DNA of 64,000 bases from an uncultured Pseudomonadales bacterium (GCA_964511175.1 CAZEEI010000002.1:2063-66062); one strand, 5' to 3'. Numbered from the stretch's first letter, positions 1 to 64,000 are shown. Notes: generated by a model not told the origin, from the sequence alone. Made by a program: numbers and translations.

Positions 1-732
1 GGCTGGATTCAACAAGCCTTGAGTCAAGGCGCGAGTCATAATCCACTGGTGGCGTAGTTCAAAAGCGAGTTGCGGTAGTAGGGTAATCCCCACCGCCACC
101 GCCGAACCTAGCCAGTCCCTGATCTGCCAGCGCTGCCGTAGCCAGGGTATCAAGAGAAATAAGACCGGAACAAAGAAAATAGCGTAGGCAAACTCAGCCT
201 GTAAAGCCAAAGCTAGCCAAAAGAACCCTAACCAGAGCCAAATTGAACGGCGGCGGGCTTGCCAAAAGGAAAGGAAGGCTAAAGTCATTAGCGGCAGAGT
301 CAGCATTGGATTCCAAACCATCGTACTGCCGGAGATACTGCCAGGCACCAGACTGAGTAAGTAGGCCGTCACCATAGCTAGACGACGAGAGCTGAACAAA
401 CGGTGGCTCAGATACCAAAACAACGGCAAAGCTAAACTGGCTAAACCGATATACCACAGACTAATCCCATACGGACTGCCATTACTTAAGACGTATCCTG
501 GTATGCCCACGTAGTACCAAAGTGGACCTAGGAAAAAGCCGGGTAAGCCACTGGTGGGGCCGGTCAGGACTAAGTCACCACCCACAATTTTAGCCAACAC
601 AAACGCATCCCGACCCTGATCCCAAGTAAAAAAGAGAAAATTACGGTAATTCCAAAAACGAGCCAGTAGGCCAATCAGCAAATAAAGGATAAATGCCCGG
701 TAATGCGACCACCATTTGCCAAGACGCAACAT
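1..732 (-). CDS. GT-C fold membrane glycosyltransferase (ArnT/PMT-like), N-terminal part; gene continues beyond window start
   Basis: Manual minus-strand translation from the ATG at 732: MLRLGKWWSHYRAFILYLLIGLLARFWNYRNFLFFTWDQGRDAFVLAKIVGGDLVLTGPTSGLPGFFLGPLWYY..., polytopic. It shares the DQGRD / GP(L/T)..G..FLGPL(W/Y)YY signature with the 20521..22107 protein, so it is a paralog. There is no stop codon in the window, which is why the ORF track omits it. Confidence 0.6.
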   Translation of the reverse strand, partial: MLRLGKWWSHYRAFILYLLIGLLARFWNYRNFLFFTWDQGRDAFVLAKIVGGDLVLTGPTSGLPGFFLGPLWYYVGIPGYVLSNGSPYGISLWYIGLASLALPLFWYLSHRLFSSRRLAMVTAYLLSLVPGSISGSTMVWNPMLTLPLMTLAFLSFWQARRRSIWLWLGFFWLALALQAEFAYAIFFVPVLFLLIPWLRQRWQIRDWLGSAVAVGITLLPQLAFELRHQWIMTRALTQGLLNPA

Positions 733-771
733 GAGCGCATTGTCCTTGTTTTTGTCAGCTAACACAAGTAT

Positions 772-2922
772 TTATTCGGCTAAACGAGCGATCGTATCCC
801 GCAGGCGCGCGGCCAATTCAAAGTTCCAGGCTTTTGCCGCCTGGTTCATGGCTCGTCCCAACTGCCGCGCCAGCCGCTGTTTGTCGGCTGGTGTCATGGC
901 GGCCGAATCTAAATCTTCTAGGTAAATCGATTCTTGTCGCGAGAGTTTGATTTCGGTTTTACCCTGACTGGATAACTTGGTTTTTTCCCAGCCGATTCCT
1001 GAATGACGTTCGCGTACGCCGAAACTGGTTTCCTGGTCAGTTCGTTTAATTAGTTGGGCTCGCACCGGCTTATTAATGGTTTGGGCGGTGATGTGGTGTT
1101 CCTGGTTAAACTGCAACTGGATTTGCCGGCGGCGCGCCGTCTCTTCCATAGCGGTTTGCATCGAGCCGGTAAGGCGGTCGGCATACAAGATTACCTGCCC
1201 CTCCACGTGGCGCGCCGCCCGCCCCATGGTCTGGATTAAAGCCGGCGCCGAACGCAGAAAACCTTCTTGATCGGCATCTAAAATAGCCACCAAGGTAACT
1301 TCCGGCAGATCAAGTCCTTCCCGCAGCAGGTTAACGCCAATGAGGACATCGTAAACACCGGTACGCAAATCGGTTAAGATTTCCGAACGGGCTAAAGTTT
1401 CCACGTCCGAGTGCAGATACTGAACCTTGGGCAAGGTATCGCTGGCGGTATAGCCGTGACTAATCAACAATTGGTTCATCTTATCTTGGTCGTTCAAAAA
1501 TTCGGTGAGGGTTTCGGCCATCTTTTTAGTTAGGGTAGTGACCAGGACGCGTTGGCCTTTGGCTTTGCGTAAAACAATTTCGTGCAGCAGATCCGGGATT
1601 TGGCCGGTGATGGGTCGCACTTCCACCGGCGGATCAACCAGGCCGGTCGGGCGGACAATTTGTTCCACCACATGATGATTAGCTAGGGAGATTTCGTACT
1701 CATTGGGAGTAGCGGAAACGTAAATGGCGCGGTCTAGTCTCCCCATAAATTCGGCAAATTGCAGCGGTCGGTTGTCCAGGGCGGCCGGCAGACGGAAGCC
1801 GTACTCAATCAAAGTTTCTTTACGCGAACGGTCACCAGCATACATCCCGCGCACTTGAGGCAGCGTCATGTGACTTTCATCAACCACAGTCAAAAACTTA
1901 CCGCCGCTAAACTTGCGGGCGTTAAATTGAAAGTAATCCAACAGAGTGTAAGGTGGTGCACCTGGTTGACGGCCATCAAAATAGCGTGAATAGTTTTCGA
2001 TGCCGTTAACGAAACCCATTTCCCGAATCATATCGATATCGTGCAGGGTGCGTTGTTCCAAACGGTAAGCCTCAATAATTTTGCCCTGACTTTTTAGCTG
2101 AACCACCCGCTGTTGAAGGTCGGCCTCAATTTGTTGCAGTGCCATATTTTGGTCGCGGCCAGCAATATTGTGTTTAGCCGGGTAAATGACGTAGCGGTAG
2201 TGAGGATAGAGACTGGCGGGATGAGGCTCGGTCCAACGGTCGCCAGTGGTCGGATCAATGGGTTCGATGGCCACAATTTCGTCGCCAGGTATAGTAATAT
2301 TCAAGGCCCAGGCTTCACTGGCTGGCCAAAGTTGGATCCGGTCGCCACGCAAGCGGAAGGTTCCTCGTTTAAGATCAGTGGTGGTGCGGGTGTACTGCAT
2401 ATCGGTTAACCGCCGCAGCAGAGTTTGACGCGGCAATAGTTCGCCCGGAATTAGTTCTAAGGCGTGTTGCGCAAAACCGGTCGGATCGCCTAAGTTATAG
2501 ATACACGACACCGACGCCACCACGATGCAGTCTGGCCGGGTCAATAAATTAGCGGTCGCCGCCAGCCGCAGTTTATCGATTTCGTCGTTAATTTGGGATT
2601 CCTTTTCGATATAAGTGTCACTGCTGACTAAGTAAGCTTCCGGTTGGTAATAGTCGTAGTAGGAAACAAAGTAGTTAACGGCGTTATCAGGGAAAAAATC
2701 ACGAAACTCCTGGTAAAGTTGGGCGGCCAGCGTTTTGTTGTGGGCGATTACAAGAGTGGGTAGCTGGGTATTTTGAATAACATTGGCAATGGTGAAAGTT
2801 TTACCCGAACCGGTCACTCCCAGCAGAACCTGATGCGGCTGGTCAGTCAGGTTTTGGGTAAGTGCGGCGATGGCTTGAGATTGGTCGCCAGCGGGCTGAT
2901 AAGGTGATTTTAGGGTAAACAT
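772..2922 (-). CDS. uvrB: Excinuclease ABC subunit B (UvrB)
   Basis: Has a Walker A motif (GVTGSGKTFT), helicase motifs and a C-terminal UvrB/UvrC interaction helix (ELAARLRDTIARLAE), at full UvrB length. The ORF track extends to 3063, but the conserved N-terminus begins at MFTLKSPYQPAGDQ (ATG at 2922). Confidence 0.93.
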   Translation of the reverse strand: MFTLKSPYQPAGDQSQAIAALTQNLTDQPHQVLLGVTGSGKTFTIANVIQNTQLPTLVIAHNKTLAAQLYQEFRDFFPDNAVNYFVSYYDYYQPEAYLVSSDTYIEKESQINDEIDKLRLAATANLLTRPDCIVVASVSCIYNLGDPTGFAQHALELIPGELLPRQTLLRRLTDMQYTRTTTDLKRGTFRLRGDRIQLWPASEAWALNITIPGDEIVAIEPIDPTTGDRWTEPHPASLYPHYRYVIYPAKHNIAGRDQNMALQQIEADLQQRVVQLKSQGKIIEAYRLEQRTLHDIDMIREMGFVNGIENYSRYFDGRQPGAPPYTLLDYFQFNARKFSGGKFLTVVDESHMTLPQVRGMYAGDRSRKETLIEYGFRLPAALDNRPLQFAEFMGRLDRAIYVSATPNEYEISLANHHVVEQIVRPTGLVDPPVEVRPITGQIPDLLHEIVLRKAKGQRVLVTTLTKKMAETLTEFLNDQDKMNQLLISHGYTASDTLPKVQYLHSDVETLARSEILTDLRTGVYDVLIGVNLLREGLDLPEVTLVAILDADQEGFLRSAPALIQTMGRAARHVEGQVILYADRLTGSMQTAMEETARRRQIQLQFNQEHHITAQTINKPVRAQLIKRTDQETSFGVRERHSGIGWEKTKLSSQGKTEIKLSRQESIYLEDLDSAAMTPADKQRLARQLGRAMNQAAKAWNFELAARLRDTIARLAE

Positions 2923-3012
2923 CGATCTGTTATTATACCGGAAAAATAAGGTTTTGCAGCTTTGCCAATTATGGGGAAGTAAGGGATTCATCAAAAGTCG
3001 ACTTTTTTGGTT

Positions 3013-3065
3013 TTGTACAAAATGAACCTCCAAGTTGTACAAAAATATAGTCAATTTGTACAAAA
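3013..3065. promoter_or_regulatory. Three direct copies of TTGTACAAAA spaced 21-22 bp apart in the uvrB upstream region; candidate SOS/LexA-type operator or promoter element
   Basis: TTGTACAAAA occurs at 3013-3022, 3034-3043 and 3056-3065. It contains the palindromic core TGTACA, lies about 90-140 bp upstream of the uvrB start, and lexA is the next gene. Confidence 0.3.
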
Positions 3066-3088
3066 TGCCGAAAAGCGGTTTTTGATAT

Positions 3089-3403
3089 ATGGTAGAAACA
3101 TATCAGGGCTTGACTAAAACGGAATATAGCCAGCAAACCAAGCGCTTTTCTTTTTCTGAAGTTAGTGCTAGGATTACGGGCTATATGAGTCAAACTGAAT
3201 CACGCGAAATGATTAAAATATTGTCCAAAAGTGTTTTTAATTGGGGTCCGGGATTAAGAACAACTTCTCTTCGAGATGGTCGCACCATTACGGTGCAAGA
3301 GCCGGAGGTGTTGCCTAAGGATGATGATCGGCTAGTTTTTCAGGTACTGTCCTTAATTTGCGACGCCTGTCCGTTATATGCCAGTCTCAGTTGCCGACCT
3401 TGA
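3089..3403 (+). CDS. Hypothetical protein (104 aa), divergent from uvrB
   Basis: Only a six-frame ORF in the 700-bp uvrB-lexA intergenic stretch; no recognisable motif. Confidence 0.2.
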   Translation: MVETYQGLTKTEYSQQTKRFSFSEVSARITGYMSQTESREMIKILSKSVFNWGPGLRTTSLRDGRTITVQEPEVLPKDDDRLVFQVLSLICDACPLYASLSCRP

Positions 3404-3762
3404 CTCGAACGTGTGCCTGGCTCGGGTCATGTGTCTAGCATTAATACGCGGGAAGCCAACAATCTCGGCTGTCACCTACACAATATTTTTGTTCCGCAAG
3501 CAGAATTGGTGGCATTGTCTCAGGGAGAAAGAATTGATGACGCTCTGGAAGCTGCAGTACATGGTCTTCCCAGCATGGTGAACCGCCGTAAAGAGCGGGG
3601 TTTGTTGCCAGCTAATAAGGCCGATCGGGCCTAATTGTTATTTCCGATCATCTCTGATCGACTTAGTTCCCTAAAGTGCGAGTTTACAGGTGGGGTTTCT
3701 TTTGGGTATCGTAGGGTTATTCGGGTAAGGTTCGCCGTAAAAAAGGCGGAAGGAGTAAAACT

Positions 3763-4383
3763 ATGGCCGTAACACTATATCGTCGGCAAAGGCAGATCGT
3801 TGACTTTATTGCGCAGTACATTCAACTTAACAATTATTCGCCGACTTTACAGGAAATTGCGGACGCCTTAGGTGTTTCTTCTTTAGCCACCGTGCACGAA
3901 CATTTGCAGGCTTTGGAGAAAAAAGGAGTGATCCGCCGGGCGGACGGCGCCATTCGCGGCATTGAGTTGCTAGACCGTACTTTCTTGAAAATTACCGAAG
4001 GGATCGATTTACCGATTTTGGGTTACGTGGCCGCCGGCCGCCCGATTGAACCCTACACTGATCCCAATGCTACTTTTAAGGTTTCACCCCAATTAATTTC
4101 CGGCAAACGCCGCGCCTATGTTTTGCAGGTCAAGGGTGATTCGATGATTGAAGATGGTATTTTGGAAAACGATTACGTAGTCATTGAGGAACGAGAAGAT
4201 GTACGCGATGGTGACATCGTGGTGGCTCTCCTCGACAATGGTTTGGCCACCCTTAAGCGTTTCTTTAAAGAAGCAACACGGATCCGTTTGGAGCCAGCTA
4301 ACTCCCGCATGCAGCCAATCTTTGCCACCAATGTTAAGATTCAAGGTCAATGTGTGGGACTAATCCGGAAGTTTGCTAATTGA
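3763..4383 (+). CDS. lexA: LexA repressor (S24 peptidase family)
   Basis: N-terminal winged HTH and a C-terminal S24 autopeptidase domain with the KGDSM serine motif and a downstream lysine (ALLDNGLATLKRF). A GGAGG ribosome-binding site precedes the ATG. Confidence 0.9.
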   Translation: MAVTLYRRQRQIVDFIAQYIQLNNYSPTLQEIADALGVSSLATVHEHLQALEKKGVIRRADGAIRGIELLDRTFLKITEGIDLPILGYVAAGRPIEPYTDPNATFKVSPQLISGKRRAYVLQVKGDSMIEDGILENDYVVIEEREDVRDGDIVVALLDNGLATLKRFFKEATRIRLEPANSRMQPIFATNVKIQGQCVGLIRKFAN

Positions 4384-5253
4384 GTGCAGTTTTAATTTTT
4401 TTAACCAAGTTAATTGCCGTTTAGCGTACTGTCTTTCTTGCTGAAACCAAAGTTCCTTGGCTTTAACCAGCGATATTTCTTGATTCAAATAACGGCATAA
4501 GAATTGGTAGCCAGTAGCGGAAAAGGCAGGCGTATTCCAATGGGGATAAGCAGTTATCAAGCGCTGGGTTTCCTCGAGTACACCCCGTTCGAGGCGCTGA
4601 TCAATGCGTTGCCTTAGGTTGGCCTCCAACTGGCTAGGTTCAACCGAATGCAAAATAAGTGAGTACTCATCTGGTTGGAAGAGTGGCGCAGGAACATTAA
4701 TCGGTTGATTAGCCGTTTCAATGGCGCGGATCAGCCGACGAGGATTATGTCGATCCGAATCATTTAATCTCGTGAATTTTTCGGGATTGAGTTGCTTTAA
4801 TTGGATTTGTAAAGAGGCTACATCCAGTAAGGCTAATTCTTGGCGTAACTTTTGATTAACTGGTTGGTAAAGAGTGGCCGGCGGGTCGATTAATACTTGG
4901 GCGTAAGGCCAAGCGCCACCAACCAGCACTAAGGGGTGCTGTTGATGACGGTGCTGTTCGATAATCGGCCGCGCCCAATCGTAGTAGTGACGGATCGAAA
5001 AAGCTTTATCCGGGTTAATGATATTCAGGCCGTAGAGGGCAGGCGCGGCCTTATTGGTTGGCGAACGCCAAACACCAGCCTGGTCTTGCTGGTAACTAGG
5101 AGGGATATCCTGACCGGTGCCAATGGCCATCCCGCGGTAAATTTGGCGCGAATCAAAAGATAGTATGTCCGCCTGTTTCTCCCGCGCTAAAACCAAAGCG
5201 CGGGTGGTTTTGCCGGTAGCTGTGGGGCCAAAAATGATCCAAGTGTGCCACAT
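4360..5253 (-). CDS. miaA: tRNA dimethylallyltransferase (MiaA)
   Basis: P-loop GPTATGKT near the N-terminus and the MiaA-typical ILSFDSRQIYRGMAIGTGQ region. Its 3' end overlaps the 3' end of lexA convergently by 24 bp. Confidence 0.9.
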   Translation of the reverse strand: MWHTWIIFGPTATGKTTRALVLAREKQADILSFDSRQIYRGMAIGTGQDIPPSYQQDQAGVWRSPTNKAAPALYGLNIINPDKAFSIRHYYDWARPIIEQHRHQQHPLVLVGGAWPYAQVLIDPPATLYQPVNQKLRQELALLDVASLQIQLKQLNPEKFTRLNDSDRHNPRRLIRAIETANQPINVPAPLFQPDEYSLILHSVEPSQLEANLRQRIDQRLERGVLEETQRLITAYPHWNTPAFSATGYQFLCRYLNQEISLVKAKELWFQQERQYAKRQLTWLKKLKLHSISKLPD

Positions 5254-5262
5254 AACTTTTTA

Positions 5263-5934
5263 TTATACGGTGATAGCGTAGCCCAAACCGTAAATGGCAC
5301 TTAATCTGACATTCAAAAAGGTTAATTTGCGGCGTAGACGGCGGATGGAAACGTGGATTACGGTGCTGGTTGGTTCAATGCCCAGCCGCCAATAAAATGA
5401 CTGTATTTTTTCGTGCGAGGCATGACCATAACTGGAAAAGAAGAGATGGAGTAACTGCACCTCGCGCTGACTCAAATGAATCGTTTGTTGATCGCGGCAA
5501 AGAAACCGGTCAGCTTCATTTAACTTAAGACCGTTAAATACTATTTCATCACCACTGCGCCAAATACCGCGTCGTAGCAAAGCTTCCACGTGCGCGGCCA
5601 CTTCATGGGGATGTACTGGTTTAGGCAAGTAGGCATCGGCGCCGCTTTGCAAACCGCGTAATTTTTCCGCCAATGTATCTTTATGACTGGTAACGCAAAC
5701 TTTAGTTTCTGGTGTTTCGCGGCGAATAAAAGATAATAGTTCTAAGCCATCGCCATCTGGTAAGACCCGGTCAAGAATAATGACGTCGTAGGGTGCACGA
5801 CTTTCCGCTAAATGATTATAGGCACCAGCCAGAGTTGCGACTTGGTCAACCCGGTAATGGTGACGTAGAGAACGGGCCAAAGCGGTATTGAGTCGACTGT
5901 CATCTTCCACCAATAATAACCGCCCCGTACGCAT
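5263..5934 (-). CDS. OmpR-family response regulator (receiver + winged-helix), no adjacent histidine kinase
   Basis: Receiver domain (LLLVEDD...ILDRVLPDGDGLEL...LPKP) and a C-terminal winged-helix trans_reg_C domain. The likely start is MRTGRLLLVEDD, so the ORF-track N-terminal extension is probably spurious. Confidence 0.85.
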   Translation of the reverse strand: MRTGRLLLVEDDSRLNTALARSLRHHYRVDQVATLAGAYNHLAESRAPYDVIILDRVLPDGDGLELLSFIRRETPETKVCVTSHKDTLAEKLRGLQSGADAYLPKPVHPHEVAAHVEALLRRGIWRSGDEIVFNGLKLNEADRFLCRDQQTIHLSQREVQLLHLFFSSYGHASHEKIQSFYWRLGIEPTSTVIHVSIRRLRRKLTFLNVRLSAIYGLGYAITV

Positions 5935-5968
5935 AGTATGGATTATAAACCGAAAAATTACCGAATAG

Positions 5969-6223
5969 TTACCATTTGATCGGTAGTACCATTTCACCAT
6001 TGCGGTGCAACTGCAGATCTTCGCGGGCGCGCTTTTCTAAAGTAAAACTAGATGTAGCCGTGTGCACTTCTTCCGCAAGTTGATCTGCTTCCGATTCTAG
6101 TTGTTCAACCCGCTGTTGTTGCTGACTCAATTGCTGTCGTGACTGATAAGAAAGCCAGAGGGTACGGGTCAAAGAAGCGGCCAGAGCCGTAACGACTAGG
6201 AAAGAACCAATCTTGAGCCACAT
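5969..6223 (-). CDS. FtsB/DivIC-like septum formation initiator (TM + coiled coil)
   Basis: 84 aa with one N-terminal TM helix followed by a Q/E-rich coiled coil (QQQQRVEQLESEADQLAEEV), which is the architecture of FtsB/DivIC. Confidence 0.5.
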   Translation of the reverse strand: MWLKIGSFLVVTALAASLTRTLWLSYQSRQQLSQQQQRVEQLESEADQLAEEVHTATSSFTLEKRAREDLQLHRNGEMVLPIKW

Positions 6224-6255
6224 AATTTTATTATAAGGTATAATACAACCCTAAC

Positions 6256-7116
6256 ATGTCATGGTCAGAATGCCAAACTAATTACCACGCTTGGTTGCGA
6301 GGTAAAGGAAAAGCCCAAGCCACGGTTATTGCTTACCAAAAGGATGTAGAGCAGTTCGTGGAGTATTTGTCGCGCCTGGGAAAATTAGAACCAACCCAGG
6401 TAGTGATGGAGGATTTTCAGAATTACCAACAGGAATTAACTACCCTGCGTTATACCGATAAATCTATTTCGCGCAAGCTTAATTCGCTAAAATCATTATT
6501 CCGTTATTTACAGGAAGCCGGTCTGGTTGCCGCCAACCCCATGCAGAAAATAAATCATCCTAAATATGAAGTATCTCTGCCACGCGTGCTCAGCCGCCTA
6601 GAGTACCGCGCCTTGCGGGATAGTTGTAAAAGCGATGTGCGGATGAGCACGATTATTGAGTTGTTACTGCAAACCGGCATTCGCATCAGTGAGTTGGCCG
6701 CTTTGCGGGCTGAAGATATTAGTTTAACTAAGAAAGAACTTTACATTGTCGCTCAAAACTCCCACGATTCGCGGGTGGTGCCACTCAACAAAGCTGCTGT
6801 CCAGGCAATTAATGCCTACAGCCAAGTGCGTCCCCGCACTGCGGAGCGCGCCTTTTTCTTGACGAAGAGTTGCCGGCCGTTTTTAGTGCGTAATATTCGC
6901 AGTGCCGTTGATCGCTACTTCCGTCTAGCTGGCGTTAAAGATGCAAAAATCAATGATTTACGTCATACTTTCATTGTCGAACAATTATTGGCCGGTACGC
7001 CTCTAACGACGGTGAGCCAAATTGTCGGGCACAAGCGTTTGTCGACTACCGAGCGATATTTACAGCTGATTGATTTGAAAACGATTGCCACGCCAATCGC
7101 CATTCGTGAACTTTAA
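6256..7116 (+). CDS. Tyrosine site-specific recombinase, XerC/XerD-like
   Basis: N-terminal SAM-like domain and a C-terminal catalytic domain with R...HxxR...Y (RHTF...GHKRLSTTERYLQL). 286 aa, typical Xer size. Confidence 0.85.
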   Translation: MSWSECQTNYHAWLRGKGKAQATVIAYQKDVEQFVEYLSRLGKLEPTQVVMEDFQNYQQELTTLRYTDKSISRKLNSLKSLFRYLQEAGLVAANPMQKINHPKYEVSLPRVLSRLEYRALRDSCKSDVRMSTIIELLLQTGIRISELAALRAEDISLTKKELYIVAQNSHDSRVVPLNKAAVQAINAYSQVRPRTAERAFFLTKSCRPFLVRNIRSAVDRYFRLAGVKDAKINDLRHTFIVEQLLAGTPLTTVSQIVGHKRLSTTERYLQLIDLKTIATPIAIREL

Positions 7117-7133
7117 AAAAGGCCTTAAAATTT

Positions 7134-7481
7134 ATGAAATCATTGATTGAATTTACTGATTGGCAAAAGTTAGATATACGTTTGGGTTCAATATTGGCGG
7201 CCAGTAATCCGGAGTGGTCAAATAAGCTGATTGAATTGCGCGTTGATTTTGGCGAGGCAGGCGAGCGTACTATTTTTACCGGTCTGCGCGCCTGGTATGA
7301 GCCGGAGTTTTTAGTTGGCAAACAAGCCCTGTTCATTATCAATTTGCCGCCCCGCCCCATGGGACCAAGCGTTAGTGAGGGTATGTTGCTTTCGCTGGAT
7401 ACCAAGTCTGCTGATGGCAATTTGCGCCCCACTGTGTTATGGTTGGAAAACTTGGCACCGGCCGGTACACCGGTAGTTTGA
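7134..7481 (+). CDS. tRNA-binding domain protein (CsaA/Trbp111/EMAP-II-like OB fold)
   Basis: LDIRLGSILAA ... FTGLRAWYEPEFLVGKQALFIINLPPRPMGPSVSEGMLLS matches the MetRS C-terminal / CsaA tRNA-binding fold. Confidence 0.7.
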   Translation: MKSLIEFTDWQKLDIRLGSILAASNPEWSNKLIELRVDFGEAGERTIFTGLRAWYEPEFLVGKQALFIINLPPRPMGPSVSEGMLLSLDTKSADGNLRPTVLWLENLAPAGTPVV

Positions 7482-7490
7482 GTATTTTTT

Positions 7491-9398
7491 ATGGCTGCAA
7501 AAGATAAAAACCAGAAACAGGATAAACCGGTGCGTCTACCGCAGCGGCGGGTGGAGCTGCAGATGACTTTCAATCCGCGCCGCAGCCTGATCTGGTTAAT
7601 AGTTTTACTGTTGTTTTTACCATTTTTAGTTAGTGTCTTTTTGGGATCAAAAGATAATAAAGTGCCGCTTTCAGCACTATTGGCCGACGTGCGCTCGGAA
7701 CAAATTCGAAAAGTAACAATTGAGAGTGACGATATCCAAATTGAGTATCGCGATGGTACCCGCAAAGTTTCTCACAAGGAAAGTAATCAGGATTTTGTTT
7801 CCTTATTAAGCGGAGTAGGGGTTGATCCCACTGCTGTTGAGATCGAAGTAAAGGGAATGACCGCTGCTAGTTTATTCTGGGAGTTTGTCATCAATTTTCT
7901 GCCGCTAGTTTTGATGGTCGCTTTCTTTTTCTTCCTTTTCCGCCAGGCGCGGGGGGCGCAGGGTGATATCATGGGTTTTGGCAAGAGCAAGGCTAAGTTT
8001 TTTATCAAAGGTAAGCAGGATGTTAAGTTTGCTGATGTGGGCGGCATGCGTGAGGCCAAGCAAGAGTTAGAGGAAGTAGTTGATTTTCTGCGTAATCCTA
8101 AGAAGTACCAAAAAGTGGGTGCACGAACACCTAAAGGCGCTCTGTTAATTGGTCCCTCCGGTACAGGTAAAACTTTATTAGCGCGCGCCGTCGCCGGTGA
8201 GGCGGGCGTGCCCTTTTTGTCGATTGCTGGTTCCGAATTTATGGAAATGTTGGTCGGAGTCGGCGCGGCGCGCGCCCGCGATTTATTCCAAACCGCTAAA
8301 AAAATGTCACCTTCGATTATCTTTATCGATGAAATCGATGCCATTGGCCGCATGCGTGGTCACGCCAATGGTGCTGGTGGTCACGACGAACGCGAACAAA
8401 CTCTTAACCAGATTTTAGTGGAAATGGATGGTTTTGCCCCCAATGATAATGTAATTGTTTTAGCAGCCACCAACCGCGGTGATTTACTCGATCCGGCTCT
8501 TACCCGCCCGGGGCGCTTTGACCGCCGGGTTACCGTGACTTTGCCGGATATTGAAGAGCGCAAGAAAGTGCTGGCGATTCACGCCCAAAATAAACCTTTT
8601 GTAGTCGGGGTGAACTGGGATTTGATTGCCAAGCGAACCGTCGGTTTTTCTGGCGCCGATCTGGAGAACATGTTGAATGAGGCGGCAATCTTGATTGCGC
8701 GGGAGGGTCGTGACCAAATTAACGCTAAGGATTTAGAAGAAGCGGCTCTGAAGGTAAAACTAGGTCCTTCCAAAAAGCGTCTGCAAAACGATTACGAACG
8801 CCGCATGACGGCTTACCATGAAGTTGGTCACGCTTTGGTGGCTCATTTTCTGCCCCACGCGGATCGGGTACACCGTATCTCTATTGTATCGCGCGGTCAG
8901 GCCTTAGGTTTTACCTTAACGCCACCCGAGGGTGACAAATATCAAGAAACCCGTTCGGAGTTTATGGCCGAGCTGTCAGTTTTGTTAGGTGGTCGCGAGG
9001 CAGAAGAACAGTTTTTTGGCGAACTTACCGGCGGCGCTGCCAGTGATATTAAGAAAGTTACCATGATTGCCCGAGCCATGGTGGTAGATTATGGGATGAG
9101 TCCTTTAGGTCCACTAAATTTTGGTCCCCAGTACGATTTAGATGATTATGGCCGAGCGGCTTTTGAGCCATACCAAATTTCCGACCAGCTGCGGGCGTCG
9201 GTGGATGCGGAAATGGCACGTTTGGTCAATGAGGCCGAACAAGTGACACGTCAGTTAATCAAAAAACATGCTAAGTTGGTGCACCGTGTTGTGGAACGAT
9301 TGTTAGCGGTAGAAACTTTGGAAGCCGAAGAGTTTGAAACCCTAATGGGTGTTCTTAAAGCCAAGCCGAAGGAAAACGGCCGTGACCACACTAATTGA
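7491..9398 (+). CDS. ftsH: ATP-dependent zinc metalloprotease FtsH
   Basis: N-terminal TM segments, AAA+ Walker A ([22 protein letters not shown]), second region of homology, and the zinc site HEVGHAL. Confidence 0.95.
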
Positions 9399-10383
9399 TG
9401 TTGATATTCTAATTGTTGATGCTTTTTCTTTGTTGTTTAGGGCTTTCCACGCTTTTCCTTTATCCCTAACTTCGCCCAGTGGTGAATTAACTAATGCTGT
9501 TTTTGGCTTTACCCGATTGTTGCTGGACGCCCTACATAAAACTATGCCGGAGTATTTAGTGGTTGCTACTGATCAGGGCAAACCCACTTTCCGTCATCAG
9601 GACTACGTGGAATATAAAGCCAATCGTCCGGAGGCGCCACACGAGTTAACGGTGCAGATTGATCGTTTGTATGAGGTGTTGTCGGTTCTCAATATTCCCA
9701 CGATCGGTGTAGATGGCTATGAAGCCGACGACGTTATTGGTACTTTAGCCGCACAACTGCGCCAGGAGTGCCCCGAATTAGTAGTTGGCATTTTAACTGG
9801 CGATCGTGATGCTTATCAGTTGGTGGGCGGCAATGTTGTCGTAGTAACCCCCTCGCATCAGCGCAATGTTGAACTGCAGGTTATTGATAAAGTAGCCGTA
9901 GAAAAACGTTTTGGCATTCTACCTGATCAGGTAGTTGATTACAAAGCATTATGCGGCGATGTTTCCGATAATATTCCTGGTGTCAAAGGTATTGGTCCTA
10001 AGACGGCAGTACAGTTGTTAACCAAATTCGGTTCTTTAACTCGTCTTTATGCTGCCTTAGCCTGGAGTGCCGGCGCAGCGGCAGAGGTGGCGGGCCTGTC
10101 CTTAGCTGAGGATGAAAAAAAGACTTTAATTGAACAATTCTCATCGCTTTCACCAACAGTAGTGCGCAAATTGGCTGATTCGCAGGAAAGTGCTTGGTTA
10201 TCACAGCGGCTGGCGCGTATTGATACGGCAGTGCCTTTATCTTTTACCCTGGCGAGTGCGCGGTTGAGCGATTATGATAAAGAACGGGCGCTAGCTTTGT
10301 TTGATAAGCTTGGTTTTCAGTCGTTAAAGAAACGATTACCGGCGGATAATTTTGAAGCCGGCGTCCAAGCAAGTTTATTTTAG
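9349..10383 (+). CDS. Stand-alone 5'-3' exonuclease (Pol I N-terminal/FEN-like), no polymerase domain
   Basis: 5'-3' exonuclease motifs (LIVDAFSLLFRAF, GDRDAYQLV, DNIPGVKGIGPKTAVQLL, with the helix-hairpin-helix). It ends at 344 aa with no polymerase domain. Its annotated start overlaps the ftsH end by 50 nt, so the true start is uncertain. Confidence 0.85.
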   Translation: MFLKPSRRKTAVTTLIDVDILIVDAFSLLFRAFHAFPLSLTSPSGELTNAVFGFTRLLLDALHKTMPEYLVVATDQGKPTFRHQDYVEYKANRPEAPHELTVQIDRLYEVLSVLNIPTIGVDGYEADDVIGTLAAQLRQECPELVVGILTGDRDAYQLVGGNVVVVTPSHQRNVELQVIDKVAVEKRFGILPDQVVDYKALCGDVSDNIPGVKGIGPKTAVQLLTKFGSLTRLYAALAWSAGAAAEVAGLSLAEDEKKTLIEQFSSLSPTVVRKLADSQESAWLSQRLARIDTAVPLSFTLASARLSDYDKERALALFDKLGFQSLKKRLPADNFEAGVQASLF

Positions 10384-10391
10384 GAGGTTAG

Positions 10392-11360
10392 ATGGCTTTT
10401 AAACCTGGCAGTATTATTCAAGACCGCTTTTTATTAACCGCCATGGAGCAACGTACTACCAAACAGGGCAAGAAGTTCTACACTTTGCAGTTAGCTCATC
10501 CGGAGGGCGCGATTGCCGGTACCATTTGGAGTGAGGCCATACCCCGCGTTAAAATCGTGCCGGATGCGGTGGTTTACTTGGAAGGCAAGATCGATAGTTA
10601 CAATGGCCGCACTTCGTTAGTGGTGGAGTCGGGTTACACTTTAGCCGACGCCGACCCGGCCGAGTTTTTAACCGCGGTTAAAACAACCCCGACGTTAATT
10701 TTTGATATTGAGACAGTGGGTATTCCTTTCGCTGACATTGCAGCCGAATCACAACGGTATCTACTGGAAAGACTGGAACGGGCGGAAACACCGACCGACC
10801 AAGAAGCCGCCAAACAGAAAACCGGTCTTTACCCCCTATTTGGTTACGTGGGAGCGATCGGTTTACTTGACACCCGGCAGAAAGGGACGGTTCTACTGCT
10901 GAATAAATCGGCCGTTACCATGGAAGACCAGCGTTTTAGTTGTGAAGTTTTTTCGACCGAGAAAGAATTATTAACCCGTTTTTGGGAAATCGCTGCTAAA
11001 TACCAACGTTTTGTTACTTACAATGGGCTCAGTTTTGATTGGCCTTTTTTAGTGTTTCGCTCTGGCGTTAACCGAGTTAAGGTATCGGTGCCGATCCGTC
11101 CCTGGAACAAAGATGAGAACAATTTGGATTTAGCCGTGGAAATTCCGCCTAGCCGGACAATGTATAAATTAAGTGAGGTGACCAAGGCAATGGGCTTGTC
11201 TAATCCCAAAGAGGCCGGGGTAAATGGCGGTGACGTGACCGCCCTTTTTGCGGCTGGTCAGCAGTCAGTGGTGGCTCAGTATGTGGCTCGCGATGTCAGT
11301 TCAACGGAACAATTATATGAGCTTTGGCGCACTTATTTGGCGGGACGTACGATTGTTTAG
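10392..11360 (+). CDS. Predicted 3'-5' exonuclease (DEDD/RNase H-like fold, PolB-exonuclease-like) with N-terminal OB fold
   Basis: The N-terminal ~100 aa look like an OB fold. It is followed by Exo I-like LIFDIETVGIP and Exo II-like YNGLSFDWPFL motifs, as in COG3298/YprB-type predicted exonucleases. Confidence 0.5.
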   Translation: MAFKPGSIIQDRFLLTAMEQRTTKQGKKFYTLQLAHPEGAIAGTIWSEAIPRVKIVPDAVVYLEGKIDSYNGRTSLVVESGYTLADADPAEFLTAVKTTPTLIFDIETVGIPFADIAAESQRYLLERLERAETPTDQEAAKQKTGLYPLFGYVGAIGLLDTRQKGTVLLLNKSAVTMEDQRFSCEVFSTEKELLTRFWEIAAKYQRFVTYNGLSFDWPFLVFRSGVNRVKVSVPIRPWNKDENNLDLAVEIPPSRTMYKLSEVTKAMGLSNPKEAGVNGGDVTALFAAGQQSVVAQYVARDVSSTEQLYELWRTYLAGRTIV

Positions 11361-11396
11361 ATTGCTGGGTGGAAAAACAACAGTTATACTGGGGTA

Positions 11397-12104
11397 ATGT
11401 TAGAAGAGCGTGATTTGACGTTTGGTTCGTCAGGTCGGTTGCGTAGCGGCTGGGGTAGTTTGGTTAATGACCGAGCTAGTTTTACACCCACCCCTCGTCG
11501 TCGCCATTCACGTCGCGGTTTATTAGGTGCGGTTTTAGTCGTTTTAGTGCTTGGTTTGGGTTTAGTGGCCGCCCTGTTGGCTAGCCAGACCAATTTAGAT
11601 CTACGTCAGTTCGCCTGGGGTGGAGTTAATTTAAACACTAGCCTTTTTCAGCAGCGCTGGCTGGGTCCCAATCTGCAGGAGGTCATAGCCCGAGCTCCGT
11701 CGCAAGCCGGGGTCAAGGAGGTTTTTCACCAGTTAACCCGTCTTTATTGGGATGCTGACGTAGTTAACATTTCTTTACCACAGTTTGATTTTAACGGTGT
11801 AGCGTTTAAGGCCTATGAACCCAGCCGGAACGTTACTTATATTTTTGCCCGTCTAAATAACGTGCCGTGGGTGGAGGGTAAATATCTGGCGCTTTGGCTG
11901 GAAGGTAACGATGGCAGCTGGCTTTATGCCGGTTCACCGGAGTACACCATCGAATCCGGAGTTCTAGTGGCCTATTTTACTTTCCCTCTGGAGGGCAAAG
12001 TCGATCAGTACCGTATTCTCCATATCACTAGCGATAAGACCCAGCGTTCTTCTTTACCGGGCGATGATTTATTAGCTATTGCGTTTGCGGAGGATCAGCC
12101 ATGA
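11397..12104 (+). CDS. Hypothetical membrane-anchored protein (235 aa), translationally coupled to the giant protein gene
   Basis: Single N-terminal TM anchor (LLGAVLVVLVLGLGLVAALLAS) then an extracytoplasmic domain. Its stop TGA overlaps the ATG of the next gene (ATGA at 12101-12104). Confidence 0.5.
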   Translation: MLEERDLTFGSSGRLRSGWGSLVNDRASFTPTPRRRHSRRGLLGAVLVVLVLGLGLVAALLASQTNLDLRQFAWGGVNLNTSLFQQRWLGPNLQEVIARAPSQAGVKEVFHQLTRLYWDADVVNISLPQFDFNGVAFKAYEPSRNVTYIFARLNNVPWVEGKYLALWLEGNDGSWLYAGSPEYTIESGVLVAYFTFPLEGKVDQYRILHITSDKTQRSSLPGDDLLAIAFAEDQP

Positions 12105-15100
12105 GTGTTTGGTCGTCGCTATACTATTGTGGTCGACGCTTGCTGTCAGTATCTTTGCTAATTGGTTTGCTGATATTAGGATCAGCCGGTATTGCTTGGG
12201 CTTGTGATAATGGCGTGCCGGAAGGTGGTGAGGCGCGCAATGCCGGCAACGGTTGTGCCTATCGTTGTGTTAATGGCGGTTGGGAGGGGCCGATTTGGTG
12301 TGATGGTCAAGGTAACGGTCAATTTCAGGGGGAAGCGGCGCGCAGTGAAGCCGACCGGCAAGTTCAGACTAATGCAGTGGCAGAGTCTTTAGCCGAAGCT
12401 GCTGCCCAACTAGCGCAACAGTCGCCTGAGGAAACTGCGCAACATGCTACTAACAATGCCAATCAGCGGGCGTTGGAAGCGATACGTCAGCAAGCGATGG
12501 TTGAATCTCAGCGGCAAGCGGCGGTGGCTAGCGGTGTTTCGGCGGCCGAAGCCGCGGCGCGGTCTTCGGCCGCATCGGCCAACGTATCCCAAGCAGCTGG
12601 TACTACTCAAGGATCTTCGTTGGTAGGCAGCGGCAATCTACTAGCCAATCAACTAGCTGCTTCCGGTTATGGTTCGCCGGAGCAGGCTTTGGCAGCGGCC
12701 GGCTTGTCTGGTTCCAACGTAGCTGGTGCGGCAGTCAGTCAGGCAGTTAATCCGGAGAGTCTAGGTGGATCGTGCGATCTCAACACCGGTGCGGCCGGCA
12801 GCCAAGGGGTGGGTGGCGTTTGCTGCCGGGGTGGAGTGGCGGAATGTGGAGCGGACACCAACGGAGCTTGTATGTCGACACTCGACCGTCCAGGTGTAGT
12901 GGGGGTTTGTGGGGCAGCCGGTAGTCAAGATATATCTGGTTTTTGTGGCGATAGTTTTTGTAACGGTGCCAACGAAAACGCTAACAGTTGTGAGGCTGAT
13001 TGTCGTAATGTTGCCGCCGGCCAATCCGGTAATGCTCTGTTTTTGAGGGAAGGTGGCAAGTGTGTATCTTGTCCATCCGGCAAAGAAAATTCTTGTGGTA
13101 CCTATGCTGAATGTTTACGGGGGGAGACTGATCAACCACTAGTCGAGGCAGTTACCTTAACGCCGGCGCAGCAGCGGCAAATGGATCAATTAACCAATCT
13201 GGCCGACCAGTGTCGCAACGCCATTTACTCTGAGGACGACATTAATGGATTTAAGTGCACTAATCGTTATTTGGAAAAATATAACGAAGTCGCTCAAACC
13301 GCAGACGGTAAAGTAGTAACGGCGCTTATCACCGAACGCCGTGAAGCCGAAAATCACATATATGATCTGGCTGCGAATCTTGCCGAACAGAATATCAATT
13401 GTGAACAGGCCATAAAAACAGGATCCAATTGTCTGATGAATCTTGAGGATTATGAACTAGGCTATGCTGATGCGCTGGCGAGATTTGCCAAATTATATCC
13501 GGAGAGGGCGGCGAAGGTAGAGAGCAATAGCAAAAACTATCAAACCTATTTGGACGAGGAAGCTGGACGAGCTTTGGACACGGCAAAAAACTTAGAACAG
13601 CGTTTTGAAGATTTAGCAACAGAGGTACAATCGCAGTGTAAGGGTGCAGGTTCTCTAGACGAAGTAACAAAGTGTGTCGACCGCAAACGCAACGTGGTAG
13701 AGGCAGCTTATCAAAATTACTCTGATCCGGAGAGTTCATTTTGTCAGCGTTTTCCTAAAAGTTGCGTGTCAGCTAAGGATATTGCATCCGAAGTCCAAGC
13801 GGTGAATGTCGACAATTTGTATCCTGAGGTGGAAGGTAAATATAAACCTGATGGTAGTAGGGTTTGCCGCAGAAATTTGGACAACCTTAATAATTGTGTA
13901 GCATCAATTCCTGGTCAGGTTGAGGTAACGCCGGGAAAGCCGGCCGAAACTAGCCCGGTTGTACCTCCAGAAATCCCTACCGCTCCGGTTGTCCCAACTG
14001 GACTGATTGCGCCCTCTGTTCCGGATGTTCCGAGTGGTAGTGTTCGTGATACTGGTTCAAGAGTTGGGCTTACTAGCGAACAGAAAGCAGCTATCGACGG
14101 CTCAACTGCGGAAACGGTAGCTCCCGCCACGATTCAAGGTTTTGCAATTGAAACGAGAGTAAACCAAGAAGGAGAATCCGAAAATATTTGCCCCGATAAC
14201 TTACCCGGTGGTTGTCACTGTGGTACTAGTGATATTATGTCTGGCATGGGTTGCCCTGCGGGTTCGACCCTAGGGCTTGAAACGTATCCTTGGCGTTGTC
14301 CCAGCCAACCAGAGGTATCGTATTGTCAATGTGATGGTAGGAATGTACTTCCTGATGGCAGTTGTCCCGCGGGATCGGCTTTCTCTGTTATATATGGTTC
14401 GTCAACCAACGAGCAAGAAGAAGCGATTAATGGCTCAGCGGTATCGTTAACCCCACCGGAGACAACGGCTGCTTCCTCTACTGTAGTGGGTGATAAATGT
14501 CCAGACACGTTGGATGGTAAAGAAGTAAAACGGTGTAATTGTGGAACGGGTGACGTTAAAGAGGCTATTGATTCAGGTGACTCTTGTCCGGATGGTTCGT
14601 CGCCTCAGGTAGTCTTGGCTAAGTCGACACCAGCTGACTCAACTACTGTGGTGGCATCATTTTCCCAAGAACAAGTGAATGCTTTTGGCGGGCAGGTGAT
14701 TAACGCACTGCGTAATGTGGGGCAAAATATTACTAATGCTTGGGCCGGTCTTTTTGGTTCGGTTACGGGTGGTACAACAAAACAAGATACTACTACAACG
14801 CAACCAACCACTTCTCAATCGACTAATGAAACAGATCAGTCCACCAGCGAAACAGAGTTCGAAACCAGGCCTGATGAGCAAGGTTGGGATGTTAATATTT
14901 GCCCAGCCGAAGCAGCTGATGGTTGTAATTGTGAGGGTCGTTATATTCGGCCGGGTCAGGAATGCCGGGTACATTTATCCCTAACGGTGTTAAGTAGTGA
15001 GACACCAGTTCAAACTTGTCCCACTAATGCTAATGTTCTCTACTGTGAATGTGACCTAACCACACGACAGCCGGGCGAGACTTGTCCGAGTACCGCCAAG

Positions 15101-16066
15101 TTTAACATTGTTAGGAGTCGGCAGAATGTGATTACTGATCTTACTGATGGTGTTAGGCGAGTAGCGGAACAAGTCTCTTACGCCGTTAATACTCTGGCTC
15201 GTCAGTATGCTGCTAGCCAACTACTTGGTTCGATACAGAATGCTTTGGGAAATATAATGGGTTCTTCCTCGAAGAGTACGACTGAAGTAGATCAAGTTAC
15301 TACCACAACGGAAACCGAAACCGCGCCGATAGCGGAATTGCCTGAAGGAAAAACAGCGGTAGAAGTTCGCAATACACCAATTTCTGGCAACCAGCTTTTA
15401 GATGGTGGTAAAGGATTAGGAAATGGTAGCACTCAAGATAACGGCAACTTTCAGCTTGAAGGATATTGCCAGGTCAAAAACACAGAAAACATGCAATATA
15501 CAGGGGCTATTTCTGATAATGCAGGTAATTGGTTTTGTACAAACGAAAGTGGGGCAAAAGTTCCGCTTACACCAACTGATATGGATGTAGTATGTGGTTT
15601 GACGTATAAAACTGGTGCAAATTTCAACTCAGATGCTGTTGCCGTATTTGTGCCGGGGTTAACTGGTACTCCTGCTTACAACTGGCGTTGCGGGAGCCGT
15701 AGCGGTTCACCGCCACCAATTGAGACATCAGTTGATGAGGCAACGCCAGTAAAAGATTCCCAACAGCCTGAACCCGTGCTTCTCATGAATGGAACTGGTT
15801 TATCGAACGACCAAAGTGTGACTAACGGCAAGATGCAGGTGGAAGGCTACTGCACTGATCAGGGATATGGTATTAAGCAAGACAATACGAATTGGTACTG
15901 TACCGATGCCCAAAATAATGCGGTAAAGACACTTACCTCTACAGATTTTAACCAAATCTGTCAAGAAACATACAACGATCCCAGTGCCTTTGCTGTACAA
16001 GACGGAGCAGATTCGGTTGCCGCTTACAACTGGAACTGTTACGGTTATAATGAGTCGTCACAATGA
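12101..16066 (+). CDS. Giant (1321 aa) secreted cysteine-rich repeat protein; candidate surface adhesin/glycoprotein
   Basis: Signal/anchor (LLSVSLLIGLLILGSAGIAWA) followed by an Ala/Gln/Ser low-complexity region, Cys-rich modules, P/T-rich and T/S-rich linkers, three copies of a CP..GC.C..(W)RCP..YC.CD..CP module and two tandem C-terminal ~90-aa repeats (EGYC...NW[FY]CT...AYNW.C). Uninterrupted 3966-nt ORF; its stop overlaps the ugd start (ATGA at 16063-16066). Confidence 0.8.
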   Translation: MSVWSSLYYCGRRLLSVSLLIGLLILGSAGIAWACDNGVPEGGEARNAGNGCAYRCVNGGWEGPIWCDGQGNGQFQGEAARSEADRQVQTNAVAESLAEAAAQLAQQSPEETAQHATNNANQRALEAIRQQAMVESQRQAAVASGVSAAEAAARSSAASANVSQAAGTTQGSSLVGSGNLLANQLAASGYGSPEQALAAAGLSGSNVAGAAVSQAVNPESLGGSCDLNTGAAGSQGVGGVCCRGGVAECGADTNGACMSTLDRPGVVGVCGAAGSQDISGFCGDSFCNGANENANSCEADCRNVAAGQSGNALFLREGGKCVSCPSGKENSCGTYAECLRGETDQPLVEAVTLTPAQQRQMDQLTNLADQCRNAIYSEDDINGFKCTNRYLEKYNEVAQTADGKVVTALITERREAENHIYDLAANLAEQNINCEQAIKTGSNCLMNLEDYELGYADALARFAKLYPERAAKVESNSKNYQTYLDEEAGRALDTAKNLEQRFEDLATEVQSQCKGAGSLDEVTKCVDRKRNVVEAAYQNYSDPESSFCQRFPKSCVSAKDIASEVQAVNVDNLYPEVEGKYKPDGSRVCRRNLDNLNNCVASIPGQVEVTPGKPAETSPVVPPEIPTAPVVPTGLIAPSVPDVPSGSVRDTGSRVGLTSEQKAAIDGSTAETVAPATIQGFAIETRVNQEGESENICPDNLPGGCHCGTSDIMSGMGCPAGSTLGLETYPWRCPSQPEVSYCQCDGRNVLPDGSCPAGSAFSVIYGSSTNEQEEAINGSAVSLTPPETTAASSTVVGDKCPDTLDGKEVKRCNCGTGDVKEAIDSGDSCPDGSSPQVVLAKSTPADSTTVVASFSQEQVNAFGGQVINALRNVGQNITNAWAGLFGSVTGGTTKQDTTTTQPTTSQSTNETDQSTSETEFETRPDEQGWDVNICPAEAADGCNCEGRYIRPGQECRVHLSLTVLSSETPVQTCPTNANVLYCECDLTTRQPGETCPSTAKFNIVRSRQNVITDLTDGVRRVAEQVSYAVNTLARQYAASQLLGSIQNALGNIMGSSSKSTTEVDQVTTTTETETAPIAELPEGKTAVEVRNTPISGNQLLDGGKGLGNGSTQDNGNFQLEGYCQVKNTENMQYTGAISDNAGNWFCTNESGAKVPLTPTDMDVVCGLTYKTGANFNSDAVAVFVPGLTGTPAYNWRCGSRSGSPPPIETSVDEATPVKDSQQPEPVLLMNGTGLSNDQSVTNGKMQVEGYCTDQGYGIKQDNTNWYCTDAQNNAVKTLTSTDFNQICQETYNDPSAFAVQDGADSVAAYNWNCYGYNESSQ

Positions 16067-17361
16067 AAATTTGCGTAATTGGTACCGGCTTTGTAGGCGT
16101 AGTCACGGCGGCGGTGTTGGCTTCCTTTGATAATGAGGTGGTTGGTTTAGATATTGATCCGGCCAAAATTGCCAAGCTCCGCCAGGGTGAAGTTCCTTTT
16201 TTTGAGCCAAAGCTAGAGGATCTCCTACGTTCGACCCAAACCAACGGTCAGCTTACTTTTACTACCGACTACGCTCAAGCGGTTGGCGACGCTGACGTGG
16301 TGGTTGTAGCGGTAGGAACTCCTTCCGCCCCGGACGGTAATGCCGATCTAACCTATGTTTTTCAAGCTTGTGAGGCCGCTGCCGCCCACCTCAAAGAGGG
16401 GGCTATTTTGGCGATTAAGAGCACTGTGCCGCCCGGCACTCTAACCGAAGTGCGCCAGCATTTGGCCGATCACACGAGTCGTCCCTTTATCTTGGCGTCT
16501 TTGCCGGAATTTCTGCGGGAAGGTTCGGCGGTAGATGACACTTTGCATCCTAGCCGGGTAGTGATCGGTTGTACCGACCCGGCCGGCCAAGAGATTCTAC
16601 GGCGTTTGCACACACCTTTCCAAGCCCCCATAGTCATGGTTTCGCCGGAGAGCGCGCAAATGGGCAAGTATGCGGCCAACGCTTATCTAGCAACGCGGAT
16701 CACTTTTATTAACCAAATTGCCGATCTATGCGAGGTTAACGGTGCTAACGTGCAGGAAGTGATTAAGGTGATCGGTGAAGATCCGCGCATCGGCCGGCAC
16801 TACTGGTACCCTGGTTTGGGTTACGGTGGTTCATGTTTCCCCAAGGACGTGCGCGAATTAGCTGCCTACTCGCGTTCGGTAGGACATGGTAACAATTTGT
16901 TTAACAAAATCAATGAGCTTAACACCGAGCGGATTTTCACTAAACTGGATGAGTTTGAAAAATTAATCGGTACTTGGGAAGGTAAGACCGTGGCGGTGCT
17001 GGGTTTATCCTTTAAGCCCAATACCGATGATTTGCGGGAAGCGCCCAGTACTAAGCTGATTCCTCATCTCCTGCACAAAGGGGCCAAGGTAATTGGTCAT
17101 GACCCCATGGCTATTCCGGTAGCTGAGAAAGTTTTCGAACCGGACGCTAACCTTAGTTTTAGCACTGATTTGTCCGCCGTTGTTGCCGTAGCCGACGTAA
17201 TAATGGTAGTGGTAGAGTGGTCAGAGTATCTTCAGTATCCTTTTGTTCAGGCAGAAGGACGTGGTCGGTTGTTCGTGGATGCCCGTAATCAGTTTGAGCC
17301 ACAAGGTTTATTGCAAGCCGGCTGGCGCTACATGGGTGTAGGCAGGGGAGATCAATCATGA
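16063..17361 (+). CDS. ugd: UDP-glucose 6-dehydrogenase family (nucleotide-sugar dehydrogenase)
   Basis: N-terminal Rossmann MKICVIGTGFVGVV and the catalytic GGSCFPKDV motif; 432 aa. Confidence 0.9.
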   Translation: MKICVIGTGFVGVVTAAVLASFDNEVVGLDIDPAKIAKLRQGEVPFFEPKLEDLLRSTQTNGQLTFTTDYAQAVGDADVVVVAVGTPSAPDGNADLTYVFQACEAAAAHLKEGAILAIKSTVPPGTLTEVRQHLADHTSRPFILASLPEFLREGSAVDDTLHPSRVVIGCTDPAGQEILRRLHTPFQAPIVMVSPESAQMGKYAANAYLATRITFINQIADLCEVNGANVQEVIKVIGEDPRIGRHYWYPGLGYGGSCFPKDVRELAAYSRSVGHGNNLFNKINELNTERIFTKLDEFEKLIGTWEGKTVAVLGLSFKPNTDDLREAPSTKLIPHLLHKGAKVIGHDPMAIPVAEKVFEPDANLSFSTDLSAVVAVADVIMVVVEWSEYLQYPFVQAEGRGRLFVDARNQFEPQGLLQAGWRYMGVGRGDQS

Positions 17362-18308
17362 ACCCACGTGTTTTAATCACTGGCGCTTCCGGTTTTGTCG
17401 GATCCCACTTGGTTGAGTATTTATTAAAACAAGGCTATGCCGATCTTTGGGCGACCGCCAATACACCATCGCCGTGGCTGAATGAACAAGTGGGTGAGGA
17501 TCATGTTGCCGTGATTGATTTGACCGAAAGCCAAGCGGTGTTTGATCTAGTAGCTAATACCAAACCAGATTGGATTATTCACTTAGCCGGACTGGCTTTT
17601 GTGGGGGAAAGCTTTGATCGGGCCACGGAAGTTATGAATAATAATACGGCCTTGCAGTACATTATGCTGGAAGCGATGCGCCGTTTTGTGCCTAAGGCCA
17701 GAATGCTGGCGATTGGTTCGGCGGCGGAGTATGGTTCCTTGCCGGCGGAGTTTGACAGCAGCCGGATTACGGAGGATTTTCCCCTCTATCCCAACAACCC
17801 TTACGCGGTATCTAAACTTACCCAGGATTTTTTGTCACTGTCCTACCACTTGGCTTATGGGCTGGACGTGGTGCGAGTGCGGCCTTTCAATCAAATCGGT
17901 CCCCGCCAGACCGGCCAATTTGCCGTGCCAGCCTTCGCCCAACAAATTGTCCGAGTCGAACGGGGCGAGCAGGAACAAGTAATGGTTGGCAATTTAACAG
18001 CAGTGCGTGATTTTACTGATGTCCGGGATGCGGTGCAGGTTTATGAGTTACTGCTCCAAAAAGGCCGGTCCGGCGAAGTTTACAATCTTGGTTCCGGTCA
18101 GGGCGTTGCTCTCCAGACAATACTCGATATACTAATATCGATGGCTCAGAAGCCGGTTGAGGTGGCGGTTGACCCAGCTCGCCTGCGCCCGGTTGACGTT
18201 CCGGTGTTTGTTGCCGGTAATCAGAAAATTAAGGATCTTGGTTGGCGGCCGCAAATCGAACTGCGCCAAACTTTAGCCGATGTCCTAGCTTACGAAAGGA
18301 AACAATGA
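17358..18308 (+). CDS. NAD-dependent epimerase/dehydratase (SDR extended family; possibly a GDP-4-keto-6-deoxymannose reductase/epimerase partner of Gmd)
   Basis: [19 protein letters not shown] Rossmann motif and a YAVSK catalytic YxxxK. It sits directly upstream of gmd, and its ATG overlaps the ugd stop. Confidence 0.8.
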
Positions 18309-19279
18309 AAAAAGCTTTTATCACTGGTGTAACCGGGCAGGATGGTTCCTATTTAGCTGAGCTGCTGTTAGACAAAGGCTATGCTGTTTATGGTCTCAAT
18401 CGCCGTACCAGTACCCAAAATCTATCGCGTATCATTCATTTGGTGGATAATCCTAATTTCGAATTAGTCTCTGGCGACTTAATTGATCAGCACTCGATCA
18501 CTACGGCTTTACAGAGAATCCAGCCTGACGAAGTATATAACCTAGCCGCCCAATCTTTTGTCCAAACCAGTTGGGAACAGCCGGTTTTAACCGGCGAGTA
18601 TACAGCCTTGGGAGTAACCCGTATGCTGGAGGCGGTACGACTGGCCTGTCCAGGAGCTCATTTTTATCAAGCTTCTTCTTCAGAGATGTTCGGCAAAGTG
18701 CGGGAAGTGCCGCAAAACGAGCAAACACCTTTTTACCCGCGCTCGCCATATGGAGTAGCTAAGGCTTATGGTCATTGGATTACGGTTAATTATCGCGAAT
18801 CTTACGATATGTACGCTGTCTCAGGCATTTTATTTAATCACGAATCACCCCGTCGAGGATTGGAGTTTGTGACGCGGAAGATTTCCCACGCCATTGCCCG
18901 CATTAAACTGGGTAAACAAGACAAAATTCATCTGGGCAATTTAGATTCCAAACGCGATTGGGGATATGCTCGAGACTATGTAGAAGCGATTTGGTTGATG
19001 TTACAGCAGGAAAAGCCTGAAGACTACGTTATTGCGACCGAGGAGACACATTCCGTGCGGGAGTTTTTAATCGAGGCTTGTCGAGTAGCCGAAATACCCA
19101 ACTGGGAGGACATTGTTGTCATTGATGAACGCTACAAGCGGCCGGCGGAAGTTGATTTATTGGTAGGTGATGCTACTAAGGCTCATCAAGAGCTAGGCTG
19201 GCAACCCAAAACTTCCTTTACTGAGTTAGTGCGAATCATGGTTGAGGCCGATTTGGAACTAGTCAAACGAGAAGGGTAA
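18305..19279 (+). CDS. gmd: GDP-mannose 4,6-dehydratase
   Basis: [30 protein letters not shown] is the classic Gmd N-terminus. The Gmd-specific regions are also present (e.g. [10 protein letters not shown]). The ATG at 18305 overlaps the upstream stop, so the ORF-track extension to 18242 is probably spurious. Confidence 0.9.
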
Positions 19280-19286
19280 AGTACGT

Positions 19287-20519
19287 ATGCCTAAAAGTGG
19301 TATGTCACGAGCAGTTATCATTACGCCTACTTATAATGAACGGCCAAATATTGTCAAGCTTGTTCCGGTTTTGGCCGAAGTAATTAAGAAAATTCCCCAG
19401 TGGGAAATACTATTACTAGTGGTCGATGACTCTTCGCCAGATGGTACAGCCGAGGCAGTGCGTGATTTGGCCAAACAGTATTCTTTTGTTCGTCTTTTAG
19501 TAAATAAGCGCAAAAGCGGTCTAGGCGGTGCGTACTTGAAGGGTATGGCCGAAGCTTATGATCAATTAGGGGCGGACGTAGCCTTTGAACTGGACGCCGA
19601 TTTATCACATGATCCCAAAAAAATCCCCGCCTTTTTGCATGAAATTGATCGTGGTGCCGATCTAGTGCTGGGCTCGCGCTACGTCAAAGGTGGTTCTATT
19701 CCCAGCAACTGGGGACTACATCGTAAGTTTTTGAGTGTGGTTGGTAATTGGACTATCTCTTTAGTATTAGCTTCGCGGGCGGTGAGCGACTGGACAACTG
19801 GTTACCGGGCTATCCGCCGTCAAGTTTATGAAACGGTCAAAAATGACCTACAATCAGAGCGTTTCTCCGGTTATACCTTCCAAATTGGTTTTCTGTATAA
19901 AGCATTACGGGCTGGATTTCGCGTTACGGAAGTACCTTTTCATTTTATTGATCGCGAATACGGCGTTTCTAAATTGGGGACGGAATATATCATCAATACG
20001 CTACGCTATATTTTAACCACGCGTATCCAAGAGATAATAAGCTCGCGCATTTTTAAATTTCTGGTGGTGGGCGGCATTGGTTTTGTGGTTAATTTTGTGG
20101 CTTTCCAAGCGTTTAACGTTCTGCATCTCTGGACAGCCCTTCAGCAAAGTTTGGGTTTGATTAATGCGGCACCCTGGCTATCGCTGTTTGCTTCCGATCA
20201 AAGTGTAGCGGTAGTGTTGGGCGCAGAATGTGCCATTGTTTCCAATTATCTACTCAACAACGTTTGGACTTTTGGCGATCGCCGCATTACCGGTTGGCGC
20301 CATCTGCATAAGTTTCTTACTTTTAATGCCGGCTCGGTCGGTTCAGTAGTAATCCAATATATAACCATGCAGGCGGCAATCACTTGGTTTGGCGTCTCCA
20401 CTCTAGGACAAATGGGCGGTTTTCCTTTGCAGAGTGACTCGATCTATTTAGCGATCGGGGTATTACTGGGCATGATTTGGAACTTTACGATTTATAGCTT
20501 AGTAATTTGGAGAAAGTAG
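19287..20519 (+). CDS. GT2 polyprenol-phosphate glycosyltransferase (Dpm1/GtrB-like) fused to a C-terminal GtrA-family membrane domain
   Basis: GT2 signature (IITPTYNERPNI...LLVVDDSSPDGT...DADLSHDP) then a four-TM GtrA-like domain (FLVVGGIGFVVNFVAF...YLLNNVWTF). Confidence 0.8.
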   Translation: MPKSGMSRAVIITPTYNERPNIVKLVPVLAEVIKKIPQWEILLLVVDDSSPDGTAEAVRDLAKQYSFVRLLVNKRKSGLGGAYLKGMAEAYDQLGADVAFELDADLSHDPKKIPAFLHEIDRGADLVLGSRYVKGGSIPSNWGLHRKFLSVVGNWTISLVLASRAVSDWTTGYRAIRRQVYETVKNDLQSERFSGYTFQIGFLYKALRAGFRVTEVPFHFIDREYGVSKLGTEYIINTLRYILTTRIQEIISSRIFKFLVVGGIGFVVNFVAFQAFNVLHLWTALQQSLGLINAAPWLSLFASDQSVAVVLGAECAIVSNYLLNNVWTFGDRRITGWRHLHKFLTFNAGSVGSVVIQYITMQAAITWFGVSTLGQMGGFPLQSDSIYLAIGVLLGMIWNFTIYSLVIWRK

Positions 20520-20520
20520 T

Positions 20521-22107
20521 ATGTTGGAGCCTGCCTGGCGTTCTTACCGGTCCTGGTGGCAGCGGCGGACCAGTGCTGAGCGTGTTACTTACTTAATTTT
20601 GGTTCTAGCCACCGTGGGTGCTGCTATCCTACGCTTGGCTTTTTTTCGTAGCAATTTACAGTATTTAGCCGATCAAGGTCGGGATGTAATTATTGCCTAC
20701 GGTATTTTACATGGCGATATTGCTCTGGTTGGTCCGTCCACTAGTGTGGGTAGCATGTTCTTGGGGCCACTGTACTACTACTTTATGGCACCTTTTTTGT
20801 TATTAAGTAACTTTGATCCAATCGGTCCCGCGCTAGCAGTTGCTTGGCTAGGGATTTTAACTGTCCCGCTGATTTATTGGGTGGGTAAGCGTTTAGTTGG
20901 TCCAGCGCCAGCGTTAATCGCCGCCCTGCTTTATGCCGGTGCGCCGGTGGTAATTGAGTATACTCGTTTTTCTTGGAATCCTAATCCCGCTCCGATAGTG
21001 ATGTTATGCTTACTTTATTGTGTTTGGCGAGCCTGGCGTGGTTCGGCCTGGTGGTGGTGCGGCGCGGCAGCGGCGATTGCTGTCCTCAGTCAACTCCACT
21101 ACGTGGCCCTACTCGCTGCCGCGCCCACTGGTCTCTACTGGTTAGCCGATGTGGTCCGTTCGGTACGATCCCGCCGCCAACGTCTGCCTAGTTTGGGGCA
21201 GTCTACTTTAGCGGCAGGTCTGATCATTTTGTTTTCCTTACTGCCGCTAATTGTCTTTAACTGGCGTTTCGATAATCTAATTTGGAAAGGCTTCGTCGAT
21301 TTCCTGAATGGTGATCAGGATGTCAAAACGGTTGTTCAACCATTGTCTTCCTTAGTGCGTTCGCTGCGGGAAACACAGGGTCGAGCTCTCCAAACCGTGT
21401 TTGAAATTTGGGGAAAGGAATGGAGTCCTTGGTACCGTCAAATCAACATCAGTTTATTGAGCGGCTATGTAGTCGTTTTAGCGGTGGGTTGGTATCGTTT
21501 CAGCCGTTCACGTTACCGCGACGGTTATAATTTGCTGTTGGCAGCGTCGCTTAGTACCTGGTTGGGTCTTTCCTGGTACCGTTCCAGTGTTTTTTTTCAT
21601 TATTTCTCCTTTTTCTTCCCAGTGGCCTATCTTCTAACCGGTATAGTAGTTGTCCAACTTTATCGCTGGTTTAAGTGGCTGGGCTTTGTCCTGGCCGCTG
21701 TTTTGTTGGGTTATATTGGTTGGCTGGCTGCACGCCCGGAAAATACTTTGTATCTTAATCGGTTGGGTTGGCAAATCGATGATGTTAAGCGGGTGGCGGC
21801 GCAAGTTTCCGCTTTAGTACCGGATGGGAAAACTTATTCTTTAACCGAATTATCGGCCTTGCGTGATTACCGCGGTTTGGTTTACCGTTATTTCCTATTG
21901 AAATCGAATCATCCACCGGTGTCGTTGGAACGTTCGGCCGAAGCTGATTATTTAGTAGTGATTGCGGACGATCCCCGCCAACCAGGTGATGTACTAAGCT
22001 CGCCAGTTTACGAAATTGCTGCTTTCCCCAGGGGAGATTACCGTATTGTGCAAAGTGAGAATGGTCCCTGGTTGTACCTTATTAGTCGTTCAACTATGGT
22101 AGAGTAG
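20521..22107 (+). CDS. GT-C fold membrane glycosyltransferase, ArnT/PMT (GT39/GT83)-like
   Basis: Polytopic N-terminal half with a DQGRD...GP.....GS.FLGPLYYY loop motif, and a C-terminal soluble domain. Paralog of the gene at 1..732. Confidence 0.7.
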   Translation: MLEPAWRSYRSWWQRRTSAERVTYLILVLATVGAAILRLAFFRSNLQYLADQGRDVIIAYGILHGDIALVGPSTSVGSMFLGPLYYYFMAPFLLLSNFDPIGPALAVAWLGILTVPLIYWVGKRLVGPAPALIAALLYAGAPVVIEYTRFSWNPNPAPIVMLCLLYCVWRAWRGSAWWWCGAAAAIAVLSQLHYVALLAAAPTGLYWLADVVRSVRSRRQRLPSLGQSTLAAGLIILFSLLPLIVFNWRFDNLIWKGFVDFLNGDQDVKTVVQPLSSLVRSLRETQGRALQTVFEIWGKEWSPWYRQINISLLSGYVVVLAVGWYRFSRSRYRDGYNLLLAASLSTWLGLSWYRSSVFFHYFSFFFPVAYLLTGIVVVQLYRWFKWLGFVLAAVLLGYIGWLAARPENTLYLNRLGWQIDDVKRVAAQVSALVPDGKTYSLTELSALRDYRGLVYRYFLLKSNHPPVSLERSAEADYLVVIADDPRQPGDVLSSPVYEIAAFPRGDYRIVQSENGPWLYLISRSTMVE

Positions 22108-22113
22108 AACCAT

Positions 22114-22866
22114 ATGGCCGCGCCTTTTTTATCGGTAGTTATTCCCTCCTATAATGAGAAAACCAATTTGGCACGTGGGGTGCTGGATCGGGTAATCGAT
22201 TTTTTGCAGAAACAGTCTTATGGCTGGGAGGTGGTGCTTACTGATGATGGTTCAACGGATGGCACTGTGGCGGCGCTGCATAGTTTTGCCCACCAGCATC
22301 CAGAAGCGCGGGTAATCGAAAATGTACATCGCGGCAAAGGACCCACGGTGGCCGCCGGGATGTTGGCAGCGACTGGTCAGTATCGCTTATTTACTGATTT
22401 TGACCAATCTACCCCGATTGAAGATTTGGCCAGATTTATGCCGTTTATTCGTGATGGTTATGACGTCGTAATTGGTTCCCGCGCTGTACAGGGGGCGCAA
22501 CGAGCCAGTGAACCTCTCCATCGCCATTTGATGGGTAAGGTGTTCAATCTTTTAGTGCAAATGATTGCTGTTCCTGGTATCCACGACACCCAGTGCGGTT
22601 TTAAACTTTTTTCGGCGGTGGCCACGGAGAAATTATTTCCTAAAATGGTAATTTATGGTGGGAAAGAGCGGCAAGATGCTTTTACCGGTGCTTTTGACGT
22701 CGAGCTTTTGCTGTTGGCGCGCCGCGCTGGCTACCAAATTGCGGAGGTGCCAGTGCAGTGGCAACATAATGAAACCCAACGAGTGAGTCCAGTTAAGGAT
22801 TCACTGCGGATGTTTGGCGACATCATTAAAATCCGTTGGGCCGATTTGGCGAAGCGCTATCAATGA
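22114..22866 (+). CDS. GT2 glycosyltransferase (polyprenol-phosphate sugar synthase-like)
   Basis: LSVVIPSYNEKTNL...VVLTDDGSTDGT...DFDQSTP motifs; 250 aa soluble GT2. Confidence 0.8.
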   Translation: MAAPFLSVVIPSYNEKTNLARGVLDRVIDFLQKQSYGWEVVLTDDGSTDGTVAALHSFAHQHPEARVIENVHRGKGPTVAAGMLAATGQYRLFTDFDQSTPIEDLARFMPFIRDGYDVVIGSRAVQGAQRASEPLHRHLMGKVFNLLVQMIAVPGIHDTQCGFKLFSAVATEKLFPKMVIYGGKERQDAFTGAFDVELLLLARRAGYQIAEVPVQWQHNETQRVSPVKDSLRMFGDIIKIRWADLAKRYQ

Positions 22867-24059
22867 ACACACGGTATCGTTGGGGACTCGGTTTTTATTT
22901 TCTCACATTAGTGATTCTAGCCGCGTGGTCTTACGCTTTTACCGATCCTAACTTAATCATGTTGAACCAGCCCTGGTTTGTCGTCTGGCAAAATTATTGG
23001 TGGCAGATAGCGCAAAATGCAGGGTTATTAGGAGGTTTGTTTATCAGTTTAACTACGGTGATGGTGATTGGTTATCTCAATTTATGGCGAGCGCTGTCGG
23101 TTAAATCGATAAGACTAAAAAAGTTTATTCCTTGGTTAACGGCAATTGCAGTGATTTTGTCACTAGGTTATAACGCCTATTCGCACGATATTTTCAATTA
23201 CCTGTTTAACGCCAAAATGATTTGGCAGTACGGTGCCAACCCGCATGTGCAAGTGGCCCTTGATTTTGTCGGCGATCCCTGGCTGCGCTTTATGCATAAC
23301 GTGCACACACCAGCTCCCTACGGCTACGGTTGGACGGTTCTTTCGCTAGTTCCTTATGCCTTTAGTTTTGGTAAATTTCTTACTGCTTACCTAGCCATGA
23401 AGGGGTGGATGATAGTGGGCTGGGTCTGGTTATTGGGGGCAGTTTGGCAGTTAATCCGGTCGGATAAGTTGGATCATCCCGCTCAACGCTGGTTAGGGCT
23501 AGCCTTCCACCCTTTAGTGTTGATCGAAACCCTGCTTAATGGACACAACGATGTTTGGATGATGGCGCCAGCCTTGACGGCTTGGTACTTACTCAGTCAT
23601 CGCCGCCGCAGTGCTACTACTATTGGTTTAGTGATTGGTTTGATGGTGTTTTCGATTTCAATTAAGTTTGTGACAATCTTGTTGTTGCCGCTAATGTTAC
23701 TAACGTGGTGGCCGCTAAAATTGAGACCACAATTAGATTGGATAAGAGATCACTGGGCCGAAATAGCGACCTTATTATTAATATTACCGTTGTTAACGTC
23801 CCGCTCCCAACAATTTCATCCTTGGTATTTAATTTGGGCCCTATCCTTCCTGCCATTAACCCGGTGGCGCTGGTTGGAGTGGGGGGTAAGCGGATTATCG
23901 CTGAGTGCGTTGTATCGTTACTATCCGTGGATTCTTAATGATTTTCAATATACTGATCAAGTCGAGTTGCAAATGCGCCTGATCACCTGGAGCGGTTTAC
24001 TGTTGGGATTAGGCGGGTGGTTAATGGTTCGCTGGCAATATAATCGGAAACATCATTAG
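22863..24059 (+). CDS. Polytopic membrane protein (possible GT-C/DUF2029-like mannosyltransferase)
   Basis: At least 10 predicted TM helices with conserved loops (HNDVWMMAPAL, HPWYL). The ATG at 22863 overlaps the upstream stop (ATGA). Last gene of the plus-strand operon. Confidence 0.45.
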   Translation: MNTRYRWGLGFYFLTLVILAAWSYAFTDPNLIMLNQPWFVVWQNYWWQIAQNAGLLGGLFISLTTVMVIGYLNLWRALSVKSIRLKKFIPWLTAIAVILSLGYNAYSHDIFNYLFNAKMIWQYGANPHVQVALDFVGDPWLRFMHNVHTPAPYGYGWTVLSLVPYAFSFGKFLTAYLAMKGWMIVGWVWLLGAVWQLIRSDKLDHPAQRWLGLAFHPLVLIETLLNGHNDVWMMAPALTAWYLLSHRRRSATTIGLVIGLMVFSISIKFVTILLLPLMLLTWWPLKLRPQLDWIRDHWAEIATLLLILPLLTSRSQQFHPWYLIWALSFLPLTRWRWLEWGVSGLSLSALYRYYPWILNDFQYTDQVELQMRLITWSGLLLGLGGWLMVRWQYNRKHH

Positions 24060-24061
24060 TT

Positions 24062-25552
24062 TTAGTTGTTTTGCCGTACCCTGCTTAGTTCTCTAAAGAA
24101 AAAGGCATCTCCCTTGCCGGTATATTGGTATTGCAGAGTGTTGCCCTCAAGTGTGTTACCAATCCACAGCGCTCGCTGAGTCGACTTTGGATTAAACAGA
24201 ACACCGTTGATTGCATCGGCATATTCAGTCATATTCGACAAAGCACCTAATATTAAACACGTTACCAATGCCTTTTTTATATTTCCTTTGCTTGTTTTAA
24301 GAGCCAAGGGTACATAGGTAAAAATAACCAACCAAGGAATTACTGATACTCTCATTGAAAAATCATGACATAACCCATAATCCACCAATAAAATTATGGT
24401 CATAGTTACCGCAGCCGTAAGCATTAGTCCCTGATCAATCCTGCTCTGTATTGCTCCAGTTTTCCACACTACAGACCACAAGAGTCCAAATTCCAAAGTA
24501 ATAAACAATAGTAAAATCGCCCAATTATTTAAAAGCCAAGTTAAACCTCTAATCTTAGCTGCTGCTCCACCAGCAGTGCCAAGATCCATTGATAAAAAAT
24601 AGAGACTAGTTGGTATGGCAATCACTATTAAAGATAAAATATTGGGGACGCTAATAAATTTTTTAATCCGGAATTTTTCTAAAAGCAAAAGGCAGATAGC
24701 AAATGGCAAGAGACCGATAGCCACTAAAGGGGACCACAACAATAGCAGACAAGCGAATAAAATAAGTAATTTATAATTTGATTTTTTTAAAAGCGTTAGC
24801 GTCTCAAAGGTGGCAATCCAAGCGCAAATATAATGTTGAATCGACCAACGCCAAGCTGTTCCCATGGAATGATAATTGGCAATATGTTGTCCATTGCGTC
24901 CAGTTATATTAGCCCAATGGTCTAGGTGGACTAGAGGATCGGGCCAAGTACCCGTTGTTAGAACATAGCCGATAACGTCCATGCCGGCAAAAAACAAAAA
25001 TAAAAGAAAAGTTTTTAGGGTTGGCTTGCCGGTTGCCACCAACATCCAGAACACGCCCAAGCCAGCACCTAAGAAAGACCAGACAAGTAAAGTTGTTTCA
25101 CAAGCGCGGTAACTGCCTAAAACCTTACCAATTAGTGCAGCTGGTAAATAAAAGGCTACATAGTAATTTAATACCTGGTTTGAACCATCACTAGTCACCG
25201 CATTGTAAGAAACAGGCCAACTTTTCTCATACAAATCATGCAATACGGCATTATTTTTTGCCCAATCTCCTGTCTGTTTTCCGATAACCGCCCCAACCCC
25301 TGTCGCTAGCAATAAAGCTAAGATAATTCCCAGGATAATGAAAACTGTTGATTTTTCCAACGCGAATTTTTTAAAAGGAATTTTTTGGATTTCCTTACCA
25401 GTAAAATATAAAATTACGGTTAATCCTAGAGATAAGATTAGCGGGTAAATATTTTTTAGATTACCCAAATAAAAAATAAAATAAGGGATAATTAAATATA
25501 AAATCCCCAAAAACATCATTAATCGTTGTGATTTTTCTCCAAATACAAACAC
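24062..25552 (-). CDS. Polytopic membrane protein (O-antigen polymerase/ligase- or GT-C-like), AT-rich
   Basis: 496 aa with more than 10 TM helices and a visibly lower GC than its neighbours. Last gene of the minus-strand glycan operon. Confidence 0.45.
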   Translation of the reverse strand: MFVFGEKSQRLMMFLGILYLIIPYFIFYLGNLKNIYPLILSLGLTVILYFTGKEIQKIPFKKFALEKSTVFIILGIILALLLATGVGAVIGKQTGDWAKNNAVLHDLYEKSWPVSYNAVTSDGSNQVLNYYVAFYLPAALIGKVLGSYRACETTLLVWSFLGAGLGVFWMLVATGKPTLKTFLLFLFFAGMDVIGYVLTTGTWPDPLVHLDHWANITGRNGQHIANYHSMGTAWRWSIQHYICAWIATFETLTLLKKSNYKLLILFACLLLLWSPLVAIGLLPFAICLLLLEKFRIKKFISVPNILSLIVIAIPTSLYFLSMDLGTAGGAAAKIRGLTWLLNNWAILLLFITLEFGLLWSVVWKTGAIQSRIDQGLMLTAAVTMTIILLVDYGLCHDFSMRVSVIPWLVIFTYVPLALKTSKGNIKKALVTCLILGALSNMTEYADAINGVLFNPKSTQRALWIGNTLEGNTLQYQYTGKGDAFFFRELSRVRQNN

Positions 25553-25555
25553 TTC

Positions 25556-26506
25556 TTAATCCTCAAAATTAATTCTTTTCTCTTCAATAACCAATGGTCG
25601 CCTAATTACTCTGGAATTAATACTCAAAACATATTCTCCTAAGATGCCAATAAAAAATAATTGGACAGCGCCAAGAAAATAAACACCAATAGTAGCCGCT
25701 GCTGCCCCGGCATCAAAACTATACCAGTTAGTTATTTTTTGAAACAAAGTTATGGCGGCCACCATCAAACAGAGTAGGGATAGTCCAGCTCCGACAAAAG
25801 TGGCTATTCGCAGCAGCGTTTTGGAATAAGAAGTGATCCCCAACATTGCAAAATCATACATTTTCAAAAAATTAGCATAAGACTTACCATGTTCACGTTT
25901 ATTCTGTGTGTAATAAATTTTTTCAATACCGAATCCCATTTCCGCAATAATCCCGCGCAAATACGGAACAGGATCATCAATTTGCCGCAGAACTTCAATA
26001 AAAGATTTATCCAACAATTCATAATCCGTAAAATGCGCAATTTGTTCGACTTCGGACATGGTTTTCATTAGCTGGTAATAAATGCTTCGCACGAAATATA
26101 CCAGACCATTTTCTTTACTCTTATTTTTAATGCCAATGATAACTTTGCCTCCACTCTCCCACTTTTTTATAAACCGGGGAATGAGATTAGGTGGATTTTG
26201 CAAATCAGCATGAATGAGCATAATTGCATCACCGGTCATCTGGGTCAATCCATAAAAATGGGAACGAGAGTAACCAAAATTCCGGGCATTGAAGATGGCT
26301 TTTACCCGCCTATCTCGCGCGCACAATGTCTCAATTAATGTTCGAGTTTTATCACTAGAGCAATTATCAATAAAAACAAGTTCAAAATTATATTGAGGCA
26401 ATTTATTTTCCATCACTTTTATAACTTCGGTATAAACCAGTGAAACATTTCCCTCTTCATTATAAGTAGGAACAAGTATGGAAATAACTTTCTTTTTTTT
26501 CTTCAT
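25556..26506 (-). CDS. GT2 glycosyltransferase with C-terminal TM helices
   Basis: ISILVPTYNEEGNV...FIDNCSSDKT...HADLQNPP motifs, and two C-terminal TM helices as in polyprenol-phosphate GT2 enzymes. Confidence 0.8.
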   Translation of the reverse strand: MKKKKKVISILVPTYNEEGNVSLVYTEVIKVMENKLPQYNFELVFIDNCSSDKTRTLIETLCARDRRVKAIFNARNFGYSRSHFYGLTQMTGDAIMLIHADLQNPPNLIPRFIKKWESGGKVIIGIKNKSKENGLVYFVRSIYYQLMKTMSEVEQIAHFTDYELLDKSFIEVLRQIDDPVPYLRGIIAEMGFGIEKIYYTQNKREHGKSYANFLKMYDFAMLGITSYSKTLLRIATFVGAGLSLLCLMVAAITLFQKITNWYSFDAGAAAATIGVYFLGAVQLFFIGILGEYVLSINSRVIRRPLVIEEKRINFED

Positions 26507-26512
26507 TCTTTA

Positions 26513-27682
26513 TTAATCTATTTTTACTACTTTAGCAATTTCTAAGGCTCGTTCCAGTGCTTGGTCCATATTATAATACTTAAAGTCAGCCAAACGACCA
26601 CAATAATATAGATTAGGAATCTTGTCCGCTTGCTTTTGATAAGCTGCGTGCTGTTTTTGGCTTTCTTCAGTCAATAACGGATAATATGGTTCAAGTTTTT
26701 TGCCCTTTTTGTATGGTAGGGGATATTCCACTGCATAGGTAGAACCTTTTACTGCCTGTTTAGGTAATTTTTTATATTCGGTAATACGCGTATAACCCTT
26801 GGCTTGTGGATAAGCTACCACCGGCGCCGCTTGTATACTTTTCTTATTCTCATACTTCCATTCAAAACGTAGGGACCGATAAGGAAGACTGCCATGGTTA
26901 CAACCGAATAATTCATCCAGAGCGCCGGTATAGATTACGGGGCAGCTAATAGGTTGTTCTTCTCGCAATAACGTTTTTCCATCGGTAGATACGGATAGAT
27001 ATTTTAAAGCTTCTTTGCCAAGATTTAAGGTGATATTGGGATGATCTAATATTTTTTCGAAAAATGCAGTGTAGCTGACTTTTGGCATCATTTGGTATTG
27101 GTCATCAAAATAACCAACATCATAAGAAAAGCGCAGCGGTACACGTTTTAATATACTAGGATCAATCATTTTGGGTGAAACACCCCATTGTTTGGCGGCG
27201 TACAAACTATAGTCTTTCGCAAAAAGAAATTGGGCATAACCTTGTATTAGTGGATCTTCATTTTCTAATACTTCCATCACTGTAGCAGTTTGGCGCTTAC
27301 CGAATGCGGCTTGAATATGCGCCTTTAATTCCATTGCCTGTTCTAGTGGATAAAAATCATCAATAGTTTGAAAGTTAAATGGTGTTGGTGTGGTAATGCC
27401 ATCGATCTCTGCCAGGCAAATTAATTGATAATCTTGCCAGGCAATAAATCGTTTTAAGTAATTACATAGTGATCTGTTATTGGTATGAAATACGTGCGGG
27501 CCATATTTTTGCACCAAAATACCATGCTGATCAACATAGTCATACATATTGCCGCCAATGTGATTGCGGCGTTCCCAAACAACTACTTTTTTTCCTCTTT
27601 CCTCAGCCAGGTAACGCGCTATGACACTACCGACCAAACCGGAGCCAACAATAATTGCCTCAGAGTTATCCTTAATCAGCAC
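26513..27682 (-). CDS. glf: UDP-galactopyranose mutase
   Basis: FAD Rossmann IIVGSGLVGSVIARYLAEE plus the Glf-specific KVVVWERRNHIGGNMYD...GILVQKYGPHVFHTNN. Confidence 0.9.
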   Translation of the reverse strand: MLIKDNSEAIIVGSGLVGSVIARYLAEERGKKVVVWERRNHIGGNMYDYVDQHGILVQKYGPHVFHTNNRSLCNYLKRFIAWQDYQLICLAEIDGITTPTPFNFQTIDDFYPLEQAMELKAHIQAAFGKRQTATVMEVLENEDPLIQGYAQFLFAKDYSLYAAKQWGVSPKMIDPSILKRVPLRFSYDVGYFDDQYQMMPKVSYTAFFEKILDHPNITLNLGKEALKYLSVSTDGKTLLREEQPISCPVIYTGALDELFGCNHGSLPYRSLRFEWKYENKKSIQAAPVVAYPQAKGYTRITEYKKLPKQAVKGSTYAVEYPLPYKKGKKLEPYYPLLTEESQKQHAAYQKQADKIPNLYYCGRLADFKYYNMDQALERALEIAKVVKID

Positions 27683-28602
27683 GATGATTTTTCCAATTTT
27701 ACTCTATTGATCACATCTCTGATGCCGTTTTCAAAAGATATTTTTGGCACAAAACCAGTATCTTCTTGTAACGCTGAAAGATCGATACAAGAACTAGGTA
27801 GTCGGTTGTCAACATAAGGAATTTCACCAATACCAAGCGGCAACATGGGGTTAATTAAATCCTTAATGATGCCAATATATTGGTTCAATGGTTGATTGTC
27901 CCCGTGCCCAATGGCATAAAAACGCCCAGTTTTTCCTTTTTTACCTATTAGATATAACGCCTCAATCAAGTCGTCGATGTGGATATAATCCCATTTTTGT
28001 TCCAGTTTGGTAAGTGATGGTTTTTTACCATCTAAAAGTTGATCAATAGTGTAAAAAATAACATTATTATCACGTCTGTCAGCGGCATAAATACCAGTTG
28101 TCACAACGTAGATAAAACCTACTTTTAATTGTCTAGCCAACTCTTCACAGAGGAATCTAGTAGCAATTTTGACGCTACCGTAAGCATTCTGCGCTGAAGG
28201 TATAGCGTTTTCATTAATTGGTTTACTGTAGTACAGATATTCACTGGTTGATCCAGGCAAAATAAATTTTTTAACGCCTGCCATAGCTGCGAAGCGGATA
28301 CAGTTTAAACTCAGTGGAATATTTTCTATCTGCAAATCAAAATCATTGCGACAATCTGGATTCACACCCTGCCATGCTAAGTGATACATCACGTCCGCTT
28401 TTTTAGGAAAATCCGCCAAATGTGACTGTAATTCACTTAATTCGCATTCAACGATATGGATTTTCGGCAAATCAGCCAGACGGTTTTTAGAAGTATTATG
28501 GGAAGTAACATTGGCCCATACTTCGACACCCGCATCAACCAACTGATGTATTAAATGAGAGCCAATAAACCCGCTTGCACCCGTAATAATTGCGCGCTTC
28601 AT
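27676..28602 (-). CDS. NAD-dependent epimerase/dehydratase (possibly CDP-6-deoxyhexose epimerase/reductase)
   Basis: MKRAIITGASGFIGSHLIHQL Rossmann motif and a YxxxK (YGSVK). It lies next to the CDP-glucose 4,6-dehydratase gene. Confidence 0.75.
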   Translation of the reverse strand: MKRAIITGASGFIGSHLIHQLVDAGVEVWANVTSHNTSKNRLADLPKIHIVECELSELQSHLADFPKKADVMYHLAWQGVNPDCRNDFDLQIENIPLSLNCIRFAAMAGVKKFILPGSTSEYLYYSKPINENAIPSAQNAYGSVKIATRFLCEELARQLKVGFIYVVTTGIYAADRRDNNVIFYTIDQLLDGKKPSLTKLEQKWDYIHIDDLIEALYLIGKKGKTGRFYAIGHGDNQPLNQYIGIIKDLINPMLPLGIGEIPYVDNRLPSSCIDLSALQEDTGFVPKISFENGIRDVINRVKLEKSSC

Positions 28603-28605
28603 ATT

Positions 28606-29688
28606 TTACTTCAGATACTCCTCAATTTGTTGATTCGTCAATTGAATAATCTCTCCAGAAGGGTATTTATTCAGCAATGCTTTGCTCCACTCCACCGTTT
28701 TATCAACGGCCTGATCAATATGCCAAAGGGGATGCCAATTAAAAACTTTTTTTATCCGGGAACAATCCAATTTTAGGAAATTTGCCTCATGTGGAGCATT
28801 TTTTATTGATATATTTTTCCACTTTGCTGGTTTACCCCAATGAGCGCAAAAAAGATCAACTAATTCTTTGGTAGAGATACAATCTTCATCGTCAGGACCG
28901 ATGTTGTAATTTTCCTCATACACTCCTGGTTGTCCGCATTGTCGACTTGCTATTAACAAATAAGCACAGATTGGTTCCAGAACATGCTGCCAGGGCCGCG
29001 TTGAGTTGGGATTACGCACAATGATAGTTTTTTTTCTTTCCATAGCCCGAACACAATCGGGAATAAGGCGATCCGAGGAAAAATCGCCGCCACCAATCAC
29101 ATTTCCTGCCCGACACGTGGCGATTGCCACTTTACTATCGGCAAAGAAAGCATGGCGGTAAGAAGATGTTACCAATTCGGAACATGATTTGGAATTAGAA
29201 TATGGATCATAACCATTTAAACGATCAGTTTCGCGGTATCCCCACGCCCACTCTTCATTCAAGTAGACTTTATCGGTGGTGACATTAATTACTGACTGAA
29301 CAGAAGGGCAGGAGCGTACAGCTTCTAATAGGTTGACTGTACCCATCACGTTAGTGGCATAAGTCTGTACTGGATCACGATATGATTCACGTACGAGCGG
29401 CTGAGCTGCCATATGGATAACAATTTCGGGTTTAGCTCTGCGCATTGTTTGGCGCAAGTGCTCTAAGTCCCTGATGTCACCGATTACCGAGTTTATTTGT
29501 TTAGTCAAACCAAGCATGGTAAAAAGATTAGGATTAGTTGGCGGTTTTAGTGCATACCCAGTGACTTTGCCTCCAAGACCAACGAGAACCTGGCACATCC
29601 AACTCCCTTTAAAACCGGTATGCCCCGTAATAAATATTCTTTTTCCTTGGTAAGTTGAGAGATCCATTATTTGGTCCACTTCATCCAT
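28606..29688 (-). CDS. rfbG: CDP-glucose 4,6-dehydratase
   Basis: GKRIFITGHTGFKGSWMCQVL is the characteristic RfbG/DdhB N-terminus; 360 aa. Confidence 0.88.
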   Translation of the reverse strand: MDEVDQIMDLSTYQGKRIFITGHTGFKGSWMCQVLVGLGGKVTGYALKPPTNPNLFTMLGLTKQINSVIGDIRDLEHLRQTMRRAKPEIVIHMAAQPLVRESYRDPVQTYATNVMGTVNLLEAVRSCPSVQSVINVTTDKVYLNEEWAWGYRETDRLNGYDPYSNSKSCSELVTSSYRHAFFADSKVAIATCRAGNVIGGGDFSSDRLIPDCVRAMERKKTIIVRNPNSTRPWQHVLEPICAYLLIASRQCGQPGVYEENYNIGPDDEDCISTKELVDLFCAHWGKPAKWKNISIKNAPHEANFLKLDCSRIKKVFNWHPLWHIDQAVDKTVEWSKALLNKYPSGEIIQLTNQQIEEYLK

Positions 29689-30446
29689 GGCGCTTCACCT
29701 TTTTGGATCAGCTCGTCCAAATATAACTTGTCCCTCAGAGTATCCATGCACTGCCAAAAACCGCTATGTTTATAAGCCATTAATTGGCCTTCCTGCGATA
29801 GACGCTCTAGTGGCGTTTTTTCTAAAACAGTATCATCCGCTTCGATATAATCAAATATTTGTGGTTCCAATACCATAAATCCACCATTAATCCAGCCGCC
29901 GTCCTCTTTTCTCTTTTCCGCAAAGCTATGAATCCGAGAATGCTCTGCTATATCCAACATGCCAAAGCGGCCACCCGGTTGTATAGCCGTTAATGTGGCT
30001 AACCTTTTATTTTTTCGATGAAACGCTAACAAGTTTTTGATATTAAGATCGCTTATGCCATCACCGTAAGTCAACATAAAAGACTTATCGCCAATATAAT
30101 TTTGGATGCGTTTAACCCGCCCGCCTGTCATAGAGTTTAAGCCAGTATCCACAATCGTTATCTTCCAAGGTTCGGCAACATTGTTGTGTACGGTTATTTT
30201 GCCGCCCTGAGAAAAATCGAATGTAATGTCGGAGCGATGTAAATAGTAATCCGCAAAATACTCTTTAATGAAATGTTGTTTATATCCAGCGCAAATAATA
30301 AAATCGTTAAAACCATAATACGAATAAAGCTTCATGATATGCCACAATATGGGTTGATCACCAATTTCAATCATTGGTTTTGGTTTTAAGTGGCTCTCCT
30401 CAATAATGCGGGCACCAAAACCACCAGCTAAAATTACAACTTTCAT
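29667..30446 (-). CDS. rfbF: Glucose-1-phosphate cytidylyltransferase
   Basis: MKVVILAGGFGARIIEESHLKPKPMIEIGDQPILWHIMKLY matches RfbF/DdhA. The true start is MKVVILAGG (30446). Confidence 0.88.
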   Translation of the reverse strand: MKVVILAGGFGARIIEESHLKPKPMIEIGDQPILWHIMKLYSYYGFNDFIICAGYKQHFIKEYFADYYLHRSDITFDFSQGGKITVHNNVAEPWKITIVDTGLNSMTGGRVKRIQNYIGDKSFMLTYGDGISDLNIKNLLAFHRKNKRLATLTAIQPGGRFGMLDIAEHSRIHSFAEKRKEDGGWINGGFMVLEPQIFDYIEADDTVLEKTPLERLSQEGQLMAYKHSGFWQCMDTLRDKLYLDELIQKGEAPWMKWTK

Positions 30447-30492
30447 ATAACTTCCCAGCATTCTGACAGAGTTGAAGGTTAAAATCAAAAGT

Positions 30493-31449
30493 TTAACCGA
30501 GGAAATAAATAATCACCATTACCATCAAGCCAAAAACAATCACGGCCGTTAGTAATGGTTTGTCGCGCAGCAAAACCCGCTCTGGCGATTCGCCTTCGTT
30601 GCTTTCGTAAACTAACTGCAGGTAACGCATTACGCCGTAGATGACCACCGGTACGGTCGACATCAACCACTTTTGGGCGGTAAAGGCGCGGGGAACAAAG
30701 GACATTAGGGTAGGCAAGGGGCCACCAGTGACAGTATCTTCGTGTTGGAAAGCAAAAAGGGCGTAAGTCAGCCAAGTAGCGTTGGCGAACATGCTGGTAT
30801 AAATATCCAGCAAGCGGGTCGAGTATTTTTCCAGCGAGCGCCGCGCGGCAAAATTAATTTTTTCCGGCTTGTTTTCTGAACCGGCCAGTAAAGTACGTTC
30901 ACTTTGGCGTTTACCTACCGCCAAAAATAGTGAGGCCGAAATAACGGTAAGGAGAAACCAAACACTCATGTGGAGATTAACTACCACCGCGCCAGCGTAA
31001 ATGCGGATAATAAAGCCTGTAGCGATAGTTAAAACATCTAAAATAGCAATGTGCTTGAGGTAAAAGGAATACGCCAACTGTAAAGATAGATAGCTAACCA
31101 TTAGTAGAAAAACAAAAGGCGAGAGTAGCCAAGACCCGGCAAAAGCAATGGCAATCGCCCCAATTGCCACCGCGCTAGCCGTAGATACGGCCAGTTTGCC
31201 GGCGGGGATAGGTCGCTTTTTTTTAAAAGGATGCTGTTGATCCGACTTCCGGTCGATAATATCGTTAACGATATATATTCCTGAAGAAAGAAAACAAAAT
31301 AGGAAAAAGATAGCGGTAACCCGCCCAAAGTAGGCCGGAAAATTGTAAAAGAAAAAACCGGAAAAAATTAACGACGCAAACACCGACACGTTCTTAAGCC
31401 ACTGCCGTGGCCGAGCCGTTTTAAGGATATAGTAGGCGGTTTGGACCAT
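30493..31449 (-). CDS. UbiA-family polyprenyl-phosphate prenyl/phosphoribosyl transferase (decaprenyl-phosphate phosphoribosyltransferase-like)
   Basis: Polytopic protein with the UbiA aspartate-rich motif VNDIIDRKSDQQHPFKKKRPIPAG. Its size and cell-wall glycan context resemble the DPPR synthase subgroup. Confidence 0.7.
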   Translation of the reverse strand: MVQTAYYILKTARPRQWLKNVSVFASLIFSGFFFYNFPAYFGRVTAIFFLFCFLSSGIYIVNDIIDRKSDQQHPFKKKRPIPAGKLAVSTASAVAIGAIAIAFAGSWLLSPFVFLLMVSYLSLQLAYSFYLKHIAILDVLTIATGFIIRIYAGAVVVNLHMSVWFLLTVISASLFLAVGKRQSERTLLAGSENKPEKINFAARRSLEKYSTRLLDIYTSMFANATWLTYALFAFQHEDTVTGGPLPTLMSFVPRAFTAQKWLMSTVPVVIYGVMRYLQLVYESNEGESPERVLLRDKPLLTAVIVFGLMVMVIIYFLG

Positions 31450-31467
31450 TGAGTTAAGTATAGCAGT

Positions 31468-32535
31468 TTAACGTCGAAAACGAAGGCGGTGGTTGAGCCA
31501 CAGCAATAACAATACGAATAGAGTACCGGCTGCTACTAGAGCGTAGGTTTTGGCTTGACTATTTAATTGCAGGGCGATTAGACCGAATATTAGGGTAGTT
31601 AGCCAATAAAACAGGGCGATGCGCCGCCGGCCCCAACCCAAGTCGAGTAGTCGGTGATGAAGGTGGCCGCGGTCTCCCCAAAATGGTGATTTACCTGCGG
31701 CCAGGCGGCGTGTGACCGTAAACAAGCCATCTGCCGTTGGAATGGCCAGTAGCAACAACGCTGTAGCAATTTTAGCGCCGGAAAGAATAGCCAAAACTGC
31801 CAAAAAATAACCAGCTAACGAACCTCCGGCGTAGCCAGGCATCATTTTTTGCGGATACATGTTCCAAACTAATAAACCGGCGTAGGCGCCGCTCACGGCC
31901 AAAGCCAAAGCGGTTACTACGCCCTGAGTAATATCGGCTTGAAAACGTAGGGAAAGCAGGGCGATAAAAAAAGCGGCAATAGAGACAAATCCCGGCAACT
32001 GGCCGTCCACTCCCTTGGACCAGTTCACCGCATTCATGTTCCAAACGATCCAGAATAATGCTAGGCCGTTGGCTAGTAAAGCCAAGGTAATTGACCAACC
32101 AAAAATACTCATCTGCCAAGCCTGGCTAGTGAAATCAATAACGCCCGGTCCCACCGGGTTGGTGACAAAATTAATACTTACCCCGCCCAAGATGACGCTC
32201 AAGCCAGCCGCGATGTTGAGCAAGTAGCGTAAATAGGGATTGAGATCATAGTGGTCGTCAAGGGTGCCGCTAATCAGCAAAATTAGAGCGCCGAGGGCGA
32301 TCCCCCACAGAGCGGGCGAAAAGGGTTGGAAGAAAAAACCAGCGGCGACAATACCTGCCATTACCACTAAACCGCCGCCGCGCGGCACTGGTTCACGATG
32401 AGTAGTTTTAGCTTCAGGTTTTTGTTTAGGGTCATCGATCCAGCCCAGTCGTTGGTAGAGAGCGATAACCAGAGGAGCGCTAAGTGTTGCTATCCAGAAA
32501 GATACTAACCAAGGCAGTAAGCGAACTAGGATCAC
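31468..32535 (-). CDS. Polyprenol-phosphate HexNAc-1-phosphate transferase, GT4 family (WecA/MraY-like)
   Basis: Polytopic protein with NAVNWSKGVDG, which matches the NAxNxxDGxDG motif of MraY/WecA, and an HHRLLDLGW C-terminal region. Confidence 0.75.
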   Translation of the reverse strand: MILVRLLPWLVSFWIATLSAPLVIALYQRLGWIDDPKQKPEAKTTHREPVPRGGGLVVMAGIVAAGFFFQPFSPALWGIALGALILLISGTLDDHYDLNPYLRYLLNIAAGLSVILGGVSINFVTNPVGPGVIDFTSQAWQMSIFGWSITLALLANGLALFWIVWNMNAVNWSKGVDGQLPGFVSIAAFFIALLSLRFQADITQGVVTALALAVSGAYAGLLVWNMYPQKMMPGYAGGSLAGYFLAVLAILSGAKIATALLLLAIPTADGLFTVTRRLAAGKSPFWGDRGHLHHRLLDLGWGRRRIALFYWLTTLIFGLIALQLNSQAKTYALVAAGTLFVLLLLWLNHRLRFRR

Positions 32536-32879
32536 AACACCACCTTAGCAATGCGTAAAAAAGCAATCAGCAACATAGTCAATAAGGCTAAGCCACTTCC
32601 TAAGGATAGTGCGGCAACATACTTTTCGTGATCCAAAGCGGTATGGCGGCCAAACCAGAGTGTTGCGGCAGTGATTGCTAGTGCCAAAGCGGGGACACTG
32701 ATAACCCAAATCTTAGGTACCAGCTGTTCTTCACTAACGGTTAGAGAATACCAGAGTGGCAACAACGGCGGCCCCCAAATAAAAAGTAGGATGGCTAAGA
32801 GACTAATTGACCCGGTCAGAACCAAAATAGTACTAACTAACCATTGTTGACCGGGGTGATAATGAGGTAGCCAGGACAT
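32532..32879 (-). CDS. Small 3-TM membrane protein (GtrA-like?)
   Basis: 115 aa, three hydrophobic helices, overlaps both neighbours by 4 nt. Confidence 0.4.
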   Translation of the reverse strand: MSWLPHYHPGQQWLVSTILVLTGSISLLAILLFIWGPPLLPLWYSLTVSEEQLVPKIWVISVPALALAITAATLWFGRHTALDHEKYVAALSLGSGLALLTMLLIAFLRIAKVVL

Positions 32880-32885
32880 GTCCTG

Positions 32886-34424
32886 CTATTGTACCAAGAA
32901 ACGCCGGTAGAGAACCATATCCTCCGTGTTCTCTAGAACAAAATAATTTTGCTGCAGATAAGTCGCTAGCTCTGGTAGGGGGGATTCCTCCTTCATCACA
33001 ATAATCAGGGGCGGTTGGTTGTGTTCGATAGCCTGCAGGGTTTCAGCATAAGCCTGCAAATCTTTAATGTGGAAACTAACCGTAAACCGGCCAGTCGGTA
33101 TCCTTTGGGTAAGGGCGTAAAGCATAGGATTAGTTCCCCAGATGAACAGGCGATCCTCAGGCAGAGATCGGCTCGTAATTAAATCGGCTAAAAGCTGATT
33201 TTGGGTAGTAAGACGGTTGAAATCAGACCAATATTGTTCACGGTTGATTCGGCCAGTAGCGTAATACCAAAATCGATTGTAATAAGCCAACAGTGGCCAA
33301 GAGCGAAAGTTAAGTAAAAATAAAGCACTCAAGGTGATCAACCAAACCGCAACCACCAAACAGCGTTCGCCAAGTTTGGCTTTACGCTGGCTGAATAGAA
33401 TTATGGACAGCACTAGGGGTGGTGCCAGCTGCAGAAGGTAATGTGGGTAGGGTCGGTTAGATAAAAGAGCCGCAAAAAGGGTGGATAGCAACCAAAAAGC
33501 AGACCAAGCAGTGAGGTAGTTGATTTGACGCAGCTTAGTTAATCCGCTGGCCGCGGCAAAGATCACTAACAGAATGAGAGTTTTTCCCGGGAGGGAAAAA
33601 AGCCAGACCAAAATAGGCTGAGTAAAGGGTAAGCTCCAGTTCTGACTATAGTGTAGGTTGTACAGTAAACCGAATTGTAAATAATTGGCTAAAGTGCCAC
33701 GTCCCCAAAAGTAGAGTATAGAGGCTAAGATGGCGGTGATTACACCGGTACCGAAGATCATCATCGGTTGCAAGACTGTCCAGCGCCAACGTTTGGCTGT
33801 CATTAGTTCAAACCAAAACAGAGAAGCTAGGGCGCCAGCATCCAAAAGAGCCGGTACTTTAGTTAAGATACCTAAACCAGCTAGTACACCGGCGGTAAAT
33901 ACTAAATAAAGCCAACGGCGCGTCGGCTGGCGTTCTCTAGTTAATAACCAAAGGGAGGCGGTAATAAAGCCCAAAACAAACAGTTCGCCGTTGGGAACAT
34001 TACCCTCCAAAGCTGGCAAGCTGGTTAAAATAACAAACAGAGTTCCGGCTATTACCGCGGCGATTGGGGTTAATAGACGGCGCGCCGCATGATAGAAAAA
34101 CAAGCTGGCGGCGGCCATCCAGCCAATCAGCAAAAGGCGAAACCAGGTTTGATTAGGCACCATGGCTAACCAGTAAATAAGCGGTGTTTTATGGTCGACA
34201 ATATCAGCATACAAACGCAGACCATGGCGGAGCGCGTGGCCAATCGTCAAATAGATAGCTTCATCGCCATACCAGTAGGGTTCGGCCAGATTGGGTAAAC
34301 GCAGTAGAAATAACAGAACCAATAGGCACAGAGAAACTTCGTGGTGGTTGGCCCATTGCTTTAATTGATCGATCAACTTGCCTAAGCGATTCTGCCAAAC
34401 GGTAATCAAAGCCAGCTGGACCAT
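32886..34424 (-). CDS. GT-C fold membrane glycosyltransferase, ArnT/PMT-like
   Basis: YWYGDEAIYLTIGHALRHGLRLYADIVDHKTPLIYWL, i.e. the DE..Y first-loop motif of the PMT/ArnT family. 512 aa with more than 10 TM helices. Confidence 0.7.
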   Translation of the reverse strand: MVQLALITVWQNRLGKLIDQLKQWANHHEVSLCLLVLLFLLRLPNLAEPYWYGDEAIYLTIGHALRHGLRLYADIVDHKTPLIYWLAMVPNQTWFRLLLIGWMAAASLFFYHAARRLLTPIAAVIAGTLFVILTSLPALEGNVPNGELFVLGFITASLWLLTRERQPTRRWLYLVFTAGVLAGLGILTKVPALLDAGALASLFWFELMTAKRWRWTVLQPMMIFGTGVITAILASILYFWGRGTLANYLQFGLLYNLHYSQNWSLPFTQPILVWLFSLPGKTLILLVIFAAASGLTKLRQINYLTAWSAFWLLSTLFAALLSNRPYPHYLLQLAPPLVLSIILFSQRKAKLGERCLVVAVWLITLSALFLLNFRSWPLLAYYNRFWYYATGRINREQYWSDFNRLTTQNQLLADLITSRSLPEDRLFIWGTNPMLYALTQRIPTGRFTVSFHIKDLQAYAETLQAIEHNQPPLIIVMKEESPLPELATYLQQNYFVLENTEDMVLYRRFLVQ

Positions 34425-34439
34425 TATTCAAGCATAAAA

Positions 34440-34448
34440 TGGTATAAT
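34440..34448 (+). promoter_or_regulatory. Extended -10 promoter element (TGGTATAAT) for ssrA
   Basis: TGGTATAAT ends 14 nt upstream of the tmRNA 5' GGGG. Confidence 0.45.
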
Positions 34449-34462
34449 AGAGAGGTCAATGC

Positions 34463-34875
34463 GGGGATGCATCGACTTGACGGAAAATGCTCGTGAACAT
34501 CGGCGCGTCGGTTGGCCCACGTTAAGGGTCAAAACAACAAAATTGTCAATACTTTTGACAAAGCCGTTGCCAAGGTTAAGTCTACTTTTAACGAAGTAGC
34601 TATGGCCTTCTTCGGTACTGGTGAGCTCGCTACTTTAAAAATAGCGTAACACTGGTCATTCATTCGTTCGGTTTCAGATACGCCGGCGGATGGGTGAAAA
34701 CCTAGTATCTGTTCAAGACATAGCGGTTTGGCCGCCGCTGGTCCCACGTTTAAGGGTCAGCGCGAGACAGGGTTCGGTTAGTCTTTCCCTTCTCGTCCGA
34801 GCTAAGGCTAAATTACACGCGTAGATGATGTTGACTTGGTTTTTCGGACTCGGGTTCATTACCCGACATCTCCAC
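34463..34875 (+). ncRNA. ssrA: tmRNA (transfer-messenger RNA, SsrA)
   Basis: 5' GGGGATGCATCGACTTGACGG aligns with the canonical tmRNA 5' end (GGGGCUGAUUCUGGAUUCGACGGG). The 3' end TTTTTCGGACTCGGGTTCATTACCCGACATCTCCAC aligns with the canonical T-arm/acceptor (UUUCGGACGCGGGUUCAACUCCCGCCAGCUCCA). The acceptor stem GGGGATG/CATCTCC carries a G3:U70 pair, the alanine identity element. An internal tag reading frame ends ...GAGCTCGCTACTTTAAAAATAGCGTAA (stop at 34647-34649). CCA is not fully encoded. Confidence 0.85.
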
Positions 34876-34876
34876 T

Positions 34877-35380
34877 TTACGGCAAGCCGGCGGCCAGGTG
34901 CTGTCGGCTTTTTTGGAGTCGGTAACGAAAATCTGGATCACGCCAAAGTCGATGAATGGGAGGATCTCCCTGAACCAGGTTCCAGCAACTAACGGTGAAG
35001 TTACGTAATTCTTGATTAGATTGATAATAGGGTGCCGTTGCTTCTAAACCGAAAATAATTTGACAACGCAGGCCACTCACTACTTTTTGAATAAATTCGA
35101 TGGTGGGGTTAGTTTGCAGCGTTTCTAATCGTGAAATATCAGGTTGAGATAGACCGATTCTTTGAGCCAGTGCGGCTTGGGTTAAGCCTTGTCCGATTCG
35201 CTGCCGCCGGATTTGTTGAGTGATTTGCCACTTTAGATCGCTAAAACGGAGTTCATAGAGGATTTGTTCATATTCTTGTACCTGCTCAAGGCGATGGCCA
35301 TATCGCGAACGTGGTTTACCACGTAGAGGGGAAGTGTGTCGTTTTAACATAGCCCCATTTATAGCGTGAAAAACATACAC
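34877..35380 (-). CDS. XRE-family helix-turn-helix transcriptional regulator
   Basis: HTH_XRE-like segment LTQAALAQRIGLSQPDISRLETLQTNPTIEFIQKVVSGL. The stop lies 2 nt from the tmRNA 3' end. Confidence 0.55.
   Translation of the reverse strand: MYVFHAINGAMLKRHTSPLRGKPRSRYGHRLEQVQEYEQILYELRFSDLKWQITQQIRRQRIGQGLTQAALAQRIGLSQPDISRLETLQTNPTIEFIQKVVSGLRCQIIFGLEATAPYYQSNQELRNFTVSCWNLVQGDPPIHRLWRDPDFRYRLQKSRQHLAAGLP
34885..34914 (+). terminator. Putative intrinsic terminator downstream of ssrA
   Basis: AGCCGG...CCGGCT inverted repeat followed by TTTTTT. It sits on the strand opposite the last codons of the XRE gene. Confidence 0.35.
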
Positions 35381-35488
35381 AATGATTACGTATCTTTAGT
35401 AAAAAGACAACATCTATCAATGTTTATTCTGGTTAAAAATCCGAAATTATAATATTTAATTATTGGCTTGAGTAATAAACTACGTTGC

Positions 35489-37807
35489 CTATATGCGTTT
35501 CACGTTATGCAACAACTGCTGAAAAAAAGAATGATATCTCTGCCTACTAAATATCACTGCTGTAGTCATTAGCAACGCTGTCAGTATGCTAATAGTAATT
35601 CCCCAGCTTATTTCCTGCGGCCAGTATTTTAGTTTTATTTGGTTTTCACCATTAACGATGGTAATACGGCGCATTCCCTGCCAATTTTGTACTTCTATCG
35701 GTTGGCCGTTAACAGTGGCTTGCCAGCCTGTTTCGTAGCGGTCGGCAATGATTAATCGCGAATGATTATTCTGATTTTGCAGAGTAAAAGAAAGCGAGTT
35801 GGGTGTTTGCGTAAAATCACCTAGCTCAACGGCTGTATTGTCCTCAAAACGAAAACGAGTCGCAGCCGGTAATTCATAAATAGTCCAATTTTGATTTTCG
35901 TAAACCACGGGATAATTAATCGGTTCTTTAGGCGAAAACCATTTATCGACCACGTAATACTTAACCGACCAATTGGCTAGTAATGAGTTATTCAGAGCGA
36001 TTGGTGATAACAAATTGATCCGCGATTCGATTTCCAGTGGTTCCCAAATTCGCTGGTAATCGGTTGGTAACAAAGTGGTATAACCATTAACTACCGGAAC
36101 ACCAGCCACCAGATTCCAGTCTGGGGTTAAACCATCGCGCAAACGCCGAAGATGCTGGCTACTACGTTGTTCGGCACTATCCACAAAGGAGTCGGAAAAA
36201 GGTGCCCGAACCGCCACAGCTTCCCAATAGGAACCGTAATCGGTATAGGGTTGATTAAGGTTGCGCGTTAGTGTGCGGTATTGATGGTCGTGCAGGGGTT
36301 TAATCTGGGTCAACTGGTTAAAATGAGTGGGAGTGGCATAGACCTCGTTTTGGGCAAATAATAATAAAGCTTGGGAGTTAATCACTCCCTCCAAAATCAG
36401 GACGGCAGTTAAAAGAGGGAAGACTTTATGCCGCCAGAGTTGCCACGTTAGCCAGCCGAAACCAGCATTAATAGTTAAATTGACGGCAATCAGACTAATA
36501 ATTAAGCGGTCGCGTGCTAGGGTGTGAAAAGGACTAAGACTTAGTTTATGTTGGACTAGCCAATCGACCCATTGCCAGCTCTGATCAGGATACAAACGCC
36601 AAAAAAGCAAAGTAACTAAACCGGTTAGTAAAACTATTACCAGTCCGGGGTTAGCCCAGCGGTATAACCAACGCGGCGGCTGCCAGTGGGCAGCCGCCGC
36701 CGCCACTAACACCAAACCAAAAATTTCGGTAATAATTAACCAAGAACTGGGATAACGTACCATGCTTAATCCAGGAATATTGGTCAGCAACCAAAGATAT
36801 CCTGGCAAGCGGCTACCAAAAGATAAACCTAAACTTGCCAATGTTCCCCAGATGATTAAACGGTTAAGTCGATTGCGCCATAGTTGGCGCCAGTTGGTAG
36901 TGATTAACGCGGCCAATCCCAGCCAACTAAAAAAGGGCATGGCAGTAGGGTAAAAGTTCCAATTAGGCCCCCACCGAATGCCAAAAAGAGGAGCATCAAA
37001 GAAATATGGTAGGACGATTTTAATTAATTCGGCCGGATGTAAGGAGCCGCGCACCGCTTGGGCTGCTGACTGTAGCTGGCGAGTGGAAGTTAATAAGGTG
37101 GTGATAAATGGTAGAGTTATTGCCGCCGTCAGGCCGAGTGCTAAGCCCACTGCTGCAGTCCAAGCACTAAACCAGCGACGCCAATGACGATCAACCTTAG
37201 CCAGGGAGAGCCAAGCCGCCGCGGGCAAACTGATTAACAAATGTTGCGGATAACCGGCGCCCACCTGTCCGGCAATGAGCAGAGTAAAACGCAAAATCGG
37301 CCAAAGACGCCACTCTAGATTTAACCCACCCCAAATAATCCAGGGAAACCAACTGAGTGACTGGAGCGTCGCTAAATTATTAGCGCTTCCCACCCATAAG
37401 CTTGAACAGGCCCATAAACCAGCCGCGACTAGTGACCACCAGTGGTGTTTGGTTATCGATTTAGTCAGGAGATACATACCAACGCCGGTAAAGACAAAAT
37501 AAACCAAAACAATAAAATTAAGAGCCAAAGCGGGTGGCAAAATAACAAAAGGTAGCACGGTGGGAGAAAATGGTGTTTGACTAATATCGCCTACCCAATT
37601 AAGACCAGAGAATAGTAGGGGGTTCCACAGTGGCCAGACGCCCCGACGCAGCCAGTACGCTGTCCAAATTTTTCCCGGCATTAGTAGAGAGTAATTATCA
37701 CCAAAGAAAAGGGTTTGTCCTAACCAAAAGGGAAAGTAACGCAGTGATGCCGCGCCCAGCATAAATAAAAAAGTTTGACCAAGCGATGATCGTAACCACG
37801 CTTTCAC
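35489..37807 (-). CDS. Large polytopic membrane protein, YfhO-like GT-C glycosyltransferase
   Basis: 772 aa. The N-terminus has FFGDNYSLL...P.WNPLLFSG, a pattern I recall as typical of the YfhO family (unverified), followed by more than 12 TM helices and a C-terminal extracytoplasmic domain. Confidence 0.55.
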   Translation of the reverse strand: MKAWLRSSLGQTFLFMLGAASLRYFPFWLGQTLFFGDNYSLLMPGKIWTAYWLRRGVWPLWNPLLFSGLNWVGDISQTPFSPTVLPFVILPPALALNFIVLVYFVFTGVGMYLLTKSITKHHWWSLVAAGLWACSSLWVGSANNLATLQSLSWFPWIIWGGLNLEWRLWPILRFTLLIAGQVGAGYPQHLLISLPAAAWLSLAKVDRHWRRWFSAWTAAVGLALGLTAAITLPFITTLLTSTRQLQSAAQAVRGSLHPAELIKIVLPYFFDAPLFGIRWGPNWNFYPTAMPFFSWLGLAALITTNWRQLWRNRLNRLIIWGTLASLGLSFGSRLPGYLWLLTNIPGLSMVRYPSSWLIITEIFGLVLVAAAAAHWQPPRWLYRWANPGLVIVLLTGLVTLLFWRLYPDQSWQWVDWLVQHKLSLSPFHTLARDRLIISLIAVNLTINAGFGWLTWQLWRHKVFPLLTAVLILEGVINSQALLLFAQNEVYATPTHFNQLTQIKPLHDHQYRTLTRNLNQPYTDYGSYWEAVAVRAPFSDSFVDSAEQRSSQHLRRLRDGLTPDWNLVAGVPVVNGYTTLLPTDYQRIWEPLEIESRINLLSPIALNNSLLANWSVKYYVVDKWFSPKEPINYPVVYENQNWTIYELPAATRFRFEDNTAVELGDFTQTPNSLSFTLQNQNNHSRLIIADRYETGWQATVNGQPIEVQNWQGMRRITIVNGENQIKLKYWPQEISWGITISILTALLMTTAVIFSRQRYHSFFQQLLHNVKRI

Positions 37808-38352
37808 TTAACCGCCTTGAGAAAAATATTTACTCCCAACTCCCAGTACCCTACTTGGGCGACTTGCAGGCCGGCCGATTTAACTATTTTGCGTAGCAGA
37901 TGAGGTGTGAAGTAGGTCTCGTGTTGTTCAATCATTTCATCACGCACCAGACCAATTTTAGACATCACGTCAAGAATTGGTTTACCGGCTGGGGATGGTA
38001 CGGTAATCAGTAAAACTCCGCCAGGTTTGAGAATACGGGTTATTTCCTTAATAGTGCGTTCAGGATGGGGCAGGTGTTCCAAAACAGCTAGCATAGTAAC
38101 GGCGTCAGCGACATGATCGGGAAGGGGCAATTTTTGGGTTAAATCGGCATGCCGAATTTCGACATTAGCGAACTTCTGCGGTTTGGCCACAATATCCAAA
38201 CCATACACTTTTTTCATTCGTCCCATTTGCCGTTTTACTAACACCATTTCTTCATCACAGCCTAAATCGACCAACACGCCGCCAGAAGATAAATGCGGTT
38301 CGACCTTTTTGATTCTTAACCACTGGAGTAGAGGTTCAATGCCAGCTTGCAT
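37804..38352 (-). CDS. Class I SAM-dependent methyltransferase
   Basis: VLVDLGCD motif I and a Methyltransf_11-like VLEHLPHPERTIKEITRILKPGGVLLITVP. Confidence 0.8.
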   Translation of the reverse strand: MQAGIEPLLQWLRIKKVEPHLSSGGVLVDLGCDEEMVLVKRQMGRMKKVYGLDIVAKPQKFANVEIRHADLTQKLPLPDHVADAVTMLAVLEHLPHPERTIKEITRILKPGGVLLITVPSPAGKPILDVMSKIGLVRDEMIEQHETYFTPHLLRKIVKSAGLQVAQVGYWELGVNIFLKAVK

Positions 38353-38361
38353 ATTTTTTCC

Positions 38362-39033
38362 TTAACTAAGGCGCAAATGGAGGATAGTTTTTAGAGCGGT
38401 AATGCCATCGCGCCAAGTAATTTTTTTGCCCTCATTAAAATCTCGACCAACGTAAGTGATAGGGACTTCAAAGATGTGTTTTCCTTGTCTGAGCAATTTG
38501 CAGGTAATCTCCGGTTCCAATTCGAAAGAGTTAGCAATTAAGTTCAGCTCGCGCAACAAGGCGGTTGGCGCCACTTTATAACAAGTTTCCATATCGGTGA
38601 GAGTGGTGTTATACAAAACATTGACGGCAAAGTTAAGAAAATCGTTACCCTTGCGGTGCCAATAAAGTAAATTGCGGTGTGGTCCCAGAAAGCGCGATCC
38701 ATATACAATTTCGGCGTAGCCCTTTTTGATTGGATCGAGCAGTAGGGGGATGTCACTAGGATTGTATTCAAGATCGGCATCTTGGATCAAAACGTAATCG
38801 CCAATGGCCTTGGCCAATCCTAGTCGTACCGCACTGCCTTTACCACCGTTCTTCTTGCGCAGAAGGTGTACCTTATGATGTTTACAGGTTTGCAGGATGC
38901 GCCAGGTTCGATCGGTGGAACCGTCATCCACAACGATAATTTCGTGGACACTGTGTTGGCCAACCAAGCGCTCCAGCAGTATCTTAACCGTTTTTTCTTC
39001 GTTATAAACCGGGACAATAACCGAAAGTTTCAT
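38362..39033 (-). CDS. GT2 glycosyltransferase (Dpm1/polyprenol-phosphate family-like, soluble)
   Basis: LSVIVPVYNEEKTV...IIVVDDGSTDRT...DADLEYNP motifs. Confidence 0.85.
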   Translation of the reverse strand: MKLSVIVPVYNEEKTVKILLERLVGQHSVHEIIVVDDGSTDRTWRILQTCKHHKVHLLRKKNGGKGSAVRLGLAKAIGDYVLIQDADLEYNPSDIPLLLDPIKKGYAEIVYGSRFLGPHRNLLYWHRKGNDFLNFAVNVLYNTTLTDMETCYKVAPTALLRELNLIANSFELEPEITCKLLRQGKHIFEVPITYVGRDFNEGKKITWRDGITALKTILHLRLS

Positions 39034-39063
39034 ATACTCGATTCGAGTGTATCATTCCCGGAT

Positions 39064-39675
39064 CTACTGTTCACGGGCGAAAGTTAAAGCGACTACCTTA
39101 GTGGCGCCCTGAGCGAGCAATGCCTGGCGACAGGCGTTAAGGGTAGAACCAGTAGTCACCACATCATCAACCAGACAAATTTTAGTGTGGTACAGCGGTC
39201 GGGTGGCTTGAAAAGAATGCTGAATGGCGGCGCGCTGCTGGCGGTCTTGGCCGGCCTGGGCTTTAGCGTATACCGTGCGTCGCAATAAGCTGGGATCATA
39301 CTCCGCCCGCCAGCAGCGCGCCAACTCCCGCGCCACCAGTTCGGCTTGATTAAAACCCCGCCATTTGCGTTTTTTAGGATGTAGGGGAACTGGTAAGAAA
39401 ATCGGTTTGCCCTGCCGCCGCCAAAAATCGGGAAAACGCAAAACAATTAGTTGAGCGATTGTTCTGGCGTAGCGATAGCAGCGGCCATATTTAACTAACT
39501 TAACTAAGTCTTGGGCGCTGTCGCGGTACTCCACGGCACTGTAAATCCAATGATCCAAAGGTGGGTGATAGTTCCAAGTTAAGTCATTAAGGTGGTTGAT
39601 GCACAAATAACGTCCAAGCCGGTCGCACGCGGCGCAGCTGGGTGGAAAAATCAGGTCGAACAAATTGATTCGCAT
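39064..39675 (-). CDS. comFC: ComF family protein (phosphoribosyltransferase domain, competence-associated)
   Basis: N-terminal Cys cluster (CAACDRLGRYLC) and the PRTase motif ICLVDDVVTTGSTLNA. Confidence 0.8.
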   Translation of the reverse strand: MRINLFDLIFPPSCAACDRLGRYLCINHLNDLTWNYHPPLDHWIYSAVEYRDSAQDLVKLVKYGRCYRYARTIAQLIVLRFPDFWRRQGKPIFLPVPLHPKKRKWRGFNQAELVARELARCWRAEYDPSLLRRTVYAKAQAGQDRQQRAAIQHSFQATRPLYHTKICLVDDVVTTGSTLNACRQALLAQGATKVVALTFAREQ

Positions 39676-39726
39676 TAGTTTAACGATAGGGCTAAATAGG
39701 GACGTAAATGTTACAATAAGGGTCTG

Positions 39727-39816
39727 GGAAGGGTGCCGGAGTGGACGATCGGGCTTGTCTTGAAAACAAGTGCGGGTGCAAGCTCGCCCAGGGTTCGAAT
39801 CCCTGCCCTTCCGCCA
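39727..39816 (+). tRNA. tRNA-Ser (anticodon TGA), long variable arm, CCA encoded
   Basis: Cloverleaf folded by hand: acceptor GGAAGGG/CCCTTCC, anticodon stem CTTGT/ACAAG with loop CTTGAAA, a long variable arm, T-loop GGTTCGAATCC, and a terminal GCCA. Confidence 0.85.
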
Positions 39817-39918
39817 TTTCGAAATTCAGCAAAATTAGGTATGAGGTTTTGTGTTATGTGATCGTGCTGACTTGCTCCAAAAACGAGTTATTGAGTTTGA
39901 TATACGGTTGCAACCATT

Positions 39919-40293
39919 ATGTTACAATCTACGGATATGACCAATGTTGATAAGAGTCCAGAAATGCGAAGAATCATAGCTGAGGGGCAGAGTTTTCTCC
40001 CTCGAATCAAGGCACAATTGTCTAATTTGTCTTATATCCAGGGTGTACAGTGGAGCAATGGCGGCAGAGATTCGCATTCTTTTTCAATAAGTATCGATCC
40101 ATCTGTACTGAAAGACAGAAAACCTTCTGAGATTAGAAGTGAAATTCAAGCTTCTTGGTCCGACATAGGTGATTGGAGTTTTGGTAGAGTGCAAGGCATA
40201 CCATATAGAGATCCCCAACTAGGCACAGTGATCTTATTCGAACTTAATGTCACACTTTCAAATAGTAATGGTGGCTCAGATTTCATTGGTTGA
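39919..40293 (+). CDS. Hypothetical protein (124 aa) in AT-rich DNA just 3' of tRNA-Ser
   Basis: ORF only; no recognisable motifs; low GC. Confidence 0.3.
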   Translation: MLQSTDMTNVDKSPEMRRIIAEGQSFLPRIKAQLSNLSYIQGVQWSNGGRDSHSFSISIDPSVLKDRKPSEIRSEIQASWSDIGDWSFGRVQGIPYRDPQLGTVILFELNVTLSNSNGGSDFIG

Positions 40294-40432
40294 GCTTCTC
40301 TTGTTGAAATCTAAGAAGTTATTGTGGTTGCTTCTTACCAGTGAAGGACGGAGTTGGTCTACTGGAGACACGATTCTGGAAAAGACAATTATAAGGCCGC
40401 ACAAATTCCAGGCCCAGGTGCTCCGCTCTAAA

Positions 40433-41428
40433 TCATCGGATTGTATTACCCTTACCCAGTAGTGTTATTAATTGATTCCTATCATATGGTGGATGACCAT
40501 AAGCAAAGACATCCATGAGAGCCGGACTGTCGCTGGGAGAGTAACCGGCAAAGTTTTCAACTATTCTAATTAGGTCATAAAGAACGTGATCGATTTTAGT
40601 TAAACTCCATCCCTGCTGCCTGAGCCAGTCAACCAATATTTCCGCCGCTTGACGTCTTTGGTTTTGGTGATCAAAAACACGTCCCGCCGTTGTCGCAATT
40701 GCTGGTTTATTAGGGATTAATCGTTCGAAAAAGTGAGCTAAAACTAATATTTCTACGCCGCGTGCCAGGTGCTCACGGTGGAAAATTACTCGACGATTGG
40801 CGGGGGTAGATGGTAAATAATGTTCTGCATAGTCAAGCCAGCCATAACGGGTAGCTATTGTTTGAGTACTAAGGCCCATCTGTTGCAAAAACGAATCAAT
40901 TTTGTGAGTTAGCTCATGAGCGGCTGTGGCTGTCAAAACAATATCCAACAATTGAGTGCTGTTGAGATGTTGTTTAGACGCGCGCAAAAACTGCTGTAAA
41001 AAGTACAAGTATTTTTTAATGTATGTTTCGCTAAGGGAATAAGCCTGCGCTGTATTAAGGGCAAAAGACAGACCAGTTTCGAGAGTTATTTGTGATGCGG
41101 GGTTTTGCCGCACGACATCAGCTACTACTAATTGATTAATATAGACAAGTTTAACCAAAAGATGTGCTGCCTGGTGATAAGTAGTGCGAGCACGTGAGAG
41201 GATATTTTCTGAATCCGGCAGAGTTAAATTCTGATAGGGGCGATGATTTTTAGGAGATAAAGCCAATTGTTGCCAGATTTGTTTAATTTCGGCTTGATTA
41301 AGCCAGGGTTGATCATTACTAAAGTCGAGCCAATTGTTTTTAACGCAAAGAAATAAAAAATGATAGAGCGAACAATCTCGAAGAGAGGCGGCAACATTTT
41401 CCGGCCTAAGTCGTTCTCTCTTTGACAT
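40433..41428 (-). CDS. Hypothetical protein with HExxH zinc-metallopeptidase-like motif
   Basis: 331 aa with AAHELTHKID in the middle of the protein and no TM helices. Family not recognised. Confidence 0.45.
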   Translation of the reverse strand: MSKRERLRPENVAASLRDCSLYHFLFLCVKNNWLDFSNDQPWLNQAEIKQIWQQLALSPKNHRPYQNLTLPDSENILSRARTTYHQAAHLLVKLVYINQLVVADVVRQNPASQITLETGLSFALNTAQAYSLSETYIKKYLYFLQQFLRASKQHLNSTQLLDIVLTATAAHELTHKIDSFLQQMGLSTQTIATRYGWLDYAEHYLPSTPANRRVIFHREHLARGVEILVLAHFFERLIPNKPAIATTAGRVFDHQNQRRQAAEILVDWLRQQGWSLTKIDHVLYDLIRIVENFAGYSPSDSPALMDVFAYGHPPYDRNQLITLLGKGNTIR

Positions 41429-41500
41429 ATTTTGATATTATACGATAAGTTACAGCGGTTAATTGACAGTCATTCCGCTGTCATACTACAATGAACCTCT

Positions 41501-42262
41501 ATGGAGCATTCTTCCTTTCACACCCTCAAAATTACGATTGCCGGTTTGTTTTTGCTGGCTGCCGGACTAACCGCTGCCTACTTTTTCCCCTGGCAGCAAA
41601 TCAAGTGGGGTCAGTTAGAATTGGCTCCCAGCCGGCTGATTACTGTTACAGGTAATGCTACCGAGCGGCAGCAAAACCAAGTAGCCCAATTTTCAGCTGG
41701 TGTTTCAGCGGTAAACGACGATAAAAATAATGCCTTGGAGCAAGTAAACCAAGCCATGGATAAGCTGGTAGCGGAAATTAAAGAGTTTGGTATTGAGACG
41801 AGTGATATTAAGACCGAAAACGTTAGCGTCTACCAAGGCGAAGAAACCTATTACGAGGATGGCCAACCCAAACAGCGCCCCGGTCAGTGGCGGGTGAATA
41901 ATTCAGTAACGGTGATTTTGCGCAACATCGACCGGGCTTCAGTTTTGACGCAGTTGCTAACCAAGAGTGGAGCGACCAATGTTTACGGTCCCAGTTTTAG
42001 GTTGGATACCGACAGTCAGCCGGGAGACGCTTTGCTGGCGGATGCCATCGACAACGCTCGCAAGAAGGCTGAAGCGATGGCTACAGCCAGCGGCGGTAAG
42101 TTGGGCAAGGTTATTAGTGTGACCGAAGGCAGTGCTGCCAGCCAAGTCTATCCTTTAGCTATGGCTGATGGTCGCGGCGGTGGCGGTGGCGAAGCCATTG
42201 AACCAGGCGCCTCCACGGTGAGCAAGCAGGTAACAGTGGCCTTTGAATTGGTCACTGATTAG
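41501..42262 (+). CDS. SIMPL domain (DUF541) protein, secreted/periplasmic
   Basis: N-terminal TM/signal then ITVTGNATERQQNQVAQFSAGVSAV...DIKTENVSVYQ, typical of the SIMPL/26-kDa periplasmic immunogenic protein family. Glycine-rich tail. Confidence 0.7.
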   Translation: MEHSSFHTLKITIAGLFLLAAGLTAAYFFPWQQIKWGQLELAPSRLITVTGNATERQQNQVAQFSAGVSAVNDDKNNALEQVNQAMDKLVAEIKEFGIETSDIKTENVSVYQGEETYYEDGQPKQRPGQWRVNNSVTVILRNIDRASVLTQLLTKSGATNVYGPSFRLDTDSQPGDALLADAIDNARKKAEAMATASGGKLGKVISVTEGSAASQVYPLAMADGRGGGGGEAIEPGASTVSKQVTVAFELVTD

Positions 42263-42273
42263 TTATACCAACT

Positions 42274-43071
42274 CTATTTAAGTAGGTATCCGCCGTCGAC
42301 CACAACCTGCGATCCGGTCATGTATGACGACATTTCTGAAGCCAAAAACAGCACCGCCTTGCCAATGTCGTCAGGCACGCCCATGCGACCCATCGGTACT
42401 TCCATTTTCGGTGGATCCGGATTCCGCTCGGTGAGTTCTTTTCCCTGCGACTGCATCACCGCGACTCCCGGTGTCATTACGCCGCCTGGCGCAATGGCAT
42501 TGACCCAAATGTTGTCTTTAGCCAGTTCTAACGCCACATTTTTAGTAAACCCCCAAACGCCATGTTTGGAAGCATCATAATGGGCCAGACCAGCTGTGGA
42601 GGGATGCAAGGCGTCAATAGAGGTGATGTTAATGATCTTGCCGCCCTTACCCTGCGCCTTCATTTGTGCCGAAACATACTTAACGGTGAGGAATACACCC
42701 CTGAGATTGACGGCAATAACTTTATCGAATAAATCAGTGGTCATTTCGGCGAGCGTGCTGAATGGGTAGATGCCGGCATTGTTGACCAGTATGTTAATTG
42801 AGCCGAAAGCCGCGACAGTTTGTCCAACCAGATTTTTTACGTCCTCTTCCTGGGAAACATCGGCTTTGACCGACTGAGCCTTAAATCCTTGGGCCACCAA
42901 TTCACCAACCGCTTTTTTTCCCTCTTCATCATTGCGGTTGGCGATCATTACTTGTGCGCCTGCTTCGGCCAGACGGTAACTGATGCCATACCCAATGCCC
43001 AGCGATCCGCCGGTGACAATGGCAGTCTTGCCCGTTAGATCAGTGAGTTGGTTGCGCGGGGTAAGATCCAT
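42274..43071 (-). CDS. Short-chain dehydrogenase/reductase (SDR family)
   Basis: GKTAIVTGGSLGIGYGI Rossmann motif, NNAG, and the catalytic YDASKHGV (YxxxK). Confidence 0.9.
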   Translation of the reverse strand: MDLTPRNQLTDLTGKTAIVTGGSLGIGYGISYRLAEAGAQVMIANRNDEEGKKAVGELVAQGFKAQSVKADVSQEEDVKNLVGQTVAAFGSINILVNNAGIYPFSTLAEMTTDLFDKVIAVNLRGVFLTVKYVSAQMKAQGKGGKIINITSIDALHPSTAGLAHYDASKHGVWGFTKNVALELAKDNIWVNAIAPGGVMTPGVAVMQSQGKELTERNPDPPKMEVPMGRMGVPDDIGKAVLFLASEMSSYMTGSQVVVDGGYLLK

Positions 43072-43219
43072 AAAATTTATCCTTGAATAAATAGTTGATA
43101 ACTAACTTAATTGTATAAAAAAAGGAGGCTGAATTGCAAGTTTAATGATTTAATTTATAATACACTTTACCCATATGAGAAATAATACATTAGAATAATT
43201 AACTCAACGTCTTGCCGCT

Positions 43220-43867
43220 ATGTCTCGGAAAGAAAGTGAAAGAACAGATTTTGTTGAGGGGACAATTGAGGATGTAAGACGATGGCTACAAAAATCGCTG
43301 GGTATTTCCCACCAAGAGCTAGTTTTTAGAAAGGCAGGCCAGGATAGAAGAATCGATTACCAATATCCCTCTGACTACGGGCCGATTCGCGACACACTTT
43401 ATTATGACGGAAGAGCAGTCTTTTTAAGATCTAGGACTACTGGACAAACGCAACAAATTCTGGCAATTTATCCTAATTTTCCTGAACAGAGTGGAAGAAT
43501 TACATTTGAAACTTTAGAGGAATTTACAACTTGGAAAGCACAAAGAGAGAATGCTTTTAGAATAGACTCCACTCAACTTCCTAATAATCCTCAAAGAATC
43601 ATTGAGCAACTATCGGAAATTCCAGTATTGATCGGAGACAAGACTGAAATCGAACAAATGCTAAGTAATGCCACTGGTGGAAAAAGTGATGATTTAACAT
43701 TAGGGGAAAAAGTAGAATATGGAGATTACGGGGGAAATTCGAGAGCAGTGGAAGAACATTTCATGGAAATAAGTTTAGATGGTTTAACTTTATTAAAAAT
43801 AAAAAAAGACTTGAACGGAAACTATACCCTGGATATTGCAGAACTAATTGCGGTGCTTCCGCGTTAG
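43220..43867 (+). CDS. Hypothetical protein (215 aa), AT-rich
   Basis: ORF with an AT-rich upstream region; no known motif. Confidence 0.4.
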   Translation: MSRKESERTDFVEGTIEDVRRWLQKSLGISHQELVFRKAGQDRRIDYQYPSDYGPIRDTLYYDGRAVFLRSRTTGQTQQILAIYPNFPEQSGRITFETLEEFTTWKAQRENAFRIDSTQLPNNPQRIIEQLSEIPVLIGDKTEIEQMLSNATGGKSDDLTLGEKVEYGDYGGNSRAVEEHFMEISLDGLTLLKIKKDLNGNYTLDIAELIAVLPR

Positions 43868-43939
43868 TCTTAACTAACAGAAAAATACCCAAGTGTGTAA
43901 ATTAAAAGAACCTAGTATCTTCGCCGACTAACTGGGAAG

Positions 43940-44341
43940 CTACGGCCAGTTTTTAACTTCGGCTTTGTCTATAGCTATCGCACACCTATTTTCAGCACAG
44001 CGACACGCAAACTTTTCGGTTTTATACCTAGACTGATACTTAGAACAATCACAATCAGCATCTTTTTGGCAAACAACGTTGTAACTAGTTCCTTCTGAAA
44101 GAGGACAAACAACGCGGCATTCACTATCAATTACCGCACTGCTAAAAGGACAGCTGGAACGCATTAAATATTCACCCGGAGGCGGAGGACAAGCCAAAGC
44201 TGAAGGCGTCGGCGTGGTACTAACGCTAGTTTTTTCTACCGAATTGTTAAGTAAATTGAAAAACTGATAATTGCTTAGCCACCAAATCACTAGGATCACA
44301 ACAATAAGAGATAGCACAATTAGAGTTGGGTTTTTTGACAT
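43940..44341 (-). CDS. Small membrane-anchored cysteine-rich protein (133 aa)
   Basis: N-terminal TM anchor (LIVLSLIVVILVIWWL), a PTPS linker, then about ten cysteines in CP/C.C spacing. Confidence 0.5.
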   Translation of the reverse strand: MSKNPTLIVLSLIVVILVIWWLSNYQFFNLLNNSVEKTSVSTTPTPSALACPPPPGEYLMRSSCPFSSAVIDSECRVVCPLSEGTSYNVVCQKDADCDCSKYQSRYKTEKFACRCAENRCAIAIDKAEVKNWP

Positions 44342-44346
44342 TCTGT

Positions 44347-45114
44347 TTATTTTAAGCCAAAATACTCAATCGCTTGAGTTAGTGTGGGAGGGTAGCCCAT
44401 GAAGGCCACCTCATTTCTTTTTAGAGATCTTTCCTCTTTTTGCACCATTAGCATAATAGCTTGCCAAAAGGCATTTCGTAAATTCTCTGAGTTAGATGTG
44501 CTTCTAATAAGTTTAAGTACTTTTTGACGTCTTTCTTTTAGACCTCCTCCTATAGATAGTTCAAACAAGCGATAAATGGGTCGCAAGTTCTCATAGATAT
44601 AGGAGTAATTAGCAGAATAAAACTCGGCAATATCATAGGATGTTTGATTTTTGGGAAATTTTGCTAACAAATTCATGCCAGCTCTAACCAAACTTTCCAA
44701 GGATTCATTGGAGACATCGAAGACCAGATCCTCTCCTTTTTGTTGGAATAAAGACCTATATGTCTTATCTTTAAAAAAACCTGGTGTTAAAGATTGAAGA
44801 CGTTTAATAAAATTTGTGCGGGCAATTTGTTTAAAAGGTAGTGGTCTAGATTTTTTCTCTAAAATATCCAGTAGACTATCGGGAATTTTTGTCGGATCAA
44901 TAAAAAAATTAATATCTATATCGGAATTTTCCCGAGAAGTTCCTTTTACTTGTGAACCTAAGGCCGTTGCGCCAACAAAAGTTTCATCTAACTGTTTCAA
45001 TTTCTGGACCAATAGCTCAAGAGTTAGAAGTCTTTTTCTTCCAATCTCATTAAGACGAAACCTGATTCTTGGATTATCACCAACGCTTCGTTCTGGATTT
45101 CCAGTTACAATCAT
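44347..45114 (-). CDS. Nucleotidyltransferase-domain protein (Pol-beta superfamily, GS-x-SDID motif; MNT/SMODS-like)
   Basis: GATALGSQVKGTSRENSDIDINFFID is the hG[GS]...[DE]hD signature of Pol-beta-fold nucleotidyltransferases. 255 aa, AT-rich, directly 3' of tRNA-Gln. Confidence 0.55.
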   Translation of the reverse strand: MIVTGNPERSVGDNPRIRFRLNEIGRKRLLTLELLVQKLKQLDETFVGATALGSQVKGTSRENSDIDINFFIDPTKIPDSLLDILEKKSRPLPFKQIARTNFIKRLQSLTPGFFKDKTYRSLFQQKGEDLVFDVSNESLESLVRAGMNLLAKFPKNQTSYDIAEFYSANYSYIYENLRPIYRLFELSIGGGLKERRQKVLKLIRSTSNSENLRNAFWQAIMLMVQKEERSLKRNEVAFMGYPPTLTQAIEYFGLK

Positions 45115-45139
45115 ATTTCACATTGTAAATCAAAATTTG

Positions 45140-45210
45140 TTGCCGGGCTAGGATTCGAACCTAGAATAAAGGCTTCAAAGGCCTCTGTGATGCCATTTCA
45201 CTACCCGGCA
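45140..45210 (-). tRNA. tRNA-Gln (anticodon TTG)
   Basis: Folded by hand on the minus strand: acceptor UGCCGGG/CCCGGCA (U1:A72, as in E. coli tRNA-Gln), D-stem GTGA/TCAC, anticodon loop CTTTGAA, and T-arm CTAGG-TTCGAAT-CCTAG. CCA not encoded. Confidence 0.75.
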
Positions 45211-45256
45211 AATCAGGTGTTTATTATAACAGAAATGTTACAATACAGCTCGACGC

Positions 45257-45329
45257 GCCGATGTAGCTCAGTTGGTAGAGCGGCGGTATCGTAAACCGCA
45301 GGTCGTGGGTCCGATTCCCACCGTCGGCT
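45257..45329 (+). tRNA. tRNA-Thr (anticodon CGT)
   Basis: Acceptor GCCGATG/CGTCGGC, D-arm GCTC-AGTTGGTA-GAGC, anticodon stem GCGGT/ACCGC with loop ATCGTAA, and T-arm GTGGG-TCCGATT-CCCAC. Confidence 0.85.
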
Positions 45330-46012
45330 CAGTGCTTCTTTTGCCTTCGTAATTGAGCCGCATCGCGCAGGCGTTTTAAAAGAAGATCAATTGTTTTCGG
45401 TGGAACGTCTCGATCAATTGCTGCCCGGACCCTGGTTCCCAGAGCGTAATACTCAGCATCCGCAGCATCGTAATCGACAAGATGGGCCGTTCCTGCATCT
45501 GCGGAATAACCATCTAAATCTGGCCATTGTTGATCCTTAATAATATGATCCATTTCTTCCCTCCCACCATCACGAAAAGTGTCTTCAATTGACCCTGTCC
45601 AAAATTTTTCATCGTACGCTGTTGATAAGTCGAGAGTATCCGTAGGGTCATATCCGGCAAACTCTTTAAGTATCTGGTTATTAAGATTAATTGCATAATA
45701 TTTTGGTTGCCGGCTCACCTCTGCATACCAGTATGCTTCGTCTTTACCGTCAGGCACTGGCAAGATTATTAGTTGGGGAAAAATGAAGTCATTCGGAATT
45801 TTCTTCTGACGTTTCTTTAGATGATAAGCATCGGCCATTCCCTGAACAAAGCAGTTGATTAGATGTGTAGCAGCATCTATTTCTGAGGTAGGGAAGTTTT
45901 GTTGCCGCAAAACGCTTTCCCAGTTTTTACTCATTAGGTTTAGTAAATCCTGTTCAGGGGAATTAATCAGAATTTCGGTAGTCCGAACACGATCGTCCGA
46001 TCCTCTTGGCAT
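45329..46012 (-). CDS. Hypothetical protein (227 aa) abutting tRNA-Thr
   Basis: ORF only, acidic, no recognisable domain. Confidence 0.4.
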   Translation of the reverse strand: MPRGSDDRVRTTEILINSPEQDLLNLMSKNWESVLRQQNFPTSEIDAATHLINCFVQGMADAYHLKKRQKKIPNDFIFPQLIILPVPDGKDEAYWYAEVSRQPKYYAINLNNQILKEFAGYDPTDTLDLSTAYDEKFWTGSIEDTFRDGGREEMDHIIKDQQWPDLDGYSADAGTAHLVDYDAADAEYYALGTRVRAAIDRDVPPKTIDLLLKRLRDAAQLRRQKKH

Positions 46013-46057
46013 AGTATTCCCATAATACCTTATCCGAGATTCAAGAGCAGTGGCTGA

Positions 46058-46588
46058 CTACTTAAGTATCGCTGCTGCAGCAGTATCGTCACCCTTGGTT
46101 CGTCCGGGTTGAGTTGTACCAACCGGGCCAGTGGCTTCCGTGTAATCCACATCAACTGCCGTCATGGCTGCGGTGCGGACCGGCACTTTGGGAATAACCA
46201 ATTCTTGGCCAGCCGTGAGCATTTGGTCGTGAGCCAGACCATTTTCCTTTTCAATATCGACGTAGTTAAAGCCGGATCCATAGAAGGAAAGGGCAATATT
46301 CCAAGTAGAGTCGCCTGTTTTAACAGCATATTTGCTGGGAAGACCAGCCGGCACGTCTTGTCCTTTATCATTTTTTTCGAGCGTAACCGTGGCGGGCAAT
46401 TCCTCAGTGAGAATCGGTTCGGGCGTAACGTTAGCGGCCACTTCTGTTCCCGCGTTTTTACTTTGTCGCCAATCCTTGATGTAGGAAAAGAGTAAGGCCC
46501 CAATTACCACGACCACCATGGCGCCGAGAATCATTGAAATAATGGACTCACTATCACTAGCGACGGTTACAACTGGCTTTTTCGCCAT
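46058..46588 (-). CDS. LysM domain membrane-anchored protein
   Basis: TM anchor then a C-terminal LysM (YAVKTGDSTWNIALSFYGSGFNYVDIEKENGL...LTAGQELVIP). The start is assigned at MAKKPVVTV (46588), which has an AAAGGAG ribosome-binding site. Confidence 0.7.
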   Translation of the reverse strand: MAKKPVVTVASDSESIISMILGAMVVVVIGALLFSYIKDWRQSKNAGTEVAANVTPEPILTEELPATVTLEKNDKGQDVPAGLPSKYAVKTGDSTWNIALSFYGSGFNYVDIEKENGLAHDQMLTAGQELVIPKVPVRTAAMTAVDVDYTEATGPVGTTQPGRTKGDDTAAAAILK

Positions 46589-46704
46589 AACATACTCCTT
46601 TAGGGCAGACACTTCCAGGCGTTTGATCTGGTTTGATAATACCCTATAGGAAAAAATTAAGCATGGCAAGAGGGAATTATGGGGTATAATAAAGACCGTA
46701 ACTT

Positions 46705-46778
46705 GGTCGCGTGGTGTAGCTGGTTAACACACCTCTCTGTCACAGAGGAGACCGCCGGTTCGAATCCGGTCGCGGCCG
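46705..46778 (+). tRNA. tRNA-Asp (anticodon GTC)
   Basis: Acceptor GGTCGCG/CGCGGCC, anticodon stem CCTCT/AGAGG with loop CTGTCAC, and T-arm GCCGG-TTCGAAT-CCGGT. A TATAAT lies about 15 nt upstream (46685-46690). Confidence 0.85.
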
Positions 46779-46813
46779 CTTAGTGCATGGTTCCTTAGTG
46801 GAAAAGATTTAGG

Positions 46814-47665
46814 ATGAGATTTCACAAAGTTATGGTCAACATTGTCGAGCGGATGCGTCGGTTTATTACCAATGAGGCTGGCGTTAGGACGAGGCACCTA
46901 TTTCGTCTGAATATCGAACCTTTTGTCAGAATTGACGAAATTAAAATTAGGGGTCGAAAAAATTTGACCAAACTACCAGCCGGAAGATCAATTATTTTTG
47001 CCGTTACTCATTTGGATGATATTTCCGTACAAATTTTAGGTTATTGGTTGCTTAAAAATGGTTATGACGTTTTTTTCACACAGCAATCAGCACAGAAAAG
47101 TTTTCGCGAATCACCTCATATGGCAATGACGATGGTAGTTTTAGGCTGGAATCGCTTTTTTTCAATCCAATCCCGAACAGTTAAGGGAATGGTTCAAGGT
47201 AGAATTAATTATGGCGATTATCGCACTATTGCTCAGGCGGCACCCCAGTACTTAGTCATCGCTGCCCACAACCCGATTAAACCTTTCCAAAAGCACGAAC
47301 TTCCCCCTAAAGCCGGTAAAGCCGTACCTCTGACCGCTATTGTGATTAAGGGTATAGTATTGCCGGTGGCAATTCACTTTGAGGGTAGCGGGCCCACGAT
47401 GGAGAAGCTGGCTACCGGTTTTAGGAAACCAGTTATGATTAGTTTTGGTAAACCAATTGATTGTTTTGCTGATCAGGATATTTCCGCTGTGAAAGCTAGA
47501 AATATTGTTCAGCGCCTCCTGATTAGTGGTAATCAAGAGCAGCGTCTTGATCAGGAAACGATGGGGTATTTGAAAAAAATTGGCAACCAAATTATGTCGA
47601 CGTTGGCTTCGCTTCTGCCCGAGGAAGAAAAGGGTAATTGGGAGTCTGGCCAGCAAATGATATAG
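46814..47665 (+). CDS. Hypothetical protein (283 aa), weak acyltransferase-like resemblance
   Basis: GRKNLTKLPAGRSIIFAVTHLDD loosely resembles PlsC motif I, but the H-x4-D spacing is not canonical. Confidence 0.35.
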   Translation: MRFHKVMVNIVERMRRFITNEAGVRTRHLFRLNIEPFVRIDEIKIRGRKNLTKLPAGRSIIFAVTHLDDISVQILGYWLLKNGYDVFFTQQSAQKSFRESPHMAMTMVVLGWNRFFSIQSRTVKGMVQGRINYGDYRTIAQAAPQYLVIAAHNPIKPFQKHELPPKAGKAVPLTAIVIKGIVLPVAIHFEGSGPTMEKLATGFRKPVMISFGKPIDCFADQDISAVKARNIVQRLLISGNQEQRLDQETMGYLKKIGNQIMSTLASLLPEEEKGNWESGQQMI

Positions 47666-47690
47666 TGCTGGTGGGGAGTAAAATAGTGTT

Positions 47691-47945
47691 ATGATCGGAA
47701 AAACAGCGCGAATGGAACGCCACATCGACTTAAACAGGGGCAAAATCACTCAGACAGAATATGATCAGGAGGTGGAGGCGGCAATAGCAGTAGTTTTGCA
47801 ACGGTTTAGTGAAGTTTTAGCTGAGTTCGACAGCCCTGAGGCATTAATTGAGGCCTACAATGATGGAAAAATCACCTACAAAGACTATGTCGATAGTTTA
47901 AGAACCATGGCTCGACAGCGTTTCGAATTATTATTAATACGATAA
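47691..47945 (+). CDS. Hypothetical small protein (84 aa)
   Basis: ORF only. Confidence 0.3.
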   Translation: MIGKTARMERHIDLNRGKITQTEYDQEVEAAIAVVLQRFSEVLAEFDSPEALIEAYNDGKITYKDYVDSLRTMARQRFELLLIR

Positions 47946-48003
47946 TTTTTAGCTTTGGCGTAAGATAGGGTATAATTTTCTTGTACAGAAAAAAGGAGTA
48001 ACA

Positions 48004-48591
48004 ATGGATATTTTAATGATAATTTTAGTTCTAGCCGTGGCTTTAGCTTTTTACGTGGTTTTGGTTTACAACGGTCTGCAAACTTTACTGACCCAAATTG
48101 AAGCCGCCATCCAGGAGATTGGCAACCAGCTCAAACGACAGGCCAGCCTGATTCCTAATCTGGAAACTTCGGTTAAATCCTACCTCAAACATGAAAAGGA
48201 TATTTTTACACTGCTAAGCGAAGTGCGCCGCAACGTGGCTGATGCCGCCGCCAAGACAAATACTAAATCTTTGGATAAGGTTGAACAAAGTTTGCAGCAA
48301 ATTATTCCCAAACTGCAGGTGGTAGTCGAAGATAATCCGGAACTGAAGGCTAACGAAACAATCCAACAATTTATGGCCGAGCTGCGTGATACCGCTGACA
48401 AGTTAATGTATTCCCGCCGCGCGGTGATTGATTTAAGCCAGGTGTTTAATCAAAAGCTGATGACTTTTCCTTCTAATCTAGTGGCGAAAGTCTTTGGTTT
48501 TCAAAAACAAGTTGGCTTGGCGACTCCTCTAACCGGTTCACACTTGTCGGTTTCCACTGCCGAAATGCAGGAACCTAAAGTAGAACTATAA
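48004..48591 (+). CDS. LemA family protein
   Basis: N-terminal TM then LIPNLETSVKSYLKHEKDIFTLLSEVRRNVADAA, matching the LemA conserved core (IPNLV.TVKGYA.HE). Confidence 0.85.
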   Translation: MDILMIILVLAVALAFYVVLVYNGLQTLLTQIEAAIQEIGNQLKRQASLIPNLETSVKSYLKHEKDIFTLLSEVRRNVADAAAKTNTKSLDKVEQSLQQIIPKLQVVVEDNPELKANETIQQFMAELRDTADKLMYSRRAVIDLSQVFNQKLMTFPSNLVAKVFGFQKQVGLATPLTGSHLSVSTAEMQEPKVEL

Positions 48592-48598
48592 TGTAGGC

Positions 48599-49495
48599 AT
48601 GTCGGTTTACGCCGCTATTGCGGCTAACAAGCGTCAGTCGTGGTTAGTGGTGGGGAGTTTTTTCCTATTTGTCTCATTAGTGTTGTATGTTTTCCTGACT
48701 ATTTTTGGTTATGACGCGGCGACGATTGGTTTCTTCTTTATTTTGAGTGGTATTAGTTCGTGGGTGGGTTACTGGCAGTCAGATAGGATTATTTTGGGAC
48801 TGAGCGGCGCGCGGCCAGCCAGCCGTCAGCGGGATTTTCATTTTTATACTGTCACGGAAAATCTTTGCCTGGCCGCGCGCCTGCCTTTACCCAAACTCTA
48901 CGTCATCGAGGACACAGCGATGAACGCTTTTGCCACTGGTCGTGACCCAGAACATGCTGCCGTTTGCGCCACCACCGGTCTTTTGGATAGTCTGGACCGT
49001 ACCGAACTGGAAGGAGTGATTGCCCACGAGCTGTCGCACGTCCAAAATTACGATATTCGGCTGATGTCAGTAGTGGCAGTATTGGTTGGCCTAATTGCTT
49101 TGTTAGCTGATTTTTTCCTTCGCTGGGGTGGGGTTGGCCGCCGCCGCAGTAGAGACGATAATTCGAACGGCGCCGTCTTAGTGATTATCGGGGTGGGGCT
49201 AGCTCTATTGTCGCCACTAATTGCCCAGCTGATCCAGTTGGCCATTTCCCGCAACCGGGAGTTTTTGGCTGACGCCAGTGCTGTTAAATTAACCCGTCAT
49301 CCGGATGGTTTGGCGCGCGCTTTGTCTAAATTAAGCCAAGACCGCGAACCGCTGGAGGCAGCTAACAAGGCCACCGCCCATTTATATATTGTGAATCCGC
49401 TGCAGAATCACCACGACGCAGTTGGGTGGTTTGCCGGATTATTTGCGACTCACCCGCCGATTGTGGAACGTGTGGCGCGTTTGCAGGCGATGTGA
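48599..49495 (+). CDS. htpX: M48 family zinc metalloprotease HtpX-like
   Basis: HELSHVQNYD (HExxH), four TM helices, and NAFATG. Classic LemA-HtpX gene pair. Confidence 0.85.
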   Translation: MSVYAAIAANKRQSWLVVGSFFLFVSLVLYVFLTIFGYDAATIGFFFILSGISSWVGYWQSDRIILGLSGARPASRQRDFHFYTVTENLCLAARLPLPKLYVIEDTAMNAFATGRDPEHAAVCATTGLLDSLDRTELEGVIAHELSHVQNYDIRLMSVVAVLVGLIALLADFFLRWGGVGRRRSRDDNSNGAVLVIIGVGLALLSPLIAQLIQLAISRNREFLADASAVKLTRHPDGLARALSKLSQDREPLEAANKATAHLYIVNPLQNHHDAVGWFAGLFATHPPIVERVARLQAM

Positions 49496-49540
49496 TGGGT
49501 AATATTTTGACTTTTGCTCGATAATCAATAGAATGTCAGC

Positions 49541-50035
49541 ATGGCTACTATTGTGCGTGGCAGACAAACGGAAAAGATTCGCCCAGCAACCGGTTGGCAT
49601 CCTGATTTAGATCCACCACCTTTTGCCAATAATGCGGCGGCACGCCAGGCGGCAATTAGTTTCATTGGTAGTATCACCGATATTCCCTCTTTCAATTATC
49701 CTTTTCCTTACGATATTCATTCATTAGGGAAACACACTTTTCTAACACCAGAGGATATTTTGCCAGACGTGAGTATTCGTCAGCGTTTTGCCGCGATTAA
49801 ATTATCCGAAATTAAGCAAGGTGATAAAGTAATCGGTCATAACATTAAATTGCAGTACAGTCCCTACTTTGGGGGAATACAATTTGTGATCAATATTCGC
49901 TATGATGCTCACCCCAATGGTCCAAGCGAGTGGCGATTTGGTATTGTTGAATCCTGGGATGTACGCATTAGTAGTTCCGGTAAACAGCTTACTAAAGCAG
50001 GTGTGGGCCAGCATTTTGTAGTTCAGAGATCGTAA
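49541..50035 (+). CDS. Hypothetical protein (164 aa)
   Basis: ORF only; not a Clp N-domain. Confidence 0.4.
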   Translation: MATIVRGRQTEKIRPATGWHPDLDPPPFANNAAARQAAISFIGSITDIPSFNYPFPYDIHSLGKHTFLTPEDILPDVSIRQRFAAIKLSEIKQGDKVIGHNIKLQYSPYFGGIQFVINIRYDAHPNGPSEWRFGIVESWDVRISSSGKQLTKAGVGQHFVVQRS

Positions 50036-50086
50036 ATCTATCACTCCTCTTGATCGATTGCTAGACTCGTTTTACAATGGCTAGGT

Positions 50087-52231
50087 ATGGACATGTATCC
50101 CGCGCCAGAAGAAAAAAAACTGGCGGATTTCACCACCGATATTACCGCTTTGGCTAAAGAGGGCAAACTTGATCCAGTAATTGGCCGGGAAGCCGAAATC
50201 CGCCGGATTATTCAAGTTTTGTCCCGCCGCACCAAGAATAACCCAGTCTTGGTAGGTGAACCAGGTGTTGGTAAAACGGCGGTAGTAGAAGGTTTGGCTC
50301 AACGAATTATCAACGACGATGTGCCTAGTTCCTTGCGCGGTAAGCGGATCTTGTCACTGGAAATGGCTTCGGTACTAGCTGGTGCCAAATTTCGCGGCGA
50401 GTTTGAGGAACGGCTGAAGAAAGTTATTGAAGAAGTAGTGGGTTCGGATGGCCAAATTATCCTGTTTATTGATGAGCTGCATACCATTGTGGGCGCCGGC
50501 GGGGCGGAGGGGGCAGTGGACGCCGGGAATATGCTCAAGCCGGCGCTGGCGCGGGGTCAATTACGGCTAATTGGTTCGACTACTCTTAATGAGTATCGTT
50601 TGCATATCGAAAAAGATTCGGCCTTGGAGCGGCGTTTCCAACCAGTGTTTATCGAACCGCCTTCGGTGGAGGATACCATCTCTATTCTGCGCGGCCTGAA
50701 GGAGCGTTACGAACTACATCACGGTGTGCGGATTACTGATGATGCCCTCGTAGCGGCCGCTCAACTTTCCGACCGTTATATTCCAGCGCGTTTTTTGCCG
50801 GATAAAGCCATCGACTTAGTCGACGAAGCTGCCTCTGCCTTGAAGATTGAGACCGAGTCTGATCCAGCGGAAATCGATTCGCTCAAGCGCAAAAAAACCA
50901 AGCTGGAAATTGAAGAGAAAGCTCTAAAAAAAGAGTCTTCGGCGGAGGCTAAGCAGCGGCGTGAGGAAGTGCAGAGTGAGTTGACCGAACTGGTCGATCG
51001 GTTGAAAAAACTGCAGCAGCACTGGCGGGAACAAAAGGACTTGTTGCAAACTTTACAGTCGGCGCGCACACAGTTGGAAGGTAAGAAAGCAGAACTGGAA
51101 AAAGCCGAACGTAATGTTGAGCTGGAAAAGGCCGCCGAAATTAAGTACGGCCAGATTCCGGATTTGCAACAGCGCCTCGACCAGGCCCAGGCGGCTTGGA
51201 GCCAAATTCCGGCTAACGAACGTTTGCTCAAGGAAGAAGTAGCGGAAGAAGATATTGCCAAAGTGGTAGCCAAGTGGACCGGCGTGCCGGTGACTCAATT
51301 GGTTAAAAATGAGAGCGAGCGTCTTTTACATTTAGAAGAATCTTTGGCCAAACGGGTGGTGGGTCAAAGTGAGGCTTTGGAAGCGGTGGCCAGCGCCATT
51401 CGTCGTTCGCGAGTGGGGATTGCGGAACCCCACAAACCTTTAGCAACATTTTTGTTTTTGGGTCCAACCGGCGTTGGCAAAACGGAGACAGCGCGCGCTT
51501 TGGCTGAAGTCTTATTTGGTGACGAGCGGGCGATAGTGCGTCTGGACATGAGCGAGTATAGCGAGTCGCACACTGTGGCGCGGCTGATTGGTGCGCCACC
51601 TGGGTATATCGGTTTTGAGGCCGGCGGCCAATTAACGGAAGCGGTGCGGCGGCGGCCGTACGCAGTGATTTTGCTCGATGAAATGGAAAAGGCCGATCCA
51701 CAGATTTTTAACGTTTTTCTGCAAGTGTTAGACGACGGCCGCCTCACTGACGGCCAGGGTCGCACGGTCGACTTTACTAACACGGTGATTATTATGACCT
51801 CGAATGTTGGTTCGGAATTATTGCTGGCGCAAGCTTCGACTAAGGACGATAAAGGAGAACTTCAGGAGAAAATTTGGGATCGTTTGCGCGCTACTTTCAA
51901 GCCGGAATTTTTAAACCGCATCGACCATATCATTATGTATGAGCCCCTTTCGGCCGATCAGCTTAAACAGATTGTTGGTAAGCAACTGCAAGACGTTACC
52001 ACGATGCTTAAAACCCATAGAGTGAATCTGACCATCACGAGTGGCGCCCAGGATTGGTTAGCCGAAAATGGTTATGACCCGGCTTTTGGTGCCCGGCCGC
52101 TTAAACGCCTCATTCAGACAGAGATTCTCGATCAGGTGGCAATTAAAATGCTGGAACGGGAAGATGAGAATAAGCCCCTGTCACTGCAGGCCGATAAGGC
52201 TCCTAAGGGTGTTGGCTTAATATTAGCCTAA
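50087..52231 (+). CDS. clpB: ClpB-type AAA+ disaggregase lacking the N-terminal domain
   Basis: Begins at the linker that follows the N-domain in full-length ClpB (KLDPVIGREAEIRRIIQVLSRRTKNNPVLVGEPGVGKTAVVEGLAQRI). Two AAA modules and a long coiled-coil M-domain between them (ESDPAEIDSLKRKKTKLEIEEKALKKE...). 714 aa. Confidence 0.9.
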   Translation: MDMYPAPEEKKLADFTTDITALAKEGKLDPVIGREAEIRRIIQVLSRRTKNNPVLVGEPGVGKTAVVEGLAQRIINDDVPSSLRGKRILSLEMASVLAGAKFRGEFEERLKKVIEEVVGSDGQIILFIDELHTIVGAGGAEGAVDAGNMLKPALARGQLRLIGSTTLNEYRLHIEKDSALERRFQPVFIEPPSVEDTISILRGLKERYELHHGVRITDDALVAAAQLSDRYIPARFLPDKAIDLVDEAASALKIETESDPAEIDSLKRKKTKLEIEEKALKKESSAEAKQRREEVQSELTELVDRLKKLQQHWREQKDLLQTLQSARTQLEGKKAELEKAERNVELEKAAEIKYGQIPDLQQRLDQAQAAWSQIPANERLLKEEVAEEDIAKVVAKWTGVPVTQLVKNESERLLHLEESLAKRVVGQSEALEAVASAIRRSRVGIAEPHKPLATFLFLGPTGVGKTETARALAEVLFGDERAIVRLDMSEYSESHTVARLIGAPPGYIGFEAGGQLTEAVRRRPYAVILLDEMEKADPQIFNVFLQVLDDGRLTDGQGRTVDFTNTVIIMTSNVGSELLLAQASTKDDKGELQEKIWDRLRATFKPEFLNRIDHIIMYEPLSADQLKQIVGKQLQDVTTMLKTHRVNLTITSGAQDWLAENGYDPAFGARPLKRLIQTEILDQVAIKMLEREDENKPLSLQADKAPKGVGLILA

Positions 52232-52339
52232 CAACGAACCTTAGCGAATAATTTCGACACCATCTATTTCTACCCCAAAATATATCATAATTACCTAAAT
52301 CGAGAATAATTTTGGCTGATTTTGTTATAATAATCTCTA

Positions 52340-53551
52340 ATGAAAAGTAGGGATTTGCTACAACCTGGCTTGAGTTCGGTTGATTTTTCTCTGGCTCGGA
52401 AATCCAATATTGATATTACCAGCTATGAACTGGCGTTGCCTCAAATAACAGGCCCCAATGTAGTTGAACAAGCCTTTAACGAAGAAAGTAACCGTGGATT
52501 ATTACGGGAAATACGTAAAAAGTTTGCCAGAGCCCAAAAATACGTAGTAATTTGTGGCGATTTCGGTTTAGGTGATGCCATTATACAGGCTCGTTATGCT
52601 CTACTTTTAGCCCAAAAAACTCACCGACCAGTGATTTGCCAAGTTCAGCCGGTTCTTTTGGACAGTTTAAAATTGAGTAGTCGAGCGACTAGTATTTCTT
52701 ATGTTGAGGTCGTTCCGCGAGATATTGTGTTGGATTCTGATACTTTTATCATTGATCTTGAATACTCCCTTACTAAAAATATGAGAGGGTGGGGAGAATC
52801 ATTAAATATGGATGATATTCGCAACATTAGGGACAAAGAGCGTTATTATGATGATGATTACCGCAGGCGATTTAATCTAGATTTAGCCTCAATATTAGAT
52901 AAATTTTTTATCAATACCCAGCAGGGAAACAATCGCACTGAAGCTAAATATGCTTTAGCGCTATTACTTTTAGGAGATATTAAATTAACCAGAAAAGAAA
53001 TAAAAGGTTCTTCTTTGACTGGTTTTTCTGCATCAGAAGTTAGGATTATACCCCAAGATTTAGATTTACTCATTGCTCCAGATGCCGGAGAAGTAGAGGT
53101 ATCTAAAGAGAATCGTTCGCGCAAATCTCTTGATTTAAAATCCTGGGAAAGGTTATTCGAAATTATGCCGACTCATTTCAAAATAGGTATTGTCCAAGGG
53201 ATATCTCACCCGCGGTATTGTCGACAAGTCGTTGATTTAGGTATTGGGCGGCAACTTAATATACAAATTATTCAGGGGAATTTACTGCATTTTGCCAAAC
53301 AAGTACTGCGAGCAAAGCATTTTGTAGGAGTCGACTCAGGAACGACTCATTTGGCTGTTGATGTTGTGCGCAGCGCCCGCCGCCACAAACGTGATATTAA
53401 AATTTGGGAGTTTTTTAATACCGGTTTTGTTTTACCCGAGGATAATGCCATCACCGAGGGAGTTGTGGCTGAAGCTAGTGTTTTCGGTAACAATGAGTGG
53501 GACTTTAAAGATCGGGATATAGAGAAATTTCAACAATGGTTGATGTCTTAA
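52340..53551 (+). CDS. GT9-like glycosyltransferase (heptosyltransferase family-like), AT-rich
   Basis: N-terminal KYVVICGDFGLGDAIIQARYALLLAQ resembles the GT9 ...LGD... motif, and C-terminal FVGVDSGTTHLAVDV resembles GT9 DSGpmHLAAA. A TATAAT lies 9 nt upstream of the ATG. Confidence 0.45.
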   Translation: MKSRDLLQPGLSSVDFSLARKSNIDITSYELALPQITGPNVVEQAFNEESNRGLLREIRKKFARAQKYVVICGDFGLGDAIIQARYALLLAQKTHRPVICQVQPVLLDSLKLSSRATSISYVEVVPRDIVLDSDTFIIDLEYSLTKNMRGWGESLNMDDIRNIRDKERYYDDDYRRRFNLDLASILDKFFINTQQGNNRTEAKYALALLLLGDIKLTRKEIKGSSLTGFSASEVRIIPQDLDLLIAPDAGEVEVSKENRSRKSLDLKSWERLFEIMPTHFKIGIVQGISHPRYCRQVVDLGIGRQLNIQIIQGNLLHFAKQVLRAKHFVGVDSGTTHLAVDVVRSARRHKRDIKIWEFFNTGFVLPEDNAITEGVVAEASVFGNNEWDFKDRDIEKFQQWLMS

Positions 53552-53554
53552 ATA

Positions 53555-54682
53555 ATGTCGATGCGCTACAATGAAATGACTATGGATAACGTTGATTTTC
53601 GTCCGCCCGCTTTATCGATTGCCGAAATAGGCATGATACTTGGTGATGAGGCCGCTAATTTGTTGGAGCATACTTGTCAGACCGTACGGCGAGAGGATTT
53701 GCACTTGCCTTCACCCCATTTTGTGGACGAAATTTGGGGCATTTCCGACCGCAGTGAAAAGGTGCGTAGTAATTTAACCCGCCTGTTCGAACACGGCCGT
53801 TTGGCTGGTACCGGTTATCTTTCGATTTTGCCGGTCGACCAAGGTGTGGAACATTCGGCTGGTGCGGCTTTTGCGGCTAATCCGATCTACTTCGATCCGG
53901 AAAATATTGTGCGTCTAGCCATCGAAGGTGGTTGTAACGGGGTAGCGTCTACGCTTGGTGTTCTGGGTGCCGTCAGTGGCCGTTATGCTAGCCAAATTCC
54001 CTTGATTGTTAAGTTAAATCATAATGAATTGTTGAGTTATCCCAATACCCACGATCAGACGATGTATGCCTCGGTGGAGCAGGCTTATGATCTGGGTGCG
54101 GTAGGAGTAGGGGCGACTATTTATTTTGGTTCACCCGAAAGTCGCCGGCAGATTTGGGAAGTGGGGCAGGCTTTTGCGCGAGCGCATGAACTAGGTTTAT
54201 TGACAATCTTGTGGTGTTACGTGCGCAATGAGGCCTTTGCTGTGGAAGGGGTTAATTATGAGACTTCGGCTGATCTGACTGGTCAGGCCAACTATCTGGG
54301 TGCGACGATCGAAGCCGATATTGTGAAGCAGAAACTACCGGAGTCAAACGGTGGTTTTAAAGCGCTAAACACTGGTGTTTCCAGTTACGGCAAACTGGAT
54401 GAGCGAATGTACACTGAGTTGGCCAGCAACCATCCGATTGATCTGTGTCGCTACCAGGTGCTAAATGGTTTTGCCGGCCGAGTGGGACTGATTAATTCGG
54501 GTGGCGCTTCCGGTGAGAACGACTTGGCGGCGGCGGTGCGGGCGGCGGTAATTAATAAACGAGCCGGTGGTATGGGTTTGATTAGTGGCCGCAAGGCTTT
54601 CCAAAAACCTCTTGATGAGGGTGTCACCCTGCTGCACGCAATTCAAGACGTTTATCTTTGTCCAGAAGTAACGGTGGCCTGA
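53555..54682 (+). CDS. fbaB: Class I fructose-bisphosphate aldolase (FbaB/DhnA type)
   Basis: Long near-identical stretches to E. coli FbaB as recalled from memory ([50 protein letters not shown]...[23 protein letters not shown]...[17 protein letters not shown]). Confidence 0.9.
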
Positions 54683-54689
54683 GGTAGAG

Positions 54690-54736
54690 GGGTCAGACCC
54701 ACCCCCTAGGTCAGACCTATGCCAGGGTCAGACCCC
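54690..54736. terminator. Bidirectional terminator region with three GGTCAGACC repeats between convergent fbaB and glyA
   Basis: GGGGTCAGACCCACCCCC and GGGTCAGACCCC hairpins; the GGTCAGACC core occurs three times. Confidence 0.4.
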
Positions 54737-56032
54737 TACCGGAAATTGAGTACAAAGCTTTTTTACTTCCTGGCGAATAGTCTTTAATTCCTGACTGTTT
54801 TCCGCCCAAACCTGTGCTTCCTGTAACAACCGATGGCGCTCTTCTTTTCCTTGTGGCAGTACAAACTTTCGGCTTATCTTTTCGATATCGGCAATCCAAT
54901 CGGCGATTTGAATCATCTCCATTTGGCCCATGCCACGGGTAGTGACAGCGGGTGTTCCTAAGCGAACGCCAGAGGGGTAGAAGGGCGAATTAGGTTCGTT
55001 GGGCACGGTATTTTTGTTGGCATATAAGCCGGCTTGAGCCATGGCGTAAGCCAACTGGGTGCCACCGCCCCAGTCGCGTACATCGATAATCATGAGGTGA
55101 TTTTCCGTGCCGCCGCCAACCAGTGTCAAGCCTCTTTCTTGCAATCGGTTGGCCAGGGCAGCAGCGTTGGCGACAATTTGCTGAGCATATTGTTTAAAAT
55201 TTGGGCGGACCGCTTCCGCCAAAGCCACCGCGATGCCCGCGGTGGTATTATTGTGCGGCCCGCCCTGCAGTCCAGGAAAAACCGCACAATCAATTTTTTT
55301 ACCCAACTCAGGATCGCGCCTTAAACCTTTTTCTGTCACCAAAATCATGGCACCCCGTGGTCCGCGCAGAGTTTTGTGGGTAGTGGTCATCACCACGTGC
55401 GCGTACGGCACCGGCGAAGGATGTTGTCCGCCCACTACCAGTCCGGCAATATGGGAAATATCCGCTACCAGCCAAGCGCCCACCGCCTCAGCCACTTTAG
55501 CAAAACCGGCAAAGTCGAGGACAAACGGGTAGGCGGTTGTACCGATAATTATCAACTTCGGCTGAGTTTTTTCTGCCAACCCTAATAGCTCATTCAGATC
55601 AATTCGCGCATTTTCAGCGAGTCCGAACTGTGCCGAATGAAAATATTTGCCGCTAAAAGTAATTTTAGGATGTCCATGGGTTAAGTGGCCACCGCTAGCT
55701 AACTGTAGGCCCATAATCGTATCACCTGGTTCTAGTAAGGCCATCTCAATTGCCGCATTGGCCGGTGAGCCGCTATATGGTTGGACGTTAACGTGGGGAA
55801 CACCAAACAACTTTTTCGCCCGTTCGATGGCTAGCGTTTCAATTTCATCAATAAATTGGTTACCCTCATAATAGCGTCGGCGTGGATAACCCTCGGAATA
55901 TTTATTCATTAGACAAGAACCTACCGCTTGTTGAACTTCGGCTGAGGCGTAATTTTCGGAAGGAATCAGCTGAATAGCCGATGTTTGTCGATCAAGTTCC
56001 TGGGCAATAAGAGAAAAAATCTGATCAGACAT
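54728..56032 (-). CDS. glyA: Serine hydroxymethyltransferase
   Basis: LIPSENYASAEVQQA..., PLP lysine region TTTHKTLRGPRGAMI; 434 aa. Confidence 0.95.
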   Translation of the reverse strand: MSDQIFSLIAQELDRQTSAIQLIPSENYASAEVQQAVGSCLMNKYSEGYPRRRYYEGNQFIDEIETLAIERAKKLFGVPHVNVQPYSGSPANAAIEMALLEPGDTIMGLQLASGGHLTHGHPKITFSGKYFHSAQFGLAENARIDLNELLGLAEKTQPKLIIIGTTAYPFVLDFAGFAKVAEAVGAWLVADISHIAGLVVGGQHPSPVPYAHVVMTTTHKTLRGPRGAMILVTEKGLRRDPELGKKIDCAVFPGLQGGPHNNTTAGIAVALAEAVRPNFKQYAQQIVANAAALANRLQERGLTLVGGGTENHLMIIDVRDWGGGTQLAYAMAQAGLYANKNTVPNEPNSPFYPSGVRLGTPAVTTRGMGQMEMIQIADWIADIEKISRKFVLPQGKEERHRLLQEAQVWAENSQELKTIRQEVKKLCTQFPVGV

Positions 56033-56143
56033 AACACAGTTATCCTATATCAACTCTTGGCAGTTAGGAAGGGGAAAAAGAACTTAACTGAGGGGTCCGA
56101 TTCCCCTCGGGTCCACACCATATTTTGTAGTACAATTTAACCC

Positions 56144-56446
56144 ATGAGCAGCGACATCACCCCGGCCGTAGTGGCCCACATTGCCCTTCTGGCTAACCTT
56201 GATGTTTCCGCTCAAGAACAACAGGAATTTGCCCAGGCCTTTTCGGCTACTTTAGACGAGGTTGCTAAATTGAGCACAATCGACACTACCAACTTAGAGC
56301 CAACTAACCACGTTACCGGTTTAACCAACGTTTGGCGGGAGGACATAGTTGACTCCGAGCGATTAATTTCTCAGGAAAAAATTCTCAGCCAAGCGATTCA
56401 TAGTTTGCGCGGCTATGTAGTGGTTGATCGGGTACTAGAGGATTAG
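56144..56446 (+). CDS. gatC: Asp/Glu-tRNA amidotransferase subunit C
   Basis: About 100 aa; VAHIALLANLDVSAQEQQEF...LEPTNHVTGLTNVWREDIV is typical GatC. Directly upstream of gatA. Confidence 0.85.
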   Translation: MSSDITPAVVAHIALLANLDVSAQEQQEFAQAFSATLDEVAKLSTIDTTNLEPTNHVTGLTNVWREDIVDSERLISQEKILSQAIHSLRGYVVVDRVLED

Positions 56447-56447
56447 C

Positions 56448-57827
56448 ATGGACTTAAACCGCCTCACCATCACCCAAGCATTGTCCGGCCTGAAGCAGAA
56501 AAGGTTTTCGCCAACCGAATTACAGCAATCCGTACTCAACGCTATTAATGTTCGTAATCCGAAATTGAATGCCTATCTCAATTACCACTCTAGTGTACCG
56601 ACCGACTTTTCTGCCGGACCTCTAGCCGGTATACCCATCGCGGTCAAAGATAATTTTTTAACTACCGATTTAGTCACTACGGCCGCCTCGAATGTTTTGC
56701 GCGATTACCGGCCGCAGTATGAATCGACCGTGACCCACAAACTAAAGAAAGCGGGTGCTTGGATTGTGGGCAAGACTAATCTAGATGCTTGGGCGCACGG
56801 CTCCAGTACGGAAACTTCTGATTTTGGTCCCACCAAAAATCCCCACAATCCGGAATATATTCCCGGCGGCTCTTCTGGTGGCAGTGCCGCTGCCTTGGCG
56901 GCTGACCTTTGTACGGCGGCTATTGGTTCGGAGACATCAGGTTCAATTTTGGGTCCGGCGGCTTGGTGCGGGATAGTTGGCTTCAAACCGACTTATGGCC
57001 GCGTTTCGCGAGCCGGCGTAATTGCGATGGGTTCGTCCTTGGATTGTCCGGGGCCAATGACTAAAACCGTAACCGACGCTGCACTTTTGTTAGGAGTAGT
57101 GGCGGGACATGATCGCTACGATGGTACTTCTTCAGTTCGTGCCGTGCCGGACTATGTTTCCTCTCTGTCAGCGGGAATTAAAGGCAAAAAAATTGGTATC
57201 ATTTACGAAGATGTCTTGCCGGACGAAATGAAGTCGGTTTTAAGTTCGGCCGTAGCGGTGTTAAGACAACAAGGCGCTATAGTTGAGTCAGCTCAAGCCA
57301 TGAATCCGGAACCAGCCATTGGTATGTACGCCGTGCTACAGCGCAGTGAAGTGAGTTCAAACCTAGCGCGTTTTGACGGTATTCGTTATGGTCAGGGGCG
57401 GGATGCTTTCGGCACAGAGGCTAAACGGCGGATCATGCTGGGTACCTATACGCTTTCCAAAGGTTATGCCGACCGCTACTACATTCAAGCCCAAAAAGTG
57501 CGCACCGCTTTTGTTAATGATTTTCAGCGTTTATTTGCCCAGTATGATCTTTTGGTTTCACTAAGTATGCCCAGTTACGCTTGGCCGTTGGGTGAAAGCG
57601 CCAAACATCCCTTCTTTGGCGAGATGATCGACAAGCTGGCTGAACCGCGCGCCGCTGCTGGTTTGCCGGCAATCAACGTTCCTTGTTATCGCAACCCGGA
57701 GACTAATTTGCCATTGGGTCTAATGCTCGTTGCCCCGCAGTTTGCCGAAGCTAATTTATTGACCGCTGCCTATACTTACGAACAAGCCACTGACTGGAAC
57801 CCGTGGACCAAGCAGGAGGTAGCATGA
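56448..57827 (+). CDS. gatA: Asp/Glu-tRNA amidotransferase subunit A (amidase signature)
   Basis: Amidase signature GGSSGGSAAALAADLCTAAIGSETSGSI and the AVKDNF motif. Confidence 0.95.
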   Translation: MDLNRLTITQALSGLKQKRFSPTELQQSVLNAINVRNPKLNAYLNYHSSVPTDFSAGPLAGIPIAVKDNFLTTDLVTTAASNVLRDYRPQYESTVTHKLKKAGAWIVGKTNLDAWAHGSSTETSDFGPTKNPHNPEYIPGGSSGGSAAALAADLCTAAIGSETSGSILGPAAWCGIVGFKPTYGRVSRAGVIAMGSSLDCPGPMTKTVTDAALLLGVVAGHDRYDGTSSVRAVPDYVSSLSAGIKGKKIGIIYEDVLPDEMKSVLSSAVAVLRQQGAIVESAQAMNPEPAIGMYAVLQRSEVSSNLARFDGIRYGQGRDAFGTEAKRRIMLGTYTLSKGYADRYYIQAQKVRTAFVNDFQRLFAQYDLLVSLSMPSYAWPLGESAKHPFFGEMIDKLAEPRAAAGLPAINVPCYRNPETNLPLGLMLVAPQFAEANLLTAAYTYEQATDWNPWTKQEVA

Positions 57828-59236
57828 AATATACCCCCGTTATTGGTCTAGAAATCCACGTCGAATTAAATACTAATTCTAAAATGTTTTGTGGTTGTCC
57901 CGCCAATCATTTTGGTGTTGCGCCTAATACGCAAACTTGTCCGGTTTGTTATGGTTTGCCGGGCGCTCTACCGGTAGCCAACCTGGAAGGTATCCGCCGC
58001 ACGATTAAAATTGGTTTGGCGGTAGGGGCTAGCATTACCCGCCACAGCAAGTTTGACCGGAAAAATTATTTCTATCCCGATTTGCCCAAAGGCTACCAGA
58101 TTTCCCAATATGACCAGCCGCTTGGTGTTGGCGGCCAAGTGGAAACTAGTGCTGGAGTAGTGCGTCTGGAACGGGTCCATCTGGAGGAAGACACTGCCAA
58201 ATTACAGCACGTTACCCTAACACCTGACGAAATGAAGTTGGCTGGTGTCGAGCACAGTGACGTATCCTTTGTCGACTTCAACCGTTCCGGCGTGCCGCTG
58301 GTGGAAATTGTCACTAAGCCAGATATTCATTCCGGCGAACAGGCACGCGAGTATGGCAAAAACTTAGTGCAGATTTTACGTTACCTCAATGTGTCGGATT
58401 GCGACATGGAAAAGGGGTCGCTGCGTTTGGAAGCGAATATTTCGGTTCAAACCGAAGCCGAACAGGCGGCCGATCAACTGCCGGCCTACAAAGTAGAAGT
58501 GAAAAACCTCAACTCTTTTCGTTTTTTGGAACGGGCAATTAATTACGAAATTGCCCGCCACACGGAAATGCGTGACCGTGGGGAGCTGCCCAAACAGGAG
58601 ACGCGCGGCTGGAATGACGCCAAAGGACAAACCTACAGCCAACGTTCTAAAGAAGACGCGGAAGATTACCGTTACTTTCCTGATCCGGATATTCCGCCGC
58701 TGGAACTGGCGGAAGAGTTTATTGCCGATATTGCCCAATCAATTCCGGAGTTGCCCGCGGCTAAAGTGTTACGTTGGCAACAAATATTTAATTTGAGTGA
58801 ACAAAACGCCAACGTATTAGTCGGCGATCGGGTGGTAGCCTGGGAAATTGAAACATTGTTAGCCGAAGTTAACCCCCAAAATCTATCACCCCAAAAAGTG
58901 GCCAGCGCTTTGGTTAACCATAAAGTAACAACTTGGTTGTTGGATGTTAATCGTTTGACTTCGGCTACGCAGGAGGAAAAACAAGCGGAGCGCAACGAAG
59001 TGCTAGCGGCCTGTCAAGCTCTTTATGCGGTGGCTGAAGTCGACAATAATGAATTGACCCAGATTGTGCAGGAGGTTTTGGCGGATCCGATCAACCAAGA
59101 TGCGGTGAAAAATTATAAAAATGGTAAGATACAAGTGATGGGGGTTTTTGTTGGACAGGTGATGCGAAGATTGGGAAGAAAAGTAGAGGTTACATCAGTA
59201 AGACAAAAAGTAGAAGAAAAACTAAAACAGGAATAA
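57824..59236 (+). CDS. gatB: Asp/Glu-tRNA amidotransferase subunit B
   Basis: MKYTPVIGLEIHVELNTNSKMFCGCP is the canonical GatB N-terminus. AGGAGG ribosome-binding site. Its ATG overlaps the gatA stop. Confidence 0.95.
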   Translation: MKYTPVIGLEIHVELNTNSKMFCGCPANHFGVAPNTQTCPVCYGLPGALPVANLEGIRRTIKIGLAVGASITRHSKFDRKNYFYPDLPKGYQISQYDQPLGVGGQVETSAGVVRLERVHLEEDTAKLQHVTLTPDEMKLAGVEHSDVSFVDFNRSGVPLVEIVTKPDIHSGEQAREYGKNLVQILRYLNVSDCDMEKGSLRLEANISVQTEAEQAADQLPAYKVEVKNLNSFRFLERAINYEIARHTEMRDRGELPKQETRGWNDAKGQTYSQRSKEDAEDYRYFPDPDIPPLELAEEFIADIAQSIPELPAAKVLRWQQIFNLSEQNANVLVGDRVVAWEIETLLAEVNPQNLSPQKVASALVNHKVTTWLLDVNRLTSATQEEKQAERNEVLAACQALYAVAEVDNNELTQIVQEVLADPINQDAVKNYKNGKIQVMGVFVGQVMRRLGRKVEVTSVRQKVEEKLKQE

Positions 59237-59238
59237 AT

Positions 59239-61584
59239 ATGGCAGTTAGAGTTGGTGGGGAAAACGGAATTGGTGTTACTGGTGCTGGCGAAACCGCAGC
59301 AGACCAGGGAAAAGATATAATCCGTCGTAATCTGCAGTTGTTGGGTGTAGATTTAAATAATTTTATTAACGAACAAATCATTACTAAGGCCAAGGATTCT
59401 GCAAGTGTTGATCGTTTCCTAGAGCAGCTACAGCGACTAACCCCGATTTGGGCGGATATTATCAGTAAGGCAACCACACAATCATCAGTAAAAATTAGTA
59501 ACGGTTCTGATTTGGAACTTTTTGTGCAGAGGAATTTTGGCAGCGCATGGTATCAGCAATACCTCCAAATCTTCAATGACTCATTTGCTGTCGGTGAAAC
59601 AGACCGCGTTTTTAAATTGTTGGCGAGTCGGATTAAGATTTTGCGTGAACAGAGAGCAGAAAAAGCCCAACAAACAGTAGTTCAAATAGCAACCCAACAG
59701 CAAGCGGAAATGGAGAGGCAAAGTGCTATGCATATGCCTTTGCCAGAGATGCCTGCCGACTTTGTCACACAGAAGGAGTCTGATCTAATCATTCAACCTC
59801 CTGATGAAAGTGGAGAAGTTAGTGTCGATGAAGCTAACTTAGGATCAGATGATTCTAGCGAAGAGTATGGCCAAGATCTTGAGCCGGAAGCAGTTTACCA
59901 TGAGGCAACAATAGAGCCCACCGTATCACTAAGGGAGGTTACCGACGCAACACTCGATGTCTTGCGACAAAGGATTGCCTCTGCCGAGCGTATGGCCGGC
60001 GGAGTTAGGAAACGCCTAATCAACCGAGTAAAGGGGCATACTGAAACCCATCAGGCTGAGGAGATAGGTCGGTTTTCTCTCTTACCCAATGAAGCGGGAA
60101 AATATAAAAAGCAAATAGAAAGTTTTCTAGCAGGCAAATCTTTTTTGTTGGTGGAGCGCGCCGTGGAAGCAGTTATGGAGGGTGATGCGGATGAAGAAGA
60201 TGGTTTAAATTTATCCCGCGAAATTCTGTTTGTTCCCGGTAGTCAGTTAGCTAAAGATACTTATTCAGCGGATGGGGCGGGTTTTGTTCGTAATTTTACC
60301 GTAACAATCGATCCCAAAACCGATTCACGGGAGTACCAGTTGGGAAGAAATGAGGACACTTTGCGTTTTCTACCGATTGATAAAGAGAACAGTGAGTTAT
60401 TTGCTAATGAATACCGTGATCTCAAAGATAATCTTCACCTTTACACGATTTATGCTCGGGGCTTAAGGTCAGCTACTCCAGAAAGTACACAGGCACAAGT
60501 TCTCTTGGCTGGTATCAATGATTACAAGGAAGCATTACTGCCAATTGGGCAGAGATTGGATTTGGTTGAGGAAGCGCAGTGGCAAGACGCAGTTGACTAC
60601 TTTCAAAAAACTTTAGACTTAGGATCAAGAAGAGGGGGGGTTGGTTTTGGTTATTCAGCAGAGTTAAGAGCACAAGTCGAGTTCATGGCCGAAGAACTCG
60701 GTTCTTTGCAAGAAGTTGTTACTAGCAGCTTGGCGGCGCATAAATATGCCGTTACCGATAAATTTTTGAATCAACTAAATAAGTGGGAAATTCCTCTTAG
60801 TGCTCAAGACCAAGATCTACTAAATCAGCACGATAGTTTAATTGTCCGGTTAACCGAACTAAACACTGGCAACTGGAAAAGAGGTAGGAGAGATTTGTCA
60901 GCTGATCTAAATATGGTTATTAACCTTAGTCAACAGGTTCAGTCTTTGTATCAAACAATCGATGCGCGGCTGGGGGAAGCGAAACATAACTATTATGATC
61001 TTCGTATTGGTAGTGGGGCCAGGGAACGTGTTCCATTTTATTTACAAGCATTGAGTTTAGCCGAAGAAGATGATGAAGCGGGCGATTTGACGGAAACACT
61101 AATTGCTTTAGATAAAAAGTTCTACGATTTATATCAAGATTTTGGCGAAATGCTGCGAGAGTATGGGATAGAGCCGGCTCAACTGGAAGATAGAACAGAC
61201 GTTGATTCCGCTTTTGATTGGCTGACCGATTGGTTGGAACGTGCAGTGTCTTATAATGCCGCGCCAAATCCGGAAGAAGCTCGTGATGCTGTCGGAAGAA
61301 GAGAGTTGGCGGAAGCGACGGCAAATTATGATGCCATTATGGTTGAATTGGATGAGGCGCTTGCGAATCTAGAATCATGGCAAGCTGATCGGGTTAGACA
61401 ACTATTGGAGGATAATTTTGATGAGCTCTACGTTTTGGTGAAGGAAATATCGGATGAGCGTGAAGACAGGAATGGCGTTTCAGAAGTTCAGAAGGTTCGA
61501 CAAACAGCCGAGATACTTAATAATATTCTTGACCAACATCTACAATATATTTCGGAACAGGCTAAAAACGAACTAAACGGTTAA
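59239..61584 (+). CDS. Large acidic hypothetical protein (781 aa), soluble, coiled-coil-rich
   Basis: Uninterrupted ORF starting 3 nt after gatB. No TM helices and no recognisable catalytic motif. D/E-rich with heptad-like segments. Confidence 0.55.
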   Translation: MAVRVGGENGIGVTGAGETAADQGKDIIRRNLQLLGVDLNNFINEQIITKAKDSASVDRFLEQLQRLTPIWADIISKATTQSSVKISNGSDLELFVQRNFGSAWYQQYLQIFNDSFAVGETDRVFKLLASRIKILREQRAEKAQQTVVQIATQQQAEMERQSAMHMPLPEMPADFVTQKESDLIIQPPDESGEVSVDEANLGSDDSSEEYGQDLEPEAVYHEATIEPTVSLREVTDATLDVLRQRIASAERMAGGVRKRLINRVKGHTETHQAEEIGRFSLLPNEAGKYKKQIESFLAGKSFLLVERAVEAVMEGDADEEDGLNLSREILFVPGSQLAKDTYSADGAGFVRNFTVTIDPKTDSREYQLGRNEDTLRFLPIDKENSELFANEYRDLKDNLHLYTIYARGLRSATPESTQAQVLLAGINDYKEALLPIGQRLDLVEEAQWQDAVDYFQKTLDLGSRRGGVGFGYSAELRAQVEFMAEELGSLQEVVTSSLAAHKYAVTDKFLNQLNKWEIPLSAQDQDLLNQHDSLIVRLTELNTGNWKRGRRDLSADLNMVINLSQQVQSLYQTIDARLGEAKHNYYDLRIGSGARERVPFYLQALSLAEEDDEAGDLTETLIALDKKFYDLYQDFGEMLREYGIEPAQLEDRTDVDSAFDWLTDWLERAVSYNAAPNPEEARDAVGRRELAEATANYDAIMVELDEALANLESWQADRVRQLLEDNFDELYVLVKEISDEREDRNGVSEVQKVRQTAEILNNILDQHLQYISEQAKNELNG

Positions 61585-61603
61585 CTTCTGTTACACTAGC
61601 CTC

Positions 61604-64000
61604 ATGTCCTTCGTCCATTTACACGTCCATACTGAGTATTCTCTTCTGGATGGCCTAAGCAAGATTCCCCAACTAATGGAACGGGCCAAACAATTCGGTC
61701 AGCCCGCTATCGCCATGACTGACCACGGCGCCATGTATGGCGCGGTGCATTTTTATAACGCGGCTTTGGCAGCCGGTATTAAACCGATTATTGGCTTAGA
61801 GGCGTACATGTCAGCCACCTCCCGCCTCAACAAGCAAGCCAAAATGGGCAGTGATGCTTTCCACCTTACACTGCTAGCCAAAAACTTTAAGGGTTACCAG
61901 AATCTCATGAAGCTTACCTCGCGGGCGCACTTGGAGGGCTTTTCCTACAAGCCGCGTATCGACGAAGAACTATTGCAGGAATATCACGAGGGGATAATTG
62001 CGACCACCGGTTGTTTGGCTAGTATTTTTTCGCAGCTAATCATGGATGGCAAGCGGGACGAGGCCAAGGCCAAAATTAAACAATATTATGAACTTTTTCA
62101 GGGCGATTTTTACATCGAAATCCAATCGCATAGTCATCTTTCCGAGGTTCAGGAAGTGGCGGCGGAAATGGTCAAATTATCCCGCGAAACCGGCGTGCCG
62201 CTGGTAGCTACCAATGATGTGCACTACGTGGATCGCGACGAAGCTGAAGCGCAGGACGCTCTGCTATGTGTGGCCACGCGCCGTTTGGTGAGTGAACACG
62301 ACCGCATGACGATGCTGGATTCGCCGGATTTTTACCTGCGCAGTACGGACGAAATGGCGCAGTTATTTGCCAAGTATCCTGACGCGCTGGAAAACACGAC
62401 TAAAATTGCGGCGCAATGTGCTGAAAAAATAATTCCCACCGGCAATTGGATTTTGCCTCATTTTAGTGTGCCGGCGGGCGAGACCGAAGATAGTTATTTA
62501 CGTAAACTAGCCTACGACCGGCTGCCGCAGGTAATAGAGTTGGTTACCCCAGAGGTGAAGCAGCGTCTCGAATATGAACTAAAAATTATCATTAGCAAGG
62601 GTTATGCTGCCTACTTTTTAATCGTGCAAGATTTTGTGCGCTGGGCTAAAGAGAACGGTATTTACGTTGGACCGGGACGTGGCTCGGCGGCGGGGTCGCT
62701 GGTGTCCTATTCCCTGGGAATTACCACCATTGATCCCTTGGAACACGATTTAAAGTTTGAACGTTTTCTCAACCCGGAGCGACCCTCGCCGCCGGATATT
62801 GATATGGACTTTGCCGATACACGTCGGGAAGAAGTGATCGAGTACGTCACGCGCAAATATGGTGTGGATCGAGTGGCCAACGTGATCACTTTTGGACGAA
62901 TGGAGGCACGAGTAGCCATTCGCGATATTGGTCGGGTATTGGGTATGCCTTACGAGGATCCAGACCGGATCGCTAAATTGATTCCGCCCATCGGTGGTCT
63001 CCAGGAAGCAATCGACAACGTGCCGGAGCTCAAACAGTATAGCCAAATGACCAAGTACCAAAGGCTATTTGAATTGGCTCTCAAAGTAGAAGGTTCGGTA
63101 CGTCATTCCAGCGTCCACGCGGCGGCGGTGGTGGTGGCGGACGACGATATCACCAACTACTGTCCTATTCAGCGCGAGAGCAAAGAAGGTAAAGTTATTA
63201 CTCAGTATGACATGTACGCTTTGGACGCCAATACTTCCGGCGACAAGGCTATCGGTCTCTTAAAATTTGATTTTTTGGGATTGCGCAACTTGTCGATTTT
63301 GGGCGAAGCTATTGCCAACGTCAAAAAAACCAAGGGTATTGCGGTCGATTTAGACCGGATTCCTATTGATGATAAGGCAGTTTTTGCCATGCTTTCCCGC
63401 GGCGACACTACTGGTGTTTTCCAATTGGAGTCAGCAGGTATGCGGCGGGTGGCGCGCCAGCTCCAACCCAACAAGTTCTCCGATATTACCGCTATGGTGG
63501 CCTTATACCGGCCGGGACCAATGGACCTGATTCCGGGCTTTATTGAAGCCAAACATCACCCGGAAAAAATCGAGTATCCTCATCCCGATTTAGAATCCAT
63601 TTTTGCGGAAACCTATGGCTACATGGTTTACCAGGAGCAGGCTATGGCGGTGGCTAACACCATGGCTGGCTATTCAGTAGGTGAAGTCGATGTTTTGCGC
63701 AAGGCCATCGGTAAGAAAAAAATTGAAATCATGCAACAGCAGCACGCCGAATTCGTGGACCGATCCGTGAAGAAGGGTTATAGCCGCAAAGTGGCTGAAC
63801 AAGTTTGGAGCTACATCGAAAAATTCGCTGGTTATGGTTTCAACAAGGCTCACTCGGCTAGTTACGCCATGGTGGCTTACCGCACGGCCTACATGAAAGT
63901 GAAGTACCCGGTGGAGTACATGTGTGCATTGGCTTCCGTAGAATCTTTATCGCACAGCCAAAAGCGGGAAGAAAAAATCATGCAGGCTGTGGAAGAATGC
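61604..64000 (+). CDS. dnaE: DNA polymerase III alpha subunit (DnaE), N-terminal ~800 aa; continues beyond window
   Basis: PHP domain start MSFVHLHVHTEYSLLDGLSKIPQLMERAKQFGQPAIAMTDHGAMYGAVHFY and the polymerase core (GPGRGSAAGSLVSYSLGIT...DIDMDF). No stop codon before the window end. Confidence 0.9.
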   Translation, partial: MSFVHLHVHTEYSLLDGLSKIPQLMERAKQFGQPAIAMTDHGAMYGAVHFYNAALAAGIKPIIGLEAYMSATSRLNKQAKMGSDAFHLTLLAKNFKGYQNLMKLTSRAHLEGFSYKPRIDEELLQEYHEGIIATTGCLASIFSQLIMDGKRDEAKAKIKQYYELFQGDFYIEIQSHSHLSEVQEVAAEMVKLSRETGVPLVATNDVHYVDRDEAEAQDALLCVATRRLVSEHDRMTMLDSPDFYLRSTDEMAQLFAKYPDALENTTKIAAQCAEKIIPTGNWILPHFSVPAGETEDSYLRKLAYDRLPQVIELVTPEVKQRLEYELKIIISKGYAAYFLIVQDFVRWAKENGIYVGPGRGSAAGSLVSYSLGITTIDPLEHDLKFERFLNPERPSPPDIDMDFADTRREEVIEYVTRKYGVDRVANVITFGRMEARVAIRDIGRVLGMPYEDPDRIAKLIPPIGGLQEAIDNVPELKQYSQMTKYQRLFELALKVEGSVRHSSVHAAAVVVADDDITNYCPIQRESKEGKVITQYDMYALDANTSGDKAIGLLKFDFLGLRNLSILGEAIANVKKTKGIAVDLDRIPIDDKAVFAMLSRGDTTGVFQLESAGMRRVARQLQPNKFSDITAMVALYRPGPMDLIPGFIEAKHHPEKIEYPHPDLESIFAETYGYMVYQEQAMAVANTMAGYSVGEVDVLRKAIGKKKIEIMQQQHAEFVDRSVKKGYSRKVAEQVWSYIEKFAGYGFNKAHSASYAMVAYRTAYMKVKYPVEYMCALASVESLSHSQKREEKIMQAVEEC

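Follow-up and report, generated by a model that had tools for sequence, protein, structure and literature searches.

Closest described systems

The tRNA-associated islands (P4-like prophages, ICEs and pathogenicity islands) resemble the stretch at 39727-46778 of the window, by which the whole 64 kb of analysed DNA is meant, in that AT-rich unknown genes lie 3' of tRNAs and depart in composition from their core neighbours. In contrast to those islands, the stretch lacks an integrase, any mobility or phage gene, and a direct repeat that would copy a tRNA 3' end at the distal boundary. Its gene blocks comprise one to three genes, and core-like conserved genes are interleaved with them.

AT-rich ORFan genes are a general bacterial phenomenon, reportedly described, for example, by Daubin and Ochman in 2004. 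The genes of the stretch are likewise short, AT-rich, devoid of homologues, and clustered in variable neighbourhoods. They differ in that the lineage is so extremely undersampled as to confound their orphan status, and in that several of them carry host-type leaderless promoters.

Neighbourhoods rich in tRNAs are also common by comF in the 80 comF-anchored loci sampled, most of which come from Patescibacteria MAGs. At least four tRNAs within 7.1 kb are present in 15 of the 80, and four tRNAs per 7 kb are unexceptional for genomes of this kind. These loci share with the window a tRNA-Ser by comF (within 500 nt in 18 of 67 loci) and more tRNAs over the following few kilobases. However, their tRNA-Ser is downstream of comF, whereas the window has it upstream, in divergent orientation. 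Its typical companions in those loci are tRNAs for Ser, Arg, Glu, and Leu, in contrast to the window set of Ser, Gln, Thr, and Asp. Comparison of five of the loci showed large, conserved genes between the tRNAs, with 46-70% identity between loci, while those of the window are mostly orphans.

With a confidence slightly above even, we read the locus as ordinary chromosomal DNA from a Patescibacteria-like genome that branches deeply, with lineage-specific accessory genes in a tRNA-rich neighbourhood by comF. It is mildly unusual only, and an origin from degraded islands is possible. On this reading, the segment that runs from the comF operon to the lemA-htpX-clp block would comprise four tRNAs, each with its own promoter, interleaved with conserved core-like genes and three AT-rich orphan blocks. 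Acquisition or divergence of the orphans probably dates far back, in a neighbourhood rich in tRNAs and prone to rearrangement, and integration machinery or att scars, if ever present, would since have been erased.

tRNA genes

ARAGORN and Rfam agree on four tRNA genes, with the identities and positions that the sequence-only reading had given them. They are the only tRNAs of the whole 64-kb window:

39727-39816, plus strand: tRNA-Ser(TGA)
45139-45210, minus strand: tRNA-Gln(TTG)
45257-45330, plus strand: tRNA-Thr(CGT)
46705-46779, plus strand: tRNA-Asp(GTC)

tRNA-Ser(TGA), which is 51 nt upstream of the comF start and divergent from it, has its own extended -10 box, TGTTACAAT, at 39709-39717. 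The divergent tRNA-Gln and tRNA-Thr are separated by a 46-nt spacer with one TGTTAYAAT box per strand, and TGTTACAAT at 45236-45244 precedes tRNA-Thr(CGT). tRNA-Asp(GTC) has a TATAAT promoter at 46685-46690.

Gene content and composition

The protein genes of the stretch, and the two that follow tRNA-Asp, are these:

39919-40293, plus strand: h124, an orphan ORF (GC3 0.33)
40433-41428, minus strand: HExxH331, a putative zinc metallopeptidase-like protein with a conserved motif
41501-42262, plus strand: SIMPL/DUF541 protein with an N-terminal hydrophobic segment (Pfam 5.6e-40, GC3 0.54)
42274-43071, minus strand: short-chain dehydrogenase/reductase, SDR (FabG or glucose-1-dehydrogenase-like; 4e-61, GC3 0.56)
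43220-43867, plus strand: h215, a soluble acidic protein (GC3 0.28, the second lowest in the window)
43940-44341, minus strand: Cys133, a small protein anchored in the membrane by its N terminus, with a 10-Cys domain
44347-45114, minus strand: NT255, an orphan of 255 aa with a Pol-beta-type nucleotidyltransferase motif
45329-46012, minus strand: h227, an acidic orphan whose stop codon overlaps the tRNA-Thr 3' end
46058-46588, minus strand: membrane-anchored LysM protein (LysM 9.5e-8)
46814-47945, plus strand: h283 and h84, which follow tRNA-Asp on its 3' side and have no Pfam family

All ORFs named from the sequence alone exist. Of the 9 protein genes within the stretch, 6 have no Pfam family above threshold; SIMPL, SDR, and LysM are recognisable and had been left off the list. 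Genes with no Pfam family number 8 of 11 between comF and lemA but 9 of 42 in the rest of the window (Fisher p=0.0025). The run of unknown genes is extended as far as lemA at 48004 by h84 and h283, the latter 277 aa long if 46832 is its start.

Each of the three orphan blocks (h124 and HExxH331; h215, Cys133, and NT255; h227) sits 3' of a tRNA. The claim that genes abut the tRNA 3' ends is correct for NT255, which shares the strand of tRNA-Gln and starts 24 nt past the 3' end of that tRNA. h227 does touch tRNA-Thr as proposed, but it is convergent with the tRNA, and therefore its stop codon (45329-45331), and not its start, meets the tRNA 3' end. The 124-aa ORF placed after tRNA-Ser starts 102 nt past it, a distance that grows to 120 nt should translation begin at Met7.

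The description of the stretch as AT-rich fits two patches of it. Its overall GC content is 0.437, that of the window is 0.464, and a value as low occurs in 19% of 7-kb windows. The patches at 39817-41500 (0.412) and 43072-46057 (0.392) house the six orphan genes (h124, HExxH331, h215, Cys133, NT255, and h227), and are separated by the core-like SIMPL and SDR genes (0.512). The GC content of 43072-45138 is 0.366, in the lowest 1% of 2-kb windows; a glycan-synthesis block at 24-30 kb is just as AT-rich. The GC3 of the six orphans, 0.27-0.36 with the window minimum in NT255 (0.27), is lower than that of the other 47 genes (Mann-Whitney p=3.6e-4), and the window-wide mean over all 53 genes is 0.44. 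The step from the orphans to SIMPL and SDR (0.54-0.56) is abrupt. Hence a composition unlike that of the host genome, as in islands, is seen in the six orphans and in 43072-45138, while SIMPL, SDR, and LysM are core-like in composition inside the stretch.

Promoters and gene integrity

By calculation from the sequence, chance cannot account for ORFs of 215-331 codons at ~38-42% GC. Of the 53 window genes, 16 have a -10-like hexamer 6-9 nt ahead of the start codon, where 0.88 would be expected. This leaderless layout is shared by h124 (from Met7), HExxH331, SIMPL, NT255, Cys133, and h227, and by the housekeeping genes miaA, htpX, and clp. The hexamer is TATAAT 8 nt ahead of the ATG in HExxH331, TACAAT 7 nt before it in NT255, and TATTAT 9 nt upstream of it in h227. 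The true start of h124 is probably Met7 (ATG 39937); the -10 box TGTTACAAT at 39920-39928 is 8 nt before that codon, and its mRNA would therefore be leaderless. The SDR gene is preceded by a Shine-Dalgarno-like AAGGA.

Because several orphans have the same leaderless layout as housekeeping genes, they look like working host genes. The orphans are real and intact, several have the genome's own promoter layout, and they therefore behave as domesticated accessory genes and not as wreckage. No match was obtained for h124 in Pfam, NCBIfam, PADLOC, PHROGs, or PDB, nor for h215 in these and in phage records and viral contigs. h227 has no match in Pfam, NCBIfam, PHROGs, or phage records, and a single negligible one in PADLOC (E=0.034).

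Search for mobile-element signatures

No integrase remains, as the sequence-only reading had stated. Pfam and NCBIfam scans of the genes from 32.9 to 52.2 kb contain no recombinase or integrase, and the sole Phage_integrase-family gene of the window, a Xer-like gene at 6256-7116, is 33 kb off. The att remnants of tRNA 3' halves that it had suggested did not appear. Scanning the whole window for k-mers, mismatches allowed, gave only chance-level 14-18-mers, and a repeat finder gave nothing relevant, the 3' halves of the tRNAs and tmRNA being covered. Local alignment of the last 45 nt of each tRNA to 2.8-3.7 kb of downstream DNA gave scores no higher than the mean obtained with shuffled queries. 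The PHROGs scan of the stretch comprises LysM and weak NTase matches only. Nothing was found by tblastn of NT255, h227, h215, and HExxH331 against 50,697 phage records or of NT255 against plasmids, and nothing credible by IMG/VR pattern scans. The cargo contains no mobility, phage, or conjugation gene.

It is unlikely that the blocks are remnants of up to four separate phage- or ICE-like integrative elements that inserted at the tRNA 3' ends, lost integrase and att repeats, and kept only their cargo. The geometry does fit integration targeted to tRNAs, since an AT-rich unknown gene immediately follows the 3' end of each of them. Low GC3 is a classic sign of acquired genes, and the GC3 of these orphans is significantly low; their very orphan status also speaks for such elements. 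In addition, LemA, HtpX, Clp, and ComF are neighbours on a distant Doudnabacteria contig, where neither tRNAs nor an orphan stretch come between them. Against such elements stand the lack of an integrase or recombinase within 33 kb, of tRNA 3' repeats better than shuffled sequence, and of any credible phage, plasmid, viral-contig, or PHROG match, as well as the tiny size of the blocks, the two conserved genes that break up the stretch, and the host's leaderless layout on several of the orphans. A core-like side and an orphan side are present at only 2 of the 4 tRNAs (chance p~0.25), and the orientation pattern therefore weighs little. Degraded islands at tRNA 3' ends, as first proposed, thus receive no positive support from the integrase, att-repeat, mobile-element, or phage and plasmid searches.

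Relatives and gene order

Large-protein-database searches covered h227, NT255, and HExxH331. Neither h227 nor NT255 has a homologue among 5.8 billion proteins, while for HExxH331 there are a single relative at 37% identity and five that are remote. All the window proteins tested, Clp, HtpX, and SDR among them, are singleton 90%-identity clusters among ~15 billion public proteins; since this is so even for these three, the sampling to date includes no close relative. Across 185,579 species genomes, the best match to comF has 39% identity over a partial alignment and ~35% over the full length. Because the lineage is so undersampled, orphan status may overstate how restricted the genes are.

The only contigs with the window's exact proteins come from two runs, in identical gene order. 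SIMPL homologues (44-57% identity) occur in 16 metagenome loci and have no other gene in common with the window. The remote relatives of HExxH331 are in ordinary chromosomal contexts, mostly from groundwater samples, with RNase J, FtsK, YceG, and AlaRS as neighbours in one, DeoC and PfkB in another, and miaA in a third. No tRNA is near them in the contexts inspected. As the HExxH331 relatives are in three unrelated contexts and SIMPL lacks shared neighbours, gene order is unconserved at any sampled distance.

Simple vertical inheritance of fast-evolving genes is a doubtful explanation. It would attribute the orphan look to an unsampled lineage, the low GC3 to weak expression or selection, and the tRNA proximity to coincidence. 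The singleton clusters, the distant comF and SIMPL relatives (best SIMPL 57%), and the occurrence of HExxH331 relatives in other, mostly groundwater, chromosomes are in line with it; so are the host layout of the promoters and the nine further window genes without a Pfam family. In contrast, the GC3 gap is large and abrupt, Pfam-less genes are enriched in this very interval, and neither HExxH331 nor SIMPL keeps its neighbours. Accessory genes in an ordinary tRNA-rich chromosomal neighbourhood are preferred here, a reading with which the LemA-HtpX-Clp-ComF grouping on the Doudnabacteria contig also agrees. The proposal of lineage-specific cargo is upheld by the low GC3, by the want of homologues of h227 and NT255, and by the mere six of HExxH331. 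Nor are the genes at once syntenic, conserved, and compositionally normal, which had been named beforehand as the outcome contrary to that proposal.

HExxH331

The gluzincins, of which the window encodes M48 HtpX and M41 FtsH, have an HExxH motif and a downstream Glu. HExxH331 likewise has its HExxH on a long helix and a Glu on a later one, and a short beta-hairpin and a helix ahead of its motif helix are a further likeness. Its AF2 model is confident (pLDDT 82.8, pTM 0.83) and nearly all-alpha, with the motif in predicted helix 157-183 and E219 in predicted helix 211-235. Sequence comparison places the protein in a very small new family of 7 members. H171, E172, H175, and E219 are invariant in 7/7 of them, E219 being 44 residues past the second His in the conserved block xEHFARGvE. 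Given this conservation, E219 may be the third zinc ligand. A conserved HExxH on a helix, as in zincins, is therefore present in the model.

The protein differs from the gluzincins in that it is almost wholly alpha-helical, and hhalign to the HtpX and FtsH of the window aligns little beyond the motif (probability <2%). There is no sequence match in Pfam or PDB, no Foldseek neighbour, zincin or other, in PDB or BFVD, and thus neither sequence nor fold similarity to a known peptidase family in these searches. HExxH331 may be a hydrolase that depends on zinc and represents a new small family.

NT255 and Cys133

NT255 has in its N-terminal third the G-S...D-x-D signature of the minimal Pol-beta nucleotidyltransferases (MNT/MntA, KNTase/ANT, and AbiEii). 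LGS(52-54)-x10-DID(65-67) fits the pattern hG[GS]x9-13Dh[DE]h, and the C-terminal half is helical. With its 255 aa and this helical half, it presumably resembles two-domain ANT/KNTase-like enzymes. Several independent NTase profiles match residues ~20-135, with sub-threshold scores for Polbeta (2e-4, 21.8 bits vs a cut-off of 26.9), NTP_transf_2 (1.4e-3, 19.4 vs 21), MntA (2e-4), and the PADLOC models PDC-M05A, PDC-S09, and AbiEii (3e-4 to 0.03), and weakly for PHROGs NTase. In contrast to the described enzymes, all of these matches are below gathering thresholds, and no HEPN or AbiEi partner is adjacent. The single-sequence AF2 model is poor and unusable (pLDDT 46), so that neither a score above a curated family threshold nor a confirmed NTase fold is at hand, and phmmer against PDB gave no match. 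From the sub-threshold hits, NT255 is a putative nucleotidyltransferase.

The sequence-only reading expected defence, toxin, or host-interaction functions, and the PADLOC-DB 2.0 scan lends the first two no support. Weak NTase-model matches were obtained for NT255 (best 3e-4), the single hit of h227 (0.034) is negligible, and the other eight proteins have none. An island of this type, with NT255 as an MNT- or AbiEii-type toxin-antitoxin NTase and HExxH331 as an effector protease, is highly improbable. The weak MntA, PDC-M05A, PDC-S09, and AbiEii matches and the conserved HExxH motif are in its favour. Against it, the NT255 matches cover the generic NTase motif only, and the HExxH331 relatives are found among housekeeping genes. 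NT255 has no HEPN-MNT (type VII) or AbiE partner next to it, its neighbours being tRNA-Gln and Cys133, and as it contains no histidine at all, it can have no HEPN Rx4-6H motif.

Cys133 starts 5 nt past the NT255 stop, and the two are therefore probably an operon. Its 10-Cys domain is predicted to face outward, and it has no match in Pfam, NCBIfam, PADLOC, or PHROGs. As a candidate function, NT255 would be a nucleotidyltransferase that is probably co-transcribed with the membrane-anchored Cys133, with transcription reading through from tRNA-Gln or starting at a promoter that overlaps the 3' end of that tRNA.

Envelope-associated proteins

SIMPL, LysM, and Cys133 may be exposed at the cell envelope, and the LysM protein probably binds peptidoglycan. 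The mechanical LysM ORF reaches 46669, and the likely start is ATG 46588, with AAGGAG ahead, which yields a product of 176 aa. This product is also the one called on Logan contigs, and it is the form on record.

Gene content and geometry

The stretch at 39727-46778 comprises four tRNA genes, on which ARAGORN and Rfam agree and which are the only tRNA genes in the 64-kb window, together with interspersed protein-coding genes. Six of these are orphans (h124, h215, and Cys133 putatively so), named with their length in amino acids, and they lie in three blocks: h124 and HExxH331; h215, Cys133 and NT255; and h227. The gene comF flanks the stretch on one side and lemA, htpX and clp on the other.

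Features of the stretch in order of position

39727-39816, +, tRNA-Ser(TGA)
39919-40293, +, h124, orphan
40433-41428, -, HExxH331, orphan with an HExxH motif
41501-42262, +, SIMPL, recognisable family (5.6e-40)
42274-43071, -, SDR, recognisable family (4e-61)
43220-43867, +, h215, orphan
43940-44341, -, Cys133, cysteine-rich orphan
44347-45114, -, NT255, orphan with a nucleotidyltransferase motif
45139-45210, -, tRNA-Gln(TTG)
45257-45330, +, tRNA-Thr(CGT)
45329-46012, -, h227, orphan
46058-46588/46669, -, LysM, recognisable family (9.5e-8)
46705-46779, +, tRNA-Asp(GTC)
46814-47945, +, h283 and h84, past tRNA-Asp

The sequence-only reading took this stretch for degraded islands or lineage-specific cargo bracketed by tRNAs in AT-rich DNA, and its observation is partly confirmed: the tRNAs are real, the AT-richness is a mosaic, and the geometry of h227 is reversed. 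Its gene list omitted the recognisable families SIMPL, SDR, and LysM. Small genes were said to abut the tRNA 3′ ends, and the start codon of NT255 does lie 24 nt past the 3′ end of tRNA-Gln on the same strand. The gene h227 also abuts tRNA-Thr, but it does not start there as claimed; it is convergent, and its stop codon overlaps the tRNA 3′ end.

Base composition

Overall, the stretch is scarcely AT-rich (GC 0.437 compared to 0.464 window-wide), and a GC content this low is reached by 19% of 7-kb windows, but it contains AT-rich patches. GC is 0.412 at 39817-41500, 0.512 across SIMPL and SDR, and 0.392 at 43072-46057, and the portion at 43072-45138 (0.366) is among the lowest 1% of 2-kb windows. 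The six orphans have GC3 values of 0.27-0.36, while SIMPL, SDR, LysM, and ComF have 0.49-0.56. The GC3 of the six is lower than that of the remaining 47 window genes (Mann-Whitney p=3.6e-4), although low GC3 also occurs in a glycan-synthesis block at 24-30 kb and in a few further genes. Genes without any Pfam family make up 8 of the 11 from comF to lemA and 9 of the 42 in the rest of the window (Fisher p=0.0025). The stretch is therefore truly enriched in AT-rich genes of unknown function.

The second AT-rich block, at 24062-30488 (GC 0.39, GC3 0.32-0.40), is as anomalous as the stretch. It encodes glycan synthesis, with a GT2 glycosyltransferase, UDP-galactopyranose mutase, epimerases, and a nucleotidyl-sugar transferase, and is part of a larger polysaccharide cluster (about 16-32 kb). 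Directly upstream of a UDP-glucose dehydrogenase gene, a 1321-aa ORF (12101-16066) encodes a large protein of unknown function, without a Pfam family and with an unusually high GC2 (0.51).

Mobile-element and defence signatures

The integrase-family gene nearest to the stretch is a Xer-like gene at 6256-7116. It is the sole tyrosine-recombinase gene in the window, encodes 286 aa with a Phage_integrase and a SAM-like N-terminal domain, resembles XerC/D, sits among lexA, miaA, a response regulator, and ftsH, and adjoins no tRNA. Remnants of att sites, proposed as a check by the sequence-only reading, were absent by three methods. A k-mer scan of the window for partial copies of tRNA or tmRNA 3′ halves gave just chance-level short matches, a repeat finder gave only chance repeats and T-arm similarity among the tRNAs, and the last 45 nt of each tRNA aligned locally to the 2.8-3.7 kb downstream with scores no higher than the mean of shuffled queries. 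No match was obtained by tblastn of NT255, h227, h215, and HExxH331 against 50,697 phage records or of NT255 against plasmids, and IMG/VR scans of the stretch proteins gave no credible match. One 18-residue IMG/VR match to h124 fell inside a 411-aa ORF of a phage contig with high GC and was dismissed as fortuitous. Rfam at a permissive E≤1 found no RNA besides the tRNAs, and all-against-all BLASTP found no paralogy among the orphans.

Degraded tRNA-targeted islands are thus without positive evidence, and eroded integrative elements, with neither integrase, att repeat, nor phage or plasmid match to indicate them, are an unlikely origin for these genes. PHROGs and PADLOC returned LysM and weak generic nucleotidyltransferase matches and nothing more. 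The defence or toxin functions expected for the region are therefore unsupported, and a defence island is highly improbable. This result restrains readings of tRNA-side orphan genes, as no mobile-element sign was found in this candidate-phyla-type genome. No pertinent report of islands in Patescibacteria was found in the literature.

Genes for tmRNA are classic integration sites, too. The tmRNA gene at 34463-34877 (Rfam, 77 bits; missed by ARAGORN) ends at 34877, the exact end of an XRE-type HTH gene that converges on it and has low GC3 (0.36), in the region 34463-35380. This convergent geometry is the same as that of tRNA-Thr and h227, and a search of the window for repeats of the tmRNA 3′ end was negative.

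The comF neighbourhood in other genomes

Loci anchored on comF were fetched from other genomes, most of them Patescibacteria MAGs; 67 were scored for tRNA-Ser adjacency and 80 for tRNA density. A tRNA-Ser lies at most 500 nt downstream of comF in 18 of the 67 and upstream in none. These loci (L007, L009, L016, L034, L058, and others) often continue with a second tRNA-Ser, tRNA-Arg, tRNA-Glu, and tRNA-Leu. In the window, where the pair occupies 39064-39816, tRNA-Ser diverges from comF on its upstream side, an arrangement suggestive of a local inversion. At least four tRNAs within 7.1 kb were found at 15 of the 80 loci, and the inter-tRNA genes in five compared loci are large and conserved. A tRNA-rich comF neighbourhood is therefore typical of these genomes, and what is peculiar to the window is that orphan genes fill it.

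The somewhat favoured explanation is that the tRNA-rich neighbourhood next to comF would be native to the genome, that AT-rich, lineage-restricted accessory genes would have accumulated there, and that these would now be expressed from host signals. Regions of this kind are known, and this is a further example; new here is the small HExxH family.

The order LemA-HtpX-x-Clp with comF nearby is common to the window (48004-52231) and a Candidatus Doudnabacteria contig (L070, 3923-10672), in which LemA-HtpX-x-Clp-ComF is colinear with no tRNAs among them.

Sampling of the lineage

The relatives of comF among 185,579 species genomes are all distant (23-39% identity); the best has 39% identity over a partial match and about 35% over the full length. 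SIMPL has 16 metagenome loci at 44-57% identity, one of which has a tRNA on the contig and none of which has other window genes. Exact-protein look-ups of NT255, h227, ComF, and HtpX gave only short contigs from the runs SRR8925802 and SRR8925769, whose gene order is the same as in the window. At 90% identity, each of nine proteins looked up (Clp, HtpX, and SDR among them) forms a singleton cluster among about 15 billion proteins. One population therefore represents the lineage, and the orphan status must be read against this. Of the two origins offered by the sequence-only reading, lineage-specific cargo is the one supported.

The orphans may instead be core genes of an undersampled lineage. 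The singleton status of all nine proteins, Clp included, agrees with this explanation, which is nevertheless considered doubtful. Orphan status here is inseparable from undersampling, and only sister genomes would justify marking the stretch as an island or a defence locus.

The SRR8925802 assembly breaks inside tRNA-Thr (45257-45330), where two contigs end (L001 and L084/L109), while a SRR8925769 contig runs across the site. The break seems to stem from tRNA k-mers that organisms have in common in the assembly graph, and it does not look like evidence of structural variation.

HExxH331

HExxH331 has one relative at 37% identity; five more, all remote, came from a profile search of 1.84 billion representatives, for a family of seven. 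H171, E172, H175, G185, E219, A222, G224, Y310, Y315, and L323 are invariant in all seven, and comprise the HExxH motif and a glutamate in a conserved xEHFARGvE block. The AlphaFold2 model from the family alignment (pLDDT 82.8, pTM 0.83) is almost all-helical, with the motif in helix 157-183 and E219 in helix 211-235. Neither a Pfam family nor a PDB sequence matches HExxH331, and no solved structure was detected as a neighbour of its predicted fold. Alignment by hhalign to the HtpX and FtsH of the window covers little beyond the motif (probability below 2%). HExxH331 is similar to gluzincins in its predicted action, but falls in no known family searched; it is probably a zinc hydrolase and would belong to a small family that is new. 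For enzyme discovery, this rare HExxH...E family is a tractable target; its structure is predicted confidently and has no known neighbour.

The contexts of the relatives include RNase J/FtsK/YceG/AlaRS, DeoC/PfkB, and miaA, with no tRNA near. The inspected contigs are ordinary chromosomal and Patescibacteria-like, which argues against a mobile-element cargo gene. The sole close homologue (P0003, JGI 3300071358) adjoins miaA on a 3.6-kb contig; the miaA of the window (4360-5253) is 35 kb from HExxH331.

Other orphan and neighbouring proteins

NT255 and h227 have no homologue among 5.8 billion proteins. NT255 contains a G-S...D-x-D nucleotidyltransferase signature at residues 53-67, its profile matches are all under curated thresholds, neither a HEPN nor an AbiEi partner accompanies it, and its sequence lacks histidine. 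Cys133 starts 5 nt past the NT255 stop and contains an N-terminal membrane anchor and 10 cysteines. N-terminal hydrophobic segments are present in SIMPL and LysM. The proteins h124, h215, and h227 are soluble and lack distinctive features, and none of the three matches a PDB sequence. The N-terminal region of h283 (46814-47665), "...IRGRKNLTKLPAGRSIIFAVTHLDD...", resembles by eye the start of a lysophospholipid acyltransferase; profile libraries and the PDB give no support, and the HX4D motif is not intact.

It is conceivable, if improbable, that HExxH331 founds a very rare new zinc hydrolase family and that the orphan blocks, NT255-Cys133 above all, are modules for the envelope or for host interaction, specific to the lineage and left by a so far unrecognised class of tRNA-targeting element in these bacteria.

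Expression signals

In 16 of the 53 window genes, compared to 0.88 expected, the start codon follows 6-9 nt after the end of a -10-like hexamer (TATAAT, TACAAT, or TAGAAT). The carriers include miaA, htpX, and clp, as well as HExxH331, SIMPL, NT255, Cys133, h227, and h124 (from Met7); example starts are 5253(-), 32879(-), 41428(-), 41501(+), 45114(-), 48599(+), 49541(+), 50087(+), and 52340(+). This excess suggests that leaderless mRNAs are widespread in the genome, housekeeping genes included, with several orphans in the same layout. By these sequence signals, the orphans resemble genes that function and have been domesticated, not remnants in decay. The literature gave no pertinent report of leaderless mRNAs in the candidate phyla radiation, and such putative mRNAs for about one-third of the window genes would bear on gene-start calling in such genomes.

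The extended -10-like sequence TGTTACAAT has exactly three copies in the 64 kb, compared to 0.61 expected:

39709-39717, before tRNA-Ser
39920-39928, over the mechanical ATG of h124
45236-45244, before tRNA-Thr

Since the second copy covers the mechanical ATG, the real start of h124 is probably Met7, at 39937.
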